A DNA stretch of 64,000 nucleotides, taken from the IMG/VR virus record IMGVR_UViG_3300020055_000013. One strand, written 5' to 3'. The stretch comes from an uncultured virus (IMG/VR IMGVR_UViG_3300020055_000013) (taxonomy: Duplodnaviria > Heunggongvirae > Uroviricota > Caudoviricetes). How positions within the stretch are numbered: the stretch's first letter is position 1; each line of letters begins with the position of its first letter. A program made the position numbers and the translations under genes. Of this stretch, positions 1 through 64,000 are shown piece after piece. Under the pieces are notes generated by a model. The model was not told the origin of the DNA and made no database searches. It was given only the letters and a program-made list of their open reading frames with translations.

Positions 1-72
1 GTAAAGTTTGATGTTCTAGGAATTAATCTCCTAGATAAACTAATGAAAATACAGGAGATAAAGAATGGCTAA
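1..72 (+). CDS. dnaE: 3' end of DNA polymerase III alpha (DnaE) N-terminal fragment, partial at window edge
   Basis: Frame 1 reads VKFDVLGINLLDKLMKIQEIKNG* (TAA 70-72); KFDVLG matches the DnaE palm motif K(F/M)DFLGL. Too short for the ORF track. Confidence 0.85.
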   Translation, partial: VKFDVLGINLLDKLMKIQEIKNG

Positions 73-745
73 TAGGGATTATATTGTATTTGACTTTGAA
101 ACAGGATCTAGAAACCCAAACAAAACTCAGCCAACACAGATCGCCGCACTGGCTCTAGACGGTAGAAATTTGTCACTGAAAGGTACATTTAACAGCGAAA
201 TTAAGCCTATCTTAGATGACGATGAAGCTATCGCCGCTGGCGTTGATCCAATCGAAGACGGGGCTTTGAAGGTCACTGGAAAAACTAGAGAAGCGCTAGC
301 AAAAGCGCCAACCCTTAAGTCTGTGTGGAAAAAGTTCTGCTCATTTGTAGATCAGTACAACTGGAAGAAAGATCCGTTCTTCAATCCAATACCAGTAGGT
401 TATAATATTGTTGGTTTTGATTTGCCGATTATTAATAGATTATGCAAGGAGTTTGGGCCTTGGGACTCTACCAGAGAACAGCAGAAGATATTTAGCAAAG
501 TATATAAAGTAGATCTTATGGATAATGTTTTCTTGTGGACTGAGGGTGATCCTAGCGTTAAATCAATTAGCATGGATTCTTTACGTGAACGCATGGGGCT
601 ATCTTCAGAAAATGCTCACGACGCACTGCAAGACGTTAAGGATACTGCTAACATATTCATAAAGCTGTTGAAAACACATAGGGCTGTTTACCAAAACATT
701 GAATTTGAAAAAGCGTTTGCAAATGGAAACTTGTACGTTAAGTGA
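65..745 (+). CDS. DEDDh 3'-5' exonuclease (DnaQ/epsilon-like proofreader)
   Basis: ExoI YIVFDFETG, ExoII GYNIVGFDLPII, ExoIII AHDALQDV; start overlaps the dnaE-N stop region; AGGAG upstream. Confidence 0.9.
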   Translation: MANRDYIVFDFETGSRNPNKTQPTQIAALALDGRNLSLKGTFNSEIKPILDDDEAIAAGVDPIEDGALKVTGKTREALAKAPTLKSVWKKFCSFVDQYNWKKDPFFNPIPVGYNIVGFDLPIINRLCKEFGPWDSTREQQKIFSKVYKVDLMDNVFLWTEGDPSVKSISMDSLRERMGLSSENAHDALQDVKDTANIFIKLLKTHRAVYQNIEFEKAFANGNLYVK

Positions 746-755
746 GGTATTAACA

Positions 756-1211
756 ATGAAACAATTGCAACTGTTTGAAGACAATATTAGCTCTAATATT
801 ATAGATAGAGAAGTTGTTGATATTAGTAAAATTGATATGATTTTTATTGGTGACAAAGAAATGCATAGAAAATCAAATATCATGATTGAAAAACTAAAAT
901 CTATAGAAGAAGGTAAGTATTACATTTATAAAAACAGAGGTAATTTGCCTTATGTTACTGGTACAAAGGGGCAAAAATTATCTATTAGTACAACTAGAAA
1001 TCAATATCCATGCGTTGGTGTCGGCGGGGTTGTTGTTGCGATGCACAGGCTTGTTGCGTTAGCTTTCATAGAAAATGATAACACAACAACAAAACTAGAA
1101 GTAGACCATATTAACGATGACAAGTCTGATTACAGCGTAGAAAACTTGCAGTGGGTAACTAACGGTTTTAATAGCAAGAAAGCGCAGAAGAAAAAGAAGA
1201 ATGCAATATAA
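756..1211 (+). CDS. Free-standing HNH homing endonuclease-like protein
   Basis: MHRLVALAFI...EVDHINDDKSDYSVENLQWVT...N is the typical phage HNH_3 pattern; likely start ATG 756 after GAGG (track start 699). Confidence 0.85.
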   Translation: MKQLQLFEDNISSNIIDREVVDISKIDMIFIGDKEMHRKSNIMIEKLKSIEEGKYYIYKNRGNLPYVTGTKGQKLSISTTRNQYPCVGVGGVVVAMHRLVALAFIENDNTTTKLEVDHINDDKSDYSVENLQWVTNGFNSKKAQKKKKNAI

Positions 1212-2760
1212 CGACAAGAAAACTTGGCAACTGTTTGCAGAGGGTAAAACTAAGGGTGTCTTTCAGCTAGAAAGTAATCTTGGTAAATCGTGGTCAAAGA
1301 AACTTGCTCCAAATAACATTGAAGAACTTTCCGCACTGATCGCCATTATTAGGCCGGGATGCCTCAAGGCTTATGTTGATGGTAAGTCTATGACACAGCA
1401 TTTCATTGACCGTAAACATGGTCGTGAAGAAGTAACATATTTACACGAAGCGTTAGAAGAAATACTAGCCCCAACCTACGGCGTTCTGGTTTATCAGGAA
1501 CAGTCTATGCGTATCGCCCAAAAGATCGCTGGATTTGATCTACAGGAGGCTGATGAGCTTCGTAAGGCCATTGGTAAAAAGAAGGCTGACCTGATGGCAA
1601 AGGTTAAGAAAAAGTTTATAGCTGGAGCTAAAAAGACCAAAATTGTAACAAAAGAAGAAGCAGAACAAATCTTTGGATGGATTCAGGCATCTTCACGTTA
1701 CGCCTTTAACAAGTCTCACAGTATATCATACGCCGTGTGTTCATACTGGAGTGCGTACCAGAAAGCACACAATCCAGAAGAATTCTTTCTATCTTACTTA
1801 TATTACGCCAATGAAAAACAAGACCCGCATCAGGAAATATATGAATTAATTTCAGAGGCAAAGCTGTTCAGCATTCAAGCCAGAACACCAAGCGTGGCTA
1901 ATTACCAAGACAAGTTCAATGCTAAGGATGGCAAAATCTATTTTGGAATCAAAGATATTAAATCACTTACAGGCAAAACTGGTGATAATGTAGTACTTAC
2001 CATCAAAGAGATCGAAGAAGAGTATAATAAGCCTATATCTAAATTCACTTGGATAGAAATATTATTGTTCTTTGGTTCAAAAGTAAGCTCAACTGCGTTC
2101 AAAGCCTTGGCGTCTATAGGATTTTTTAGGGACTTTGATGGTTCTGTAAGTAGAAATAAAGCACTGTATGACTACGATATATACAGGAGTTTGACTAAGG
2201 CAGAGCAAACTTGGCTTCATAAAAACTATTCAGATAAGAAGTGGAAAGATTTAACCAAAGCCTTGGTGGACTTAGCACCAACAAAGAAAGAAGGTGGCGG
2301 TACTAGCAAGGTTGAGCGTAAGCAGCTAGTAGAAAATGAAATACAATTACTACAAAACCCACCGTATGATTTAACTGATGATGCGAGTTGGATTATTGAT
2401 CAGGAAACAAGATTCTTGGGCTGTCCTGTAACGATGACAAAGGTTGAAATCGCAGACACTTCTGCCGCCAATACAACTTGTAAAGAAATCGTGGACGGGA
2501 AAAAGGGTAAGGACTTGTGCATAGCTGGTAATATCCAGAGACTATCTGACTATAAGATAACCAAGGGAGATTCAAAGGGTCAGCTAATGTCATTTCTAAC
2601 AATAGAAGATGATACATGTGTGCTAGATAGCGTGATAGTATTCCCAAGCGTTAAAAGAAAATACAAATATATATTGTATGAAGGTAATAATCTAATATTC
2701 TGCGGATCTGTCAATAAGCATGACACATCTTTTATAGTAGACAAAATTCACGAAATTTAG
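1201..2760 (+). CDS. dnaE: DNA polymerase III alpha (DnaE) C-terminal fragment (fingers, HhH region, OB fold)
   Basis: GVFQLES, IRPG, TYGVLVYQEQ, ADELRKAIGKKK, YAFNKSH, OB-fold MSFLTIEDDT; lacks PHP and palm catalytic motifs. Confidence 0.93.
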   Translation: MQYNDKKTWQLFAEGKTKGVFQLESNLGKSWSKKLAPNNIEELSALIAIIRPGCLKAYVDGKSMTQHFIDRKHGREEVTYLHEALEEILAPTYGVLVYQEQSMRIAQKIAGFDLQEADELRKAIGKKKADLMAKVKKKFIAGAKKTKIVTKEEAEQIFGWIQASSRYAFNKSHSISYAVCSYWSAYQKAHNPEEFFLSYLYYANEKQDPHQEIYELISEAKLFSIQARTPSVANYQDKFNAKDGKIYFGIKDIKSLTGKTGDNVVLTIKEIEEEYNKPISKFTWIEILLFFGSKVSSTAFKALASIGFFRDFDGSVSRNKALYDYDIYRSLTKAEQTWLHKNYSDKKWKDLTKALVDLAPTKKEGGGTSKVERKQLVENEIQLLQNPPYDLTDDASWIIDQETRFLGCPVTMTKVEIADTSAANTTCKEIVDGKKGKDLCIAGNIQRLSDYKITKGDSKGQLMSFLTIEDDTCVLDSVIVFPSVKRKYKYILYEGNNLIFCGSVNKHDTSFIVDKIHEI

Positions 2761-2789
2761 TTGTTTTTTCAGACTGTACCAGCTAATAT
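2761..2789 (+). promoter_or_regulatory. Possible sigma70-like promoter upstream of ssb
   Basis: TTGTTT-17 nt-TAATAT in the intergenic gap, followed by AGGAG RBS. Confidence 0.35.
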
Positions 2790-2807
2790 ACAAAGATAGG
2801 AGAGAAT

Positions 2808-3122
2808 ATGAATAATTGTTGCTTCACTGGATATTTAGTAGATCATCCAGAGACTTCGGTGATTAATGATGTTGTTTTAGCGGAATTTACCGTAGTAGTT
2901 TATACATACAGAAAAACGAAAAGTACCGGTGAAAAAAGTAGAATTCCCACCTACTTGCACTGCGAGGCTTGGCATACGGGCGCTGAAATTATAGAAAGGC
3001 AAGCAACCAAAGGAACTAAAATAACATTTAATGCAACCGCTAAAAATATAGGTCGAGACGATGATAGCATCATATTCAGGGTGAACGAATTTGATTTATG
3101 CAACGAAGGCTTTGAGGGCTGA
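2808..3122 (+). CDS. ssb: Single-stranded DNA-binding protein (OB fold)
   Basis: MNNCCFTGYL..PE, FTVVV, YLHCEAW..GAEII....KG pattern of SSB; short, without the long C-terminal tail. Confidence 0.75.
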   Translation: MNNCCFTGYLVDHPETSVINDVVLAEFTVVVYTYRKTKSTGEKSRIPTYLHCEAWHTGAEIIERQATKGTKITFNATAKNIGRDDDSIIFRVNEFDLCNEGFEG

Positions 3123-3123
3123 C

Positions 3124-4791
3124 ATGAGAAAAAAAAGAATATTATTTTGTAGCGAAGCAACATTCCTTCAAACCGGATATGCAACTTATACAAGAGAAAT
3201 ATTGAATTATCTTCATAAAACAGGCAAATACGAAATAGCAGAACTGGCGGCTTATGGCTCTGAAGACGATCAGAGAAGTTTTCACATTCCTTGGCATTAT
3301 TACCCAGCTGCTTTGCCGAGATCTGCAAGAGAAGAAGATAGACAAAAATTTGCATCTAAAATTTCAAATCAGTTTGGTGAATTTTATTTTCATGAAACGT
3401 GCTTAGACTTTAAGCCAGATGTAGTGTGTGACATTAGAGACTTCTGGATGATGGAGTTTGTTCAAAGATCGCCCTTTAGACAATTTTTCAAATGGTGCAT
3501 CATGCCAACGGTTGATGCGTCACCGCAGGCGCACCAGTGGATAGATACTTATTCGTCTGCCGACGCTTGCTTGTCTTATTCTGATTGGTCTGGAAAGGTT
3601 CTATTAGATCAATCAGGAGGTAAAATTAATTACTTGGGTTCTGCTCCACCTTCTGCTCATCCAGCTTATTCTTCAATACTAAACAGAGAGCAATCAAGAA
3701 AAGACTTGATGATTTCAGATCAATCAATTAATATCGTTGGAACAGTAATGAGGAATCAAAGAAGGAAACTATACCCAGATTTATTTCAAGCCTTTAGAAA
3801 TATTTTAGATTCTGTAGATAATCCACAGAAGTATATGCTTTACTGTCACACTTCTTACCCAGACATGGGGTGGGATATACCATCATTGCTTCAATCATAC
3901 GGATTAGCATCAAATGTTTTATTTACATATATTTGCTCAAAAACAAACAAGCCGTTTGCCTCTTGTTTTAGGGGACCAAGAACTGTTTCACCGTTTGCTA
4001 AAAAAGCGATGGCGTATTTACCAAATGTTCAAAAGGGGTTAGAATATTACGACTTGGCAAAAATAATGAATGCTTTTGATTTATATGTACAATATGCCAA
4101 CTCTGAAGGTTTCGGCCTCCCTCAAGTAGAAGCTGCCGCTTGTGGAACTCCAGTTGCCTCCATAAATTATTCAGCAATGGAATCGGTTGTAGAACAACTT
4201 GAAGCTATACCGCTAACTGTTAAAGCTTTGTATAAAGAAATGGAAACTGGGTGTATGAGAGCAGTTCCAGACAATCAAGAAAATGCTACGATTATAAAGG
4301 AATATTTAGATAAACCCTTTTTTGAAAAAGATAGAGAAAGCTTTAAAATTAAACAAAATTTCTTAAAGCACTTCCAGTGGGATAAGAGCGGAAAAGTATG
4401 GGAACAATATTTTGACGGCATTGAAATAGCAAACGAAAAAGAAACATGGTTATCATCTCCAGATATACAGAGTCCACACGGAATGGTCCCAGAATCAAAC
4501 TTTAAAAGCAATGTGGAGAAAGTAGACTTTCTTTTTCAACATGTTTTGCACATGCCAGATAAGATAAATAATTCATACCTTTATGACAGGATGACTAGAG
4601 ATCTAGATTATGGGTTTTCAACAGCCGCCAACGGTGGGATTTATCATAATGATAGCTCAATGGTTTTGGATGGTGGAAAAAGAGCTACCGTCTTTAATTA
4701 TGAAAAAGCATATCAGGAATGCCTAAATATAAGATATGGAATAAATGAAATAGAACAACAAAGAGCAGAATGGATGGCTAGGGTAAAATGA
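3124..4791 (+). CDS. Glycosyltransferase, GT-B fold (GT4-like)
   Basis: N-terminal RILFCSE...TGYA; VGTVMRNQRRK; EGFGLPQVEAAACGTPV (E-x7-E motif). Likely start ATG 3124. Confidence 0.9.
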   Translation: MRKKRILFCSEATFLQTGYATYTREILNYLHKTGKYEIAELAAYGSEDDQRSFHIPWHYYPAALPRSAREEDRQKFASKISNQFGEFYFHETCLDFKPDVVCDIRDFWMMEFVQRSPFRQFFKWCIMPTVDASPQAHQWIDTYSSADACLSYSDWSGKVLLDQSGGKINYLGSAPPSAHPAYSSILNREQSRKDLMISDQSINIVGTVMRNQRRKLYPDLFQAFRNILDSVDNPQKYMLYCHTSYPDMGWDIPSLLQSYGLASNVLFTYICSKTNKPFASCFRGPRTVSPFAKKAMAYLPNVQKGLEYYDLAKIMNAFDLYVQYANSEGFGLPQVEAAACGTPVASINYSAMESVVEQLEAIPLTVKALYKEMETGCMRAVPDNQENATIIKEYLDKPFFEKDRESFKIKQNFLKHFQWDKSGKVWEQYFDGIEIANEKETWLSSPDIQSPHGMVPESNFKSNVEKVDFLFQHVLHMPDKINNSYLYDRMTRDLDYGFSTAANGGIYHNDSSMVLDGGKRATVFNYEKAYQECLNIRYGINEIEQQRAEWMARVK

Positions 4792-5900
4792 AAATATTAT
4801 TTATAGGACATTACAAAGAAAACAGTGGATGGTCAAGGTGTGCCATCGATATGATTAGGTCTATAGACGCAACTGGGATTGATTTAGTTTGTAAGAATAT
4901 TACACTAACAGAAGACAATAATAATACACCCAATAGAATATTGGAACTGGAAAACAATAGCCTAGAAGGTGTAACACACTGCATACAGTGCGTGTTGCCA
5001 CATCATATTGTTGGTAGTAATTTGTTTAAAAAAAATGTTTGTTATTACATGGCCGAATCAATGCACACAAAATTTAATGTGTGGCATCAGTATTTAAATC
5101 TAGTAGATGAAGTTTGGGTTCCGAACGATGATCTACTTCTAAATACAAGAAACTTCCTACGAGATACTAAAATTAAAAAGCTTCCACTAGCTTGTGATAC
5201 AGATAGATACTATAAAGATCACAAAGAATTAGACTTTTCTGCAAACAAATATAGGTATAAATTATACTTCATAGGTGATTTGAATGAAAGAAAAAATCTT
5301 GAAGGTACAATAAGGTGTTATTATAATGCATTTAATAATACTGACAATGTTGTGCTAGTTTGCAAAATCAAAAAATACGGTCTTAGTCCCAGAGAATTAG
5401 AAGCGCATTCAACTCATCTTATTAGAAAAATACAGCAAGAAATGAGGATTCATGAAAATAGCAAATATTATCCACCTGTAGTATTTATTACAGAAAGCGT
5501 TAACGACGAATTTATAGATGCTTTACATAAAACTTGCGATTGTTACATTGGTATTTCGAGAGGAGAAGCTTGGTCAATACCAGCTTTTGACGCCATGTGT
5601 TTTGGGAATCAAGTAATATGCAGCAATGAAGGTGGACCAAAAAGTTTTATTTCAGAAAGTGATTATCCAAACGCAAGACTAATAAATGGATCAATGACTA
5701 CATGCAACCAGCAGGATGGAGCTTTTAGTCATATATTTACTGGAAAAGAATTTTGGTTTGAAGCAGATCAGCTTGATGTGGTCAATGCCATGATTGAATT
5801 TAAGAATGCAGAAGCCTCGCAAGTTGATACGAAACAAATAAGCAATCAATATAGCTATAAATCAATAGGCAATTACATTACGGAGCTATTAAATGAATAA
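4788..5900 (+). CDS. Glycosyltransferase, GT-B fold (GT4-like)
   Basis: MKILFIG...SGW, DEVWVP, FIGDLNERKN, SRGEAWSIPAFDAMCFG. Confidence 0.85.
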   Translation: MKILFIGHYKENSGWSRCAIDMIRSIDATGIDLVCKNITLTEDNNNTPNRILELENNSLEGVTHCIQCVLPHHIVGSNLFKKNVCYYMAESMHTKFNVWHQYLNLVDEVWVPNDDLLLNTRNFLRDTKIKKLPLACDTDRYYKDHKELDFSANKYRYKLYFIGDLNERKNLEGTIRCYYNAFNNTDNVVLVCKIKKYGLSPRELEAHSTHLIRKIQQEMRIHENSKYYPPVVFITESVNDEFIDALHKTCDCYIGISRGEAWSIPAFDAMCFGNQVICSNEGGPKSFISESDYPNARLINGSMTTCNQQDGAFSHIFTGKEFWFEADQLDVVNAMIEFKNAEASQVDTKQISNQYSYKSIGNYITELLNE

Positions 5901-6390
5901 TTCTACCAGTTGGTTTAAGCAGTGTGCTGAAGATAATTATATAGACATATTGTATGGACCAAACAAAAACGTTGGAAATATAAGCAAGATTGCCAAGGGG
6001 GAAAACCTAAGAGTTTTTTCAAGCCAAAAAATTTCTGATCAAAGTAATTTTTTCGTATTAGAAAACATATCTTTATTGAAAACTTTTCTATATGATTTTA
6101 TAGTTATTGAAAGTAGATTAAATCCCAATTGCAATTCTTACATTTCAATCAGTCAAACTTTTGATATACCAATAATCTTTATAGAAGATGTAGCGTCATA
6201 CATGAAACTAAACGGTAGAATGCAGAAAGTATTAAATAGTGTAAATTGTTTCGCATCTTTATTTTTGAATCAGGAAGATTATGGTCATTGGACTACATCT
6301 ATAGAAAGACAAAATATGTCTTTCTTGTTAGACGATAGCGACGAAGAATATCTATATAAACTATGTACCACTTTAATGAAGGCAAAGTAA
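5893..6390 (+). CDS. Hypothetical protein (possibly GT-B N-domain-like fragment)
   Basis: Coupled ORF with GGAG RBS in GT cluster; YDFIVI...FDIPIIFIE alpha/beta pattern. Confidence 0.5.
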   Translation: MNNSTSWFKQCAEDNYIDILYGPNKNVGNISKIAKGENLRVFSSQKISDQSNFFVLENISLLKTFLYDFIVIESRLNPNCNSYISISQTFDIPIIFIEDVASYMKLNGRMQKVLNSVNCFASLFLNQEDYGHWTTSIERQNMSFLLDDSDEEYLYKLCTTLMKAK

Positions 6391-6813
6391 ATGAAAATAC
6401 AAATTTTACACAATGATAATCAAAAAATATCAGGATATGAATCGATTAATATTAACAATCCAAACATATCAGAAATTTTAAGCCAAATAACTCCTGCTTG
6501 CTGTACTTCGATTGTAATTAATGAGTCCCTTAACTACACAAAGGATAACTCATCAAATAATATACTTCAAGATATAATGTCTAAGCTGAGAAAAAACGGT
6601 GAAATCAAAGTATCTATTTTAGACTTTGAGAACTGGGCTGTCGAATATCTAAAAAATACAAGTATATTGTCTATCATCAATGATTGTTTACCAGACGTTC
6701 AACGTATAGTAGACAAAAATTCTATCATTGAAGCAGCCAATGTGTTCGGCATTTCGTTCTACTCAATTAAGAAAAAAAATTCAATGATAATATTTGAGGG
6801 TATTCGAAATTGA
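6391..6813 (+). CDS. Hypothetical protein, degenerate class I SAM methyltransferase-like
   Basis: SIVINESLNY...ILQDIMSKLRKNGEIKVSILD resembles post-motif II 'l..i.r.LkpgG.l.i..pd'; no clear GxGxG motif I. Confidence 0.45.
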   Translation: MKIQILHNDNQKISGYESININNPNISEILSQITPACCTSIVINESLNYTKDNSSNNILQDIMSKLRKNGEIKVSILDFENWAVEYLKNTSILSIINDCLPDVQRIVDKNSIIEAANVFGISFYSIKKKNSMIIFEGIRN

Positions 6814-7523
6814 ATAAAAAAATTATCAAACCAAAGAAATCTAAAACAAAGCACAAGGAATTTGTAAGCATAATATTGCTTCATGATCATGTATTGAGAT
6901 CAAAACACAAATTACCAATGGGGTTGATAGATATAAACAGAAATAAGAAATTACTGACACACCAAATTGAGATAATAGAAAAACAGTTTCAAAACTTTGA
7001 AATAATCATATCATCAAATAATTGTACCAAAGAAATGTTTGATCTGTTAAAAAGAAAACACAGTAAGATAAAAATCAGAGTGGTGGAAACGCCAAATAAA
7101 GAAGAAATAAATTCTTGGGAAACAGTTAGACTATGTTTGAACAATATTATGAACGACAAAGTGATGATTATAGATGGCGCTTTGTTTTTCAAAGAAAACA
7201 TATTTAAGGGACTTAACTTTAATAAGAATTTTGCAATACTTTCGCCTGAAGACAAGAGCGAAAACTTAAGAGTTTCAGCAAATGTCGGCAAAAACAAGTC
7301 AATAGAATTTTTTTGCTTCGGCGCTAGTAAAAGCTGGACTGAAATAGTTTTCTTTAGGGGAGAAGAAGCCCTGAAGGATCTTAGAAACGTCCTAAACTCT
7401 TGTGAAACTAAAAAAAAGTTTTTCTTTGAAGCAATAAATAAGATTATTTCTAGACATAAAATATACGAAACAATACATAGATCCAAGATAATCAAACTAA
7501 AAATGAATAGCTCTGGAGTTTAA
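6810..7523 (+). CDS. Nucleotidyltransferase-like protein (LicC/NTP_transferase, GT-A-like fold), degenerate
   Basis: SIILL...KLPMGLIDIN..KLLTHQIEII, EIIIS, V.TP....NSWETVRL, VMIIDGALFF follow the family layout but LAAGxGxR and GD are altered. Confidence 0.55.
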   Translation: MNKKIIKPKKSKTKHKEFVSIILLHDHVLRSKHKLPMGLIDINRNKKLLTHQIEIIEKQFQNFEIIISSNNCTKEMFDLLKRKHSKIKIRVVETPNKEEINSWETVRLCLNNIMNDKVMIIDGALFFKENIFKGLNFNKNFAILSPEDKSENLRVSANVGKNKSIEFFCFGASKSWTEIVFFRGEEALKDLRNVLNSCETKKKFFFEAINKIISRHKIYETIHRSKIIKLKMNSSGV

Positions 7524-7524
7524 T

Positions 7525-8403
7525 ATGAAAATTTTAATAGATAATTACTCAACACCATTTGATAAGAGTACACAGTCTTTGTCGTTTAGTAAACTCTTGA
7601 GTAATCAGGATGAACATACTTGTTTAGTAAATGATTTTTCTAAAAATATTTTTGATTTATTTGACGAATATACTCCAGATATTTATATCACATCAATTAA
7701 TACTATAACTACCCATTCCTTACAATACATCGTAGAGTCAAGAAAGGAAATTCAACTATTAATTAATGTAGATAATTCTAAGTACGCATACATGAAGCAA
7801 GCCGTAGAAATCCTAAAAGAAAATAAAATCAAGGCGATATTTTTTGGAGAAAATATTAACGGCTGTTTGGCTAGAGAAAAAACAATAAAGATAATTGGGG
7901 CTTTAGATGAATTTTTGGATGTAAAAAAGATTGATTTTAGCAACAATATAAACTATCTTGTATTGTGCAGCAACGTGGAGCAGATTGAAAAAGAAATGGG
8001 AGATATATCTAAGAAGCAAAATATTACATTCCATGTTGCCGCTCAAGGTGTTAAAGCTGACTTTACAAACGATATTCAATTAATAAAATCTATAGCTCAT
8101 AATTATGACTCAATAATATTTTCTGATTTAAGCCCTTGTTTGTCTCAGTGTTTTTTTGAGTGCCTTGGTTTATCTAGAAGTATTTCTGCCGTATCACACG
8201 AAAGCGAAAATATTAATACAACAATTTCTAAGATAATGAAAAAAGATTTACATATTTGTCATGACGATTTAATTACAGCGATAAATAATCCCACTCTGAT
8301 TACCGATGATGTAAAACAAACAGTCCGTGACAAACACACTTATTCTTCAAGATTAAAAACTATTTTATCACAAACTAAGGGTGGTATAGTTCATCATGCT
8401 TAA
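7525..8403 (+). CDS. Glycosyltransferase-like protein (CgeB/Glyco_trans_1_2-like)
   Basis: PDIYI near N-terminus, FFECLG, and C-terminal VRDKHTYSSRLKTIL (HTY..R...IL). Confidence 0.55.
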   Translation: MKILIDNYSTPFDKSTQSLSFSKLLSNQDEHTCLVNDFSKNIFDLFDEYTPDIYITSINTITTHSLQYIVESRKEIQLLINVDNSKYAYMKQAVEILKENKIKAIFFGENINGCLAREKTIKIIGALDEFLDVKKIDFSNNINYLVLCSNVEQIEKEMGDISKKQNITFHVAAQGVKADFTNDIQLIKSIAHNYDSIIFSDLSPCLSQCFFECLGLSRSISAVSHESENINTTISKIMKKDLHICHDDLITAINNPTLITDDVKQTVRDKHTYSSRLKTILSQTKGGIVHHA

Positions 8404-9172
8404 CGAACAAAAAATAAATGTAGTCATGCACCTGTGGTACGAAGAAACTTCATTGTTTCTTATTGACAAATTATCAAAGGTTTGGAGTGGAGAGGTACAC
8501 GTATCTTTAATACGTGGATCTGAATCAAATGAAACACTTATAAGCAAAATGAAGGAAAAGTTTGCAGAAGTTCACGCCTATGAATTAAGTCAAAACTTTG
8601 GAAATGATCAAATAGGGTTCTGGAAAATTTTGAGAAAAATCAAAAATAAAAAACAGTGGACTCTTTATTTACACGATAAGCACCCTGACAAAATTGAATG
8701 GATTAATGATATAGTAGATCCTCTTATAAACAACGCAAAGATAATTAACAAGATGATCGAAGAGGACAATGACTTTGGGGAAAGTAAATACGGCATTATT
8801 TCTTCTGGACATAAACAAAGAATGGTAAAGATTTTAACTGAAAGCTGTTTAGTAGAAATAGACAAAAACACACCAAAAGAAGATAAGCTAGAAATAGTAT
8901 TAAGTAGACAAACATTAGTGTGGCTGAGAGAATTACAGTATATATTGTACAATGAATACGGGCTAATAGAGAAGGAGCAATTAAATTTTTACTTTACTTC
9001 TGGAACAATGTTTTTAATAAACACAGAAGTTGCAGAAATGGCACACGCTTGTATATGTGAAAACTTCTTTCCAGAATGCTACAGGAAAGACGGAGATGTA
9101 ACACATGCTCTAGAAAGATTTTATTATTACGTTTCTTTGTGTTCTGGTAGAAAAAACGAGTTCATAACATGA
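8396..9172 (+). CDS. Rhamnan synthesis F (RgpF)-like glycosyltransferase
   Basis: VVMHLWYEE, NFGND, LYLHDK, FTSGTMF, DGDVTHALERF match RgpF-family motifs. Confidence 0.75.
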   Translation: MLNEQKINVVMHLWYEETSLFLIDKLSKVWSGEVHVSLIRGSESNETLISKMKEKFAEVHAYELSQNFGNDQIGFWKILRKIKNKKQWTLYLHDKHPDKIEWINDIVDPLINNAKIINKMIEEDNDFGESKYGIISSGHKQRMVKILTESCLVEIDKNTPKEDKLEIVLSRQTLVWLRELQYILYNEYGLIEKEQLNFYFTSGTMFLINTEVAEMAHACICENFFPECYRKDGDVTHALERFYYYVSLCSGRKNEFIT

Positions 9173-9296
9173 TAAAATTAAATAAAGAAGAAGTTGGAAC
9201 AAATCTTACCAGAAAGACGGAACAGTTTTTCATGGATTAGAAAGATTTTATTATTACGCTTCAGAGCGATTAGGAAAGCAAAACAAATTTATTTAG
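9169..9296 (+). pseudogene. Remnant of a second RgpF-like gene with large internal deletion
   Basis: Coupled ATG 9169 (MIKLNKEEVG...) joined out of frame to 9201-9296 encoding KSYQKDGTVFHGLERFYYYASERLGKQNKFI*, paralogous to the preceding gene's C-terminus CYRKDGDVTHALERFYYYVSLCSGRKNEFIT*. Confidence 0.75.
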
Positions 9297-9306
9297 AGGT
9301 AAAATT

Positions 9307-9759
9307 ATGCAAAAACATATTGGAATCATGTTTCCACCCGTACCACTTCAAGAGCAGTACATAAATGCCTTAGAAATAACCAAAAAGGTTATAACACTTC
9401 ATAAAGAAGTAAGCGTTTCATGGTTTGGTAGCGATCTAATAGCAGATCCAGAAAGCGCCGGATTTGGGATATTCTCATTCACGGAAGTGCCTTTTTTTTC
9501 TGGTATCATGATGTGCCTAGATACGCAATGTTTACCAGTAGCACTAAGAAATCAAACACAGCAGGTTTGCATATTAAAAACAGATTTAAAATTGAACGCC
9601 ATAGAGTTACTTAGTAAGAAAAACGAAAATGTAAAATATCTTCACTATTATGCAAAAGATAATAATTACTTTAAGGTGAAGACTGGCAAAGAATCTGAAG
9701 AGATTTTTGAATACTTTAACAGGGAATTTTCAGAGGTGGCTCAAAATGATAGCAACTAA
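9307..9759 (+). CDS. Hypothetical protein
   Basis: GAGG RBS, 150 aa, coupled to next gene. Confidence 0.6.
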   Translation: MQKHIGIMFPPVPLQEQYINALEITKKVITLHKEVSVSWFGSDLIADPESAGFGIFSFTEVPFFSGIMMCLDTQCLPVALRNQTQQVCILKTDLKLNAIELLSKKNENVKYLHYYAKDNNYFKVKTGKESEEIFEYFNREFSEVAQNDSN

Positions 9760-10522
9760 AGAACAAAAAATTATAGAGATGTATGTAAATAACAATATGA
9801 GTACATACGAAATAGCCAAAGAAGTGGGAACATATCCAAACAAGATAAGGAGAGTTCTAATAAAAAACAAGGTTGAAATTAAGGGAAAGAGCGAAGCTCA
9901 AAAAAATGCTATCAAAAAAGGTGTAGCAAAAATACCAACTAAAGGCAAGCCAAGAAGCAATGAGGAAAAAATAAAAATCAGTAGCTCACTAAAGCGTTAC
10001 TGGAAGGAAATGCCTGAAGAAAAATATGAAGATTATGTGTCAAGAGCAAAAAAAAGATGGCTGGAAATTTCAGAAGAAGACAAAAGAAATATGCAAAGAC
10101 TGGCTATTAAAGCAATACAGAAAGCTGGAAAAGAAGGATCTAAATTAGAAAAATTTTTGTATGAAGAATTTGTTGCTGCTGGATTTAAGGTTAAAGTACA
10201 CCAAAAGCACATAATACCAAATGAAAATTTAGAAGTTGATATGTATTTTCCAGAAGAAAAATGCATTATAGAAATAGATGGACCTTCACATTTTCTTCCC
10301 ATATGGGGAGAAGAAAAGCTAATGAAACAGATGAAAGCAGATTCCAACAAGACTGGGTTGATTTTGAGCAGAGGATTTGCTATAATAAGGGTGAAGCACA
10401 TGTCTGATTCGCTGCCACTTTCTGACAAGGAAGAATTAAAAAATAAACTCGTTGATATAGTGAGTCAGATTAAGAACAAGTTTCCACCAAAATCTCGTAG
10501 ATATATTGAATTAGAAATATAG
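9746..10522 (+). CDS. HTH + NUMOD3-like + Vsr/DUF559-type endonuclease (homing endonuclease-like)
   Basis: N-terminal HTH STYEIAKEVGTYPNKIRRVL; KGKPRSNEEKIKIS NUMOD3-like; SKLE, EVDMY, IIEIDGPSH, D..K...L.SRGFAIIR. Likely start ATG 9746 after GAGG. Confidence 0.75.
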   Translation: MIATKEQKIIEMYVNNNMSTYEIAKEVGTYPNKIRRVLIKNKVEIKGKSEAQKNAIKKGVAKIPTKGKPRSNEEKIKISSSLKRYWKEMPEEKYEDYVSRAKKRWLEISEEDKRNMQRLAIKAIQKAGKEGSKLEKFLYEEFVAAGFKVKVHQKHIIPNENLEVDMYFPEEKCIIEIDGPSHFLPIWGEEKLMKQMKADSNKTGLILSRGFAIIRVKHMSDSLPLSDKEELKNKLVDIVSQIKNKFPPKSRRYIELEI

Positions 10523-10530
10523 GAGCTATT

Positions 10531-11283
10531 ATGAATGAAGATAATTTGTTTGATGAAATTGAAGAATTGAATACACCATCTAATACAGATACATCTGTTA
10601 AAAATGTAATTCTGGATGAAGCTCCAGATATGCTATCCCCAGAGTGGCACGATTACGCCATGAGCCTATTTAATGAAGATGAGCTAATGAATGGCCACCC
10701 TTTAGTAACGGGCCTTAGAAGGGTCTCTGAGCTTGTTTTGGGGCAAATTATGTACAGTGGCCCAACGCAAGTATTTCCAGTGACTAGAGATGATCACCAC
10801 GGAAGAGCGACTGTGGTATTTACCGTTAGATTTGCTAATGGATCTGAGTATTCTGAGGTTGCTGACGCTTGGGAAGGCAATACAGATGATATGTTCTGTG
10901 CCTACGCCGTAGCAATTGCCAGTACTAGAGCAGAGGCTAGGGCGTTACGTAAAGCCCTAAAGATTAAGGGTGTAGCAGCAGAAGAATTGACCAAGAAAGA
11001 CACGGCAAAGATTGTTCGTGACATTTCGAAGCAGACCGCTAGCACTAGCGGAGACTATGACGATGGAGGACGAATGAGCGATGCACAGTATAACTTTATC
11101 GACGTAAAGTGCAAGCAACTAAACATCGATGGGGAAGCATTATTCAAAGTTTTTAAAGTAGACAAAAACCGCAAGGTTTCAAAGAAGGTCGCAAGCGATA
11201 TCATTGATCGTCTTAATGAATATCAACGTGACAAGGGTTCAATCCCAAAAGGTGTTATTGGCTATAACGAAGAGTGGAGATAA
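10531..11283 (+). CDS. Putative ssDNA-annealing/recombination protein (Rad52/ERF-like)
   Basis: GLRRV, ATVVFTVRF, ADA, AIASTRAEARALRKAL..VAAEE pattern seen in phage SSAP-like proteins; replication context. Confidence 0.5.
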   Translation: MNEDNLFDEIEELNTPSNTDTSVKNVILDEAPDMLSPEWHDYAMSLFNEDELMNGHPLVTGLRRVSELVLGQIMYSGPTQVFPVTRDDHHGRATVVFTVRFANGSEYSEVADAWEGNTDDMFCAYAVAIASTRAEARALRKALKIKGVAAEELTKKDTAKIVRDISKQTASTSGDYDDGGRMSDAQYNFIDVKCKQLNIDGEALFKVFKVDKNRKVSKKVASDIIDRLNEYQRDKGSIPKGVIGYNEEWR

Positions 11284-11286
11284 TAA

Positions 11287-11619
11287 ATGAGACTATCTTA
11301 TACAACTAAAAATAATAGACTACAAGTAGAAATAGAAGGCGAGTCGCAGAGAGACTTATTCAATGAGCTTAATAAGTTTCAGGAAGTTTTTGAGAATGAC
11401 GTTTGCGGCAAGTGTCAGGGCGAAGACATTCAATATGTTGTACGCACCGTTGATGACAATCAGTACTACGAACTCAAGTGCAAGTCTTGCGGAGCGAAGC
11501 TAGCCTTTGGATCGCACAAGAAGGGCGGTGGATTGTTTCCAAAGCGAAAAGACGGTGACACTTGGCTTCCAGACGGCGGCTGGATGAAGTGGAACTCCAA
11601 GACAAAGCAGATGGAATAA
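11287..11619 (+). CDS. Zinc-ribbon hypothetical protein
   Basis: CGKC and CKSC pairs. Confidence 0.65.
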   Translation: MRLSYTTKNNRLQVEIEGESQRDLFNELNKFQEVFENDVCGKCQGEDIQYVVRTVDDNQYYELKCKSCGAKLAFGSHKKGGGLFPKRKDGDTWLPDGGWMKWNSKTKQME

Positions 11620-11670
11620 GAGATATGAACACTAACGCCAGACAAAATCAGGCGTAGCACATCATATGGA

Positions 11671-11700
11671 AAAGGGGGGCAGAAATGCCCTTCTTTTTTT
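11671..11700. terminator. Bidirectional rho-independent terminator
   Basis: AAAGGGGGGCA-GAAA-TGCCCTTCTTT hairpin flanked by A and T runs, between convergent transcription units. Confidence 0.85.
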
Positions 11701-12466
11701 ACAGATAGTCAACAGTAAAGTAAAGACCGTATTCTCTTTTCTGGCCAATTTCTGTTGGCGAAGAACTAAGAGCAACATACCAGTCATGTTGCACAAAAGC
11801 GCCTGTTGAACCTTTGTTATAATCGTCGGGGGACTCACCCTGATTAATCAAGAAAGTTCTAAATGGGCCAGCAGCGGTATCTGAAACGGTTGTGTTCCAT
11901 CCATTTGGGCCGGGGGAATTAGTTAATGACATTGGTTCTGGGCTGCCAGCGTCATCTTCAAACATAGTCCAAGTATTGGCTGTGCTGGCTCTATGGTTTA
12001 AATTGGTCATGGTTATTCCACCAGAGCTAGACTGCTGATCGGCCAAAGGGTGTCTACACTCATAAACATAAGTGATGACATTGACAGCATGATTTTGGAT
12101 ATTAGCTCTATCATAAATAATAATTTTGGGCTGAGACGCTATTACTGCTGTTTCATGGTTAAATCTAATATTAAGAGTGGATTTATAGTTTGGAAGCCTA
12201 TTGAGAGCAACTGGGGTAGACTGGTCGATACTGACCGTTCCGGGAGTGACATTATCTCCCTCAGTTATAAAAGCGTTATTATTTAATTGTGGACCCTCAT
12301 CAGCCCCATCTTGATCAGTAACCCAAGTGGTATCTTGAACTGATCCAACCGGAACTGGAAAACCCCAGCCGTCACCAAAAAAACCAATGCCACTACCAGC
12401 ATTGTGGTCTAATAAAGCCTGCTGATCATTATCTAATCCGTTTCCATAAAATGTGATCGTAGCCAT
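11699..12466 (-). CDS. Hypothetical virion-associated protein (last gene of structural module)
   Basis: 255 aa beta-rich ORF with GGAGA RBS, own candidate promoter and terminator. Confidence 0.6.
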   Translation of the reverse strand: MATITFYGNGLDNDQQALLDHNAGSGIGFFGDGWGFPVPVGSVQDTTWVTDQDGADEGPQLNNNAFITEGDNVTPGTVSIDQSTPVALNRLPNYKSTLNIRFNHETAVIASQPKIIIYDRANIQNHAVNVITYVYECRHPLADQQSSSGGITMTNLNHRASTANTWTMFEDDAGSPEPMSLTNSPGPNGWNTTVSDTAAGPFRTFLINQGESPDDYNKGSTGAFVQHDWYVALSSSPTEIGQKREYGLYFTVDYL

Positions 12467-12498
12467 TGATAGTCTCCGTATGGTTTGGGGTATGTAAT

Positions 12499-12513
12499 AT
12501 TATACACTAAATT
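12499..12513 (-). promoter_or_regulatory. Candidate late promoter AATTTAGTGTATAAT
   Basis: 14 nt identical to 49294-49307; intergenic, upstream of RBS. Confidence 0.6.
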
Positions 12514-15500
12514 AACTAAAACTAGCCGTTATGTGTGAGTGAAATTGATCTCCAGTAGTGGAGTGTGGGTCATTATGCAACACGATGCCAACGTCATTGT
12601 GACAATGTGTAAATATCTCGTACAATCCAGCGTATGGTGATTCATAGTTTGATTCGATTGGTACTTGCGTATTCATGTCTCCCTCAACTCTTTTTTGACC
12701 ATGAGTGCTTGGTAGGCTTACTCTTTTCATTGAGCTTTGTGGTTTGGGGCCATAATTCCAGTAAGTTTTACCCCAAACCTCTCCTTGGTTCCATGTTATA
12801 GTAGCATCATCACCGCCACCTTTAGGCGAAATTGTGGCAGTAAAGGGAAAATCTTCCGGCATAAAAGAATCTCCACGCATAATTGTGTAAATACCATCGC
12901 TTCCTTCAATCTCTTCTGATGCGTAATGAACAATATCAATTCCACCTGAGCTTACGCTTGCGATTTTAATTTTTAGCCCTTTGCCTAAATCATATATTTC
13001 GTCTACATTAAATCCGCTCCCGGGGGCTTCAATACTAGCAAGATAGCTAACCCCTATAACACTGCGTCTATGCTCATATCCATACAGGGTAACTAGTTGC
13101 CCTCTACAGAAAGTAGCAACATTCCAGTAGTTTTTAGCCTTAAGTTTTGTTGAAGATGTAATTGATGTGTCTCTGGTAACGGAACCTCCATGCAATAAAG
13201 CTCCATTTGCATCTATACTTGGGGCGTATGTTGGCTGCCTATAATCAACAATGTTATCAACTATATCATATTCTACATCTTTTTCTTCATATTCTTTGGT
13301 TACAGGGTTGTATAAATTAGCCTTATAAGTTTCTTTTGATGCTGCGGAACCAAAAGATCCGGGATTAAAATGCAAAGGTGTGAAATATTGTGGAAGCCAC
13401 AAAGTATCCTCCCTTGGCCAGCCATCCCAAACCTGAACGTGTAAAGCAGCAGTTCCAAAGTCTTGTATCATATCGTCGCCAGCGCCCCAAACCCTTGTAA
13501 CTCCGGTTATAATTTTTGGTGTACTATAGTCTGCAATCGACATGCTTAGGCCAAAGCCAACAGCGCTATTTTGAATTAAAAATGAATTATTAAAACCACC
13601 GCCATAAAATCTACCTTGCGTTCCAAAAGCTTGAGTTGTTGCAACGTTGAGGTTCCAACCGCCGCCACTTTTTCTAACAAGACGCCTTCCAGAAGTGACA
13701 CCAACGGCATTAGCGCCTTGAAAAGCAGTACCATCTTGTTTGCCAACATCTCCACCAAACATTGTATAAGCCCCGAGAGGTGGAGAAAGCGACGGTAAAG
13801 TAACATAGTTATCATAAGGAACACCAAAATAATCACGGTTCGCTAACTGAGGATCGGACCATAAGTGTTGATTGGCCGTGTTAATGGGAGTGCTGTTGCT
13901 GTAATCCCTGTAAAGAGAAACATATGATCCATATTCTGTCAGTTCCGCGCACCTTGCTCTAAATTTTCTTACGTTTTTTTCTTGCCCATCTGTAAGGTCG
14001 TTTGTGTCCAAAACATTAGCGTTAGTGTCCTTATGCCCCAAAAGCTCTGCGCTCAACAAAGAAAATTGAACAGTGTTAGGCTGATTTGGCTCAAAGCCAG
14101 AACCAATAGGTTCAAAAATATTATTCCCCCTAAGATTTGATAGTGCTTTCTGAGCGTCTTCTGTTCCGTCTAGCGCGTTTACCTTGGCTCTCACTTTATT
14201 CATATTTTCTATTCTACTTTCATTTCCATTGATACCAATCTCTGCTGGCCACCCAAGACCTTGGCCAACAAATCCATCTGGAAAACATGGCCCCCAAAAT
14301 AAAGTAATGGGATTATCACCAAGTACAGTTGGAATGTTAATATATTGAGGCATACCATCTTTGACGCTGATCCTGCTAGAATAAGCATTCTTGGTATATG
14401 AAGTCCCATCAATCTTACCACCATAAGTATCTAACATCATGTCATGAATAGTGGTTTGGTGGCAATATTTAAATCCCCCGTTCGCGCCATTATAAAACTT
14501 ATTGTATATAAGATCTGCGGCTTCCGCTGGCAATAAGAGCTTGTTGTTCGAACTATTTCTAAGATAATTATCAGAGCTTGCCATGAATTTAGCAAATTCC
14601 CACTGACCCTCAAACTTCGGAGGTCTTTCTGCAACAACCTGATCCCTAGACAATTTAATTAAAATATTCTCTCCGTCAATCTCAGCAACCATAGCTATCT
14701 CGCCCTTATTGAAAAGTTCTAAGCTACGGTTTACAACTCTTATTTTTTCAATTTTCTTCTCGTCATTATAATCTATAAAATTAGGGCCAAATGCATAAGG
14801 GTTATTCTTTTGAACTGCAAGAGGCATTGCTAACCCAGTTGTGAAAGCTGATATGGCGTTTAAATCTCCACCATAGAATTCTTCAGGAGCAATGTCAAGT
14901 TCGGATGGGGATAGTGAAGGTGATATTATTTCAGGAGCATCTATATCTTCAAGTAGACAACATAAATAAACACAAGAAGATTCAAATTTATGTAAATTAT
15001 GATTGTATTTTAATTTTAGGGGGGCTGCAACGTGATATCTGTGGTCAGCTTCTGTGAATAATCTGCCAACGTAAACGCCGGTATCACCGGTAGATGAATA
15101 TTTAGCGCCGCTACTTCTCCTTGGAACTCCAGAGAAAATAGTGGTAGTACGAAGAGAAGTCTGCCTGTCAACATCACCATCTATAATCTTAGTAAAATAA
15201 CAATAAACTATTGAGCCATTACGTCCGGTAGCATAAAGTCGATTATTTTTGCTGCAATTAATATTGTGTATAGTTTGTTCTTTGGTATTGGATCTTAAAT
15301 TTTCCAGTCTATCTTTGGGGTCGGTATCATCAGCGTAATTTATTAATTCACGGAGAGTCTCCAAACCAACAGTTGTACTTGAAAAAGTTCCATCCTCTTT
15401 GGGCTTGTCGTAAGAAAATGAAGATATGTCGTTATTACTAAGAAATTGATAAATATCTACCATTTGAGAATCAATAGACATACCGGCTCTTTGTATATAT

Positions 15501-15640
15501 GTTACTGCGGTGGAGTCGTTTTTTATTTCTTCAAAGTCTTTAGCAGACATAATTGACATGCCACAGCCTACCAATTTGGACATATAAAAATAATGATTAC
15601 CGCCCTCATTGCTTATTGCGTTTCCTGAAAATACACTCAT
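12512..15640 (-). CDS. Large hypothetical structural protein (tail tip/baseplate region)
   Basis: 1042 aa, downstream of tape measure/baseplate-like genes. Confidence 0.55.
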   Translation of the reverse strand: MSVFSGNAISNEGGNHYFYMSKLVGCGMSIMSAKDFEEIKNDSTAVTYIQRAGMSIDSQMVDIYQFLSNNDISSFSYDKPKEDGTFSSTTVGLETLRELINYADDTDPKDRLENLRSNTKEQTIHNINCSKNNRLYATGRNGSIVYCYFTKIIDGDVDRQTSLRTTTIFSGVPRRSSGAKYSSTGDTGVYVGRLFTEADHRYHVAAPLKLKYNHNLHKFESSCVYLCCLLEDIDAPEIISPSLSPSELDIAPEEFYGGDLNAISAFTTGLAMPLAVQKNNPYAFGPNFIDYNDEKKIEKIRVVNRSLELFNKGEIAMVAEIDGENILIKLSRDQVVAERPPKFEGQWEFAKFMASSDNYLRNSSNNKLLLPAEAADLIYNKFYNGANGGFKYCHQTTIHDMMLDTYGGKIDGTSYTKNAYSSRISVKDGMPQYINIPTVLGDNPITLFWGPCFPDGFVGQGLGWPAEIGINGNESRIENMNKVRAKVNALDGTEDAQKALSNLRGNNIFEPIGSGFEPNQPNTVQFSLLSAELLGHKDTNANVLDTNDLTDGQEKNVRKFRARCAELTEYGSYVSLYRDYSNSTPINTANQHLWSDPQLANRDYFGVPYDNYVTLPSLSPPLGAYTMFGGDVGKQDGTAFQGANAVGVTSGRRLVRKSGGGWNLNVATTQAFGTQGRFYGGGFNNSFLIQNSAVGFGLSMSIADYSTPKIITGVTRVWGAGDDMIQDFGTAALHVQVWDGWPREDTLWLPQYFTPLHFNPGSFGSAASKETYKANLYNPVTKEYEEKDVEYDIVDNIVDYRQPTYAPSIDANGALLHGGSVTRDTSITSSTKLKAKNYWNVATFCRGQLVTLYGYEHRRSVIGVSYLASIEAPGSGFNVDEIYDLGKGLKIKIASVSSGGIDIVHYASEEIEGSDGIYTIMRGDSFMPEDFPFTATISPKGGGDDATITWNQGEVWGKTYWNYGPKPQSSMKRVSLPSTHGQKRVEGDMNTQVPIESNYESPYAGLYEIFTHCHNDVGIVLHNDPHSTTGDQFHSHITASFS

Positions 15641-15661
15641 GTTTATATTCCTTAATTTTCC

Positions 15662-18600
15662 TTAGTCATATTTAGATATATCTGGATCATGATCCATTGA
15701 ATCAAGATATCGAACAAATGAAGATTGATTCTCCACCGTTGGAATTAGATCATGATAATGAGATGAGGATGGAGAATAAAATTCTGAAATATCTGAACTT
15801 GCAGTATTAATGTATTTAGCCAAATAGCCAACTGGATTTGTAGCAACATAAGAACTCACTTCTCCCAAATCTCTAGACGAAATAACAGACCCATAAGTTT
15901 CATGATAATCAGAAGAATTATTGCTCCCAAACAAATCAGGAGAAGAACTACTAGCGCTTGTGACATTATTATTAGATCCATTCAATCCTGTTGTAATTTG
16001 ATTTGTAGAAGAAGCGCTACCTCTTAGTAGTTGACTTGTTGCACTTTGACCAGCAGCAATAATTGAAGAAACTTGCTGTGCTAAACTATTAATGTTTTGG
16101 GAAGATGCGCTTGCAGAAAAAACATTTTTCCTGATAAGAGAATTGATCATGGTAGACATTTTTTGTTGTTCAGCGCCAAGTTTTTTGATTTTAGCCGATC
16201 TTTGTTGGTATAGTTTGCCAAAAGATGGCGAGGTAGACTCAAAATTGGCTGTAGTTTCAAATCTATTATTATGAAAGCTACATGTTAAGCTTGTCAATGC
16301 GGCTCCTTCATTATCAGCAACAGCGCCACCAACACCTAAGCCAGACGGCCACCCAACAAACGTAACAGAGCCTCTCTCAAGACTCGTATCAACTATTCCA
16401 ATTGATGCAGCTTCTGCTTTTCCGTATTTATCCATAGCCTCATATCCCCCGAAGTTCCAAGGAGCTATTGAGTCATTTTTAACATATTCAACTTTTGATA
16501 TATTTTTTGAAGTATAATCATCATCGACAGTCTTGGCGTAAGGTCCGTAACAATTTCGACTTGAAGTTAAAGGAACGGCAGCTATATAAGGCCGTATAGG
16601 TGCTGGAGCAAAAGATACCAACCTATTGTTAATACTAAAAGTTAGCGAGTCAAAGGATTTTTTAATAATTGTGTCTCTCAGCAAAGCATAGTCTGGATTA
16701 GTACTCCCAATAGTAACTTCTCCTTCATACTCTGTATTAATTTTTGTGATTGAATTATTGTTGCCCAGTCCCGGCATACCCGTTACAACATCTTCTCTGA
16801 GATATCGCAATATATTATGTTCATTGATCGTTCTACTTTGACCGGAGGCAAAAGAGGCGTCTTCTGATTGTACCACTCTACTTGGCAAAGTAAGTAATAC
16901 AAAAACCCTACCTCCATCACTAACATTTTTGAGATCTATTGTTTGAACATTCGCGGTAGTTTGTCTCAACCGTGATGGTAGAAACTCTCTTTGCCAAACA
17001 ATACTGGATTTTTGCTTGTCTCCAGTTTTTGGATTAATTAAAGTTTTTGTTTCTGTTTTATGGTTAACCTCTTCTCCTCGTTTAGAATAACATCCAGTAT
17101 TTGCGTTGGTAAGTGACGGAGAAAATACAAAAAATGGAGAAATATCACATTGTGCCATTGTTTCCTTTATGCCGGTTTGTGGGTTTACAAATTGAAAACA
17201 ATTAGCATTACCAGTCAAACTAGTATCCGGTGAGTTAAAAACAAGAAAAGGCTTGACTCTGCCATTTTCTGTGAATGCGGAGGCAACGTCGTCTTTAAAA
17301 ACTTTAATAGTATCAGTAGTGCCGGTCTGACTGTTATACATCCTAGGATAATTGAAGCCACCCATAGGTTCCGGGCGGTAAGTAAACTCCCATGAATTTG
17401 ACATGCCATTATATCCGTAATCCAAAGCGCCTGCTAGTCTTCCCGCCCTACTACCAACTGGATTAAGTAAAGCTTTATTTGGTATTCCACCAGCGGCATT
17501 CCCGGCAATTCCATCCCTTCGGGGAAACCCCCAAGCATGGTCTTGCTTATAGTTACCATTAACGACCTGATGTATTTGCACAAGATAGGTTTTTCCTAAA
17601 TGATTGTCTGCTATAGACTTAAGGAAGTCATAAACTATTTTCGCATTTTTTACTCCAGCTTTTCCGACTGCCGCAGAAACGCCATATGAGACAGCGTTTT
17701 TTACGTTTTGCAGAGTTTTTTTCTTCCTTTTTGCTGGATCTCTAGTTACACCTCCTCCGCTAGATCTTCTAGCGCTTCCAAGATTTGGCCCAATAGACGA
17801 CTGGGCGTTAATGCCTAATAAATCTGCCCTGTGGTAATATAGAGGATATCCATAGGGAGGGTGACAACTTTCAAAGTCTGGCTGTGTAGGATCAACTTGC
17901 GGCCACACACATTGAGGAACTGTAACGGCATAGCTATTAGATATTAATCGACCATCATCACCGATATTAGTTGCGGCATTAGCTGTATCTATAATGTCGC
18001 CAGACTCCACAGAAGTTATAAACTCATCATTATAGCTCTGTAAAAATTCAGACCAAACTTCAAAAGAAACAGAAGCAGCTCTTAGTTCCAACTCAGTAGC
18101 AACATAATAATCACCGACACCAGCAGCGTTCAAGCCTGTAGTATTTAATATGATTTGAGAATAAGGGCCATAACCTCTAGGTATTGTAGCCACGAAAGAG
18201 TTTTGAAAAAGAAATCCATAGAAGGGTATAATTTGCTGGTTCAGAGACCTGTGCATATCATGCATTCCATGTGCTGACCAAGCCTCGCCAGTCAATTGAT
18301 GAAATGCATAGATATTAGACTCTTGAGCGCCAGCAACCATTTTTCCTGTAGTTTGATTAGAAAGTTCTGTTCCGTATTCTTCATTGGAAATAGCAAAAAC
18401 ATTGGAGAGGTCAGTCATGTACTTGCTTAAATGCTTTGAAGTGTCACCCGGAGTATAATTTTTGTTAATATAACCAATAGTAATAGTTCCACCAAAAGTA
18501 TCATTTGGTTTTAGTCCACCATCTGGTTCTATTAATCCTACTGTCAAATCAGAAAAATCGGCGTCACCAATTTCAATCAACAAATCCAGTAAAGATATTT

Positions 18601-19549
18601 GATCATATTGAAGTATGTATGAAAAATCAGTTTTTGGACTGTATGGAACATTACTTAAGTCTATGTCGTAATAATAACCCCTAAAGGCGATTGTGCTTCG
18701 ATACACATTATGTTCTTGAATTCTACCGAAAGTAACTATATAAGTAGAATTATTACCGTCTACTTGATTAACATCGGTATTAAACATGCCGTATAAGCAT
18801 TGTATAACTCTACGTGATAAAATTCCAACATCAGTCCTGTGAGATTTTCCAGTTCCTGTAGAAACATATGTTTTACCCCCAAAACGATATGTTTCTTTAT
18901 CTTTTGCAAGCGCCCTATGAGTAGTATTTGATATATTATGTTCAAGCATTCCATAAACATTTAGGATATTATACAGTGACGACCCTTCTCCGTAATTGTT
19001 TAAAATAATTTGCACATTACCCAATATTTCTCTAGGGTCTACAATATTAACATTGTAAGTTGTTCCACCTGTTGGATTGGTATTCGTTTTTGTATTTTGA
19101 CATATTCCATTAAAAGTGAAATCCATAGCTGGATAATTTTCATTGGAAATTTTAAAAAATAAAGGCTGTCCAACAGAAGGCTCAATGTATACATCTGGTT
19201 TTCTTCCACCGTAGGTACTAGTATCTTGTACAAGCATAACGCTTAAAGAAGATGGCTCGTCGCCAAAACCAGCGGTAGCACTAAAATTAACAACGCTCGC
19301 GCCACAAAAATATTGCCTTTCTATATCTAGTGGATCTGGAGTAGTGGTAGTAGTGGTAGTAGCAGTAGTGCTAGTGGTGGTAGTACTAGTAGTACTAGTA
19401 GTACTAGTAGTACTAGTGGTAGTACTAGTAGTACTTGTAGTACTAGTGGTTGTACTCGTAGTGCCAGTGGTAACAGTTGTAGTTGTAAAACTAGGATTCC
19501 AAGGAATAATTATTACTTCTGGAGCAGTGGTGGTAGTAATGGTACTCAT
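15662..19549 (-). CDS. Putative baseplate hub/tail-tip protein with N-terminal Thr/Ser mucin-like tract
   Basis: N-terminal ~70 aa mostly Thr/Ser; then hub-like beta pattern FCGASVVNFSATAGF...LSVMLVQD...FTFNGI...YNVNIVDPREIL; synteny. Confidence 0.55.
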   Translation of the reverse strand: MSTITTTTAPEVIIIPWNPSFTTTTVTTGTTSTTTSTTSTTSTTTSTTSTTSTTSTTTTSTTATTTTTTTPDPLDIERQYFCGASVVNFSATAGFGDEPSSLSVMLVQDTSTYGGRKPDVYIEPSVGQPLFFKISNENYPAMDFTFNGICQNTKTNTNPTGGTTYNVNIVDPREILGNVQIILNNYGEGSSLYNILNVYGMLEHNISNTTHRALAKDKETYRFGGKTYVSTGTGKSHRTDVGILSRRVIQCLYGMFNTDVNQVDGNNSTYIVTFGRIQEHNVYRSTIAFRGYYYDIDLSNVPYSPKTDFSYILQYDQISLLDLLIEIGDADFSDLTVGLIEPDGGLKPNDTFGGTITIGYINKNYTPGDTSKHLSKYMTDLSNVFAISNEEYGTELSNQTTGKMVAGAQESNIYAFHQLTGEAWSAHGMHDMHRSLNQQIIPFYGFLFQNSFVATIPRGYGPYSQIILNTTGLNAAGVGDYYVATELELRAASVSFEVWSEFLQSYNDEFITSVESGDIIDTANAATNIGDDGRLISNSYAVTVPQCVWPQVDPTQPDFESCHPPYGYPLYYHRADLLGINAQSSIGPNLGSARRSSGGGVTRDPAKRKKKTLQNVKNAVSYGVSAAVGKAGVKNAKIVYDFLKSIADNHLGKTYLVQIHQVVNGNYKQDHAWGFPRRDGIAGNAAGGIPNKALLNPVGSRAGRLAGALDYGYNGMSNSWEFTYRPEPMGGFNYPRMYNSQTGTTDTIKVFKDDVASAFTENGRVKPFLVFNSPDTSLTGNANCFQFVNPQTGIKETMAQCDISPFFVFSPSLTNANTGCYSKRGEEVNHKTETKTLINPKTGDKQKSSIVWQREFLPSRLRQTTANVQTIDLKNVSDGGRVFVLLTLPSRVVQSEDASFASGQSRTINEHNILRYLREDVVTGMPGLGNNNSITKINTEYEGEVTIGSTNPDYALLRDTIIKKSFDSLTFSINNRLVSFAPAPIRPYIAAVPLTSSRNCYGPYAKTVDDDYTSKNISKVEYVKNDSIAPWNFGGYEAMDKYGKAEAASIGIVDTSLERGSVTFVGWPSGLGVGGAVADNEGAALTSLTCSFHNNRFETTANFESTSPSFGKLYQQRSAKIKKLGAEQQKMSTMINSLIRKNVFSASASSQNINSLAQQVSSIIAAGQSATSQLLRGSASSTNQITTGLNGSNNNVTSASSSSPDLFGSNNSSDYHETYGSVISSRDLGEVSSYVATNPVGYLAKYINTASSDISEFYSPSSSHYHDLIPTVENQSSFVRYLDSMDHDPDISKYD
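19339..19487. repeat. Low-complexity tandem repeat (GTAGTACTA/GTAGTG units) encoding a Thr/Ser tract
   Basis: Visible 3/9-nt periodic repeats; encodes TTSTTSTT on the minus strand. Confidence 0.9.
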
Positions 19550-20919
19550 GGCTCATATACCCAAGAAGCGTTTGTAAAATATCTTCTCTCAGTAGAGTTA
19601 TACATTTCTGATCTAGGATTGTCAAAAACAATATTAGTCTTTGGTCTAGCAGCATCTATAAGAGCTTGTATATCACTATCAGCTTGAGCTGTTTTGCCGA
19701 TACTATTAAACAATACCTCAATAGTAATTTCTTTTTTTCTTTCAGTTTTTCCAAAAGCATTTTGTAAAATAGGACCATGTGCCCTTCCAATAACTGGAAT
19801 AACGCTAAAGGCATCTCCCATCCCAGTCCATTTTGTCTCTATTTTTTCAACTTTAGCATTATCTATACTATTAGCTGGTCTAACATTATACTCATAATTG
19901 AACGTAATAGTTCGTGTCTCGTCGTTGGACGCTTTTGATGTAGAGACCGCGCTACTGTTATAACCATCTGGAACTATGTGTGACGCAGTAGAATAACAAA
20001 CCTCATCAAAATAAGCATGAGCCTGACCAATATTGCTCAAGCCTAATATTTTACCACCAACAGTTGCTCCACCAAACACATTATTCACAGAAGAAGTTTC
20101 TCCAGAAGAAAAACTAACTAGCACTTTATGGTCAGTTAAAGTATATTCTGTTGATGATGTTGGTTTAAGTATAAACTCTTCAGTAAGTTTGCTTTCATAA
20201 AATTCAGTGCCTCCTCTAGTGGAAGAAGAGGACTGTCGGTAAGTTTCATACGCTGTGGCATTTGGATTATTTACATCTGTAAGAGTGCCTCCTTGTGTTT
20301 CGTCAATGTATATTATCGATCCATAGCTATCTACATCGTGGTACTTATCAGTATAAGATACTGATTGTGTAATAGTCGCCCTGTAATACCCAGACGTTGT
20401 GTTGCCTTGACGATCCGTGGGAAAACCCATATCTTTATTCCAAGTTAATTGTAAATCAGTGCTAGAACTAACAAGATTGTCTTGGTATGTTTCAAACACT
20501 GCAACATACTCAGAATGGCCCACTAAAATCCCTTCCTCAAACCTCAAGGAGGATAGATTGCAACGAGTAAAACGAGATATATTACTGCCGTTTATGTCAT
20601 TTATTTCAATAGTATTATTGCCTTGAGCAAATGTGTCTCTGAGACTTTTTTGTTTTTGTAAGAGTGAGTCGGTAGAATCAGCTGGTGCTGGGTCTGGTGA
20701 AATGTAGCCATGTAAAGTGACTGTGTGCCTATTTTTACCTGTCCCTCTCATGTGGGAAGTGTCAATAGATATAAACGGATTAGAATATCCCGTCCCAAAG
20801 GTAAAACTCCCACCAGTATTACTATTAGTATTCCCATAAGTCTTAGAAGACTTAGGCGAATCGTTGTATATAAACACTCTTAAGTTTTCTTTGTTTGTGT
20901 CAAAAGATTTTTTGCTCAC
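19546..20919 (-). CDS. Putative distal tail/baseplate protein
   Basis: 457 aa beta-rich, repeated tube-like strand patterns; synteny after TMP. Confidence 0.45.
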   Translation of the reverse strand: MSKKSFDTNKENLRVFIYNDSPKSSKTYGNTNSNTGGSFTFGTGYSNPFISIDTSHMRGTGKNRHTVTLHGYISPDPAPADSTDSLLQKQKSLRDTFAQGNNTIEINDINGSNISRFTRCNLSSLRFEEGILVGHSEYVAVFETYQDNLVSSSTDLQLTWNKDMGFPTDRQGNTTSGYYRATITQSVSYTDKYHDVDSYGSIIYIDETQGGTLTDVNNPNATAYETYRQSSSSTRGGTEFYESKLTEEFILKPTSSTEYTLTDHKVLVSFSSGETSSVNNVFGGATVGGKILGLSNIGQAHAYFDEVCYSTASHIVPDGYNSSAVSTSKASNDETRTITFNYEYNVRPANSIDNAKVEKIETKWTGMGDAFSVIPVIGRAHGPILQNAFGKTERKKEITIEVLFNSIGKTAQADSDIQALIDAARPKTNIVFDNPRSEMYNSTERRYFTNASWVYEP

Positions 20920-23900
20920 GGTCTTCCCCTAGTAACGAGAGGTATGTTATATGTAATATTTAAGCTATCTTCTGCGGCAATGCCGTCACCGAAGCTTTCG
21001 GTGAATCCAGACTCTACGCCGCTAGAATATAGTAATACATTCCCAGAATTTCTAACAGCACAATAATTAAATAAGTCTACATTATTATACACATTGCCCA
21101 CACTTGGAGACAACGTATAAAGGTTGAGGCTAGAGGACGGCGTTGGATTTTTTGCGTCGGAAAATAGAGATATATAATTTTCCGTAGGTATGCCGTGCAA
21201 AAATGCACCCTCTACGCTTTCAATAAATGGACGGTTCACTGAATATCCAGAATCTGAAAAATCTTGACCAGAAACTTCTATGAATATTTCTCCATAAATA
21301 TTTGATATTACTCTGCCTTGGAATTCATGCTCGTAATCGTATTTGTTGTCATTCCTAAAGAAGAATGTGGTGTAGTCTATTTCTCTTTGGTATTCGCCAT
21401 AAACCCTGCCAGCAATATAGGTTCTTGGGTGAGAAAAAGCTGGCCTCACCTTTCTAAGCATTCCATCAAAAGCGTAAACAGACCCAGACTTATCTTTGAC
21501 TTGATTTAGCTCATCTGTAAACTGATGATTTTTTGCACCAATGGCGAGAATGTAATCTCCATCATTCCTTCTAGCCCTATCAATTGCTATAGAATTTCCT
21601 AGGAAGAGATTTTCATTACCATCTCTTGAGTTCAAGCCTTGATGATATCTAGCAATTTTTTGTATTGGGGTCCACTCTTGTTTCTTAGAACCCCAATCAG
21701 ATATTTTGTTTTCATAAGTAAAAACTGAGCCATGATTAATAACAGTAACTCCACTAAGCGGATGGTCTATTCTCTCTTGCTCATTAGCTAAGTCGTGAAC
21801 AACTATTTGCGGTATGTCGAATTGGTTGTTAAACTCTTTTCGTATAAAGCAGCCCGATGGATTTCGAACCTCTTCTATGAATGTATCGAAGTTATGACCC
21901 GGAGCAGAAATTGCAAGCATGTCTCCCGCTAGATCTATATCAGACCCGAACATGTCAGGAACGAAACCGTAGTTGTTTAAAAATGCATTGTCATAAGAGT
22001 TGGGACCAATAATAGAACTTGAATTTGATGTATTCATTCCCGAGAATCCAACACTTATTTCTTCAGGTCTAAATTTCTGAACAATCTCCCAAGGTAAGCC
22101 CGTAGTTTTTTCCAGAGATCCATTGATTGATCCATACCCTTCTCCAGTCAAGCCAGTTTTTTCTAAGACATAAACGGCTCCCGCTCCACCATTAAAACCA
22201 ACCTCCGCACCATATATTCCGCTTGAGGATTGACTTACAACTTCTTCCCAGTTAGTTATACTTTCTGAGAAATATGGAGTAAAAGGAGACCCAATGTAAA
22301 GCTTGTCTTTGTGTAACTTAACTTTATATCCAAATAAATCTCCCGGATACCCAGAATGTAAGACCTCTAAATCTAAATGGTCTATACCTTCTTGTCTTAA
22401 TATTTCTGGAATTCTTTCTTGGAAACCAGCATCTCTGTATCTATATCCATTGTAGTAATCATTAAACTTAGAGTCAGAAGCGTAATATTCCTTTACTTGG
22501 TCAAATTGTTGTCTGTACCAATATTCTTCATATTCTTCTTGGTTCATTCCATTAACTAATTCTCCCCTTAAGAAGAATTCATAAGGAGGAAGCTGAGGGG
22601 CTTTGGGTGGATCGTTAAAGGGATAATAAGAAGACAGTAACCCAGTCATACTATTAAATGGCTTTGCGACAAAAGATTTGGGTGGAACTGGAGTTATTTG
22701 TTTTTTACCCTCTTCGTCTGAATAATAATCCAGAGAAAGCTCATTACTTTGGTAGTTGCCGAATCTATAATTTAGTCCAGAGTTTTCTGGATAGGCATTA
22801 ATCATACGGCTCGGGCTAGTGCGTTCTGGGGAAATAATCTTATAAGAAGTTTGGTACTGCTTGCCATATTCCTCTCCTCCGAAAAACGTATACGGATAAA
22901 GCGAAGAAAGGAATTTAGAAACATTGTTATTGACACCGCTCTTATCTTCAGAAATAATGCTAGCGCCCTGTATAAGACTTGGATCACTTATAACTGTTAC
23001 CCTAGACTTATTGTGTCCAGCCGGGAAACCAGCTTGGTGATAAACGGCTTGAGCCACAACTATTGGGCCATCAGCTATTTCTGGAGCTGTATCTCCATAG
23101 CCAAATGGAATTCTTTCTGCGCAAATGTCACTATTTGACTCAATACAATATTTATCACTACTTGTACTAATTTGTCTAATTACAGGCGTTTCGTAAGAAT
23201 AAGCTTCTCTTGGAGGAATAATTTCTTTCTGTAATTCATATATAGGAATTTCACCAAAAAGAGTTTTAACTGGAGTGCGAACGCCAGAGATAGAAACGAG
23301 ACGATTGGTTCTAATTTTACTTGGACTTGAAACTGGCTCAAATTGATCGTCTCGTTCAGACTGAGACAATCCAGTGAAAAACATTTCTAATGAACCGCCA
23401 ACTCCCGGAGGTAGCTGTATGTCGTATTCATATGTTTTATTGGTTCTAGTAACAAGTCTATCTTGTAACCCGCATTTAATCTTGGTTTTAAATACGTTGT
23501 AATTGTCATCAAGGTCTTTAATTTCAATAGGTAATCCAAATGGTCCATTTACCCGAGTTGCACAATTAGCAATATAGAAATTAATAGGTTCAGACTCAAC
23601 AGAGCTTTCTGATGAAACTTCTACAAAAATTCTGAATAAATTAAAGTCATCATCTTCAGGGACATCTTCTCTTGGTTCTGGAACCTCAAAAGTAACCTTA
23701 GTAATACCAGTATGCAATTGAGGTATTCCAACAATGTCTGTCTTAATATCCAGTATGGAAATATCAAAATAAGCAATTGAATTAGCTTGCTGTTTATCGA
23801 TGGGTATTATTTCATGGTGATAGCCAGTACATGTAGTCATGCTTCCAATTGTTACGCAAGGTGGAATATCAATCTCAAATGATTGTATTTTAGAGTCTAG

Positions 23901-26900
23901 CCCGTAACCGGAACTTACATAGCTATTGTTATCAATTTTTATTTTTCTAGAGTATATTTGTTCAAAATTATTTTGTTGCTCTATTTCTGAAATGTCAGAG
24001 TTTTCAATGTCAAGTAAGAAATCAGAAGAGTCTTTACGTGAAGCGTATCTATTTTTTCCATCTAAAAATAATGGCTTCATAGATAGTCCCAGCTTTTCGC
24101 ACAGATAACCAGCCACCTTGGCTGCATTAATCATATAAGAGGGCAAAGGATGACTAACGCTAACTTTTGAAGTTGATGCTGGATCTTGACCATATGTTAT
24201 AATTAACTTCTTATTTCCAAGAGACAAAAATCTCTTGATGTTTTCTATATCTTGATCTGAAGGGTACTGGTCCGTATTAGCAATCCAAGCGACATCATAC
24301 GACTTTGAAATGTTATACAAATCCGACGTTGAAACGTCTACATCAGACATGTCAATACCAAGACCAAGCATTTGCTGCTGTATGTCAGAGTCTGGAAAAC
24401 CATCTCTGTAAGAAGCTCTATTAGTAAAGCCTCCAACTTGAGCAACCTTAGATGAGCCAAACTCATCTTTAGCTAGAATGTTAAAATACATATTAAGATT
24501 AACGTCAGCGTTAGAAGATAATAGAACTTCTCTACTTTCTGTTAAAGTTCCGGCAATTAAAACTACAGAAGATTTAAAACTTTCAAAATTTTCTTCTGCA
24601 ATAAAATAGGTTTTGTCTGATCTGTCGTATACATTCTCTAGCTCTGAAAGGGGCGTGCTAGCCTTTGCCTGTAATATTGCGTCTACTTCGTTGTACTCAT
24701 CTGGATTATAAAATAAACTATTGCTAATTATTCCGTTGATGTTATATTCTAGACTTGTGTAATTACCGCTTGTTTCCGACCACATGAAATCTATGCCAGA
24801 GTATGGAACCTCTCCAAAAGCTTGATGTGTTTCAGTTTTGTATCCAGAAATTACCGATCTAAGCACTTCTCTCTCTGGTATAGCTGGAACATGAACTGTT
24901 TTACTAACAGACTCATAAGCAGCCATCACTGGTATTGGCTCACTCGCGTCTCTGTAATTTACGCTTGGTACAGGTGGACATATCTCGTCACAGGTTGTAC
25001 AACCCCAGTCATTACAAGTGGTGTGAGACTTATATAGAAAAGCTAAGTTATGCTCGTAGTCCAAAAACGCTGGATCTCCCGTACATGATCTATATACGCA
25101 CTGATCCAAATATTTAGCCCTCAAGTCGCCTTCATGTACTATTGGCATTTCGCAAAAATTATGCAATTCTCTGTATATCTTTTTTCTAATTTGTTTATCG
25201 GGCTGATCTATCGACTCCAAGATTACAAATGGGTCACTTAAGTCTTCTGCGAGTTCTCCATTAACAGTAATTTTGGTTCCATGAGGTAAAGTGCATTTGT
25301 AAATATCAGACTTGCCGGGGTCATAAAATCTAATATCGCCAGCGCCGTACCCACGAAGAGCAAACGGAGAAGCTATGGAATAGGTTGTTTTTTCCGGGAC
25401 AAAAGACTGTTGGACATTGTAATAAACATTGGTATCTTCAATTAATGCTTCATAAGAATTTCTGGCTGGATATATTCTTAAATTAATATCTAGTCTTTCC
25501 AGAATGTTGTTAATAATATTGTTTGACTGCTGGTAAACACCGCCAGACTCCCACTTAGGATCATTGCCAACTAAGACTAAATTCCTATCCCCATAAGCCA
25601 GCCATTCTCTTATGTTATTAATGATTTCTTCGCTAGACGCATCAATAGCAGGAGTTATAATCATGGCCATACCAGCGTCTTGTGGTATTTTCTTATCTTC
25701 AGAAAAACTAGTTCGACTAAAAGATATTCCTTTAGAGTTCAAGCCGTTGCTCATAGCGTCAAAGAAAAATCCATCTTCACTTATGTCGCTTAAGTCTTCA
25801 TGCAAGTTGCCGAATTTATAGTATTCAACAGCTTTATTGTAATGTGGATAATAGTCTCGGCTTTCAAATAATCTAACTGCGCCAGCGTTAGTATAATTTT
25901 GCCATTGCCAGTTTTCTCCACCTACAGGAGTTGTCTGCTCACCATAAGGAGGGAATTTATTATTGTATCTAAACCATGTAATGGTTGCGTCTCTTTCTCC
26001 AAAGCTATCAGTTGGAGAGCCAGCGGCTATGAGAGTACCGTCTTCATTAACATCAACACTATATCCAAGTCGAGCGGTTGGTATGTGGTTGTTATAGAAG
26101 GTAGACCAAGAGCCACCAGTGTCAGAGAAAATGCTTTCATATGAAATATTCTTGATTAATCTATATGGATTAAGGCCAAGAGAATGAGTGAAAGAAAACC
26201 GTAACGATTCAGAAAGTGAAAAATAAATTTCTCTTCTTAAAGACTCAAGAGATGTGGCAGTAAGTGTTTTTTGTTGATATTCCCTGTACTTAGAGTAAGC
26301 TTCACCGAAGGTAGCGTTTTGTATCTCTATGTCACTTTGTTCTTTTAAGAAACCCACAAAAGTATTGTCAGTATTGTGGGAAATGTTCATCATTAAGTTT
26401 TCTTCATAAGAAGGATCATATTCCCAAACCTGTATGGCGTCATTGCAGAATGGAGATCCCACCACAATGGTTTTGCCATTTTCGCTAATAGCAACATCGT
26501 GACCAAATCTGTCAGAAACATCGTCCGTGTAAGTAGAAGTAGATTCTATGGCCTGCACGATTTCGAAAGAGCTGTCGCCCTTTTTCTCAAAAATGAATAC
26601 AGCGCCACCGCTTGGTGGAGGTTCATTAAACTCGGATGCGTTTGAATTAAAAGTTCCAATATTGTCAGCAAAAAGACGATACTTATTAGCAGACTTTAAT
26701 GTGTCGATATCTGTTATTTGCTTAATATTTCTAATAGATTGCTGTATCCAATCTTCGTCAGTATCTAATGTAACCCTGACGTAAGGCGTGGAGGCTTCCC
26801 CTTGCAAGTCTACAAGTCCATTTTGCTGAGAATAAACATTCACATAATCTATAAACTTGTTGATCGCGCCAGAGCGTGGACCACTCTCAAAATAACCAAG

Positions 26901-29900
26901 AGGATTTTTCCCTAATGATCTTGAATTATCAATATAGATACCAAACAAAGGCGGTATACCACTGCTTAAAGCGTTAGGATTAAGGGGGAAGTTTTCATGA
27001 TAAATATCTATTAATTCTTGAAGTATAACAGCTTCTTGATCTTTATACTCTTGGCTATTATAATCAAAATTGTAGTGCCTATTAGTGACATATTTTTTAA
27101 CAAAATCTGGCTGTGGGTAATTAAAATCTTCTGATAGCGTAAATGGAACTCCACCGCCAAGCATGGGTTCGCAAAGAATTATTTTTATGTCGAATTCTAC
27201 TGGGGGATCAGAAAAATATCGGTATAAAATATCTATATCTTTTAGCTGTCTTTTTATTTCTTCCCATGAAGAGCCTATGGGATTAGTTACTAATTCATTG
27301 TTAAAGACAAATAACGCGATACTTACAGGTGTTGTTTGTACTGGCTGAAAAGCCCTAGTCCACTTTGTACCCGGACCACCAGCAACTATAATTGAGTTAT
27401 TTCCTCTTTCGGCAGAAGCTATAGAATGACCAAGCTGCCTGCCTTCTCCAAAATTTTTCCAATTTCTAACAGTAGCCTGAAATGGCAATAAGTTGTTATC
27501 ATCATCAAAGAATGATCGCTGAGTAGTGTAAAAATAATCTCTTCTCCATCCAGTAGGAAGAACAAGTTCTTGCTCCAGCGTGAATGGAGATTTGTCTAAT
27601 TGATCTGTCCAGTCATTGCCACTAGGCTCTGGCGCTTTTCTATAAATGTAAATTTTACCATTGTCCTGAAGGGTATAACTTGGTCCATCTCCAGATAACA
27701 CATCTTGTACGCCAGCTTCTGAATTTTCAAAGGGGCAACCAACGGCTAACATATCTTTAAGAACGGTAACGCTTTTGCCGAAGAAATTGTTTGAATCTAT
27801 ATTGCCTTCTGGAGGATTAATCTTGATACCAGAATAACTTGTATCGTTGTTTGTTCCGTATTCCCATTCTGATATTTCTCTAGGAACTTCTAAAACTTTG
27901 TCTCCAGCGGTTTTACCCTTAATAGTTATTCTATAAGGAGACTGAGGAATAAGGTTTTCAAATTTCCTTATACCGTAATATTTTCTATCATAAGTATCAT
28001 TACTAAATACAGTTAATGATCTTGCTACTCCACCGTCAACACATTCTGGATCATACCATAGAGTGTCGTGTGTAATAAGTGGTTGTTCTTGACATGCTAT
28101 GTTTGCGTCAGAATCACACCCACCATAGCAAACAGTATTAACTCCACGAATTTCATCGTTAGCGGGAACGGAGGCGAATTCATTGTCTCTTGGAATTATA
28201 GCTGTTCCATAGTTTTCAGAGTTCCACCTAAAGAACTCGACAACTCCATCAGTGTAACTCAGAGGTTTTATATGATATAAATACAATGGAATTTGACTTG
28301 AAACATTAAACGGTGAAGCTTCTGTCAATAGGTTTATTGAATCGCTGTGCGTCAAAATTTGACTGTCCTGTATTAACATAGATATGTTTAAGCTAGAGCT
28401 AACTGACGCATTGGCTTCCTCAAAGCCACCTATCATGAATATGTCAATATTGTTATGGCTAACAGAAAAACCGTCAACAAATGTGAATAGGCTTAAATTG
28501 TTATCAATAGTTTCAATATCACTATAGTATCCGCTAGTTGTGATCGGGAAAGTAGATGAAATATTACTATAGCCACCCTCAATGAATAAATTGAGTCCAC
28601 GAACATCGTCCTCGCTACCAAAATGATTCGTTGTAAGACCAAAGCCGCTGTCTGAAGAAACAGTTCCTGCTTGTAAAGTATATAGCGGTATGTAGGAATT
28701 TTCATTAAACACACCAGATGTGTACATGTAGCAGTAATCAGCAGCCTCAGAGAAGGCAATACCGCTTGTGTATAGATAAGTTTGATTGTTAAGGTCTTCG
28801 TAATAAGCGGTTGTGTACAAATCCAAAATATGATTGGCAAAAGCGTCTCCAGAAGCATATAGTGGAATTTGATTTTCTATCTCACCAGTAGATATAAAGG
28901 CGTTATTTAAATGTACGTCAAGCGAATGTAGTTTTATCTTTGATGTAGAATAAGACCCAGAAGGATATACAACATCATACTGAATAAACATTTCGTCTAT
29001 TTCTCTGGAAAAATAATTTTCACGCAACTCTTTAGACGTTACTGTGGGGTCAAAGAATCCCCAAGGTTCTGAAATTCTATCTTTAATATCTTCTAGCTTA
29101 AGCCTGCTATATATTTTTGTCCAACAGTCTTCTTCTGCTATGTAATGCGTAGATCTATTTATTAATCCATAATTAACGCTGGGGAATAGATCACTTTCTT
29201 TTGATGGTGTATACAAACTGACTATAACTTTAGCGCCAACCTTTCCATCGTCCCAAACAATTTTTTGATCGGAAGATTGTTGTATAACAGTGCTGACTTC
29301 TATTGCGTCACCGTCAACTAAATAGCCTCTTGGTAAATTTTTAGATAGTCTTGGGGGAACTGCGTAGAAGTTTGGGTTATTTCCATCCAGATGAATCCTA
29401 AGCATATCATTTTCAATCTGAGAGTGATACGCAAGACCAGAAGCGTTGACAGAGGCTGGTAAATCTCTATCAATTCTATCAGCATAAGTTAAATTGTCAT
29501 TGTTGTATGTATGATAAACAAAATCTTTACCAGACCTTGAAGACATAATTTTGTAAGCATTGGAGAAGTCGCAATACTTAAAGTCTCCCAAGTTCCAGCT
29601 GTCAGTAGGTTCATCAACAAAACTCCACAGTGGATTTGGATCAGAGTCTTCCCAGAATTTATGAGTGTGTCCAGAGAAGAATGTATAAATAGAATCTTGC
29701 TGGAAAGGTGGGTATGGATCTTGTTTTACTAGATTACCACCGCCGTCTTCGTGAGCTTTAGAAATTCCAATATCACTAATAAAACAATTAAAACCAACGC
29801 CACCATGCTCAGAATAACCAAATGTTAAGTTGCTATTTCCGCTATGCATTACAAATGGTCCATCAGAATCTCTTAAAATTGGCCAGTCTTTTTCTCCCTG

Positions 29901-32900
29901 AGCAGATGTGTATCCAGATCCAACAATTTCGTTTTGAGTATAAAGCTCTAATAGTTGGTTGTTATTAGAATTGTAACTTAAAACAACAGATAGGGGGTAT
30001 TGGTAAACATGATATGGTGCTGGGTCTGTGATTGTAATAGTGTTGCCTTGACTATCTAAAGCGAAGCCCTCAAGATATCCGTTGTTATATCTAAGACCGT
30101 ACTCTAGTTGCTCTCCAGCGTCTTGTTTTTGAAATATGACTCCAGAATTCCAAAGGTTATAATTAACCCCACTTACGTTTTCATCTGGAGAAAACCTTGT
30201 AAAGATAGCAAATCCACTTGCAGACGGGACGTTGCCGAAATTAAGATAACCGTCAACGCCAGAAACACGAACGGCTTTGTCGAAAGAGTCTAAGATTTGA
30301 CCATACAAAGGATCGTTTGGATATTCATATGTCCAGTCAATAGTGTTGTAAGGTGTGTTTGAATTGCTAGCAAAAAGGGATGGAGACTTAAATCTCATGC
30401 CAACATTATGAACAATTGATTGAGAGAGATCGCCATGAGAAAAAACACCGCTGAGAGACCCACCATTGTTTGAAAAAACTTTATCATTGTAAACATTATG
30501 GAAATCTATATATCCAAGCGGGAATGGCTGGTCTAATTGCGGGAAGGAGAAAGCGAATCCAAAAGCGGTATTATCAAATGGGCCAGCAGAAACCAAGCCA
30601 GAAGACCCCCTCCACCTTCTAGAATAATTAGTTTTGAGAGTAGTGTCTTTTGAAGAGTACGCTTGCGGGATGTTTTCTATTAAAGATAAATGATTATTAC
30701 TATTAACCATCCTGTCTTTGGGTTTTTTCTTAGATGGAGAAAGCAAAGAAATTCTACGATTAATTTCTTTTGACTTAAAACCAGTGATCTCAAGTGGCAA
30801 AGATCCTGCTGGCTTATGCTTTACTATAAGGTCGGCCTTGGCGATAGAAGCTCCAGAAGGTATTGGATAAATATCTAGATATAAAGACTCAAAGTAACTA
30901 CTCATAGAATAGTCTTTGGAGAAGCCTAAATCCACTTTATCTTTATAAATTTTTAGCGGTATATCGTAAGTCTTAAATTCTGTAGAGTCTACAAGTATAT
31001 CATTTGAAATATAGTAATGATCTCCACCAGCATTAGAAGCTATATTGCTAGAGTAATAGGCTGATTTATCTGATATGCTTTCTGAAGATAATGAAAGCTC
31101 ATTAACTGTATGAAAACCAGAGACTTGAGGCATGTTGCCGTAGCCAGCAGAAGAGTTTTGCAAGAATCCACTCTTCTGAGAAGTAATAAACAGAACTTGA
31201 TCATCGCTGTAACCAACCACATCTATTGGGAAGCTGTCTGTACCCGGAGCTTTTTTGGCCCTAATTCTTAAAAATATTTCTTCAACAACAAAGAAAGAAT
31301 CATCTATTGTGACTTTTTCTATAACGGAAGTGTTTAGAGAATTGGAATATTTATTACCAAAGCTGAAAGCCCCTCCTCTAAGAGCTTTGATAAAGAAGGG
31401 TTCTTCGTGTTGATATAACAGTTGAAGTTTACCGGAAGGCTCAACACTTGGAACTATGCTATCTAGCGATATGTGTCCAAGTACGTATCTGTTGATTAAC
31501 CTGTCTCTAAGAGTGTTATCTGATGTAGAATTTTCATCGTGGTTAGTAAACGTGTTGCCTTCTAAGTCTGGAGATGTTTTCCAAACGCTTTGTATGCCAG
31601 TGGGATATATGTCATTGTTATAACTTGGGCCAAGGACTAGTTTAGGCTGTATGATTCTTTCAACGAAAGTTCCGTGATTCACAACTTCTGAATACATAGG
31701 AACAAATGAATCTCTCAATAAACCCTCAGTATCGCTTAAGCCTCTGTTTGCTAATTCTATCGCAGATATTCTTAGAGCATTGGTGGGTCTTAAATAATAA
31801 TCATTTGTTTGAGTAGATATTGGAGAGCCGTCAATAGCTAAATGATCATTTCTAGAAGAGGGGACAAACCTATCATCTAAATCACAATGGTCTAAAAATC
31901 CTTTGTTAAACTCTTGAGTAAAGCTCTTGTAAAAACAATCCCCGTCTACCTCTAAGCTTAATTTATATCCGCTTGCTTCATTTAGTATTGGGTACTTTGG
32001 ATGCCAAGTGTTAAGTGCGGCATAATTAATTTCTGGTTCAGAAACATATGTAACAAAGTGGTACTGATTCTTTTGATCGTAATCTTGTTCACCACGTATA
32101 GCAAAGTCTTTATATTTTACAATAAGATTTCCAGATGGATCTTCAAGCGTGATATTAGAAACTTTGTATTCTGGTGGTATATCTGTTTCATAGTTAAATA
32201 ACGGAGAAGAAGCCCTTAAGAAGAAGAAGCTTTCTATAGGAGAAACAGTGGGAGGAGAAACCTCGCAAACATATTTGAATTTTCCTTCTGTGTAAATAGA
32301 AGACGGCGTGATGTATGAATCGTCATCGTCAGATATGATATATCCTTCTCTTGCGTTTTGCGTTATATTTCCAACAAAAACACCCTCGTTGATTCTTGAG
32401 TAAAGATTCTCAGTATCCATGTCGTGGCTGATAAAAGAAATATTATTGTTTGTTGTAATAAGATCTCTAATTGGGTACATCTTTTGTACTGGCTGATAAT
32501 TCTCAATACTGTTAATCTTAGAAAAGAAACCGTGAAGTTTTTCGAAGTATTTAGCTTTAACTCGGCTGTCGTGAGAATTAAAGTTTGCCTTAAGATTATT
32601 AACAGGTATGCTTGCCCTAGCAATAAATCGAGAATTTCTCAGTCTTTTCTTTTGAGTTGCCAAGCTCCAGCTGATTTTCGACTCCTGTATATAGGCAGCA
32701 GATGAATTACTGGAAGTTTGTGGAGAATAAATGTCAATGGGGAACTGGTTGTTAGCCTGCCTGTAATCAATACTGAGCGCATCTTTACCATAATCAATGT
32801 AATCTTGAGAATTGGTATTAAATAATGTGTCTGGCAAATCGTCTGCGGATCTCTTGATTAATTCCTTTGCGTAATGAAGCTTAACGGCACTATTGCCACG

Positions 32901-33149
32901 AAAGGATTTTAAATACAAGCTAGGTGCATTGTCTGGAGAATTTGCAAAATTATTAGATCCAAAATTATTAATCAAGCTATCAGGACCACGACCTCTGACG
33001 AAGCCTGAGTAAATAACGGAGGCTTTGGCTTTAAGTTTAAAAGTAGAGCTAACAGATGTAGCGCACTTTATTTGCTTAATGGCAAAGCACCTAATTTTAT
33101 TACTAGGCTTGAACTTGATTTTAAAACTAAAGTCTTCACAGAAAGACAT
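20916..33149 (-). CDS. Giant virion protein (4077 aa): LamG-like domain, beta-strand repeats and seven FG-GAP repeats
   Basis: FGKSV..LAVGCP, LGHSI..IVAGGP, FGHDV..IVVGSP, LGYSV..IAAGSP, FGYKV..LYIGSP, FGSDI..LAISAP, LGNSI..LAIGAK; LamG-like stretch ~29760-30260. Confidence 0.75.
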   Translation of the reverse strand: MSFCEDFSFKIKFKPSNKIRCFAIKQIKCATSVSSTFKLKAKASVIYSGFVRGRGPDSLINNFGSNNFANSPDNAPSLYLKSFRGNSAVKLHYAKELIKRSADDLPDTLFNTNSQDYIDYGKDALSIDYRQANNQFPIDIYSPQTSSNSSAAYIQESKISWSLATQKKRLRNSRFIARASIPVNNLKANFNSHDSRVKAKYFEKLHGFFSKINSIENYQPVQKMYPIRDLITTNNNISFISHDMDTENLYSRINEGVFVGNITQNAREGYIISDDDDSYITPSSIYTEGKFKYVCEVSPPTVSPIESFFFLRASSPLFNYETDIPPEYKVSNITLEDPSGNLIVKYKDFAIRGEQDYDQKNQYHFVTYVSEPEINYAALNTWHPKYPILNEASGYKLSLEVDGDCFYKSFTQEFNKGFLDHCDLDDRFVPSSRNDHLAIDGSPISTQTNDYYLRPTNALRISAIELANRGLSDTEGLLRDSFVPMYSEVVNHGTFVERIIQPKLVLGPSYNNDIYPTGIQSVWKTSPDLEGNTFTNHDENSTSDNTLRDRLINRYVLGHISLDSIVPSVEPSGKLQLLYQHEEPFFIKALRGGAFSFGNKYSNSLNTSVIEKVTIDDSFFVVEEIFLRIRAKKAPGTDSFPIDVVGYSDDQVLFITSQKSGFLQNSSAGYGNMPQVSGFHTVNELSLSSESISDKSAYYSSNIASNAGGDHYYISNDILVDSTEFKTYDIPLKIYKDKVDLGFSKDYSMSSYFESLYLDIYPIPSGASIAKADLIVKHKPAGSLPLEITGFKSKEINRRISLLSPSKKKPKDRMVNSNNHLSLIENIPQAYSSKDTTLKTNYSRRWRGSSGLVSAGPFDNTAFGFAFSFPQLDQPFPLGYIDFHNVYNDKVFSNNGGSLSGVFSHGDLSQSIVHNVGMRFKSPSLFASNSNTPYNTIDWTYEYPNDPLYGQILDSFDKAVRVSGVDGYLNFGNVPSASGFAIFTRFSPDENVSGVNYNLWNSGVIFQKQDAGEQLEYGLRYNNGYLEGFALDSQGNTITITDPAPYHVYQYPLSVVLSYNSNNNQLLELYTQNEIVGSGYTSAQGEKDWPILRDSDGPFVMHSGNSNLTFGYSEHGGVGFNCFISDIGISKAHEDGGGNLVKQDPYPPFQQDSIYTFFSGHTHKFWEDSDPNPLWSFVDEPTDSWNLGDFKYCDFSNAYKIMSSRSGKDFVYHTYNNDNLTYADRIDRDLPASVNASGLAYHSQIENDMLRIHLDGNNPNFYAVPPRLSKNLPRGYLVDGDAIEVSTVIQQSSDQKIVWDDGKVGAKVIVSLYTPSKESDLFPSVNYGLINRSTHYIAEEDCWTKIYSRLKLEDIKDRISEPWGFFDPTVTSKELRENYFSREIDEMFIQYDVVYPSGSYSTSKIKLHSLDVHLNNAFISTGEIENQIPLYASGDAFANHILDLYTTAYYEDLNNQTYLYTSGIAFSEAADYCYMYTSGVFNENSYIPLYTLQAGTVSSDSGFGLTTNHFGSEDDVRGLNLFIEGGYSNISSTFPITTSGYYSDIETIDNNLSLFTFVDGFSVSHNNIDIFMIGGFEEANASVSSSLNISMLIQDSQILTHSDSINLLTEASPFNVSSQIPLYLYHIKPLSYTDGVVEFFRWNSENYGTAIIPRDNEFASVPANDEIRGVNTVCYGGCDSDANIACQEQPLITHDTLWYDPECVDGGVARSLTVFSNDTYDRKYYGIRKFENLIPQSPYRITIKGKTAGDKVLEVPREISEWEYGTNNDTSYSGIKINPPEGNIDSNNFFGKSVTVLKDMLAVGCPFENSEAGVQDVLSGDGPSYTLQDNGKIYIYRKAPEPSGNDWTDQLDKSPFTLEQELVLPTGWRRDYFYTTQRSFFDDDNNLLPFQATVRNWKNFGEGRQLGHSIASAERGNNSIIVAGGPGTKWTRAFQPVQTTPVSIALFVFNNELVTNPIGSSWEEIKRQLKDIDILYRYFSDPPVEFDIKIILCEPMLGGGVPFTLSEDFNYPQPDFVKKYVTNRHYNFDYNSQEYKDQEAVILQELIDIYHENFPLNPNALSSGIPPLFGIYIDNSRSLGKNPLGYFESGPRSGAINKFIDYVNVYSQQNGLVDLQGEASTPYVRVTLDTDEDWIQQSIRNIKQITDIDTLKSANKYRLFADNIGTFNSNASEFNEPPPSGGAVFIFEKKGDSSFEIVQAIESTSTYTDDVSDRFGHDVAISENGKTIVVGSPFCNDAIQVWEYDPSYEENLMMNISHNTDNTFVGFLKEQSDIEIQNATFGEAYSKYREYQQKTLTATSLESLRREIYFSLSESLRFSFTHSLGLNPYRLIKNISYESIFSDTGGSWSTFYNNHIPTARLGYSVDVNEDGTLIAAGSPTDSFGERDATITWFRYNNKFPPYGEQTTPVGGENWQWQNYTNAGAVRLFESRDYYPHYNKAVEYYKFGNLHEDLSDISEDGFFFDAMSNGLNSKGISFSRTSFSEDKKIPQDAGMAMIITPAIDASSEEIINNIREWLAYGDRNLVLVGNDPKWESGGVYQQSNNIINNILERLDINLRIYPARNSYEALIEDTNVYYNVQQSFVPEKTTYSIASPFALRGYGAGDIRFYDPGKSDIYKCTLPHGTKITVNGELAEDLSDPFVILESIDQPDKQIRKKIYRELHNFCEMPIVHEGDLRAKYLDQCVYRSCTGDPAFLDYEHNLAFLYKSHTTCNDWGCTTCDEICPPVPSVNYRDASEPIPVMAAYESVSKTVHVPAIPEREVLRSVISGYKTETHQAFGEVPYSGIDFMWSETSGNYTSLEYNINGIISNSLFYNPDEYNEVDAILQAKASTPLSELENVYDRSDKTYFIAEENFESFKSSVVLIAGTLTESREVLLSSNADVNLNMYFNILAKDEFGSSKVAQVGGFTNRASYRDGFPDSDIQQQMLGLGIDMSDVDVSTSDLYNISKSYDVAWIANTDQYPSDQDIENIKRFLSLGNKKLIITYGQDPASTSKVSVSHPLPSYMINAAKVAGYLCEKLGLSMKPLFLDGKNRYASRKDSSDFLLDIENSDISEIEQQNNFEQIYSRKIKIDNNSYVSSGYGLDSKIQSFEIDIPPCVTIGSMTTCTGYHHEIIPIDKQQANSIAYFDISILDIKTDIVGIPQLHTGITKVTFEVPEPREDVPEDDDFNLFRIFVEVSSESSVESEPINFYIANCATRVNGPFGLPIEIKDLDDNYNVFKTKIKCGLQDRLVTRTNKTYEYDIQLPPGVGGSLEMFFTGLSQSERDDQFEPVSSPSKIRTNRLVSISGVRTPVKTLFGEIPIYELQKEIIPPREAYSYETPVIRQISTSSDKYCIESNSDICAERIPFGYGDTAPEIADGPIVVAQAVYHQAGFPAGHNKSRVTVISDPSLIQGASIISEDKSGVNNNVSKFLSSLYPYTFFGGEEYGKQYQTSYKIISPERTSPSRMINAYPENSGLNYRFGNYQSNELSLDYYSDEEGKKQITPVPPKSFVAKPFNSMTGLLSSYYPFNDPPKAPQLPPYEFFLRGELVNGMNQEEYEEYWYRQQFDQVKEYYASDSKFNDYYNGYRYRDAGFQERIPEILRQEGIDHLDLEVLHSGYPGDLFGYKVKLHKDKLYIGSPFTPYFSESITNWEEVVSQSSSGIYGAEVGFNGGAGAVYVLEKTGLTGEGYGSINGSLEKTTGLPWEIVQKFRPEEISVGFSGMNTSNSSSIIGPNSYDNAFLNNYGFVPDMFGSDIDLAGDMLAISAPGHNFDTFIEEVRNPSGCFIRKEFNNQFDIPQIVVHDLANEQERIDHPLSGVTVINHGSVFTYENKISDWGSKKQEWTPIQKIARYHQGLNSRDGNENLFLGNSIAIDRARRNDGDYILAIGAKNHQFTDELNQVKDKSGSVYAFDGMLRKVRPAFSHPRTYIAGRVYGEYQREIDYTTFFFRNDNKYDYEHEFQGRVISNIYGEIFIEVSGQDFSDSGYSVNRPFIESVEGAFLHGIPTENYISLFSDAKNPTPSSSLNLYTLSPSVGNVYNNVDLFNYCAVRNSGNVLLYSSGVESGFTESFGDGIAAEDSLNITYNIPLVTRGRP

Positions 33150-33159
33150 AAATTATTCC

Positions 33160-36100
33160 TTAAGATAAAGAGGTTGAAGATCTACTTAATCTGCCACCTT
33201 CGCCAACCCTGTAGTTTCCAATTTCTTGAGCAACTGCGCTTAACATTTCATTTCTTACAAATTGATTTATAGAGTTTAGTATTCCGCCGTCTACCATGTT
33301 TACATTAACATCAGCTGGAGCCACAGCAAGCTGAACATCTAAATTATTAAGATTTGCAACATTCTCTGAAAGTCTTTGGGCGAAAATGTTTAGTGACTCT
33401 TGGAAAGAAGACATTGCATTAGTGTCAAGTTCTATAGACGGACCATCTTGTGAAGATGGATTAATTGTTTCTTGTTGTGTTCTCTTGGTATTGTTGTTTA
33501 TGCCATCCAATTTATTTGAAACCTGACTCAGAACCTGAATTATCGGAGAAAAATCAATTCTTGGTTGAGGTGGTGTATTTTGTGAAGAATATCCACCGCT
33601 AGACATTCCTCCACCCTGAAGATATTTCACGGCCCCGCCTCTAGACATATTCTGAACCAAGGGTCCACCGTTATTTATACTCTGTAATAATGGTAGGTTA
33701 TTTTGAGCAGCTTGTCTGTTTATTACAAACTCTCCGGGAGTTAACATGGCAGGCACTGTGTCTGTACCCCTTGGTTGATAAGGAACAAGCATTCCTTTGT
33801 TGGCATAAATAGGACCACCCTTACTATATCTACGCGCTGTATTATTAAGTAAATCGTTCGCTATATTCACTTGGCTATTTGGATCTTGTAAAGCTTCTGA
33901 GCCTTTTCTAATTCTTCTGTTACGTTCCATTTCTTCGACCTTGCTGCCGCTAGAGAATGAATCTCTGACATCAGAAATTAAACCAGCTGAAGATTGACCC
34001 AATTGCATAGTAGCTCTTCCGGGGTTTAGTAAATTTTCTCCCACGTTTGTAGCATAACCTTGATTGACCTGCCTATTGCTTGTCTCGTTGTATCTAGAAA
34101 GAGCCGCTTCTGGATTAATAGCCAATGAAACAGCTTCTCCCGCTAAATCTGTTGCAACTAAGCCGCCATAAGCAGCAAGTCCTCCAGCGACCGAAGAAGT
34201 TGCACCAAAAGCGGGCGCTGCATTCTTTGCTCCTAGTGCCACATCTCCAGCTGTTCCAACAGCTGAACCATACCCCTGAGTGTAGCCAGCTTTATCTAAA
34301 AACGAGCCAACATTTGCCATCGAATATGCTGTAAGTCCGGTTTTAAGTCCTTGAGATGCTGCCTGTTTTACGCTAGATATAGCCGGAGCCGTTGCAACAC
34401 CCGTTGCTAATGCACCCGCAACACCAACACCAAGTTGAGCAATATTAGTTCCATATTTACCTGCTACTCCAGTCTCCTCACCAGTAGATCCCAAAGCCCC
34501 AGCCAATATAGGAGATAATATCTTGCTTGTTCCTTTGGCTAAATATGTAGGACTAATAATACCGCCAGAAGAAGAGTATTCAACATTTTTACCACTATTA
34601 ATAGATTCAAGTAAAGAACGATTGCTTCTTGTAGCTTTAGCATTTACAACAAACTCTCCCGGAGTTAGCATAGCTGGTACAGTATCTGTTCCTCTTGGTT
34701 GATAATTCACATACTGGCCTTTAGAAGCATAGACAATACCTCCAGAAGACCTAGTGGCAACTTTCACTGCTTCTTGGGCTTGATTTGTTATTATTTGTGC
34801 ATTTCTAACGTCAATTGTAGCCTGTTGCACCCCATTCAACGTAGCGTTCTGAAGCTGTGCAGATAAATCTCTACCTTCTGCTTGTAGCTGTTGAATTTCT
34901 GGAGTTGTGTCAGCCCTTGATCTACCAAACTGTCTAGCCATATTAGTGCTTAATCCAGCCATAATACCACCCATAGTTACAACGGATTGCTGTAACCCGG
35001 ATATGTCTTGTCCAAGATAACTAGTAACTCCAGCCTGACGCATACTGTCAAGGTTTTGAGAAGCTCTACCATAGTCTGACGCACCAAACTGTCTCATTAA
35101 TTGAATGTTTCCAGTTGCGGCTGCGGCAGTAGCTCCTTCAGCTGCCATTTGGTTGAAAAATTCTTCTCTATTGCCAGATAGTAGTGCGTCTATTGCCTTT
35201 TTCTCTGCCGCATTTTTTGCTTGAGCAATAGCTATTTCATCTTTTTTGGCTTGTATTAAGTCTCTAGTTACTTGTATTTGACTATCAGCAGCTTGTCTTA
35301 AAGCGTTTTCTCTAGACCTAAAATCTTCAGAAGAAACTTCTTCTTGAGCGCGTTGACGTTCTGCGTCTGTTACTTGTCGCCCATTAGTATCAATGCCGGT
35401 TGCTGCTATTTGTTTAGTCCTACCAATGGTGGCTTGCCGGTTTCTAATTTGTTGATTTCGTAGTTTTAATTCATCGGCAGATCCGGTTCTAAGGGGCTGA
35501 AGCCCAGCATCTCTCGCCGCAACATTTGCCTGCTCAACAATAAAACCTCTACGCTTTTGTGGAGTTAGTGCGGGGCCACCAAAGTCTGCAATATTTTTAC
35601 TTGCCTCTAAAGAAGCGGCAATCATAGCTGACTGAGCTTGATAAAGTTTATTCTGAGCAGAAAGCTGCTTATCAATAGCTGATGTTAATCCTTGCAAACT
35701 TTGAATTAAAGGTTCTACCGCTCCTTCAAGCGCTGGGCCTATTGCTTTTTTACCCTCTTCTGATAAAATCTTTTGAAGTGGCGCAAAGTTTCCCTTTATA
35801 ATTTCTGCCATATCTCCCGGATTTAATTCTGCATTAGCAATTACGTTTTTGATTTGATCTACAATCCCCGGATCGGTTCCATCGGGGATAAAATTAGCCA
35901 CCTCTTCCGCAAGAATCTTTCGTTGCTCTTGTGGGCTACCTGATTGCCTGTTAAGCATACCAGACAGTCTGTTTTTAGTATTTTCTGTCGCAGAAGCAAA
36001 TCCAGCCTGAGCAGAGCTAAATGCTGTAGCAACATTCTTAAAATTTTGGACTTGCTTAGTAGAAGCTCCAAACTTTTCTAGTGAAGGTATTACTCTATCT

Positions 36101-39100
36101 AAAGCGCCCTTGAATGTGTCTGAATCAATATTAGCAGCAGCCTCAGTCATGGCTGCATTAATAATATCAATACTATTCTCTAGCTGAGTCGAAGCAGAAG
36201 ATGGATCACGGCCAAGATTATTAATTTTTACTGCGGCAGCTTGGGCAGCTCCAGAAACATTATTAAAACCTAAATTGATTCCCCTGAGCCTAGCTTGCGT
36301 TTTATTAAACTCTGCTTGCAAATTAACAAAAGCTTGTTGCAGGCCACTCGCCGTCTCTCGGTCAAGATTACCAATATTCTCTTCTCCAAAGGTGTTTCTA
36401 AATTGTTGAAAATCACCACCTGACTCAATAACATTCCGCATTGTGGCGTTAATTACAGGCTGTACCGACTGAGACAATTCTGATCTTTGTTGGTTTGTAG
36501 ATCGCCTTGTTGCTTCGTTCTCTGCAAAAATTCTTTCGTTACGAGTAGCAGTACTCTCTATAGCCCCAAAAGAAAGAGTACTGAAAACATCTCTTGCTAT
36601 ACTAGTACCAGCGTTTACATCGGCCAAATTTCCTCTGTTTTCTTTAATGGCCTTCTTGCCTCTAGCTTCCTGTTCTGCAAATTCATTAAAAGCGGGTTGA
36701 GCGGAAGCTAATACCTCTGCAAGCCCAACGGTTCCAGCAGCAAAGGATTCTAACGCTTTAGATGTGTTTTTAGTTGAAGTTTCTAAAGCTTTTGAAAATG
36801 CTATAGCGCCAGCAGAAGCTTCAGACATTGCCACTCGACTTGATGATGTGTTTGAACCTAATCCTACGGCTAAATTTTCTGCTCCACTCTCAGTAGTTAT
36901 ACTGCCAATAATTGCGCCTAATCCACCACCTAAAGCAGCGCCAATAGCTGTGCCAATGCCGGGAGCAATTGCAGTACCAATTAACGCACCAAAGGTAGCA
37001 CCAGTACCACCCATAGCCATTCTCGATGTATTTCTATTTTCTAAAAAGGCTTGCTCTCTAGTAGTAGAGCCAGCAGTGCTAACATCGCCCTCAGAAATGG
37101 ACTTTTTTAATTTTTCCGTTTGATCATACAGATTAGTAAAGCCTTTATTTAAAAGTGCTATAGCACCAACAGTTGCACCTATTGGTCCCAATAATTTGGT
37201 CAAACCGGAAGTTGCTCTACCTAAACCAATTGATAAGTTTGCAGCAGATTTTGGCAGAATAGCAGAAGCTCCACGACGAACAGATCTACCAGCAATGGCT
37301 GATATCTTGCCACCACCACCGCCAGCCAGTTGCGCAAGATCGACAGCTTTAACGTTTGCCCCAAATAATGAAATGGCAGCATTTGCAGCAAGAAGAGAAC
37401 TTGAAAGACCTTGTAAAGTTTCAATAGTTGCAGCGGTTGCTTTCTGTGTGGCTGTTGAATTTTCATCTACCACCGGAGTTAAATAACTAAGCGCCGCAGA
37501 TAATGAGAATAAAGCTTCGTTAGCAGCCCCTATTCCAGTGAAACCGCCTCCCCTGCTTGTGCCACCACCAGCAAAACGTTGAACAGCACCACCGCTAGCA
37601 AATCGACCAACTATACCACCAGTTGCGTATTTGCCAGTTTTATTTATCTTGCTAAGTTTTCCATAGCCTATTTGTCGTGCTTTCTCTTTTGGTATTATTA
37701 ACTCACCCGGAGTCACTAAAGCGTCTACGGGGTTATCAACATTTCCACCGCCAGAGTAGCCCCTCATTAATTTCTTTACATTTTCAGCACCAAGGCTTTC
37801 TACACTGGGCTTTTGAATTACAAAATCTCCGTCGTTTAGTACTGTTTTTACAGTATCGCCATTTCCAACGCCGGGAACAATTCCACCTCTATTGAATTTT
37901 TGAAATTTAACACCGCTAAGATCACCCTTATTAATATCACGAACGAGTTTATCTGCAATATCTGAAAAGTTACTTGTACTAGCGGTTCGCTTTGCGTCAG
38001 CCTTTACTAAAGAATCTATACCTTCTGATCCACTTGTGAATAGCCTTTTAAGCCCCGGCCTAGCGTCAGATATAGAAGATGCAGGAAAGTCAAAAACAGC
38101 TTGTCCACCTTCAAGTTGCGCACCAGTCAAAGCCTGAATCAAGCCTTCGAAAATATATCCACTCATTGTTGACAAAACTTGTTTATCTGTCGAAAGCTTT
38201 GAAGCGGCTTTAGAGATATTGCCTTGATTTACATTGATAGGCCCAACGTCAGGGAAAACAGAAGACACAGCAGAAGAAGCTGATTCTACTCCCTGCTCTA
38301 TCGCCTTCCTTGTTGAATTGTTTACAGCTGTTGCGATTTCCCCATTCTGAAGATCGTCTTTACCCGGAAAAAAGCCAACAATAGATCCAGAAAGAGAAAT
38401 ATTCTTGGGGGCAGTTGTATTCTTTGCCTGAGAAATTCTTTTCTTTGTTTCTGGACTAGAAAAATCTTTTTCAAAGTTTGATGCAGCGACTTGATCGCTT
38501 TGTTTTGTGGACTTTTTAGCTTGAGAAATAGAAGATCTAGCTTGAGAACTGCTAGTCATCTTGGTAATAAAAGTATTAGACTTTTTTCTTCCAAGCAGTT
38601 TTGCTTTATCTTTAGCTGAAGATTGAAAGAAAAATTCATCATCTGATAGTTCTGGCCCAAAATCATATCCAAGTTTAGATAAGGCTTGTTTGTTTGTTAT
38701 CTGTACATTTTTTTCTGAAATGCTATAGTTTCTAGGGTCGCCCTGTTCTGGGGCAAGAAAAAATCCACCAATCTTACCCGGATCAATATTAATCTTACCG
38801 CCCTTAGCATAACCCTGAGCGTCATCCTTGCCACTATTCATAGCCGCCAAATTGCCAACACCAATACGATCAACGGCAGTTTTTTTCATAACAAATTCAC
38901 CCGGACTTAACATGGCTTTAACTTTATCTCCCTTGCCATAACCGGGAACTAAACCTCCAGTAGCAAAAGCGTGAACTCTGCCGCCGTCATTAAATTTCTT
39001 TCCACCTATAACGGAGCCAATTCCAGAGGCTAAACCTTTGGCAATTTTTATGCCAGCAAAAGCGGTGAGTAATGGCAATATTGGCTTTAGTGTATCTGCT

Positions 39101-40326
39101 AATTTAATCAAAGAACTAGCAAGAGTAAGTACCGTATCTGCCATAACTTGAAAGGCTGTACTATCAGAAATGCCTCTTACTAGCGCCAAAAATTCTTCTT
39201 TCACTTTGGTTATCTGAACAGCTAATGCTGCCTGAGCCTTTGCAGCGTCCGTAGTAAGACTAGACTGACCCTTTTGTGCGACGGCTAACGCTTTTTGGGC
39301 AACTGTGAACTGCTGTAACAGTGGCAAGACTTTGCCGATTTGCCTAAAACCACCAAGCTCTTCGGCAATTTGAACAAAAGTTAAGTCACCTTCGCCAAGA
39401 CCGGCAAGAGCAGAACTAAGCCTCTTGATTGCCTCATAAGGTCCAACGAATTTACCTTGAAGATCTACAAGTTCTACGCCAAACTGTTTAAGGTATTCAA
39501 TTGTTTCGGGACGTTGAATTCTAGTAAAAATAGTACGCAGACCAGTAGCAATACTCTCGGCTGACTCTCTAGTAGTCGATCTAACGCTAGTAAATAGCGC
39601 TATTAGCTCATTAAGATCACCGCCAGCAGACTTAAAAACACCACCAGTTCTACGGATTACAGAAACTAAGTCACCGGCCTCAACAGCGAATTGCCCAGCA
39701 ACAGCATTTAAAGAACCAAGTTGAGCCTCTAATGCTCCAGCACCTTGCCCAAACTGATTTAAAATCGCAACAGCTCCTTCAGCTGTTTGTGAGATATTAT
39801 CAAATGTTGGAGCTAATTCAGTTCTAGCCAACGTGGCCAAAGCGGTTTGCGTATCTCTTGCTGAAAGTCCGGTTTGAGCTAGTATGCGAGAAACGCTAAG
39901 TAAAGAGCTAGATGATACACCTAGCCCAGTTGACAAATTAGTAATTTCTTTCGTAAGACTTCCCAAGTTAGCAATGGTGGTATTAGTAACCTGAGAGATT
40001 TTAATTAACTCTCGCTCAAAAGCGATAGATTCTTTAATAGCTGCACCAAGAGTGTTAGTAAATAAACCAACCGCCCTTGTGGCAATAGCCATTGCGGAAA
40101 AACGTCTAACAGACGCAGCAAAAGATTTCCCAATTTTACTCGCGGCAGTAGAAGCTTTATCGGAAGCTTGGGTGATATTGTTTATGTCTTTAACTGCTTG
40201 AGAAGAATTTTGTAGATTCACGTTGACATTAACGCCATTCAACTGTTGTTGAATTTGGTTAACGACTTGTGAAACATTCTTTGGAGCTTTTAGAGAAAGC
40301 TCTGCTGTTAATACAAATTTGGCCAT
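33160..40326 (-). CDS. Tail tape measure protein
   Basis: TP901-type core (FERELIKISQV...LAQTG...LNAVAGQFAVEAGDL...TTRESAESIATGLRTIFTRI), Ala/Gly-rich hydrophobic segments, repeated DTVPAMLTPGEFV modules. Confidence 0.92.
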   Translation of the reverse strand: MAKFVLTAELSLKAPKNVSQVVNQIQQQLNGVNVNVNLQNSSQAVKDINNITQASDKASTAASKIGKSFAASVRRFSAMAIATRAVGLFTNTLGAAIKESIAFERELIKISQVTNTTIANLGSLTKEITNLSTGLGVSSSSLLSVSRILAQTGLSARDTQTALATLARTELAPTFDNISQTAEGAVAILNQFGQGAGALEAQLGSLNAVAGQFAVEAGDLVSVIRRTGGVFKSAGGDLNELIALFTSVRSTTRESAESIATGLRTIFTRIQRPETIEYLKQFGVELVDLQGKFVGPYEAIKRLSSALAGLGEGDLTFVQIAEELGGFRQIGKVLPLLQQFTVAQKALAVAQKGQSSLTTDAAKAQAALAVQITKVKEEFLALVRGISDSTAFQVMADTVLTLASSLIKLADTLKPILPLLTAFAGIKIAKGLASGIGSVIGGKKFNDGGRVHAFATGGLVPGYGKGDKVKAMLSPGEFVMKKTAVDRIGVGNLAAMNSGKDDAQGYAKGGKINIDPGKIGGFFLAPEQGDPRNYSISEKNVQITNKQALSKLGYDFGPELSDDEFFFQSSAKDKAKLLGRKKSNTFITKMTSSSQARSSISQAKKSTKQSDQVAASNFEKDFSSPETKKRISQAKNTTAPKNISLSGSIVGFFPGKDDLQNGEIATAVNNSTRKAIEQGVESASSAVSSVFPDVGPINVNQGNISKAASKLSTDKQVLSTMSGYIFEGLIQALTGAQLEGGQAVFDFPASSISDARPGLKRLFTSGSEGIDSLVKADAKRTASTSNFSDIADKLVRDINKGDLSGVKFQKFNRGGIVPGVGNGDTVKTVLNDGDFVIQKPSVESLGAENVKKLMRGYSGGGNVDNPVDALVTPGELIIPKEKARQIGYGKLSKINKTGKYATGGIVGRFASGGAVQRFAGGGTSRGGGFTGIGAANEALFSLSAALSYLTPVVDENSTATQKATAATIETLQGLSSSLLAANAAISLFGANVKAVDLAQLAGGGGGKISAIAGRSVRRGASAILPKSAANLSIGLGRATSGLTKLLGPIGATVGAIALLNKGFTNLYDQTEKLKKSISEGDVSTAGSTTREQAFLENRNTSRMAMGGTGATFGALIGTAIAPGIGTAIGAALGGGLGAIIGSITTESGAENLAVGLGSNTSSSRVAMSEASAGAIAFSKALETSTKNTSKALESFAAGTVGLAEVLASAQPAFNEFAEQEARGKKAIKENRGNLADVNAGTSIARDVFSTLSFGAIESTATRNERIFAENEATRRSTNQQRSELSQSVQPVINATMRNVIESGGDFQQFRNTFGEENIGNLDRETASGLQQAFVNLQAEFNKTQARLRGINLGFNNVSGAAQAAAVKINNLGRDPSSASTQLENSIDIINAAMTEAAANIDSDTFKGALDRVIPSLEKFGASTKQVQNFKNVATAFSSAQAGFASATENTKNRLSGMLNRQSGSPQEQRKILAEEVANFIPDGTDPGIVDQIKNVIANAELNPGDMAEIIKGNFAPLQKILSEEGKKAIGPALEGAVEPLIQSLQGLTSAIDKQLSAQNKLYQAQSAMIAASLEASKNIADFGGPALTPQKRRGFIVEQANVAARDAGLQPLRTGSADELKLRNQQIRNRQATIGRTKQIAATGIDTNGRQVTDAERQRAQEEVSSEDFRSRENALRQAADSQIQVTRDLIQAKKDEIAIAQAKNAAEKKAIDALLSGNREEFFNQMAAEGATAAAATGNIQLMRQFGASDYGRASQNLDSMRQAGVTSYLGQDISGLQQSVVTMGGIMAGLSTNMARQFGRSRADTTPEIQQLQAEGRDLSAQLQNATLNGVQQATIDVRNAQIITNQAQEAVKVATRSSGGIVYASKGQYVNYQPRGTDTVPAMLTPGEFVVNAKATRSNRSLLESINSGKNVEYSSSGGIISPTYLAKGTSKILSPILAGALGSTGEETGVAGKYGTNIAQLGVGVAGALATGVATAPAISSVKQAASQGLKTGLTAYSMANVGSFLDKAGYTQGYGSAVGTAGDVALGAKNAAPAFGATSSVAGGLAAYGGLVATDLAGEAVSLAINPEAALSRYNETSNRQVNQGYATNVGENLLNPGRATMQLGQSSAGLISDVRDSFSSGSKVEEMERNRRIRKGSEALQDPNSQVNIANDLLNNTARRYSKGGPIYANKGMLVPYQPRGTDTVPAMLTPGEFVINRQAAQNNLPLLQSINNGGPLVQNMSRGGAVKYLQGGGMSSGGYSSQNTPPQPRIDFSPIIQVLSQVSNKLDGINNNTKRTQQETINPSSQDGPSIELDTNAMSSFQESLNIFAQRLSENVANLNNLDVQLAVAPADVNVNMVDGGILNSINQFVRNEMLSAVAQEIGNYRVGEGGRLSRSSTSLS

Positions 40327-40344
40327 ATATCACCCTTACTGCTA

Positions 40345-41232
40345 TCAAGAAGCCGCTACTTCTTCAGTTTTCTTTTTTGTGGTTTTTCTTCTAGTCTTAG
40401 GCTTAGACTGGATTGAGTTTTTGTCTTGATTTTCATCTACGGCTAAATCATTTTCATAATCAGCTTGCAATAAAAGCTGTCCATTGTCAGACAATAGATT
40501 ACCGTCACGGTCTATTCTATGTCCATCTTTATTGATAAGCCAGCCTAAATCGTTAACTATAGTGCCATCTATGTCAACAGTATTACCAGAGTTATCAATT
40601 AAAGCTAAATCAGAATTAACTAAATTGAACTTGAGTAAAAACTGATTTTCTGGCAAGTTTTCTTCATAAGAAGGATCTAGTCCGTATAACATTTCTCCCA
40701 TAGCTGTAGCTGCTGCAAAGGCTAATTCTTCTTCGGTGCTATTTTCGTACTCGTCTAAATTTGCAAAAACCTTGTCGCCACTTACATAAAAAGTAGAATT
40801 CGCTACTAGGAAGTTAAACTTTTTATTGTCAGAAAGTCCCTCGGCAGTATTGGCTTCAAGTGATATTTTTTCTGATATTAAATCTCGCAATCTGATCCTT
40901 AAAGCTCTTAATAAAATAGCTTTTTCTTTTCCTTCAGATACTTTTAACTTACCATTTGCTCCTGAACCAAGAGCTAATTCTTTTTCTAGGGTGTGAATAT
41001 GTTCAGTAAGCTCACTTTGTCTTAAGTCTTTTTCGTTGTCCCATATGCCATTCTTATACATAAAATCAAGAAGGGTTAACTTGGTAAATAAGCCATCTCT
41101 AACAGCTTCAGTCCAGACCTTAACCCCAAGATGATTAGCCTTTGTAAGTAAAGATGACGTAGGCTTTTTTATTAAGATCTCAACTTCTTCTCCATTTTCT
41201 TTCTTAACGGTAATTTTTTTAGTTTTTTCCAT
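40345..41232 (-). CDS. Putative tail assembly chaperone (G-like), paralog of 41576-42625
   Basis: Immediately upstream of TMP; coiled-coil; C-terminal 7-residue DxxG repeats; aligns with 349-aa ORF. Confidence 0.55.
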   Translation of the reverse strand: MEKTKKITVKKENGEEVEILIKKPTSSLLTKANHLGVKVWTEAVRDGLFTKLTLLDFMYKNGIWDNEKDLRQSELTEHIHTLEKELALGSGANGKLKVSEGKEKAILLRALRIRLRDLISEKISLEANTAEGLSDNKKFNFLVANSTFYVSGDKVFANLDEYENSTEEELAFAAATAMGEMLYGLDPSYEENLPENQFLLKFNLVNSDLALIDNSGNTVDIDGTIVNDLGWLINKDGHRIDRDGNLLSDNGQLLLQADYENDLAVDENQDKNSIQSKPKTRRKTTKKKTEEVAAS

Positions 41233-41548
41233 GATTGTTATCCTTGTTAAAAGTGAAGTGAACTATATTTGAACGACGCTTGATCTCCAAAGAATCTATC
41301 TTATGATGCGTCATTCTGATTTGATCGTTTCCCCTGTCTAGTATATCTGATCTTAGTTTTTGAAATAAGTCAAAGTAATAGTCCCCGTTTTCTGCACCGT
41401 CTTCCCAGAGAAAGCCGAAAAATTGCTCAACGGAACTTAACGAACCTATCATTGTTGTCTGTATTTTTTTTGAAATAAACGATTTTAGTTCAGATATAGA
41501 AATTTGAGACTCTTGGGCGTCTCTTTCGTTTTGATAATTTGAATACAT
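41219..41548 (-). CDS. Hypothetical protein
   Basis: 109 aa, AGGAGG RBS, between the chaperone-like paralogs. Confidence 0.6.
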   Translation of the reverse strand: MYSNYQNERDAQESQISISELKSFISKKIQTTMIGSLSSVEQFFGFLWEDGAENGDYYFDLFQKLRSDILDRGNDQIRMTHHKIDSLEIKRRSNIVHFTFNKDNNHGKN

Positions 41549-41575
41549 TTAATCCTCCTGTCATTAGTCCATTTT

Positions 41576-42625
41576 TTATTTGTACGCTTTTTTAATGGCA
41601 TTCATTTTTTTTATTTCATCTTGACCTTTTATATCATTAAAATCTGAAAATGATTTAACACCGCCAGACTTAAATTGATTCTCTCTATCTTGAATTATTT
41701 TTTTAGCTGATTCGTCGTTTGAATTATTAATATCGTCTACAGAAATATTTTCTTGTGGGAAAATAATTCTAGTTGAAGCATTTTTTATTTTACTAGACCT
41801 TATGTGTGAATCTATGTTATTTTTAGAATTAGAAGTTTTCTCTTGTCTATTTAGATGTATCAAAAATCCATCCATAACATAGTGATTTTCCCAACATTCT
41901 TTTGGTGGTGGCTCATGACTATTTCTTAATTGATCAAAAGTGTAAGACCAAGACATGATATTTTTTTGATTAATAGTAAGATCTTCGTCTTCTTTGTTAC
42001 AAAATAATTTTAAATTTGATTTACAAGAAGTCAGCCATAGAGTCAACCAAGGGTCTTTGATTGCTATAAATCTTAACGTATATTCATCCAGAAAGCTAGA
42101 GTAGTATATAGACTTAACTCGATCTAATGCACAAGGTTTGATTCTTTTGTTCTTATAGAAAGAGCTGTGCTTTAAAACAAAATTTATCCTTGTGTCATCA
42201 GCTAGAAATTCACACGTTTGATCATAAAATGAGTTCTTTGTATCATTAAGCTTTTTGATTTCTTTTTCGATGAATTTAACTTTTAAAATTCCTTCATTAA
42301 CTTTCTTCTTATTACTTCTGTTTTTATAGATATCAAACTTTACATCTTCTACAAGTTTTTGTTTTTCAATTAATAATGAATCAAGATCTTTAGACCACAA
42401 ATCTCTATTAATCATCCATTCGTTGATTTCCTTTAGTGTCATTATTCCTTCATTTACAAACTTTTCGTAACATTCTTTGTATATAAAGTAGGCTTCTGAT
42501 ACAATGGAATATTTTGGTGGCTTTATTACAAAATTATTTTTACAAACACTTCCAGATCTTAATTGAGAAAATAGAAACTCCCGCAAATGCATGTCTAGTT
42601 GTTCTGCCTCTACGGGAGCTTCCAT
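41576..42625 (-). CDS. Putative tail assembly chaperone (GT-like), paralog of 40345-41232 with extra C-terminal domain
   Basis: IKPP...EGIMT...W...QTCEFLADDTRINFVLKHSSFY vs IKKP...DGLFT...W...NTAEGLSDNKKFNFLVANSTFY; between tube and TMP. Confidence 0.5.
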   Translation of the reverse strand: MEAPVEAEQLDMHLREFLFSQLRSGSVCKNNFVIKPPKYSIVSEAYFIYKECYEKFVNEGIMTLKEINEWMINRDLWSKDLDSLLIEKQKLVEDVKFDIYKNRSNKKKVNEGILKVKFIEKEIKKLNDTKNSFYDQTCEFLADDTRINFVLKHSSFYKNKRIKPCALDRVKSIYYSSFLDEYTLRFIAIKDPWLTLWLTSCKSNLKLFCNKEDEDLTINQKNIMSWSYTFDQLRNSHEPPPKECWENHYVMDGFLIHLNRQEKTSNSKNNIDSHIRSSKIKNASTRIIFPQENISVDDINNSNDESAKKIIQDRENQFKSGGVKSFSDFNDIKGQDEIKKMNAIKKAYK

Positions 42626-43601
42626 AAGTCCTTGTCCTTATACCTTGAAATCAATAATAAGACGATAAATTATTGTAACCAACACCGGTCGAAGATGCAG
42701 TTCTTGGGCCACCATCTGCTCCACCATTCTCTTCTGAGTATGATGTTACACTAACACTAGCCGAGTATGGACCAATTTTCGAATTCCAACCACCGCCAAC
42801 AGAATAATTCCCTTCGGAAGCGGGATCAATATAACTAGTTGATTCAACGCTAATTTCAGCCGGATACTGAGGAACAGTATCGTAAGCAGCAACTTGACCT
42901 AAGCACAATATCGGTTGGATATTCAAACTTAGATTTGCGCTTAAAGAAATAGTTGGACACTGATTACGGGATTTAAGTAAAGCAGTGTTGGGCGGGGTGC
43001 CATACTCGGAGACGACAGAAGAGTAATTTAGATATGGATCACCTCTCCTTAGTGGGGTATAAGTGCTGCCTTGTGATAGGGTCAGTTCTGTGCCATCGCC
43101 AGCATATTGCACGGGGGTCCCGTTTATTATTGTGCTAACACCTGTAGAAACAACTCCTATGCTTTCAACCATAGCTCCTTCGGCATCGATTGAATAACTA
43201 TAAGAAGAAAGTGAACCACTCATCGAAAAAGAGTACGTATTTTCAGTATCAACAGAAAGAGTCACGCCTCCATAATTCGAAAAAGTAGCCAAGGTGAAGT
43301 TGTTATTCAACTGCGCATTCCACCAAAGCGTATTTACCTGTGGATTACCAGATCCCGGTGTATATCTCTCTAAAGTCATTTCGTAAAGGGGAGCGCCCTG
43401 AGTACTGCCAAATGTGCCTGTGCTGCCCATCTGCAATAAAGCCTCAAAGCTTGTATTTCCTTCCATGCTGCAAGCAGTAAAGCCAGAATCGGCACTACCC
43501 TTATCTCCCGTCATTTCCGCTTTAAATCCAGCTAATGTTATAACACCCATAATATCTCCAATTTGTATAAGGTTTTACGTTGTAGTAAAGAAAAGGACTT
43601 A
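42625..43601 (-). promoter_or_regulatory. Paired inverted repeats flanking the tail tube gene (long-range RNA pairing)
   Basis: TAAGTCCTT 42625-42633 / AAGGACTTA 43593-43601 and CCTTATAC 42636-42643 / GTATAAGG 43565-43572 are exact reverse complements in nested order. Confidence 0.65.
42651..43550 (-). CDS. Probable major tail tube protein
   Basis: 299 aa Ser/Gly/Thr-rich with two internally similar halves (..EALLQMG..P.YEMTLE / ..QPILCLG..P.EISVE); between neck genes and chaperones/TMP; own promoter and GGAGA RBS. Confidence 0.6.
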   Translation of the reverse strand: MGVITLAGFKAEMTGDKGSADSGFTACSMEGNTSFEALLQMGSTGTFGSTQGAPLYEMTLERYTPGSGNPQVNTLWWNAQLNNNFTLATFSNYGGVTLSVDTENTYSFSMSGSLSSYSYSIDAEGAMVESIGVVSTGVSTIINGTPVQYAGDGTELTLSQGSTYTPLRRGDPYLNYSSVVSEYGTPPNTALLKSRNQCPTISLSANLSLNIQPILCLGQVAAYDTVPQYPAEISVESTSYIDPASEGNYSVGGGWNSKIGPYSASVSVTSYSEENGGADGGPRTASSTGVGYNNLSSYY

Positions 43602-43605
43602 ATAT

Positions 43606-43614
43606 TTAATACAC
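43606..43614 (-). promoter_or_regulatory. Candidate late promoter GTGTATTAA
   Basis: Same core motif as 12499, 49293, 53886; intergenic after stop. Confidence 0.5.
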
Positions 43615-43618
43615 GAAA

Positions 43619-44563
43619 CTAGTGTTCTACTATTAATTCAGCAGACATTCTGACTACCCCGCCGTATAAACTATTTGTCAAAAAACTAATGTCGCTAGTT
43701 TTAGTGTTTAACATTCTCATGTCAGCTAATAAATAATTAGATATTAAATTGTCGTAATTTTTAGCGTTTGGTCTTAAATATCCATTGTAGTCTATTGGAA
43801 AATCGTTATTTTCAGATATTTTTTTGCTACTAAACATACTGACGCTGTGACCATTAAGAAATGAAATAATATCAATCATTTTGTTTTTAGTTAGTTCATC
43901 TTCAGCAACGCAGTAAAATATAATGTCTGTATAAACAAAATCATTAAAACCACCCATGCAAAACGGCTTAAATGATCTGGTTGGGGCGAGTTCTATAGCT
44001 ATTAAAGGTAATTGCACTTTTAGCTCTGGGGGCGTAGAAATGGAAACATCTTGAGGAGATATGTTCATAGATTTTTTCTGTATTTCCCTGAACCACGGTA
44101 ATGAGCTAGCATAAATTACGTTAATATACTTAAAGCTATATTCCGCTTGAACTTTACTAGACGTTGGAATAGGTGAATCAAAAACAATTCTGCCATTAAA
44201 ATGATCAATATTATGAGCAAAAGGGCCGGTGGTGTCTGATGGATAAAAATTATCATCCACATAAACGCCAGAGACTCCGGGTTTACTCGGATTAACCCCC
44301 ACCAAGGGATTAGGATTATGAGATATACCACTCTGCCAAACCCAGTTGCTTCTATATGCTTCCCAAGCGGAACCTTCTGAGAAATTACTATTAGAAGAAA
44401 TAGAAAGCAGTGAATAGTCTTGACCGTTTGGGGATGTTTCTCCAAGGCTGGTATTGAAATAATTACCTTTATTTAGAAGATACCAATCAAGATATTCAAT
44501 AACAGAGTCCTGTATCTCGTTAGTAATTCCGGGGGAAAATATATTATCAATTTCGTATTTCAT
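43619..44563 (-). CDS. Putative tail completion/terminator-like protein
   Basis: Position before tube gene; LPLIAIE...DIIFYCVAED..TKNKMIDII resembles terminator-type fold. Confidence 0.45.
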   Translation of the reverse strand: MKYEIDNIFSPGITNEIQDSVIEYLDWYLLNKGNYFNTSLGETSPNGQDYSLLSISSNSNFSEGSAWEAYRSNWVWQSGISHNPNPLVGVNPSKPGVSGVYVDDNFYPSDTTGPFAHNIDHFNGRIVFDSPIPTSSKVQAEYSFKYINVIYASSLPWFREIQKKSMNISPQDVSISTPPELKVQLPLIAIELAPTRSFKPFCMGGFNDFVYTDIIFYCVAEDELTKNKMIDIISFLNGHSVSMFSSKKISENNDFPIDYNGYLRPNAKNYDNLISNYLLADMRMLNTKTSDISFLTNSLYGGVVRMSAELIVEH

Positions 44564-44568
44564 AGTAA

Positions 44569-45195
44569 TTATGATAAAATGTTGGAAATAGATGTTGACA
44601 AAGCAGAAGTAAACTGTGGGCTAGTTAAAGCTCTAGTAACAAAATTGTCATCCATTGTACCAGAAAATTCTGAAGGAACCTTAAAATATCCACCACTAGA
44701 CATATAACCTAAATTAGACCGCCCTCTGCCTGAAGATGGTTCATATTGATAACCTGAAACTATTACTGAATCCCCCAAAGATATTAACCAATTCAACCAG
44801 TGTAAGTCTCCACCCCTGTATTTAACATGTCCTTGGTCTAAGCTTAGTAAGTTAGTAAATGTAGATGGTTGAAAATAAATAGTGAGCGGTATGTTTGATA
44901 AAGACGAATTGATATTTTTAATTTTAACTTCAACAGAACTTGATACGGCAGAGGCAATAGCAGAAGCGGCAGAAGATTCTGAGCCGGGATATAAACCAAA
45001 TTCACCAGATAAATTTCCAGATTTTAGAGCAAGCATTTCGGGCTGCGAAGAAATGCTATCTGAAGCCAAATTCTTGCAAGATGATTCTATCCTTTGTTTA
45101 TTATTCCTAATGGTACGAGAAAAATCTTCTGCTATGGCTTTATTGATCTTGCTTGATATTTCATTGATAGTTTGCGTTAATTTGATATAAGTCAT
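44569..45195 (-). CDS. Putative neck/tail completion protein
   Basis: Synteny; WL.WL and NFVTRAL C-terminal pattern; likely start ATG 45195. Confidence 0.45.
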   Translation of the reverse strand: MTYIKLTQTINEISSKINKAIAEDFSRTIRNNKQRIESSCKNLASDSISSQPEMLALKSGNLSGEFGLYPGSESSAASAIASAVSSSVEVKIKNINSSLSNIPLTIYFQPSTFTNLLSLDQGHVKYRGGDLHWLNWLISLGDSVIVSGYQYEPSSGRGRSNLGYMSSGGYFKVPSEFSGTMDDNFVTRALTSPQFTSALSTSISNILS

Positions 45196-45196
45196 C

Positions 45197-45679
45197 TTAT
45201 GCCCTTTTCCAAAAACATGCAAAATATCTATTTTGTTTCAGGCCAAGAGGAATATAATCTCCAGATCTTTGGAATCTCATCTCTTTATATTGAGATATTC
45301 CATCGTGAGCTATAAGAAATTTAGAATTAAGAACTTTCTCTAAATCTGTCATCTTGCCGATAGTTTGTATTGAGGCGTCTGGAACAACTAAGTCGGGTGT
45401 AATTTTAATCCAAGATTTGCTATCCCAGTACACTTTTAGTAATACATCAGTGTATGTTTCAACTTCTTTAACCGTAACAGTACCTCTATTTCTAGTTCCA
45501 CCACCCCTTCGGTGATCATTTATAGTGTTAACGTTTGGGAAGTTATTGTCTGGATTATATACTATTTCTTCTTTTTTTTCTATAGAAACTAGCTTGCATG
45601 TGACACCAAAAATGTCAAAAGTAGAATCTATAACGTCGAAGTATTTATCGAATACGCTTTGCGGTATATTTACTGGCAT
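45197..45679 (-). CDS. Putative head-closure (stopper) protein
   Basis: 160 aa beta-rich ORF in neck position. Confidence 0.4.
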   Translation of the reverse strand: MPVNIPQSVFDKYFDVIDSTFDIFGVTCKLVSIEKKEEIVYNPDNNFPNVNTINDHRRGGGTRNRGTVTVKEVETYTDVLLKVYWDSKSWIKITPDLVVPDASIQTIGKMTDLEKVLNSKFLIAHDGISQYKEMRFQRSGDYIPLGLKQNRYFACFWKRA

Positions 45680-45680
45680 G

Positions 45681-47201
45681 TTATATCTTGTGTATGCTAA
45701 GTTTACTATAATTTCTTGGTTGACCCTTATATTCTAGATAAATTAAATCACCAGAGGGTATATTGACTGTCCAAGAGCTACTTCCATTTCCATCGTCTGG
45801 ATCACCCATAAATATTGAGGTAGATAAATAATTTGTTATAGAGCCATTACCACTGCTACATAGCCTGAACATATTATCAGTGTCACCATTAGATGTGGCG
45901 TATGTAGCGGCAATGTGGGCATTAATAGCATAAGTACCAGATCTAGGAACTTCATAAAAATAATTTGAAGTATTCCAATCACTAGGGTCTGATGCTGATT
46001 CTACATGAGAAAATGGAAAAATTGCCCAAGCGTTTGAGCTTGCACTCCAAGCAGCATTGAAACCGTCAGTGCTATCACCACGAACAGTGCAGTACGGATT
46101 TTCGTGTTCAGCTTCGTGCAGATATGTGTCAACCTTGCCCGATATAGCTATTTCTAAATCTCTAAAATCAGAACGATATCCGCTAATATGAACATTTAGA
46201 TTATCCTGAACGCCGCTTGCATAAGCGTATAAATCACCAGAAGCGGAAACTATTGACGCATCAGTGTAATTTACTAAAGATCCAGATGTAGCTATTAAGT
46301 CTTCAATTGAAGTGAAAATACCAGACAATTCTACCATTGGTAAATCGTCAATAACTAAACGCCTAAAGGAAGGATAATTGCTTTCGCACGACGGAAGGCA
46401 GTCATCTATGGGTCCAGCGAAAACCGTGTGAGCGTCTTGCTTTTTTAAGAGTATGTACTGGTTTACGTCACCGCTGACATGAATTATTAAATGGGAATTT
46501 GTTTGATCCCCAAGTGGAAGCTGATCATCGGTTAAATTTGGAGAGAAATGAACATACTGAGTACCACCACTGTAGGGTTGTTTAGATAGCTGTAAGTTTG
46601 CGTTATTACCATTCCCAGACTGAAAGTAAACTCCCGTGGGGCCAACGTAATAACCAGAGGCTCTAATTCTACTTGAATAGTCTAAAGCATCGCCGCCAAC
46701 ATCCACTCCATAATAATGATTTGGCTGGTTGACGCCAAGCGATTTTAAACCTGAATCATAAGTAAGTTCAGAAAAATAATTAAGAATATTCTCAGAATCC
46801 CAAACAGCCAACCCTTTTCTTTGTGGTACGTTTAGGTTTGGTAGCCCAGAACCCATCATTACTGCGTGAGTTGCTGGATAAGTTATGAAAACTTCTTTAA
46901 CACCCGGAGGGAAATTTACTTTTGAATTATCTTGATTACTACTCCTAAACGGCATTCTTGTCAAAATGTTTGATGTTATGGGATCTGCTAAGTCGTGGTC
47001 TTCTCTGTAATAGATACCAGATCCTATTTCGTAACTACGACCATCTGTGACTGCGTAAAAAACTGTTTCTGCGTGATTAAAAAATCTCTCCAAAGAACTA
47101 AAACCATCAGCAGCACCCGCGAGTGCAAAGTCGGTATAGCCTTGAGAATAAGTAAGCTCTTTGACTCTATCGAATAATCGTATTGAATTTTGATCAGTCA
47201 C
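45681..47201 (-). CDS. Fibre protein with DRVKE-type N-terminal domain and C1q-like C-terminal domain
   Basis: LFDRVKE...YEIGSG...RSSN...VFITYPA; coiled coil; FPFSHV...WNTSNYFYEVPRSGTYAINA...GDLIYL C1q-like. Confidence 0.65.
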   Translation of the reverse strand: MTDQNSIRLFDRVKELTYSQGYTDFALAGAADGFSSLERFFNHAETVFYAVTDGRSYEIGSGIYYREDHDLADPITSNILTRMPFRSSNQDNSKVNFPPGVKEVFITYPATHAVMMGSGLPNLNVPQRKGLAVWDSENILNYFSELTYDSGLKSLGVNQPNHYYGVDVGGDALDYSSRIRASGYYVGPTGVYFQSGNGNNANLQLSKQPYSGGTQYVHFSPNLTDDQLPLGDQTNSHLIIHVSGDVNQYILLKKQDAHTVFAGPIDDCLPSCESNYPSFRRLVIDDLPMVELSGIFTSIEDLIATSGSLVNYTDASIVSASGDLYAYASGVQDNLNVHISGYRSDFRDLEIAISGKVDTYLHEAEHENPYCTVRGDSTDGFNAAWSASSNAWAIFPFSHVESASDPSDWNTSNYFYEVPRSGTYAINAHIAATYATSNGDTDNMFRLCSSGNGSITNYLSTSIFMGDPDDGNGSSSWTVNIPSGDLIYLEYKGQPRNYSKLSIHKI

Positions 47202-47216
47202 TATAATACCCCGCTA

Positions 47217-48194
47217 TTAAGACTGTTGATATCTTACCACTGGTGCGCTATCTGGAGTAACACCTGAAGGTACTCCAAAAACCATGAGATCATTTACTTC
47301 GGCATCCCTGAACGCATTTGTATCATCTTGTACATAGAAAGTAACATATTCTGGAGTTCTAACAACGCAAGACACCGTATTTTGGTCAAAGTCCTCACCG
47401 ACAGCATTACTCTGCCTAGCATTACTAGTGCCAATAGCAGAAATATGTAAAGAGTTATCAAAGAGGTTTGGTTTGAAATAAATTCTAAATTTCCCAGCTT
47501 GTGGAACACCGTTCTCCATTACTCTTTCTACCATGCTGATATTGTAAGAACTATTGACTGTCACAGTAGTGCCTTCAGTAACCCCAGACACAGAATTGAA
47601 ATTAATCCAAGCTTGAGCGGTCGAAACCCCAGTTCTTAATTCAGAATTATCAGAATCAAATTTAAGATAACTATCATCACCAACGTGTACAATTTCTTCG
47701 TCTGAAGCGGCGTGTTCAAACCTAAGACCGTGACCACTTAAGACATTGTTACCACTAGAGTTAATCCAATTATCTTCAATTCCCAAATTTCCCTGAACTG
47801 TTCTACTACCATCAAGGTTAAAATATTGTAAGTGAGAATCCAAATCTAAGTTATCAAGCTCGTCATGCTTAATGCCGGTTGGGCCGGGATATGCTCTAAC
47901 TTGTAATTCCCCGCCGCCCTCGGCGCTTTGGAATTGAATGCCACTTTCAACGATTACAATCCCGCCACTTGTAGTATCTTCATCAACGGTAGTTTTAAGA
48001 TATAAGTTACTGACGAACTGAGTACCAACAGATTCCCAGTCTCCACTAGCAACAATATATGGAATAGAAAAAGCAACCTCGGCCATATTGTCTCTAACGT
48101 CTTTGGCGCTGATTAAACCGGCATTATTGTCTGCCAAATCTGACTCTATACTTGATACTAACTGTTCAACTGTTTTTGCGTTATATGTTGCCAT
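47217..48194 (-). CDS. Fibre-like structural protein
   Basis: C-terminal AQAWINFN...SSYNISMVER...GKFRIYF typical of phage fibre tip domains. Confidence 0.55.
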   Translation of the reverse strand: MATYNAKTVEQLVSSIESDLADNNAGLISAKDVRDNMAEVAFSIPYIVASGDWESVGTQFVSNLYLKTTVDEDTTSGGIVIVESGIQFQSAEGGGELQVRAYPGPTGIKHDELDNLDLDSHLQYFNLDGSRTVQGNLGIEDNWINSSGNNVLSGHGLRFEHAASDEEIVHVGDDSYLKFDSDNSELRTGVSTAQAWINFNSVSGVTEGTTVTVNSSYNISMVERVMENGVPQAGKFRIYFKPNLFDNSLHISAIGTSNARQSNAVGEDFDQNTVSCVVRTPEYVTFYVQDDTNAFRDAEVNDLMVFGVPSGVTPDSAPVVRYQQS

Positions 48195-48208
48195 TTATTT
48201 GTTCTCCT

Positions 48209-48730
48209 TTAATATCTAAAATATCCACCTCTAAGGTCGTTGTCTGAATAAGAGCGTGTTACAAAGTCGCTACCGGGACTATATGGCCCAAGTATTGCGT
48301 GTCCAGCCAAGCTATTGCCAGCACGATAATCTAAGAGCATTTGGTCATATTTGGAACATAAATCTTTGTATAAGATTGTTAGTGAACTGGAAACACCGCG
48401 AAGATCTATAGAAGATGGGCCGTCTTTTATAGAAATAGCATTACCAGACTCGGACCTAACCTCACTGCCAAGAATAATACAAGAGCATTTAAGACTAACC
48501 AGCGCTATAAAATCATCGTCTTTGGTTGTGTCATCAGTTGGATCTGGTGACAGTTCGCACTGTTCTACGTTAATTGTGTAAAGCTGCTTTAAGTCTGTCT
48601 CGGTTGTGAGTAACTGTGCTGCTACTAATATTGTAGTCTCTAAGCGTTTAGCTGAGTATTTATAATTTGCTGGATCGACATCACTAATTAAGTGGCGAAC
48701 CATTGTGGAAATTTGGCCTTGCCAAGACAT
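48209..48730 (-). CDS. Putative head-tail adaptor/connector
   Basis: MVRHLISD.D...YKYS..RL helical pattern; SIKDGPSSIDL; neck context. Confidence 0.5.
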   Translation of the reverse strand: MSWQGQISTMVRHLISDVDPANYKYSAKRLETTILVAAQLLTTETDLKQLYTINVEQCELSPDPTDDTTKDDDFIALVSLKCSCIILGSEVRSESGNAISIKDGPSSIDLRGVSSSLTILYKDLCSKYDQMLLDYRAGNSLAGHAILGPYSPGSDFVTRSYSDNDLRGGYFRY

Positions 48731-48737
48731 ATATCAC

Positions 48738-49043
48738 CTATAGGTTGCAGTGTACTTGAAAACTGTAAATATCAGTATAGTAAGTGCCTGCTGGTAAGGC
48801 GACTTTGGCCTGAAGCTTGTAATGTCCAGCCTCGTCCAAATCTCCAGCTAGTGTGTTGTAATAAACTTTACCATCCGTACCATCAGTGTATAACGTGCCA
48901 ACCTTGTTGACAACTTCATCGTCTGGCTTTTTAAACATCATTGTAATACTGGAAGCAGTTGAAATATCAACAACAACTCCATCATCTTTAATTGTAACGA
49001 GGAATTTAGTGCCAACATCATTTACATGTATTTCGCTAGCCAT
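48738..49043 (-). CDS. BppU N-terminal-like Ig-fold structural protein
   Basis: D.GTKFLVTIKDDG..VDIS..S.ITMMFKKPD...DGKVYY....DLDEAG.YKLQ..V. Confidence 0.65.
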   Translation of the reverse strand: MASEIHVNDVGTKFLVTIKDDGVVVDISTASSITMMFKKPDDEVVNKVGTLYTDGTDGKVYYNTLAGDLDEAGHYKLQAKVALPAGTYYTDIYSFQVHCNL

Positions 49044-49044
49044 G

Positions 49045-49107
49045 TTACCTCTTTAGTGTTATGTCCGAAGTTTGTTTGATGGAAAGCGTAATCTCTAAGG
49101 TTTTCAT
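49045..49107 (-). CDS. Possible 20-aa micropeptide MKTLEITLSIKQTSDITLKR
   Basis: ATGA overlap with upstream ORF and stop 1 nt before next ATG; fills the gap exactly. Confidence 0.4.
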   Translation of the reverse strand: MKTLEITLSIKQTSDITLKR

Positions 49108-49277
49108 AGTATAACCATTGGATCTTTCTCTATAGTCATATCTATTGTAATTATACTACATATGTTTTGTGTTTCGGGGCTTTGCTGCTGAATATATAAA
49201 ATAAGCTCCTCGTCGTGGCCGTTGTAAAAAATAGACTGCGACGTAGAGAGCGGCAGGAAGCTCCAGAAATTGAACAT
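49104..49277 (-). CDS. Small hypothetical protein (57 aa)
   Basis: MFNFWSFLPLSTSQSIFYNGHDEELILYIQQ...; GAGGT RBS and candidate promoter upstream; below ORF-track cutoff. Confidence 0.6.
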   Translation of the reverse strand: MFNFWSFLPLSTSQSIFYNGHDEELILYIQQQSPETQNICSIITIDMTIEKDPMVIL

Positions 49278-49292
49278 ATATTACCTCACTTA

Positions 49293-49307
49293 GTTATACA
49301 CTAAATT
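49293..49307 (-). promoter_or_regulatory. Candidate late promoter AATTTAGTGTATAAC
   Basis: 14 nt identical to 12500-12513. Confidence 0.6.
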
Positions 49308-49630
49308 CAGACACCTGACGGTGGAGTAATGATATTATTTTCAGCGCCCAGCTGCATTACATAGCCAATGAGTCCAGTCATGGCGGCTTGTAGGTTTGCG
49401 TCAGTTTCAGACTTTTCCAGCATATTCTCAACCCTGACCCACTGGCCATTTCCGGGTTCTAGTTCTGCTACGCCATCAAACATACCGTATTTGTGTAGTT
49501 TGACTTCTCCCGTAACGTCGCCATTAGGATCAGGAGCGCGAATAACGATCTCCTCAATCCACACCCTGTCATAAGTTTTAGCGGGAATCACCGCTGGATC
49601 AACTGCATTTAAAATTGGTAAATCTGCCAT
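49307..49630 (-). CDS. Small protein downstream of tail fibre (possible fibre chaperone)
   Basis: 107 aa, AGGAG RBS, synteny only. Confidence 0.45.
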   Translation of the reverse strand: MADLPILNAVDPAVIPAKTYDRVWIEEIVIRAPDPNGDVTGEVKLHKYGMFDGVAELEPGNGQWVRVENMLEKSETDANLQAAMTGLIGYVMQLGAENNIITPPSGV

Positions 49631-49642
49631 AATATTCTCCTT

Positions 49643-52600
49643 TTACCATGTAGAAAGTGATGAACGTTTCCAAGTGTTGGTTGATACACACACATAAATA
49701 TAATTACCGTCCCAGCAAATATCTCCAGCATTTCCAGTATCTGAAGATGAAGAAGGTGTTTTAGCTGTTCTTAGTCTTAATTTATTTGAATTAATATCTA
49801 GCCTTGCAGATGGTGAAGTAACCCCTATACCAACATCTCCCCCAGCTTTAATAATCATCTTGCCATTATTATTTGTTCTGAATTCAAGATCGTGATTACT
49901 GTTAGTACCAACTATCCCTTTACTCTGCCCAGCTAGTGACTGCACCTTTGTTTTAACTGTTCCGTCGTCTACGAGAACCTGAGCGTTTCCAGCTTCATAC
50001 ACATGCAGTCTTTGGGTAGGAACACCTATCCCGATGCCAACATTGTTTGCGCCAGCGTCAACATAAATAAGATTATCCTCACTAGCTCCTCTAACTTCAA
50101 AATCTTGATCGTCATAGAGAGGATTAACTAGAACTAATCCTTGATCAGAAGAATTGCGAAGGGTAATTCTAGTAGTATTATTTGTTCTGAGAACAAAATC
50201 ATGGTCAGTGATAGTGCCAGCATAGCATATGTTAGACAGTGTTTGTAGTTTAGCTCTGGCTGTACCATTATCAACTACTATTTGGCAGTCGCTGTCTGTT
50301 GTGTCGCGAACATGAAGCTTGGAAAGGGGCGAAGTCGTCCCTATACCAACATCTCCAGCAAAATAATTTTTATCACTAGAACCAACTTGGTAGAGACCAT
50401 ACGTATTAGTAGAGTTTAGTATTGATTGTATGTAAACGCCGTAAGCATTTGTAATACCACCATTGCCGGGAGAACTTAAATCGCCATTAATATAAACATC
50501 AATACCCCTTGCTGTATTAATATTTCCTGTGCCTTGGCTATAATTTATAACTCTTGACTGAACGCCGTAAGCAGCAGTTAGGTTTCCGTTGTCACTTTCA
50601 TTATTGATACCAGCATAAGTTCTGAGTCCATAGGCTGCACTGAGTGATCCTTCGTCTGCAAGAACAGATGTAATTTCTGTTCCAATAGTATAACCAGTAT
50701 CTGCTATTCCGCTATTAACATATTTTTTGGCGTAAATATATTCACCGAATGTGTAGTACTGCCCATTGCTTGTTGAGTAATTATTAGAACGAATATCAAA
50801 GGTTTGCTGGTTGCTCTGATTTGTGGTGGTTTGTGCTGTGTTTAACTTTCCATAAAGCGAAGCTGTACCAACACCAACCTTGTCAGCACCACCAGCACCC
50901 TTGACCAACAATAGGTTTTGATCAGCATCTCCCTCAACCCTAAAATTAACTGGATATCCCAGTTCATTAATAACCGTATTACCATTAGATTCAACTATTA
51001 TTCTTTCAATTGCATCTGTTACAAATCGTAGATTAATTGCGCCACTGGTTCCAACATTAAAACTGCTAGTAGAAACGCCCAGCCCACAATACGCACCAGC
51101 TTCATCATAAAGACGCATATACCCTAACGTTGATGTGCTTGTATCAAGCGATTTGTCTGGATATTCCCACCTTACAAGATCATCGAATTCAACCGTACCG
51201 TTAACATCTAGTTTGGCCTGTGGCGAAGCCGTCCCTATGCCAACCCTGTCTTGGTAATCCACCCTCATAACTTCAGAGTCATCAACATTAAAAGTAATGG
51301 CAGAGCCACCAGCGCCAGAAAATATATCTGCATTCAGCTCTAGTATCCCATTATTTTTTGCTGTAATGTACGATTCGTTAGTGTCTTGCCCCATAAACAT
51401 TACAGCAGGATCAACGCCAACACCCCTAATAAATAATCCATCTTCATCGAGATTAGAGTTTGATGTTTTAACAAATAGTTTATAAGTTGGATCACTTTGT
51501 CCTATGCCAACAGTTTTCTTGTTTGCGTCTGTTTGGAATAGATGTGTTTCTCCGTTTCCCTCTATGCGGAGATCAACGTTGTTGCCGTCCTCGTTAAGCA
51601 CCGTTTCAGAAGATGTCATCTTTAATCGTGACGAACCACCAAAACCGCCACTTCTAATATGAAACGCGTCACTCTCTGAGAAGTCATTTTGAAGTGACCA
51701 CTTTGCACTTCCAGCCCTGACTAGAGCAAAGCCAGAGTCACCACCTCCAGTATGTTGTGCGTACCAGACTCCACCAGAGAAATATCCAAGAGATGAACCG
51801 TGTTCTACCTCAAACTTCGCTGTTGGCGAAGCCGTCCCTATACCAACGTTTCCGTTATCTACCGCCAGTGCAGTATAACCATCTACAGTAAGCTGTTCAA
51901 AATGTCCACTGTTAGGAACATCATTGCTTCTACCCGGACCAAGTACAAGTATCCTGCCGTTAGTGCCAGTTTTTAGAACGCGCCCTATGTTCTGAACTAA
52001 CTCGCTGACACCAGTTGGTCTTACATTGGTCAAGCCGCCCCCATTATCAACATAAACTGTATTTCCAACGCTGAAGCCATTAGTGACGGCGCTTGGAAGA
52101 TTCTGAGCCAAGCCAAAAACGTGAACGTGACCCTCTGAGCCAGTTGAAAGATCTGAAGCAAGCAGGCCAATGGCGGGCATCTTTGCGGCGTTTGCACAAT
52201 CCGCTGGGGCGACAAGGGGCTTGCCATTAGACGAATAATACCCAGCAATATAAACGGGAGTACCTTCAGCGATAGTACTTCCAGTATCGTTTCGACATTC
52301 TGTAATTACAACACCGTCTAGGTCTCCATAAAAATATTCGGCAGTAACGTTACCGTCTATCGTAATGTTACCAGTACCAACTATATCATAGTTGTTAAGA
52401 TCTAAGTTACCATCTAGCTGCCCAGAATAGTCTCCAATTATATTATTGGCGTATATATTTCTGAAGTGATAGTTGGGTGATCCTAAGTCGTATTGTCCGC
52501 TTGCAAAAGGAATGAAGTGACCTTCGCTAGTAATCTTAAGTCTTTCTTCAGCAGTAGAGCTAAAGGCGGTAGAGAAAACCAAAGATGTGGCGTTGGAAGT

Positions 52601-52756
52601 TTGTGTGAAATTTCCTTCAGCGACAGCTTCAATTATCGCAGCGACAAGTACAGAATCAGCGCCGTCTGACTCGCTTGAGGCAGCAAACCCCAAGCGACCC
52701 AGAACATCGGCGTTAGAAATAACAGAGTCAGAACTCTGTAAGGTTATTGACTTCAT
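49643..52756 (-). CDS. Long tail fibre protein with VGIGT..P shaft repeats
   Basis: Seven VG(I/V)G repeats, three N...F/LR(V/I)EG modules, C-terminal TPSSSSDTGNAGDICWDGNYIYVCVSTNTWKR. Confidence 0.85.
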   Translation of the reverse strand: MKSITLQSSDSVISNADVLGRLGFAASSESDGADSVLVAAIIEAVAEGNFTQTSNATSLVFSTAFSSTAEERLKITSEGHFIPFASGQYDLGSPNYHFRNIYANNIIGDYSGQLDGNLDLNNYDIVGTGNITIDGNVTAEYFYGDLDGVVITECRNDTGSTIAEGTPVYIAGYYSSNGKPLVAPADCANAAKMPAIGLLASDLSTGSEGHVHVFGLAQNLPSAVTNGFSVGNTVYVDNGGGLTNVRPTGVSELVQNIGRVLKTGTNGRILVLGPGRSNDVPNSGHFEQLTVDGYTALAVDNGNVGIGTASPTAKFEVEHGSSLGYFSGGVWYAQHTGGGDSGFALVRAGSAKWSLQNDFSESDAFHIRSGGFGGSSRLKMTSSETVLNEDGNNVDLRIEGNGETHLFQTDANKKTVGIGQSDPTYKLFVKTSNSNLDEDGLFIRGVGVDPAVMFMGQDTNESYITAKNNGILELNADIFSGAGGSAITFNVDDSEVMRVDYQDRVGIGTASPQAKLDVNGTVEFDDLVRWEYPDKSLDTSTSTLGYMRLYDEAGAYCGLGVSTSSFNVGTSGAINLRFVTDAIERIIVESNGNTVINELGYPVNFRVEGDADQNLLLVKGAGGADKVGVGTASLYGKLNTAQTTTNQSNQQTFDIRSNNYSTSNGQYYTFGEYIYAKKYVNSGIADTGYTIGTEITSVLADEGSLSAAYGLRTYAGINNESDNGNLTAAYGVQSRVINYSQGTGNINTARGIDVYINGDLSSPGNGGITNAYGVYIQSILNSTNTYGLYQVGSSDKNYFAGDVGIGTTSPLSKLHVRDTTDSDCQIVVDNGTARAKLQTLSNICYAGTITDHDFVLRTNNTTRITLRNSSDQGLVLVNPLYDDQDFEVRGASEDNLIYVDAGANNVGIGIGVPTQRLHVYEAGNAQVLVDDGTVKTKVQSLAGQSKGIVGTNSNHDLEFRTNNNGKMIIKAGGDVGIGVTSPSARLDINSNKLRLRTAKTPSSSSDTGNAGDICWDGNYIYVCVSTNTWKRSSLSTW

Positions 52757-52757
52757 A

Positions 52758-53852
52758 TTAGATTATATACCAAGCCTGTGCGTCTGAAGCAGTACCAGTG
52801 GTTTTAGCTACACACGTTAAAGTTTCATATTGATAGTAAAGCCTTTTAGATGTAGCGCCATCTATAGTATCAGTCACTGAATCATGACTACCACCACTAA
52901 TAACAACATTACCAGCTCCAGAGTCGATCTTCTTAATAATTACAATCTTACCTTCAGCGGCTGTTGGTAGATTAACAGTTAAGTCTGAAGCACCAGTTGT
53001 AACCAGATTAATATCAGAAGAAATGGTATCACCAGTAGTGAAACTACTATCGACAGTACGTGATCTTTTAACTTCTGTAACACCGCCGTCAGCGATCTGT
53101 AATTCATTGCTACCGTTAAGATCAATAGTAGTTCCATCTTTCTTAACTTCTAAATCTATATCTCCACTACTTGTTATTGGGCTACCGCTGATAGTTAGAG
53201 TGTCAGAAGTAATCCCAACACTTGTTACCGTACCAGCCCCAAGGCCAGTAAGCAAATTAGATCTTGTTATTTTTCTTGTGGCATTACCACTTGAAGAATC
53301 AGCAATAGCAATATAGTCACCATCTTGGGCGCTGGTTACTATTGGTAAATCATCAATGTCTAAATCTAGTATTGGGTGGTCTGAATTGCTTGCTGGGAAT
53401 CTGTGTGAAAGACCAGAACCCTCTATTACAAACGGGTAGTAGTTAGTACCATCGTTAGTAAAAGACCAATAATCATTACCCTCATCCCAGCGAATATCTA
53501 CATCGCTAGAAGCACCCCTATTAACAACAATGCTTGCATCGTCACCGTCTGATGGAGTTCCAGTAAAATTACTTCTGAGAGTAATGCTAGAATCTTCAAC
53601 TAGTAGTTCTTCTAGGTTTACCTGATTAACAACACCAGAAACATTAAGATCTCCATAAACAGTGAGATCTCCATCAAAAGTTCCATTTCCACCAACGTCT
53701 AAGTTGCCAGAAACATCTACATTGGGAACATCTAAAGTAGAAGTGCCGCTGGTATAAACAAATCCAGAGGTGGATTCGTAAACTTGATCGGCAGCGTTTT
53801 CGCCAAAGAACACAATGCCCTTTGGTGTTCTATCGTAGGGTTGATATGCCAT
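52758..53852 (-). CDS. Fibre-like structural protein
   Basis: GNLDVGGN..FDGDLTVYGDLNVSG..LLVED triple-beta-like repeat; C-terminal TVNLPTA..GK..IIKK.D..DTIDG..WYII domain. Confidence 0.7.
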   Translation of the reverse strand: MAYQPYDRTPKGIVFFGENAADQVYESTSGFVYTSGTSTLDVPNVDVSGNLDVGGNGTFDGDLTVYGDLNVSGVVNQVNLEELLVEDSSITLRSNFTGTPSDGDDASIVVNRGASSDVDIRWDEGNDYWSFTNDGTNYYPFVIEGSGLSHRFPASNSDHPILDLDIDDLPIVTSAQDGDYIAIADSSSGNATRKITRSNLLTGLGAGTVTSVGITSDTLTISGSPITSSGDIDLEVKKDGTTIDLNGSNELQIADGGVTEVKRSRTVDSSFTTGDTISSDINLVTTGASDLTVNLPTAAEGKIVIIKKIDSGAGNVVISGGSHDSVTDTIDGATSKRLYYQYETLTCVAKTTGTASDAQAWYII

Positions 53853-53885
53853 TTTATTTCTCCGCGTGTGTGTGACCTACATAAT

Positions 53886-53896
53886 AATATACACTA
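53886..53896 (-). promoter_or_regulatory. Candidate late promoter TAGTGTATATT
   Basis: Same core motif, overlapping upstream stop, ~35 nt before ATG with GGAGA RBS. Confidence 0.45.
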
Positions 53897-54580
53897 CATT
53901 AAGTACCAATTGTTACCATTAGAATATAAAGCAATGGACGTATTTAAATAATGTATCGTAAAAGAGTTTTGTGAATCTATCGAGTCTCCAGACTGTGGTA
54001 AAATAACACAGTCATTATCTCCAGAAATTTTCTTGAAAGTAAAAGTGTATCCAGTAACGCTAGAAGCTATGGGCATAGTGACCTCAACTTCTTGCGTAGA
54101 ACAATCCACTAAAATAATATCATCATCATCAGTTATTGACCCATCAGACGAAACTGTGCGGGAATCTCTAACCCTTTTTGAGACAGATGTTGTCGCCGCC
54201 GTTGTTTGGATTGTGCCATCGGGAAACTTAATGCCGCCGTAGTTATCAGAGAAGCTTGTACCATAACCAGCTGAATTAAGAAGGAAGTTTGAAGTGGCAG
54301 GATATGTTACAAATACCGTTGATACTCCGGTTAGATCTAGCCTGTTGCCATTGTTACTACTTAGCAAAACGGCATCTCTAGATAAACTGTCTGAGCTTAA
54401 CGTGTACGTTCCAATGCCAATTTCAAACTGTGTTGTAGTTTCTATAACATAGTACGTAGTATTCCCATCGCCAATCGCGTCCGCGAATGTCTGAAAGCTT
54501 GGAAGCGTAGCATTAAACGCAATGCTGCCAGTACCAGTTGTGATAGAAGTTTGTTTAACTCTATCTGCGATAATGAACAT
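53894..54580 (-). CDS. Short fibre protein (DRVK N-domain plus C-terminal domain shared with 52758-53852)
   Basis: ADRVKQTSITTGTG...FEIGIGTY...SSN...VFVTYPA; GIKFPDGTIQTTA; VTMP.A...G.TFTFKK...DSID...NWYLM. Confidence 0.7.
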   Translation of the reverse strand: MFIIADRVKQTSITTGTGSIAFNATLPSFQTFADAIGDGNTTYYVIETTTQFEIGIGTYTLSSDSLSRDAVLLSSNNGNRLDLTGVSTVFVTYPATSNFLLNSAGYGTSFSDNYGGIKFPDGTIQTTAATTSVSKRVRDSRTVSSDGSITDDDDIILVDCSTQEVEVTMPIASSVTGYTFTFKKISGDNDCVILPQSGDSIDSQNSFTIHYLNTSIALYSNGNNWYLM

Positions 54581-55063
54581 TTATTTTTGTTTTCTTTCTG
54601 CTCTAGATATAGCAAGTTTGATTAGTTTTTTAGCGCCGTATTTAAAAAATGGTATTTTTCTTTTCTCTGACTCTTCTTTAAGCCATAAGCAAATTGTATC
54701 TAAATTTTTCTTGCACCAAGATATACCTTTTTCATTCATCATTTTAGCCCTTTTGTTGCAAGAGCAATTGGGCGTAGCGCGAATATTCATAAAAGATAAC
54801 AATTTTTTCAGTTCAGTGCCAACCCCCTCTCCAATATCAGTGCTGTTTTTAATATTACCATTTCTAATATTTTCCATAATTTTGTATGACGGATGCTCGA
54901 AATTTTCTTTACTTTTACTTGGATAAGCTGGATGATCTACATCAATAACCCAAATATCATTTCCTAGTTTTTCAACAACACAGGCTTGAACCTCTTCAAG
55001 GCTGTAGCCTCTTTGCTCACATCTTGCTACTAAATTGTCTTTGTGTGTAGTAAATTTTTTCAT
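54581..55063 (-). CDS. Hypothetical Cys-containing basic protein
   Basis: GVGTELKKLL...PNCSCNKRA..MN..G.SWC; intact coupled ORF. Confidence 0.65.
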   Translation of the reverse strand: MKKFTTHKDNLVARCEQRGYSLEEVQACVVEKLGNDIWVIDVDHPAYPSKSKENFEHPSYKIMENIRNGNIKNSTDIGEGVGTELKKLLSFMNIRATPNCSCNKRAKMMNEKGISWCKKNLDTICLWLKEESEKRKIPFFKYGAKKLIKLAISRAERKQK

Positions 55064-55078
55064 AACATTCCTTTCGCA

Positions 55079-58000
55079 TTAATCGCTACAATCGTCGGTA
55101 CTAAGACTAGTAATAGATCCTTGAGAAACTTGATTATTAGAAGCGTCTAAAGTAGTCATTGTTACCGTAATATTGCTCCAAGCGGTCTCATCAAACAGTC
55201 TTAATTGTAATCTTGGGGGATTGTGGGTGCTTCCGTAATAATAGTGATACACACTTAAGCCATTTGTTTGCAGCGCCGAATTAGTATCGTCTGAATAAAC
55301 GGGGCTAGTTCTAGAATAGGATATTAGAGTGCCATTACTGTCTGTACCCTGAACGTCAATTTTCATCGAGACAACAGTGTTTGGTATATCTCCATTAACA
55401 ATTCTCAAATCTAAAGCGCAAGGCGGATCATCTATGCTATAGTTCTCTATTTTTAATTCACCCTGAACACATGGAGATTGATCTACTAAGTCGAATGTAG
55501 TAGATGGAGGTATAAAGTTTCCACAATACATAGTGTTGGTAGACAGCCTAAATTCGTCTAAATGGAAACAGCTGGAAACAACGTCAGACTGAAAATTAAA
55601 TGTATAGCTACCTACAGCAAAGCCTATGTCATCAATAGTAAACGGCACGCTGTGGTAATCAGTAATTAAAGTAGCTGATTCATCAAACTGTACGTCGGTG
55701 TTGTAAGAAAGTGTACCATCTAAATAAATAGATATATACTTTTGATCATTACTGTTGTTTAAGGAGCCATCCATGACTAATGCTATGTGATGCCAATCAT
55801 TGTCACTAATAGATAATACGTTTTCATTATTTATGGAATAATTGCTATTAACATAGTAATTGCGGTAAGGGTTAAATGTGTCTGCGTTCTGATCTAGAGA
55901 AAGAAGGACATTGACACTAGAAGAAGAAACGAAATCCAAAGACATTCTTAAAACGTGCTGGTCTATCGCGTTAACATCTGTTCCGTATGTATCAAAAATA
56001 ACAGGCTTATTAGTAGAAGTAAACTGAGAAATATTGGGAATTTTAATCCAGAATTCTATGGTCATTTTATTGTTGGAACCATCATAAGCTTCTATAGTAG
56101 AATTATTACTAAACCAAGGTTGTTCCACTGAATCTGCAACTCTAGAACTTAAAAATCTCATGTGTTTGTAGTTATAATCAAATGCAATGTTATCATATAT
56201 ATCGGAGTCAACAGGGCATGTGTCTAAATCTGGACTGAAAGATCCATCTCCAAACTTAACATTATCGCCACCAAAATATTCTTCTGGTATAGCTGGCTCA
56301 TTGATATAGCCAACATGACACTGCACAGCCCTTCCGTAAGAAGAGGAATCTGGTGTAAGTATAGCATCGCTGTCTGGATCATCGTAAGCGTAATCCAAGT
56401 GTAATAAAAGTTCCGAATTTGGATCGTTACTAGCATAGGGTCCAGCGCCATTAAGGTTGACTGCCGCAATTCTAACAAAATAATCTGAAGAAAGCTCAAG
56501 ATCTGTTATCGTCTCGCTAGTTGAGGATATTTCATCATCGTGCAGTATCCAATCTTGAGTTCCAGATTTTCTGTATTCTATCCTATAAGTAAGAGTGCCA
56601 CACCCGCCATCATCCAGAGGAGCATCCCAAGAAACGTCAAGTATGGTTGATGACGGAGACTCATATTGATTTACAGATAAACTTAAAGGAACAGATGGCA
56701 CATCAGAAGTAATAATTTCTATAGGTGGAGATTGAGAATATTTACTCGTCTTGACTTTTAAAACAAAAGAATAAACCAAACAACCGTCTGAAGTTAAGTT
56801 TAAATCATAACCGCTTGTTAAATTTTCCCACTCATTACTATTTGGCGTAAAAGTAAAGCTTTGAGATCCGCTGCTGGTAGAATAGGATAAGACGATTTCT
56901 GAAAGTGAACTGAGAGGACTGTTTAATTCCCAAGAAAAACTGAAGATCTCTCCACCTTCGTCATAAAAAACACTATTAATCAAAGGAGGAGGTGGCGGTG
57001 GAGCGGTAGTGTAAGTTGTAGTTAATTCTGGATCTGGAGGTTCGGTTGTGCTTGTCGTTGTATTTTGTATGAAAACAGTGTTGCTATAAGCTTCAGTTGG
57101 TGATGAAACAAAAATTCTATAAGTATTATTTCCTATAGTATCGTCATAAAAAACAATTTGCTTGTTTGATGATCCAGTCAGTGGTAATGATAGCCTTGAT
57201 GTGCAGCTTTCTCCTAACAACTCTACGTAGTATTCAAAATCAGAATGATAATAAGTATCAATTATAGCAGTCAGTTTGATTTTGCCATCCTCAATTACGG
57301 CAGAAAGGTTTTCAATAAAGCTTATAGCATCTGGATGAGGAGTAGTTGTTGTAGACTCTAAATCATCTGGGTCATAATACTCTTCAAGCGGAAGGCATAT
57401 TATGTTATCCCCAAAAAGTTGTATACTTGTTGGCAAAGAATCACAACAAGGAGAGTCGTCATAACGACAAGCACTTTGAATTTCAAATATAATCGCGTTA
57501 TCTTTAAGGTTTATTGGGGTTGGAATATTAAAGTCTATAGAAGGCTTGTCAATACTGTTTGTGTTTTTAATTCTTATTTTAGCATCTTGTATGCCAATAA
57601 TCTTGTGCGCTAAAATAGATCTAGAATTAAAATCTCTAACTGTAATAGATAAAGTATTTTCTATCTCTAACCTTCCGTAGCTATCAGAGTCTATGTAGAT
57701 CGCAATAGAATTTACAAGTTCGTCTTGTTGTACAATATTTGTAATTGTTACGAATTTTTGCTCTTTAAAGAGTAATATATCACGACCGTGTAGTAAATCA
57801 ACTGAATAATCACCACTATTTGTTTTTAGTAATACCTTCAGTCCATCATTCTTGTTCTTTAGACTTCCTTGTGGAAAAATAACTCTACCGCATGGACACT
57901 CTTGTAATCCACTCTTTTCTACTAATATGGGTTCGGGGGAATCAGTGGTTGTCGTCGTGGTAGTTGTTGTGGTGGTAGGTGTTTCGAAAATTAAGGCGTT

Positions 58001-58750
58001 GGAAGTCCTAGTAGTTCCGTCTGATAAAAACAGGGTTACATAAATCTCAAATTCATTATTTGGTATACTGAGAGAAGAAATAGAAATATCGAAAAATTGA
58101 TTATCAACCCCAATAGGTAAATCGTGATCTTGAAAGCCAAATAATTCGCTACCGATAGCACTCCAAGAAATTCTTGCAGACAAAGCGTTGATGTTTTTAG
58201 CAGTGTTGTAAGAATAATAATATCTAGAGTAAAAACCGGCTAGTTCTGAGTGAGTGATTACAACAAACGTGGGATCTGGCGTTGTGGTAGTAGTGATTTG
58301 ATCACCGACAGCTGGAACTGGAGTGGTAGAAATCAAAGGAGCTTGAGTAGTAGTAGTGGTAGTAGTGGTGGTTGTAGTTTGCTCTGGAGGAGTATCTGTA
58401 GTACTTGTTGTAGTAGTTGTTGTGGTTATGAAGTCTCCTTGGATATTGATAACCCCAACCATAAGTCCGTGTATCTGACATTGATAATACAATGAAGATG
58501 GAGCATCTCCGGGAACCTCAAAAACAATAGTTCCATTGCTAGTTCCGTTGTTTGTGACCCCTTTGTTATATGTATTTCCAGTGCCAACTCCGGGGTCAGT
58601 TTTTATCCAAAATGGATGCCCCGGAGAAGTAATATAGAAAGTTACAATATCACCACGGTTAAAAGTTAAAGATGGATTGTTTCCAGCGATGCCCACAAAT
58701 TTATAGGCAACAAAGCCGTCATTGGAAACGTAGTAACTATAATTAGCCAT
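55079..58750 (-). CDS. Multidomain virion adhesin: cupredoxin-like, Thr tracts, Fn3, LamG/ConA-like
   Basis: GHPFWI...LYYQCQIHGLMVG; Fn3 VSWDAPLDDGG...YRIEYR...YFVRIAAVN..G.GPY; LamG TIEFWIK...WHHIALV...IYLDG...LDEFRLS. Confidence 0.8.
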   Translation of the reverse strand: MANYSYYVSNDGFVAYKFVGIAGNNPSLTFNRGDIVTFYITSPGHPFWIKTDPGVGTGNTYNKGVTNNGTSNGTIVFEVPGDAPSSLYYQCQIHGLMVGVINIQGDFITTTTTTTSTTDTPPEQTTTTTTTTTTTQAPLISTTPVPAVGDQITTTTTPDPTFVVITHSELAGFYSRYYYSYNTAKNINALSARISWSAIGSELFGFQDHDLPIGVDNQFFDISISSLSIPNNEFEIYVTLFLSDGTTRTSNALIFETPTTTTTTTTTTTDSPEPILVEKSGLQECPCGRVIFPQGSLKNKNDGLKVLLKTNSGDYSVDLLHGRDILLFKEQKFVTITNIVQQDELVNSIAIYIDSDSYGRLEIENTLSITVRDFNSRSILAHKIIGIQDAKIRIKNTNSIDKPSIDFNIPTPINLKDNAIIFEIQSACRYDDSPCCDSLPTSIQLFGDNIICLPLEEYYDPDDLESTTTTPHPDAISFIENLSAVIEDGKIKLTAIIDTYYHSDFEYYVELLGESCTSRLSLPLTGSSNKQIVFYDDTIGNNTYRIFVSSPTEAYSNTVFIQNTTTSTTEPPDPELTTTYTTAPPPPPPLINSVFYDEGGEIFSFSWELNSPLSSLSEIVLSYSTSSGSQSFTFTPNSNEWENLTSGYDLNLTSDGCLVYSFVLKVKTSKYSQSPPIEIITSDVPSVPLSLSVNQYESPSSTILDVSWDAPLDDGGCGTLTYRIEYRKSGTQDWILHDDEISSTSETITDLELSSDYFVRIAAVNLNGAGPYASNDPNSELLLHLDYAYDDPDSDAILTPDSSSYGRAVQCHVGYINEPAIPEEYFGGDNVKFGDGSFSPDLDTCPVDSDIYDNIAFDYNYKHMRFLSSRVADSVEQPWFSNNSTIEAYDGSNNKMTIEFWIKIPNISQFTSTNKPVIFDTYGTDVNAIDQHVLRMSLDFVSSSSVNVLLSLDQNADTFNPYRNYYVNSNYSINNENVLSISDNDWHHIALVMDGSLNNSNDQKYISIYLDGTLSYNTDVQFDESATLITDYHSVPFTIDDIGFAVGSYTFNFQSDVVSSCFHLDEFRLSTNTMYCGNFIPPSTTFDLVDQSPCVQGELKIENYSIDDPPCALDLRIVNGDIPNTVVSMKIDVQGTDSNGTLISYSRTSPVYSDDTNSALQTNGLSVYHYYYGSTHNPPRLQLRLFDETAWSNITVTMTTLDASNNQVSQGSITSLSTDDCSD

Positions 58751-58759
58751 ATTAAACTC

Positions 58760-61603
58760 TTATGGTAGCGGATTTTGTGAAGATGGACATGGAACAACGT
58801 CTATGATTGTATTATGTATAGTTTCTTGACAAGAACCTGTATTATCCTTTGGCAAGCAAGGGGCTACTGGATCAAAAACTGATGGATTACAATCAGATAA
58901 ATAAATGTCAGATAGCGAAGAAGAAGATCCGTTGTGAGATTGTATTATCTGTAGCTGTTGAGATTGAGAAAGTCCACAGCAAGAATTAAGTATAACTTCT
59001 TGATAGCTATTAGATGTTGGTTCGCAGGAATCGCTTCCAGAATCAGAGCAATCAAGAATCTGGCTACATATAACATAGATAACATTGTCACATGGAACGG
59101 GCGGTTGTGTGGTTGTAGTTGTAGTTGTTGCGTCAGGCTCGTTATAAGTTTTAATTGGCTCAGATTCGCTACCTAACTTGAGTAAAATTTCACCTCCAGC
59201 AACTGGAACATTTACGGGTACAAAAATATGTCCAATTAAATTTGGATTACTTCCATAACTTATGCCCCTTGTGACACGAACGGTATATTCATTTGTATTA
59301 GAGGGTCTGGGATATGGTAAGTTAGTCATGCCGGGTACTGATTCAGAAACTATAGCAGTAACTGTTGGCCTATCATACCAAGTGTAGTATGGACTAGCAG
59401 TATCAGCTTGATCTAGTCTGTACTCATAACCCGGAGATGTATGCCAAGTAAAAATAAAACCATCCTCAATAGATGAATTTCCTGAGAAATTATTAGCCCA
59501 ACCGGCTCTTAGCTGCTTTGTAATTACATATTCATCTAAGTAAACATTTTGAATATTGTTATCTATTTTTACTTTTACGGGATATCTGGGTGGAGGCGGC
59601 GGGGGAGGAGTTGTTGTAACATTTGCGCCATCGATGGTAACTAAAGCAACGCCTCCATCCGTTGGCATTTCAAGCAATCTTATCTCTATAGAAGCGCTAC
59701 TGAAAGAAGAATTATTTATTTGTCCAGTAATATATTCTGAATCACTTTTGATAGAAACTCCTGATAGTCCTACTGATGGAATATTTGAAGTAAGAGATAG
59801 GATTCTGGCATAATCTTCTGGAGTTTGAGTCGCAATGCTAGAAAATTTGAAAGAAGTAAGTTCATCAGAATTAAGTCTAATTGTTGAATTAGGAACATTA
59901 TTTTTCACAAACACTATAAAATCAAATTCTGGTGGAGGAGTTGTAGTTGGAGGACCAGCGGTAAGCGTCACGCATATTTTATCTTCTCTTTCACTTCTTA
60001 TCATACCCTTTTTGAAATACAATACAGCATAAATATTATCTATAAGTGGATTACCTTCTTCGTCAACAGAGTTGGGGTTTTCTACGTTGAAGGTAAAGTT
60101 GTAAAATCTATTTTCTTGGAAGTAGTTATAGAAAGAACTAGTTGAAGCTGAATGGTTTAGCCAAGTAATGTGTGGCTGACTAGACCAAGATGCCAAATCT
60201 TCTATATGCTGAGTAGGCTCGCTTTGATATTCTCCACTATTTTGAACCAAAAACAATCTGCCATGATCAAGAAGGCTAGAGTAAGCTAGATAGTTATCTT
60301 CTAGACTCGTATTAACAGTAGCATAAAATTGACCCCCTTGATTGATTTGCATCCACAAAGCATTTACATCTGAGTGCTTGCCACCTAAACAGCCAATAGC
60401 TGGAACCTCGGCAGTACCGTGACCAGTAAAGCTCCATTCCTCAAATGGTAAGATGACTCCAGTGGGCGCAAAGTTTCCCCATACACCCTTAACTGTCTGG
60501 CCGTTAACACGGTAGGAATAAGCTGGATAAGTTCCGTCTTTAGGAAGAGTAACTGGCTTGTTGCATTCTACTAGATTTATTTTAACATTTTCAACAACCC
60601 TTCTGAATCGTTCGTTTCTAAAATAATCTTCTGCAATAATATTAACACTTAGCTCCTGTGGCTCATCTATATACTTAGTTAGGTAAAGTTCAGTATTTAC
60701 TAGATCAAATTTGTCAGCGTCTGGACCATCTAGGAAAAGCTTTTGGGGGCCGCAAGTGTTTAAAAGATTAACGTCAAAAACTTTGAGATAAATATCATCA
60801 TACTGAGGAGCTTGAGTGGTCGTGGTTGTGGTCGTTACAACATCGTCTGAAGGAACATCTGTTAACCAAAAAATTTGAGAATCTTCTGTAACAGATCCTA
60901 TTTGTGAAATATGTCCCTTAAATCCAGTATCTAAAGCAGAGTTGTCTAAGGTGAAAGTTTTCGGTATTCCAAAGGACATGCTATCGTCAGTAATTACAGA
61001 AGAATATCGAATTTCTTCAGCGTCCGTAAATATAACATTATCTCCAATATTGGAAAATGGAGAAAGATCTATAAGACCTGAAACAATATTTTCATCAGAC
61101 TCATTCCACTTAAATGAAAATTCAGAATCAAGAAAACTAAAAGATCTTTTACTGGGAATAGAGTGTAGCAAATGAAACCATTCTCCAGTAAAGAATCCGC
61201 TACCCTTATAATGAACTCTGTTTAAAATATGAAGTTGAACTGAGTCTGGCATTTTAGAGCCAGACAGAGCATTATAAGACGGAATTAAGACATAGAGATC
61301 ATAATCATCAAGACCATTTAATCCTTCTTTATACCAAGGGTGAATCAGGGTTGCATTAAAATATCCCATGCTTTGAAATAAAGAGTGGAGCTTATTGTCA
61401 AAAGTGCTATATCCATTTGAGAAAATTGCTATTGACCTAGAAGCCCCAGCATTCCTGCAAGCCCATAAGCAAGAATTTAGGAAAAGTCTTACAAAAAAAT
61501 CTGTATTTACTTCTGATAGATTTTCTAGATTAATAGCCTTGGTCATAGAGGCGACTCGACCGTTGCCATACTGTCTGCCAGCTACACCTATTGTTTGAGC
61601 CAT
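58760..61603 (-). CDS. Multidomain structural protein with Thr/Pro linkers and Cys-rich C-terminus
   Basis: TTTTTTTQAP, PPTTTPPP, TTTPPPPPPP, TTTTTTTQPP linkers; LDGPDADKFDL cadherin-like motif. Confidence 0.65.
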   Translation of the reverse strand: MAQTIGVAGRQYGNGRVASMTKAINLENLSEVNTDFFVRLFLNSCLWACRNAGASRSIAIFSNGYSTFDNKLHSLFQSMGYFNATLIHPWYKEGLNGLDDYDLYVLIPSYNALSGSKMPDSVQLHILNRVHYKGSGFFTGEWFHLLHSIPSKRSFSFLDSEFSFKWNESDENIVSGLIDLSPFSNIGDNVIFTDAEEIRYSSVITDDSMSFGIPKTFTLDNSALDTGFKGHISQIGSVTEDSQIFWLTDVPSDDVVTTTTTTTQAPQYDDIYLKVFDVNLLNTCGPQKLFLDGPDADKFDLVNTELYLTKYIDEPQELSVNIIAEDYFRNERFRRVVENVKINLVECNKPVTLPKDGTYPAYSYRVNGQTVKGVWGNFAPTGVILPFEEWSFTGHGTAEVPAIGCLGGKHSDVNALWMQINQGGQFYATVNTSLEDNYLAYSSLLDHGRLFLVQNSGEYQSEPTQHIEDLASWSSQPHITWLNHSASTSSFYNYFQENRFYNFTFNVENPNSVDEEGNPLIDNIYAVLYFKKGMIRSEREDKICVTLTAGPPTTTPPPEFDFIVFVKNNVPNSTIRLNSDELTSFKFSSIATQTPEDYARILSLTSNIPSVGLSGVSIKSDSEYITGQINNSSFSSASIEIRLLEMPTDGGVALVTIDGANVTTTPPPPPPPRYPVKVKIDNNIQNVYLDEYVITKQLRAGWANNFSGNSSIEDGFIFTWHTSPGYEYRLDQADTASPYYTWYDRPTVTAIVSESVPGMTNLPYPRPSNTNEYTVRVTRGISYGSNPNLIGHIFVPVNVPVAGGEILLKLGSESEPIKTYNEPDATTTTTTTQPPVPCDNVIYVICSQILDCSDSGSDSCEPTSNSYQEVILNSCCGLSQSQQLQIIQSHNGSSSSLSDIYLSDCNPSVFDPVAPCLPKDNTGSCQETIHNTIIDVVPCPSSQNPLP

Positions 61604-64000
61604 TTATACACCTACTATATTTTCTCTTGTTCCAAAGTCTAACATGTAGTGATAAGTTTTATTGCTATTGATGGTTGTAAAACTTCCGACATATCTAAAG
61701 TTAAATTTGTTAACAACACTGGAAGATAGCAGTGTTCTTTGAGAGCCATTAAACTCAAGAACTTCTATGACCATAAAGCCATCTATATCGTCATCTCCGT
61801 CGCCAAATTGATTAAAGTTTGTTACAGAACAAATATAGTCAAAGGATATTCTCATTTCTACATATCGTACACCAGCATCATCTTGTTCCACAAAGAAAGA
61901 ACGAACAGTGTCAATGCTATTGTTTTGAGGTTCTGGATAAAATAAAAAGTAATTTGTGTTTCTAAATTCGGCTCCGGTTTGTGGATCTAGAAGGCGTAAG
62001 TTATAATTGCTCGGAAGAGAGTCTACGTATTCTTCGTGCGTGTCTATAGACCGTGGCAGTTCAAAGTAAATACCGTTATACCAAGGCTCTCCAGCCTTAT
62101 TGACCGTTTCACTTATAGACCCTGCGATACTAGCTGGAAATTGAGAATTAGATACAAAAATCTGCAATGGATTCAGTAATGCTTCAGAGTCTGAAGGCTT
62201 GGAATAGGTGTTATCTTCATTGAGAACAAATTCAGCAGTATGATATAGTTTTTCACAAAACGGTATGATTGGCTGATCTGTAGTAGTTGTTGTAGTAGTA
62301 GTTGGTGTTACACCACTAATGTTTATATAGGTAAGGGCATTTGTTAGCGGCCTGTCAGGCATAATGAAAGGTATACCAAGATAAATTTTAGAATTATCTG
62401 CATCTTTGTTTACAGATATTTCATCATAAAGAACACTTGAAGCACCATCTCCAAAAATATCTATAAATGGATCTTCATAAAATACATATCCTTCTGTTGC
62501 CGTTATTGTTGCGTTTGCGGTTTTTCTACTGCCAGCATTGCCGTTTAAAGTAATGGCAGCTGGTTCAATTGTTCCGAACCCGATAGACCCATCAAAAGAC
62601 ATGGAGAAAGATAATGAATCTGGCGATAAAGTTGTAGTAGTTGTAGTTGTAGTAACAGTAGTTGCTGAAGCTGAAGACGGAATGCTATCGCCTGCGCTAT
62701 TAGAGGCAATAACTTCTATTTTGTAGGTGGTTTGGTTTTCTAAACTTAATAATGAATACACTTTTGTTACAAATAAATCTGAACCAATATTGACCGCAAC
62801 CTCTTCTACAGACTCAGCTGAAATAGTGATAGAATTAAGTAGTGTGTTTGATATGTCTAAAATCCTAAAAGTATATGAAGAAATTGGAGAAGATCCAAAA
62901 TCAGTAGGATCATTCCAACGTAATGTAATTTTTTGAAATTCACCTGTTGCTGAAAGATTTTCTACTGGACTAGGCGGGGTTGGTGGTAGCGTTGTCGTGG
63001 TTGTGGGGGCGGGCGTTGTTACTGGAATATAACCAATCAAACAAAATCCCTTTCCACCACGACCCCCATTGCCAGCGCCACCGCCACCAAGGCCGTCTAT
63101 GCCATCTTTATATATTGTGCCACCTCCACCGCCTAAGCTTCTATTTAATACTAATCCACCAAAATCGTCTCCAGCACCTCCACCGCCGTAGTGCTTGTAA
63201 GATTTGTAATCAAAAGTAATAGCAGCTCCATTTCCACCAGAACCTGCGGAGCGTAAGATAGAATTATCGTCGTTAAATGGTGCGTTTTTTCCATCTTCGC
63301 CAGCGCCTCCACCTCCACCTCCACCGTAGTTTGATGATGAAGATCCACCGTTGTATCCGCCGAGACCTAATCCTCCAGAGCTATCGCTGCGACCACCAGC
63401 GCCGCCACCATTAGCTCCATCATGAGCATTAGATTCAAACGGTGTGCCACCAGCGCCTCCACCAATAGATCTTATTCCTATCTCTTTTATTGAAGTCTCT
63501 TCTCCGTCTGCGCCTGATTGTCCACCTTTTCCAATTTTTATGCTGTAAGCACCTTTTGGAAAATTGAAAGAACTACGCTTAACACCACCACCGCCGCCGC
63601 CACCGCCGCCGTCAAATGGTCCACCGCCACCGCCGCCACCAACCATTAAGAATTCTATTTTGGCGTATTCGAAATTTTCATCAGAATAAGGAGATATATA
63701 GAATATTCCATCATTAAAAAACTGATGAAATATCATATTGCCACTAGAAAACTGTTGATCGCCACCAAAAGCGTCAAAATACATGGGTGGCAATGTAGTA
63801 CCAAATGAAGGGCATCCAATATGAGACCCGGAATCTGGTATAACTATTTCATCAAATAGAAATTGTGGAGGTAATGTTGTTTGAGTTGTCGTGGAGGTAG
63901 TTGTTGTCGTGAATACAGACGTATAGGCATCATTCTGCGGAGCAGATCTTATTCTTCTAGATCTTTGATCAGACCTAAAACATCCGGTTGGTTCGCATTC
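61604..64000 (-). CDS. Glycine-rich + Fn3 structural protein with Thr linkers, 5'-partial
   Basis: Frame is open from 64000 (ECEPTGCFRS...TTTTTSTTTQTTLPP...) through the track start 63793; GGGGGG/GGGAGG domain; Fn3 PSPVENLSA...LRWNDP...YKIEVIASNSAG. Confidence 0.75.
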   Translation of the reverse strand, partial: ECEPTGCFRSDQRSRRIRSAPQNDAYTSVFTTTTTSTTTQTTLPPQFLFDEIVIPDSGSHIGCPSFGTTLPPMYFDAFGGDQQFSSGNMIFHQFFNDGIFYISPYSDENFEYAKIEFLMVGGGGGGGPFDGGGGGGGGGVKRSSFNFPKGAYSIKIGKGGQSGADGEETSIKEIGIRSIGGGAGGTPFESNAHDGANGGGAGGRSDSSGGLGLGGYNGGSSSSNYGGGGGGGAGEDGKNAPFNDDNSILRSAGSGGNGAAITFDYKSYKHYGGGGAGDDFGGLVLNRSLGGGGGTIYKDGIDGLGGGGAGNGGRGGKGFCLIGYIPVTTPAPTTTTTLPPTPPSPVENLSATGEFQKITLRWNDPTDFGSSPISSYTFRILDISNTLLNSITISAESVEEVAVNIGSDLFVTKVYSLLSLENQTTYKIEVIASNSAGDSIPSSASATTVTTTTTTTTLSPDSLSFSMSFDGSIGFGTIEPAAITLNGNAGSRKTANATITATEGYVFYEDPFIDIFGDGASSVLYDEISVNKDADNSKIYLGIPFIMPDRPLTNALTYINISGVTPTTTTTTTTDQPIIPFCEKLYHTAEFVLNEDNTYSKPSDSEALLNPLQIFVSNSQFPASIAGSISETVNKAGEPWYNGIYFELPRSIDTHEEYVDSLPSNYNLRLLDPQTGAEFRNTNYFLFYPEPQNNSIDTVRSFFVEQDDAGVRYVEMRISFDYICSVTNFNQFGDGDDDIDGFMVIEVLEFNGSQRTLLSSSVVNKFNFRYVGSFTTINSNKTYHYMLDFGTRENIVGV

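What the first reader, a model, noticed from the sequence alone, without database searches (positions are those of the whole stretch)
42625..43614. Long-range RNA clamp around the tail tube gene that hides the next gene's RBS
Minus-strand mRNA from the candidate promoter: 5'-UAAGUCCUU-uuc-UUUAC uacaac GUAAA-a-CCUUAUAC-...GGAGA..AUG[tube]UGA uuucaag-GUAUAAGG-ac-AAGGACUUA-UG. The 9-nt and 8-nt blocks pair perfectly across ~920 nt in nested order, with a small hairpin making a three-way junction. The tube RBS stays free while the AAGGA RBS and the A of the AUG of the GT-like chaperone gene are sequestered. Inference: an undescribed cis-regulatory device that gives high tube expression and low downstream chaperone expression (a substitute for the frameshift ratio), and/or an RNase III-type stem that excises and stabilises the tube message; longer transcripts would carry it too.
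Basis: partly seen in the sequence, partly recalled or inferred. Interest (0 to 1): 0.8.

Follow-up and report, generated by a model that had tools for sequence, protein, structure and literature searches.

The report
Possible RNA stem enclosing tail-tube gene
Two short stretches before and after a probable phage tail-tube gene are exact complements and could close its message into a loop that hides the next gene's start, but no diverged relatives exist to test whether this is selected or a coincidence.

Summary
On the minus strand, UAAGUCCUU (43601-43593) and CCUUAUAC (43572-43565) are exact complements of AAGGACUUA (42633-42625) and GUAUAAGG (42643-42636). They are nested, 921 nt apart, with a 5-bp hairpin between the 5' blocks.

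The pairing is rarer than chance but not decisively so:
- 13 of 5000 (duplex energy) and 2 of 2000 (cofold gain) shuffles reach it.
- It is the best of 1521 leader x trailer pairs from this window by cofold gain.
- Ten other loci in the 64 kb pair with the 3' arm equally well by duplex energy.

A motif shared by three minus-strand intergenic regions would put a transcript start inside the outer arm. Transcripts of up to 1.6 kb from there keep the outer helix (P about 0.95). Two longer contexts lose it.

"Tube RBS stays free" is not supported, and "GT-like chaperone" is untested.

Covariation could not be tested. The protein family has 4 representatives among 1.84 billion, and the only relative with DNA is near-identical.

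Verdict: a real complementarity of unproven function, about 0.4 that it is a working stem. If real, it is a new variant of known 5'-3' mRNA pairings.

The parts
43607..43618 (-). Shared intergenic motif TTTCGTGTATTA (pattern TTTMGTGTATWA), a candidate promoter with a -10-like TATTAA at 43611-43606
   Evidence: There are 3 exact matches in the window, all on the minus strand and all within 1 nt of a stop codon in an intergenic region (12511, 43618, 49305). Shuffles expect 0.05, and 0 of 100 shuffles reach 3. A fourth related copy lies at 53896-53888. The pattern was derived after seeing these sites. Reading it as a promoter is inference.
43593..43601 (-). Outer 5' arm UAAGUCCUU
   Evidence: I3. 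It is the only exact 9-mer complement of the 3' arm region in the whole 64 kb.
43574..43589 (-). Small hairpin UUUAC-uacaac-GUAAA (5 bp), the third arm of the three-way junction
   Evidence: Predicted in the cofold and in the MFE of the long context. In the alternative register, 43592-43586 instead pairs with 42634-42640.
43565..43572 (-). Inner 5' arm CCUUAUAC
   Evidence: I16. Pair probability is about 0.5 in all transcripts that keep the outer helix.
43555..43559 (-). GGAGA Shine-Dalgarno-like motif of the tube ORF, 4 nt before its AUG at 43550
   Evidence: It is predicted mostly paired with 42690-42696 (P about 0.47) in the naked RNA.
42651..43550 (-). ORF of 299 aa, a probable tail tube protein
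   Evidence: It lies four ORFs upstream of the tape measure gene 33160-40326 (PF10145, E 1.7e-22). ESM Atlas look-alikes carry tail-tube families PF18906, PF26461 and PF06199 (TM 0.61-0.71). It has no Pfam, PHROG, NCBIfam or PDB sequence match, and the AF2 model is unusable (pLDDT 33.5).
42636..42643 (-). Inner 3' arm GUAUAAGG, which covers most of the first AAGGA motif (42639-42635)
   Evidence: I16. It starts 7 nt after the tube stop codon (42653-42651).
42625..42633 (-). Outer 3' arm AAGGACUUA, which covers the second AAGGA motif and the A of the next AUG
   Evidence: P(unpaired) averages 0.05 for this AAGGA and 0.08 for the AUG.
41576..42625 (-). Downstream ORF of 349 aa whose start region is masked; function unknown
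   Evidence: It has no family hit, only itself in the 5.8-billion protein search, and unnamed viral Atlas clusters (TM up to 0.89). It has the lowest GC of the 40 ORFs (0.285).
43694..43707 (-). Competing long-range helix partner; pairs with 42748-42761
   Evidence: I4 (14 nt, 93% complementary). In the MFE of 42400-43800 this helix forms and the clamp does not. The two cross, so nested folding cannot hold both. Enforcing the clamp costs 6.8 kcal/mol.

Best explanation
The leader of the probable tail-tube gene and the 25-nt spacer after its stop codon form a long-range RNA stem. The stem has 9 outer pairs plus either 8 inner pairs with a small hairpin or a contiguous 7-position extension (six pairs, one mismatch). 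It closes the tube cistron into a loop of about 920 nt.

The stem buries both AAGGA ribosome-binding motifs and the AUG of the next ORF. That ORF would therefore be translated poorly on its own, and mainly when a ribosome terminating at the tube UGA, 7 nt before the inner arm, melts the stem. This would be translational attenuation or coupling.

If transcripts start at about 43598-43600, as the shared intergenic motif suggests, the stem would also leave the message with a base-paired 5' end, which should slow its decay.

Shown: the complementarity, its rarity against controls, and its predicted formation in transcripts of 1-1.6 kb. Inferred: the promoter, the transcript start, any effect on translation or stability, and that the stem forms in vivo at all.
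For: - The 9+8 complementarity is exact and nested.
- 13 of 5000 and 2 of 2000 shuffles reach it.
- It is the best of 39 cognate leader/trailer pairs, with 5 of 1521 pairs at or below its duplex energy. It is the single best of 1521 by cofold gain, about 5 sd from the mean.
- The 5' arm is the only exact 9-mer complement of the spacer in 64 kb.
- With 23 genes cut the same way, the tube gene has 19.1 expected 5'-3' flank pairs; the next best have 11.1, 10.3 and 9.95.
- Outer-helix probability is 0.88-0.96 for transcripts of 0.98-1.6 kb.
- Downstream SD and AUG P(unpaired) is 0.05-0.12.
- The 68-nt intergenic region is one of the few long ones in the structural module and carries a motif shared with two other intergenic regions (3 matches against 0.05 expected). 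This would put the transcript start inside the outer arm.
- Weak hint: all 4 metatranscriptome contigs laid on 41400-44700 fall within 42762-43660, the tube gene and its leader.
- Known precedents exist for 5'-3' pairing that masks an SD: icaR (PMC3868564, abstract read) and hok tac/fbi (PMC9841398, passages read).
Against: - There is no comparative support. The arms are invariant in the one related locus, which is near-identical and cut inside the 3' arm.
- By plain duplex energy, 10 other loci in the window pair with the 3' arm as well or better.
- In 3 of 22 control genes, end-to-end pairing of about 10 bp arises anyway.
- The complementarity is pyrimidine-rich CCUU against purine-rich AAGG, the easiest kind to get by chance next to any RBS.
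- The clamp vanishes in the two longest contexts folded: P 0.01 for 42400-43800 and 0 for 41500-43601.
- One RNA-library contig bridges the leader into the upstream gene (43500-43660), so read-through transcripts probably exist.
- The tube RBS itself is predicted paired, so differential expression does not follow from the fold.
- Translating ribosomes would disturb a 920-nt loop.
- This finding was picked from a very large scan, so a 1-in-1000 event per gene is not surprising in itself.
Confidence: 0.38

Rival explanations
1. Coincidence. A U/C-rich leader happens to complement a duplicated purine-rich ribosome-binding region, and the RNA does not use the pairing. The 68-nt intergenic region exists only to hold a promoter and the tube RBS.
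For: - Ten other loci in the window reach the same duplex energy with the 3' arm.
- There are 25 inverted pairs of 8-18 nt in the local 1251 nt.
- 3 of 22 control genes show about 10 expected end-to-end pairs.
- The clamp is lost in the two longest contexts folded.
- There is no covariation evidence.
- The finding was selected from a scan of very many windows (task statement).
Against: - It is the single best of 1521 real leader/trailer pairs by cofold gain.
- 2 of 2000 shuffles reach it.
- Two exact blocks lie in nested order in the same 68 nt, where the window-wide rate of exact 8-mer complements is about 11 per 64 kb.
- The arms end on the predicted transcript start on one side and the next AUG on the other.
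Confidence: 0.4
2. A double-strand-specific processing site. The stem, about 18 bp in the MFE register with one mismatch and one bulge, is cut by a host RNase III-type enzyme. This would excise a monocistronic tube message whose paired ends stabilise it, and would separate it from the downstream cistrons.
For: - The MFE register gives 9 bp, a mismatch, then 9 bp with a one-base bulge. From recalled knowledge, this is near the two helical turns such enzymes need.
- RNA-library contigs cover only the tube gene and its leader in the 3.3 kb laid (weak).
- In icaR, 5'-3' pairing creates an RNase III substrate (PMC3868564, abstract).
Against: - The helix is short, AU-rich and interrupted.
- No RNA ends could be read, because the runs were kept as contigs.
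- One RNA contig runs through the 5' arm to 43660.
- The host and its RNases are unknown.
- No Rfam family matches.
Confidence: 0.12
3. A DNA-level feature. The inverted repeats would be the edges of an exchangeable tube-gene cassette, or paired binding sites for a DNA-binding protein, rather than an RNA structure.
For: Between the window and L001, 15 of 16 differences over 3917 nt lie inside the tube ORF, between the arms, and the flanks are identical. The tube ORF has higher GC than both neighbours (0.434 against 0.285 and 0.346).
Against: - The differences are scattered single substitutions, 13 nonsynonymous codons against 1 synonymous. This looks like selection on the protein, not an imported block.
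- GC3 is ordinary (0.333).
- The 9-mer and 8-mer are not repeated as a site elsewhere in intergenic DNA: 3 matches each in the window, within chance.
- Inverted repeats of 9 and 8 bp are short for a recombination site.
Confidence: 0.05

Closest known systems
icaR mRNA 5'-UTR/3'-UTR pairing in Staphylococcus aureus (PMC3868564; abstract and outline read)
   Same: The pairing spans a whole coding region, masks a Shine-Dalgarno sequence with a C/U-rich anti-SD stretch, and creates a double-stranded region that could be an RNase III substrate.
   Different: In icaR the anti-SD lies in the 3' UTR and masks the mRNA's own SD. Here the anti-SD lies in the leader and masks the SD of the next cistron in an operon. 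There is no experimental evidence here.
hok mRNA tac/fbi fold-back of plasmid R1 (PMC9841398; passages read)
   Same: A long-distance 5'-3' stem closes the message, stabilises it and keeps an SD sequestered until the 3' side is removed or opened.
   Different: hok is a small monocistronic toxin message with a well-conserved, covarying structure and an antisense partner. Here the element sits inside a long phage structural operon and has no known relatives.
Long-range control of a downstream cistron in RNA phages: the MS2 coat-replicase coupling (recalled, no call) and distal RBS effects in Qbeta (PMC2978339; search listing only)
   Same: A downstream start site is masked by pairing to a distant upstream sequence and opened by ribosomes translating the upstream cistron.
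   Different: In those phages the upstream partner lies inside the translated coat gene. Here both arms lie outside the tube ORF, so only initiating or terminating ribosomes would touch them. This is a dsDNA phage mRNA, not a genome RNA.
ORF-centric mRNA structure in operons (PMC5318159; abstract read)
   Same: Each ORF of an operon mRNA tends to fold as its own structural unit. A stem closing exactly one cistron fits that picture.
   Different: That work describes a statistical, ORF-wide property, not a discrete flanking clamp.

Membership tests
Any curated RNA family (Rfam 15) | A covariance-model match at or near the gathering score | tested here: not met
   cmscan of 42300-43900 on both strands with E up to 1 gave 2 matches, a snoRNA and a miRNA model. 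Both are far below gathering (22.5 against 55 bits, 21.1 against 120 bits) and neither lies on the arms.
5'-3' UTR pairing that masks an SD (icaR type) | Complementarity between the two ends of one cistron's message that includes an SD | tested here: met
   The arms flank ORF 42651-43550 and cover two AAGGA motifs and an AUG. The masked SD belongs to the next cistron, not to the enclosed one.
5'-3' UTR pairing that masks an SD (icaR type) | The pairing is conserved or covaries in relatives | tested here: inconclusive
   The only related DNA (L001) has 0 differences in the 68-nt leader and 0 in the 17 nt of spacer present. The contig ends inside the 3' arm. No diverged locus could be found.
5'-3' UTR pairing that masks an SD (icaR type) | The pairing lowers translation or creates a cleavage site, shown by mutation | not testable with these tools
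   This needs reporter, toeprint or cleavage assays.
RNase III processing stem | About two turns (roughly 20 bp) of mostly uninterrupted dsRNA (criterion recalled, not from a call) | tested here: inconclusive
   The best register is 18 bp with one mismatch and one bulge, and is AU-rich. The nested register is 9+8 bp split by a 2-nt bulge and a hairpin.
RNase III processing stem | RNA ends at the stem in vivo | not testable with these tools
   The runs were kept only as contigs, which cannot show ends.
Phage tail tube protein (PF18906 / PF06199 / PF26461) | A profile match to a tail-tube family | tested here: not met
   No Pfam hit even at E up to 5. No PHROG hit, no NCBIfam hit, and no PDB profile hit at E up to 10.
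Phage tail tube protein (PF18906 / PF06199 / PF26461) | Tube-like fold and a position upstream of the tape measure gene | tested here: inconclusive
   The Atlas's own model aligns to clusters that carry tail-tube families at TM 0.61-0.71, and the feature score is 0.95-0.96. The gene lies four ORFs upstream of the PF10145 tape measure gene. My AF2 model was unusable (pLDDT 33.5).
   The ORF has no family hit, and two further ORFs separate it from the tape measure gene. The overlapping pair 41219-41548 / 40345-41232 sits next to the tape measure gene instead.

The most novel reading that the evidence does not exclude
A dsDNA phage sets the ratio of its most abundant tail protein to the next gene product with a promoter-proximal 'closing clamp' rather than with a frameshift or a terminator. 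The first nucleotides of the tube transcript would pair with the spacer after the tube stop codon. One stem would then protect the 5' end, define a stable tube message (possibly by double-strand cleavage), and keep the downstream start closed except when terminating ribosomes open it. Such a discrete cistron-closing clamp has not, to my knowledge, been described for a phage structural operon. My two literature searches aimed at this found no such description, but they were narrow.
Probability: 0.15. Interest if true: 0.65.

Novelty: new variant of a known kind. Interest (0 to 1): 0.4.

Why it matters
Long-tailed phages need hundreds of tube subunits for every few copies of neighbouring gene products. 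How that ratio is set within one long late transcript is understood for only a few model phages. A clamp that closes one cistron and masks the next start would be a compact, portable way to set such ratios. It would extend the few known bacterial 5'-3' mRNA pairings (icaR, hok) to phage operons.

If the pairing is chance, the case is a useful calibration. An exact 9+8 nested match around a gene arises at roughly 1 in 1000 genes here. A large scan will therefore turn up many such matches without function.

Tried and rejected
**Searches for relatives to test covariation**
- tblastn of the tube protein against 50,697 phage records found no match.
- Four scans of viral contigs found nothing: the tube protein, alignments A1 and A3, and the downstream 349-aa protein.
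- A genome-contig scan with A3 found nothing.
- The metagenome-contig scan gave L001 (near-identical, cut inside the 3' arm) and L002. L002 is a GC-rich contig with a 47-residue match that runs off its end, and was not usable.
- The genome search 'relatives' and 'own' are not available for this virus record.
- The nearest held record, G001 (13.5 kb), does not contain the region.

**Protein searches**
- There were 3 hits in the 5.8-billion set and 4 in the 1.84-billion representative set. I dropped one of these, P0005, as a repetitive sequence that aligns poorly.
- The 349-aa protein found only itself.

**Structure**
- Both AF2 jobs gave unusable models (pLDDT 33.5 and 38.8), so no fold search was run.

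**Reads**
- The four runs laid are contigs only. No contig covers either 3' arm, and only one (X14, 43500-43660) covers the 5' arms, with no difference there. The parts without cover say nothing.

**Ideas considered and dropped**
- The arms as copies of a dispersed repeat: each block occurs only 3 times in the window, within chance.
- A sigma-70 consensus promoter in the leader: none found.
- A diversity-generating retroelement as the source of the tube variation: the substitutions are not adenine-specific and are spread over 660 nt.

**Literature**
- The searches returned nothing relevant.
Full report
**What is there**

The window is a virus record from salt-marsh metagenomes. Its GC content is 37.7% and it has about 40 ORFs, most without any family. 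A long minus-strand structural module contains a tape measure gene at 33160-40326 (PF10145, E 1.7e-22).

Four ORFs upstream of it lies ORF 42651-43550 (299 aa). It has a 68-nt intergenic region before it and a 25-nt spacer after it.

Reading the minus strand, the leader carries three elements:
- UAAGUCCUU (43601-43593).
- A 5-bp hairpin UUUAC/GUAAA (43589-43574).
- CCUUAUAC (43572-43565).

GGAGA then follows 4 nt before the AUG. After the UGA come uuucaag, GUAUAAGG (42643-42636), ac, AAGGACUUA (42633-42625) and UG.

Both blocks are exact complements in nested order, 921 nt apart (I3 and I16). The outer helix ends on the A of the next AUG.

A second register therefore exists, a contiguous 16-bp helix with one mismatch (I3). 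In the ensemble the nested and contiguous registers are near-equal, at about 0.5 and 0.4-0.48, and both rest on the same outer 9 bp.

**Is it more than chance?**

The nulls give different answers.

- Dinucleotide shuffles of the two segments reach the duplex energy (-20.2 kcal/mol) in 13 of 5000 trials. They reach the cofold gain (-17.9) in 2 of 2000 trials.
- I also used real sequence as the null, pairing every 68-nt leader with every 31-nt trailer of the window's genes. Here 5 of 1521 pairs reach the duplex energy, and the tube pair is the best of 39 cognate pairs.
- By cofold gain the tube pair is the single best of the 1521 (mean -4.5, sd 2.65). The next cognate pair scores -10.5.
- The 5' arm is the only exact 9-mer complement of the spacer in 64 kb. 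Exact 8-mer complements occur at 14 positions, 3 of them in this leader.
- I cut 23 genes identically (51-nt leader, ORF, 31-nt trailer) and folded each. The tube gene has 19.1 expected 5'-3' flank pairs. The next best have 11.1, 10.3 and 9.95.

Against this:
- Plain duplex energy finds 10 other loci in the window that pair with the 3' arm at -20.2 or better.
- Exact 8-10-nt inverted matches are frequent locally, with 25 inverted pairs in 1251 nt.
- The chemistry is CCUU against AAGG next to a ribosome-binding site, which is the cheapest complementarity to get by accident.

My estimate is about 0.001-0.016 per gene. Across about 40 genes that gives 0.03-0.5 per window. This is unusual, but not enough on its own for a finding picked from a very large scan.

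**Context that bears on it**

The leader begins with TTTCGTGTATTA. The pattern TTTMGTGTATWA has 3 exact matches in the window, against 0.05 expected, and 0 of 100 shuffles reach 3. All three are on the minus strand and within 1 nt of a stop codon in an intergenic region (12511, 43618, 49305). A fourth related copy lies at 53896-53888. I derived the pattern from these sites, so the count overstates its significance, but the placement is independent of the derivation.

The motif contains a -10-like hexamer (TATAAT, TATTAA, TATAAC). The simple sigma-70 scan finds nothing in this leader.

If the motif is a promoter, transcripts would start at about 43598-43600, inside the outer arm. This is inference. 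Transcripts folded from 43601, 43600 or 43599 down to 42620, and from 43601 down to 42500, 42400 or 42000, all keep the outer helix. Most of its pairs have probability 0.94-1.0, and the end pairs fall as low as 0.48.

The clamp is lost in two longer contexts:
- 42400-43800, where P is 0.01.
- 41500-43601, where P is 0.

In the first case the cause is identified. A 14-nt helix between 43707-43694 and 42748-42761 (I4) crosses the clamp, and nested folding cannot hold both. Enforcing the clamp costs 6.8 kcal/mol. A pseudoknotted coexistence is not excluded.

**RBS accessibility**

In the 43601-42400 ensemble the downstream AAGGA motifs and the AUG have mean P(unpaired) of 0.12, 0.05 and 0.08.

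The tube SD region is also mostly paired. P(unpaired) is 0.08-0.31 over the five bases scored (43558-43554, four SD bases plus the next U). It pairs with 42690-42696 near the end of the tube ORF. In the two-piece cofold, UUGGAG pairs with UUUCAA just after the stop codon. 'The tube RBS stays free' is therefore not what the folds say.

**Expression data**

Four runs were laid on 41400-44700. The two metatranscriptome runs gave 4 contigs, all within 42762-43660. None falls on the neighbouring genes.

One contig (43500-43660) runs through the 5' arms into the upstream gene. These are contigs of low depth, and DNA carry-over cannot be excluded. I take them only as a weak hint that the tube message is the most abundant species, and that some RNA reads through the leader.

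**Relatives**

This is where the case stalls. The tube protein family is tiny:
- 3 hits among 5.8 billion clusters.
- 4 hits among 1.84 billion representatives. I set one of these, P0005, aside as repetitive.

No DNA could be fetched for the relatives at 28-55% identity. The one related locus, L001, is 96% identical in protein. It has 0 differences in the leader, and its contig ends inside the 3' arm.

**What the genes are**

The 299-aa ORF has no Pfam, PHROG, NCBIfam or PDB sequence match. My AF2 model is unusable.

The ESM Atlas's own model aligns to clusters that carry tail-tube families (PF18906, PF26461, PF06199) at TM 0.61-0.71. Together with its position, this makes 'probable tail tube protein' reasonable.

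The downstream 349-aa ORF has no name from any source. It has the lowest GC of the 40 ORFs.

It is not adjacent to the tape measure gene. The overlapping pair 41219-41548 / 40345-41232 is. Calling the 349-aa ORF a GT-like chaperone, and the clamp a substitute for the frameshift ratio, has no support so far.

**Most likely mechanism**

If the stem is real, I think it closes the tube cistron and masks the next start.

The inner 3' arm begins 7 nt after the tube stop codon. A terminating ribosome would unwind it and weaken the outer helix. This is established knowledge of ribosome footprints, applied here by inference. The 349-aa ORF would then be translated in proportion to tube translation, but at a lower level.

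A paired 5' end would also slow 5'-end-dependent decay. A double-strand-specific cut is possible, since the helix has about 18 bp in the MFE register, but the helix is short and AU-rich.

I put about 0.38 on masking/coupling with stabilisation and 0.12 on a processing site as the main role. Chance gets 0.40 and a DNA-level feature 0.05.

**Comparison with known systems**

- The closest is the icaR 5'-3' UTR pairing. There an anti-SD in the 3' UTR masks the gene's own SD and makes an RNase III substrate (PMC3868564, abstract).
- The hok tac/fbi fold-back closes and stabilises the full-length message (PMC9841398, passages).
- The RNA-phage coupling of a downstream start to upstream translation is similar. 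The MS2 case is recalled from memory, and Qbeta comes from the listing.
- ORF-centric folding of operon mRNAs (PMC5318159, abstract) gives a general frame.

The differences here are these:
- The anti-SD is in the leader.
- The masked SD belongs to the next cistron.
- Both arms lie outside the enclosed ORF.
- The setting is a dsDNA phage structural operon.

No Rfam family matches. If real, this is a new variant of a known kind.

**Verdict**

Interest is moderate (0.4).

Noticed in passing
window 42651-43550 compared with L001 3001-3900: The tube ORF is a variation hotspot. Of 16 differences between the window and L001 over 3917 aligned bases, 15 lie in this 900-nt ORF and 1 in the other 3,017 bases. 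They make 13 nonsynonymous codon changes against 1 synonymous, a rough dN/dS of about 4. All five differences of P0001 are among L001's. An RNA-library contig carries two of the same variants, at 43215 and 43219. This suggests diversifying selection on the tube protein, for example escape from a host defence that senses it (speculation).
   Followed up: partly
window 12500-12511, 43607-43618, 49294-49305, 53888-53896 (minus strand): A shared motif TTT[AC]GTGTAT[AT]A, or TAGTGTATA, lies directly after stop codons in four minus-strand intergenic regions. It is a candidate phage promoter with a -10-like hexamer. No -35-like element was sought.
   Followed up: partly
window 41219-41262: ORFs 41219-41548 (109 aa) and 40345-41232 (295 aa), next to the tape measure gene, overlap over GGAAAAAACTAAAAAAATT. 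The second frame is +1 relative to the first and is open for 10 codons before its ATG. This could be the tail-chaperone frameshift pair. However, the second ORF also has its own AAGGA and ATG, so independent initiation is equally possible.
   Followed up: partly
window 48707-49111: The small ORF 48738-49043 has the second-best leader/trailer complementarity of the 39 cognate pairs (duplex -19.5; cofold gain -10.5). The helix is irregular. The ORF lies downstream of the 263-nt intergenic region, which carries the shared motif and a possible ORF of about 39 codons.
   Followed up: no
window 43694-43707 and 42748-42761: A second long-range complement (14 nt, 93%) links the 3' end of the upstream ORF to the 3' part of the tube ORF. 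It crosses the clamp in the folds.
   Followed up: partly
window 65-2760: The DNA polymerase appears to be split. An exonuclease-like ORF (65-745) and a polymerase ORF (1201-2760) are separated by an HNH endonuclease ORF (699-1211).
   Followed up: no
window 20916-33149: A 4077-aa ORF with no PHROG match lies directly downstream of the 2388-aa tape measure gene. Both are unusually large for tail-module genes.
   Followed up: no
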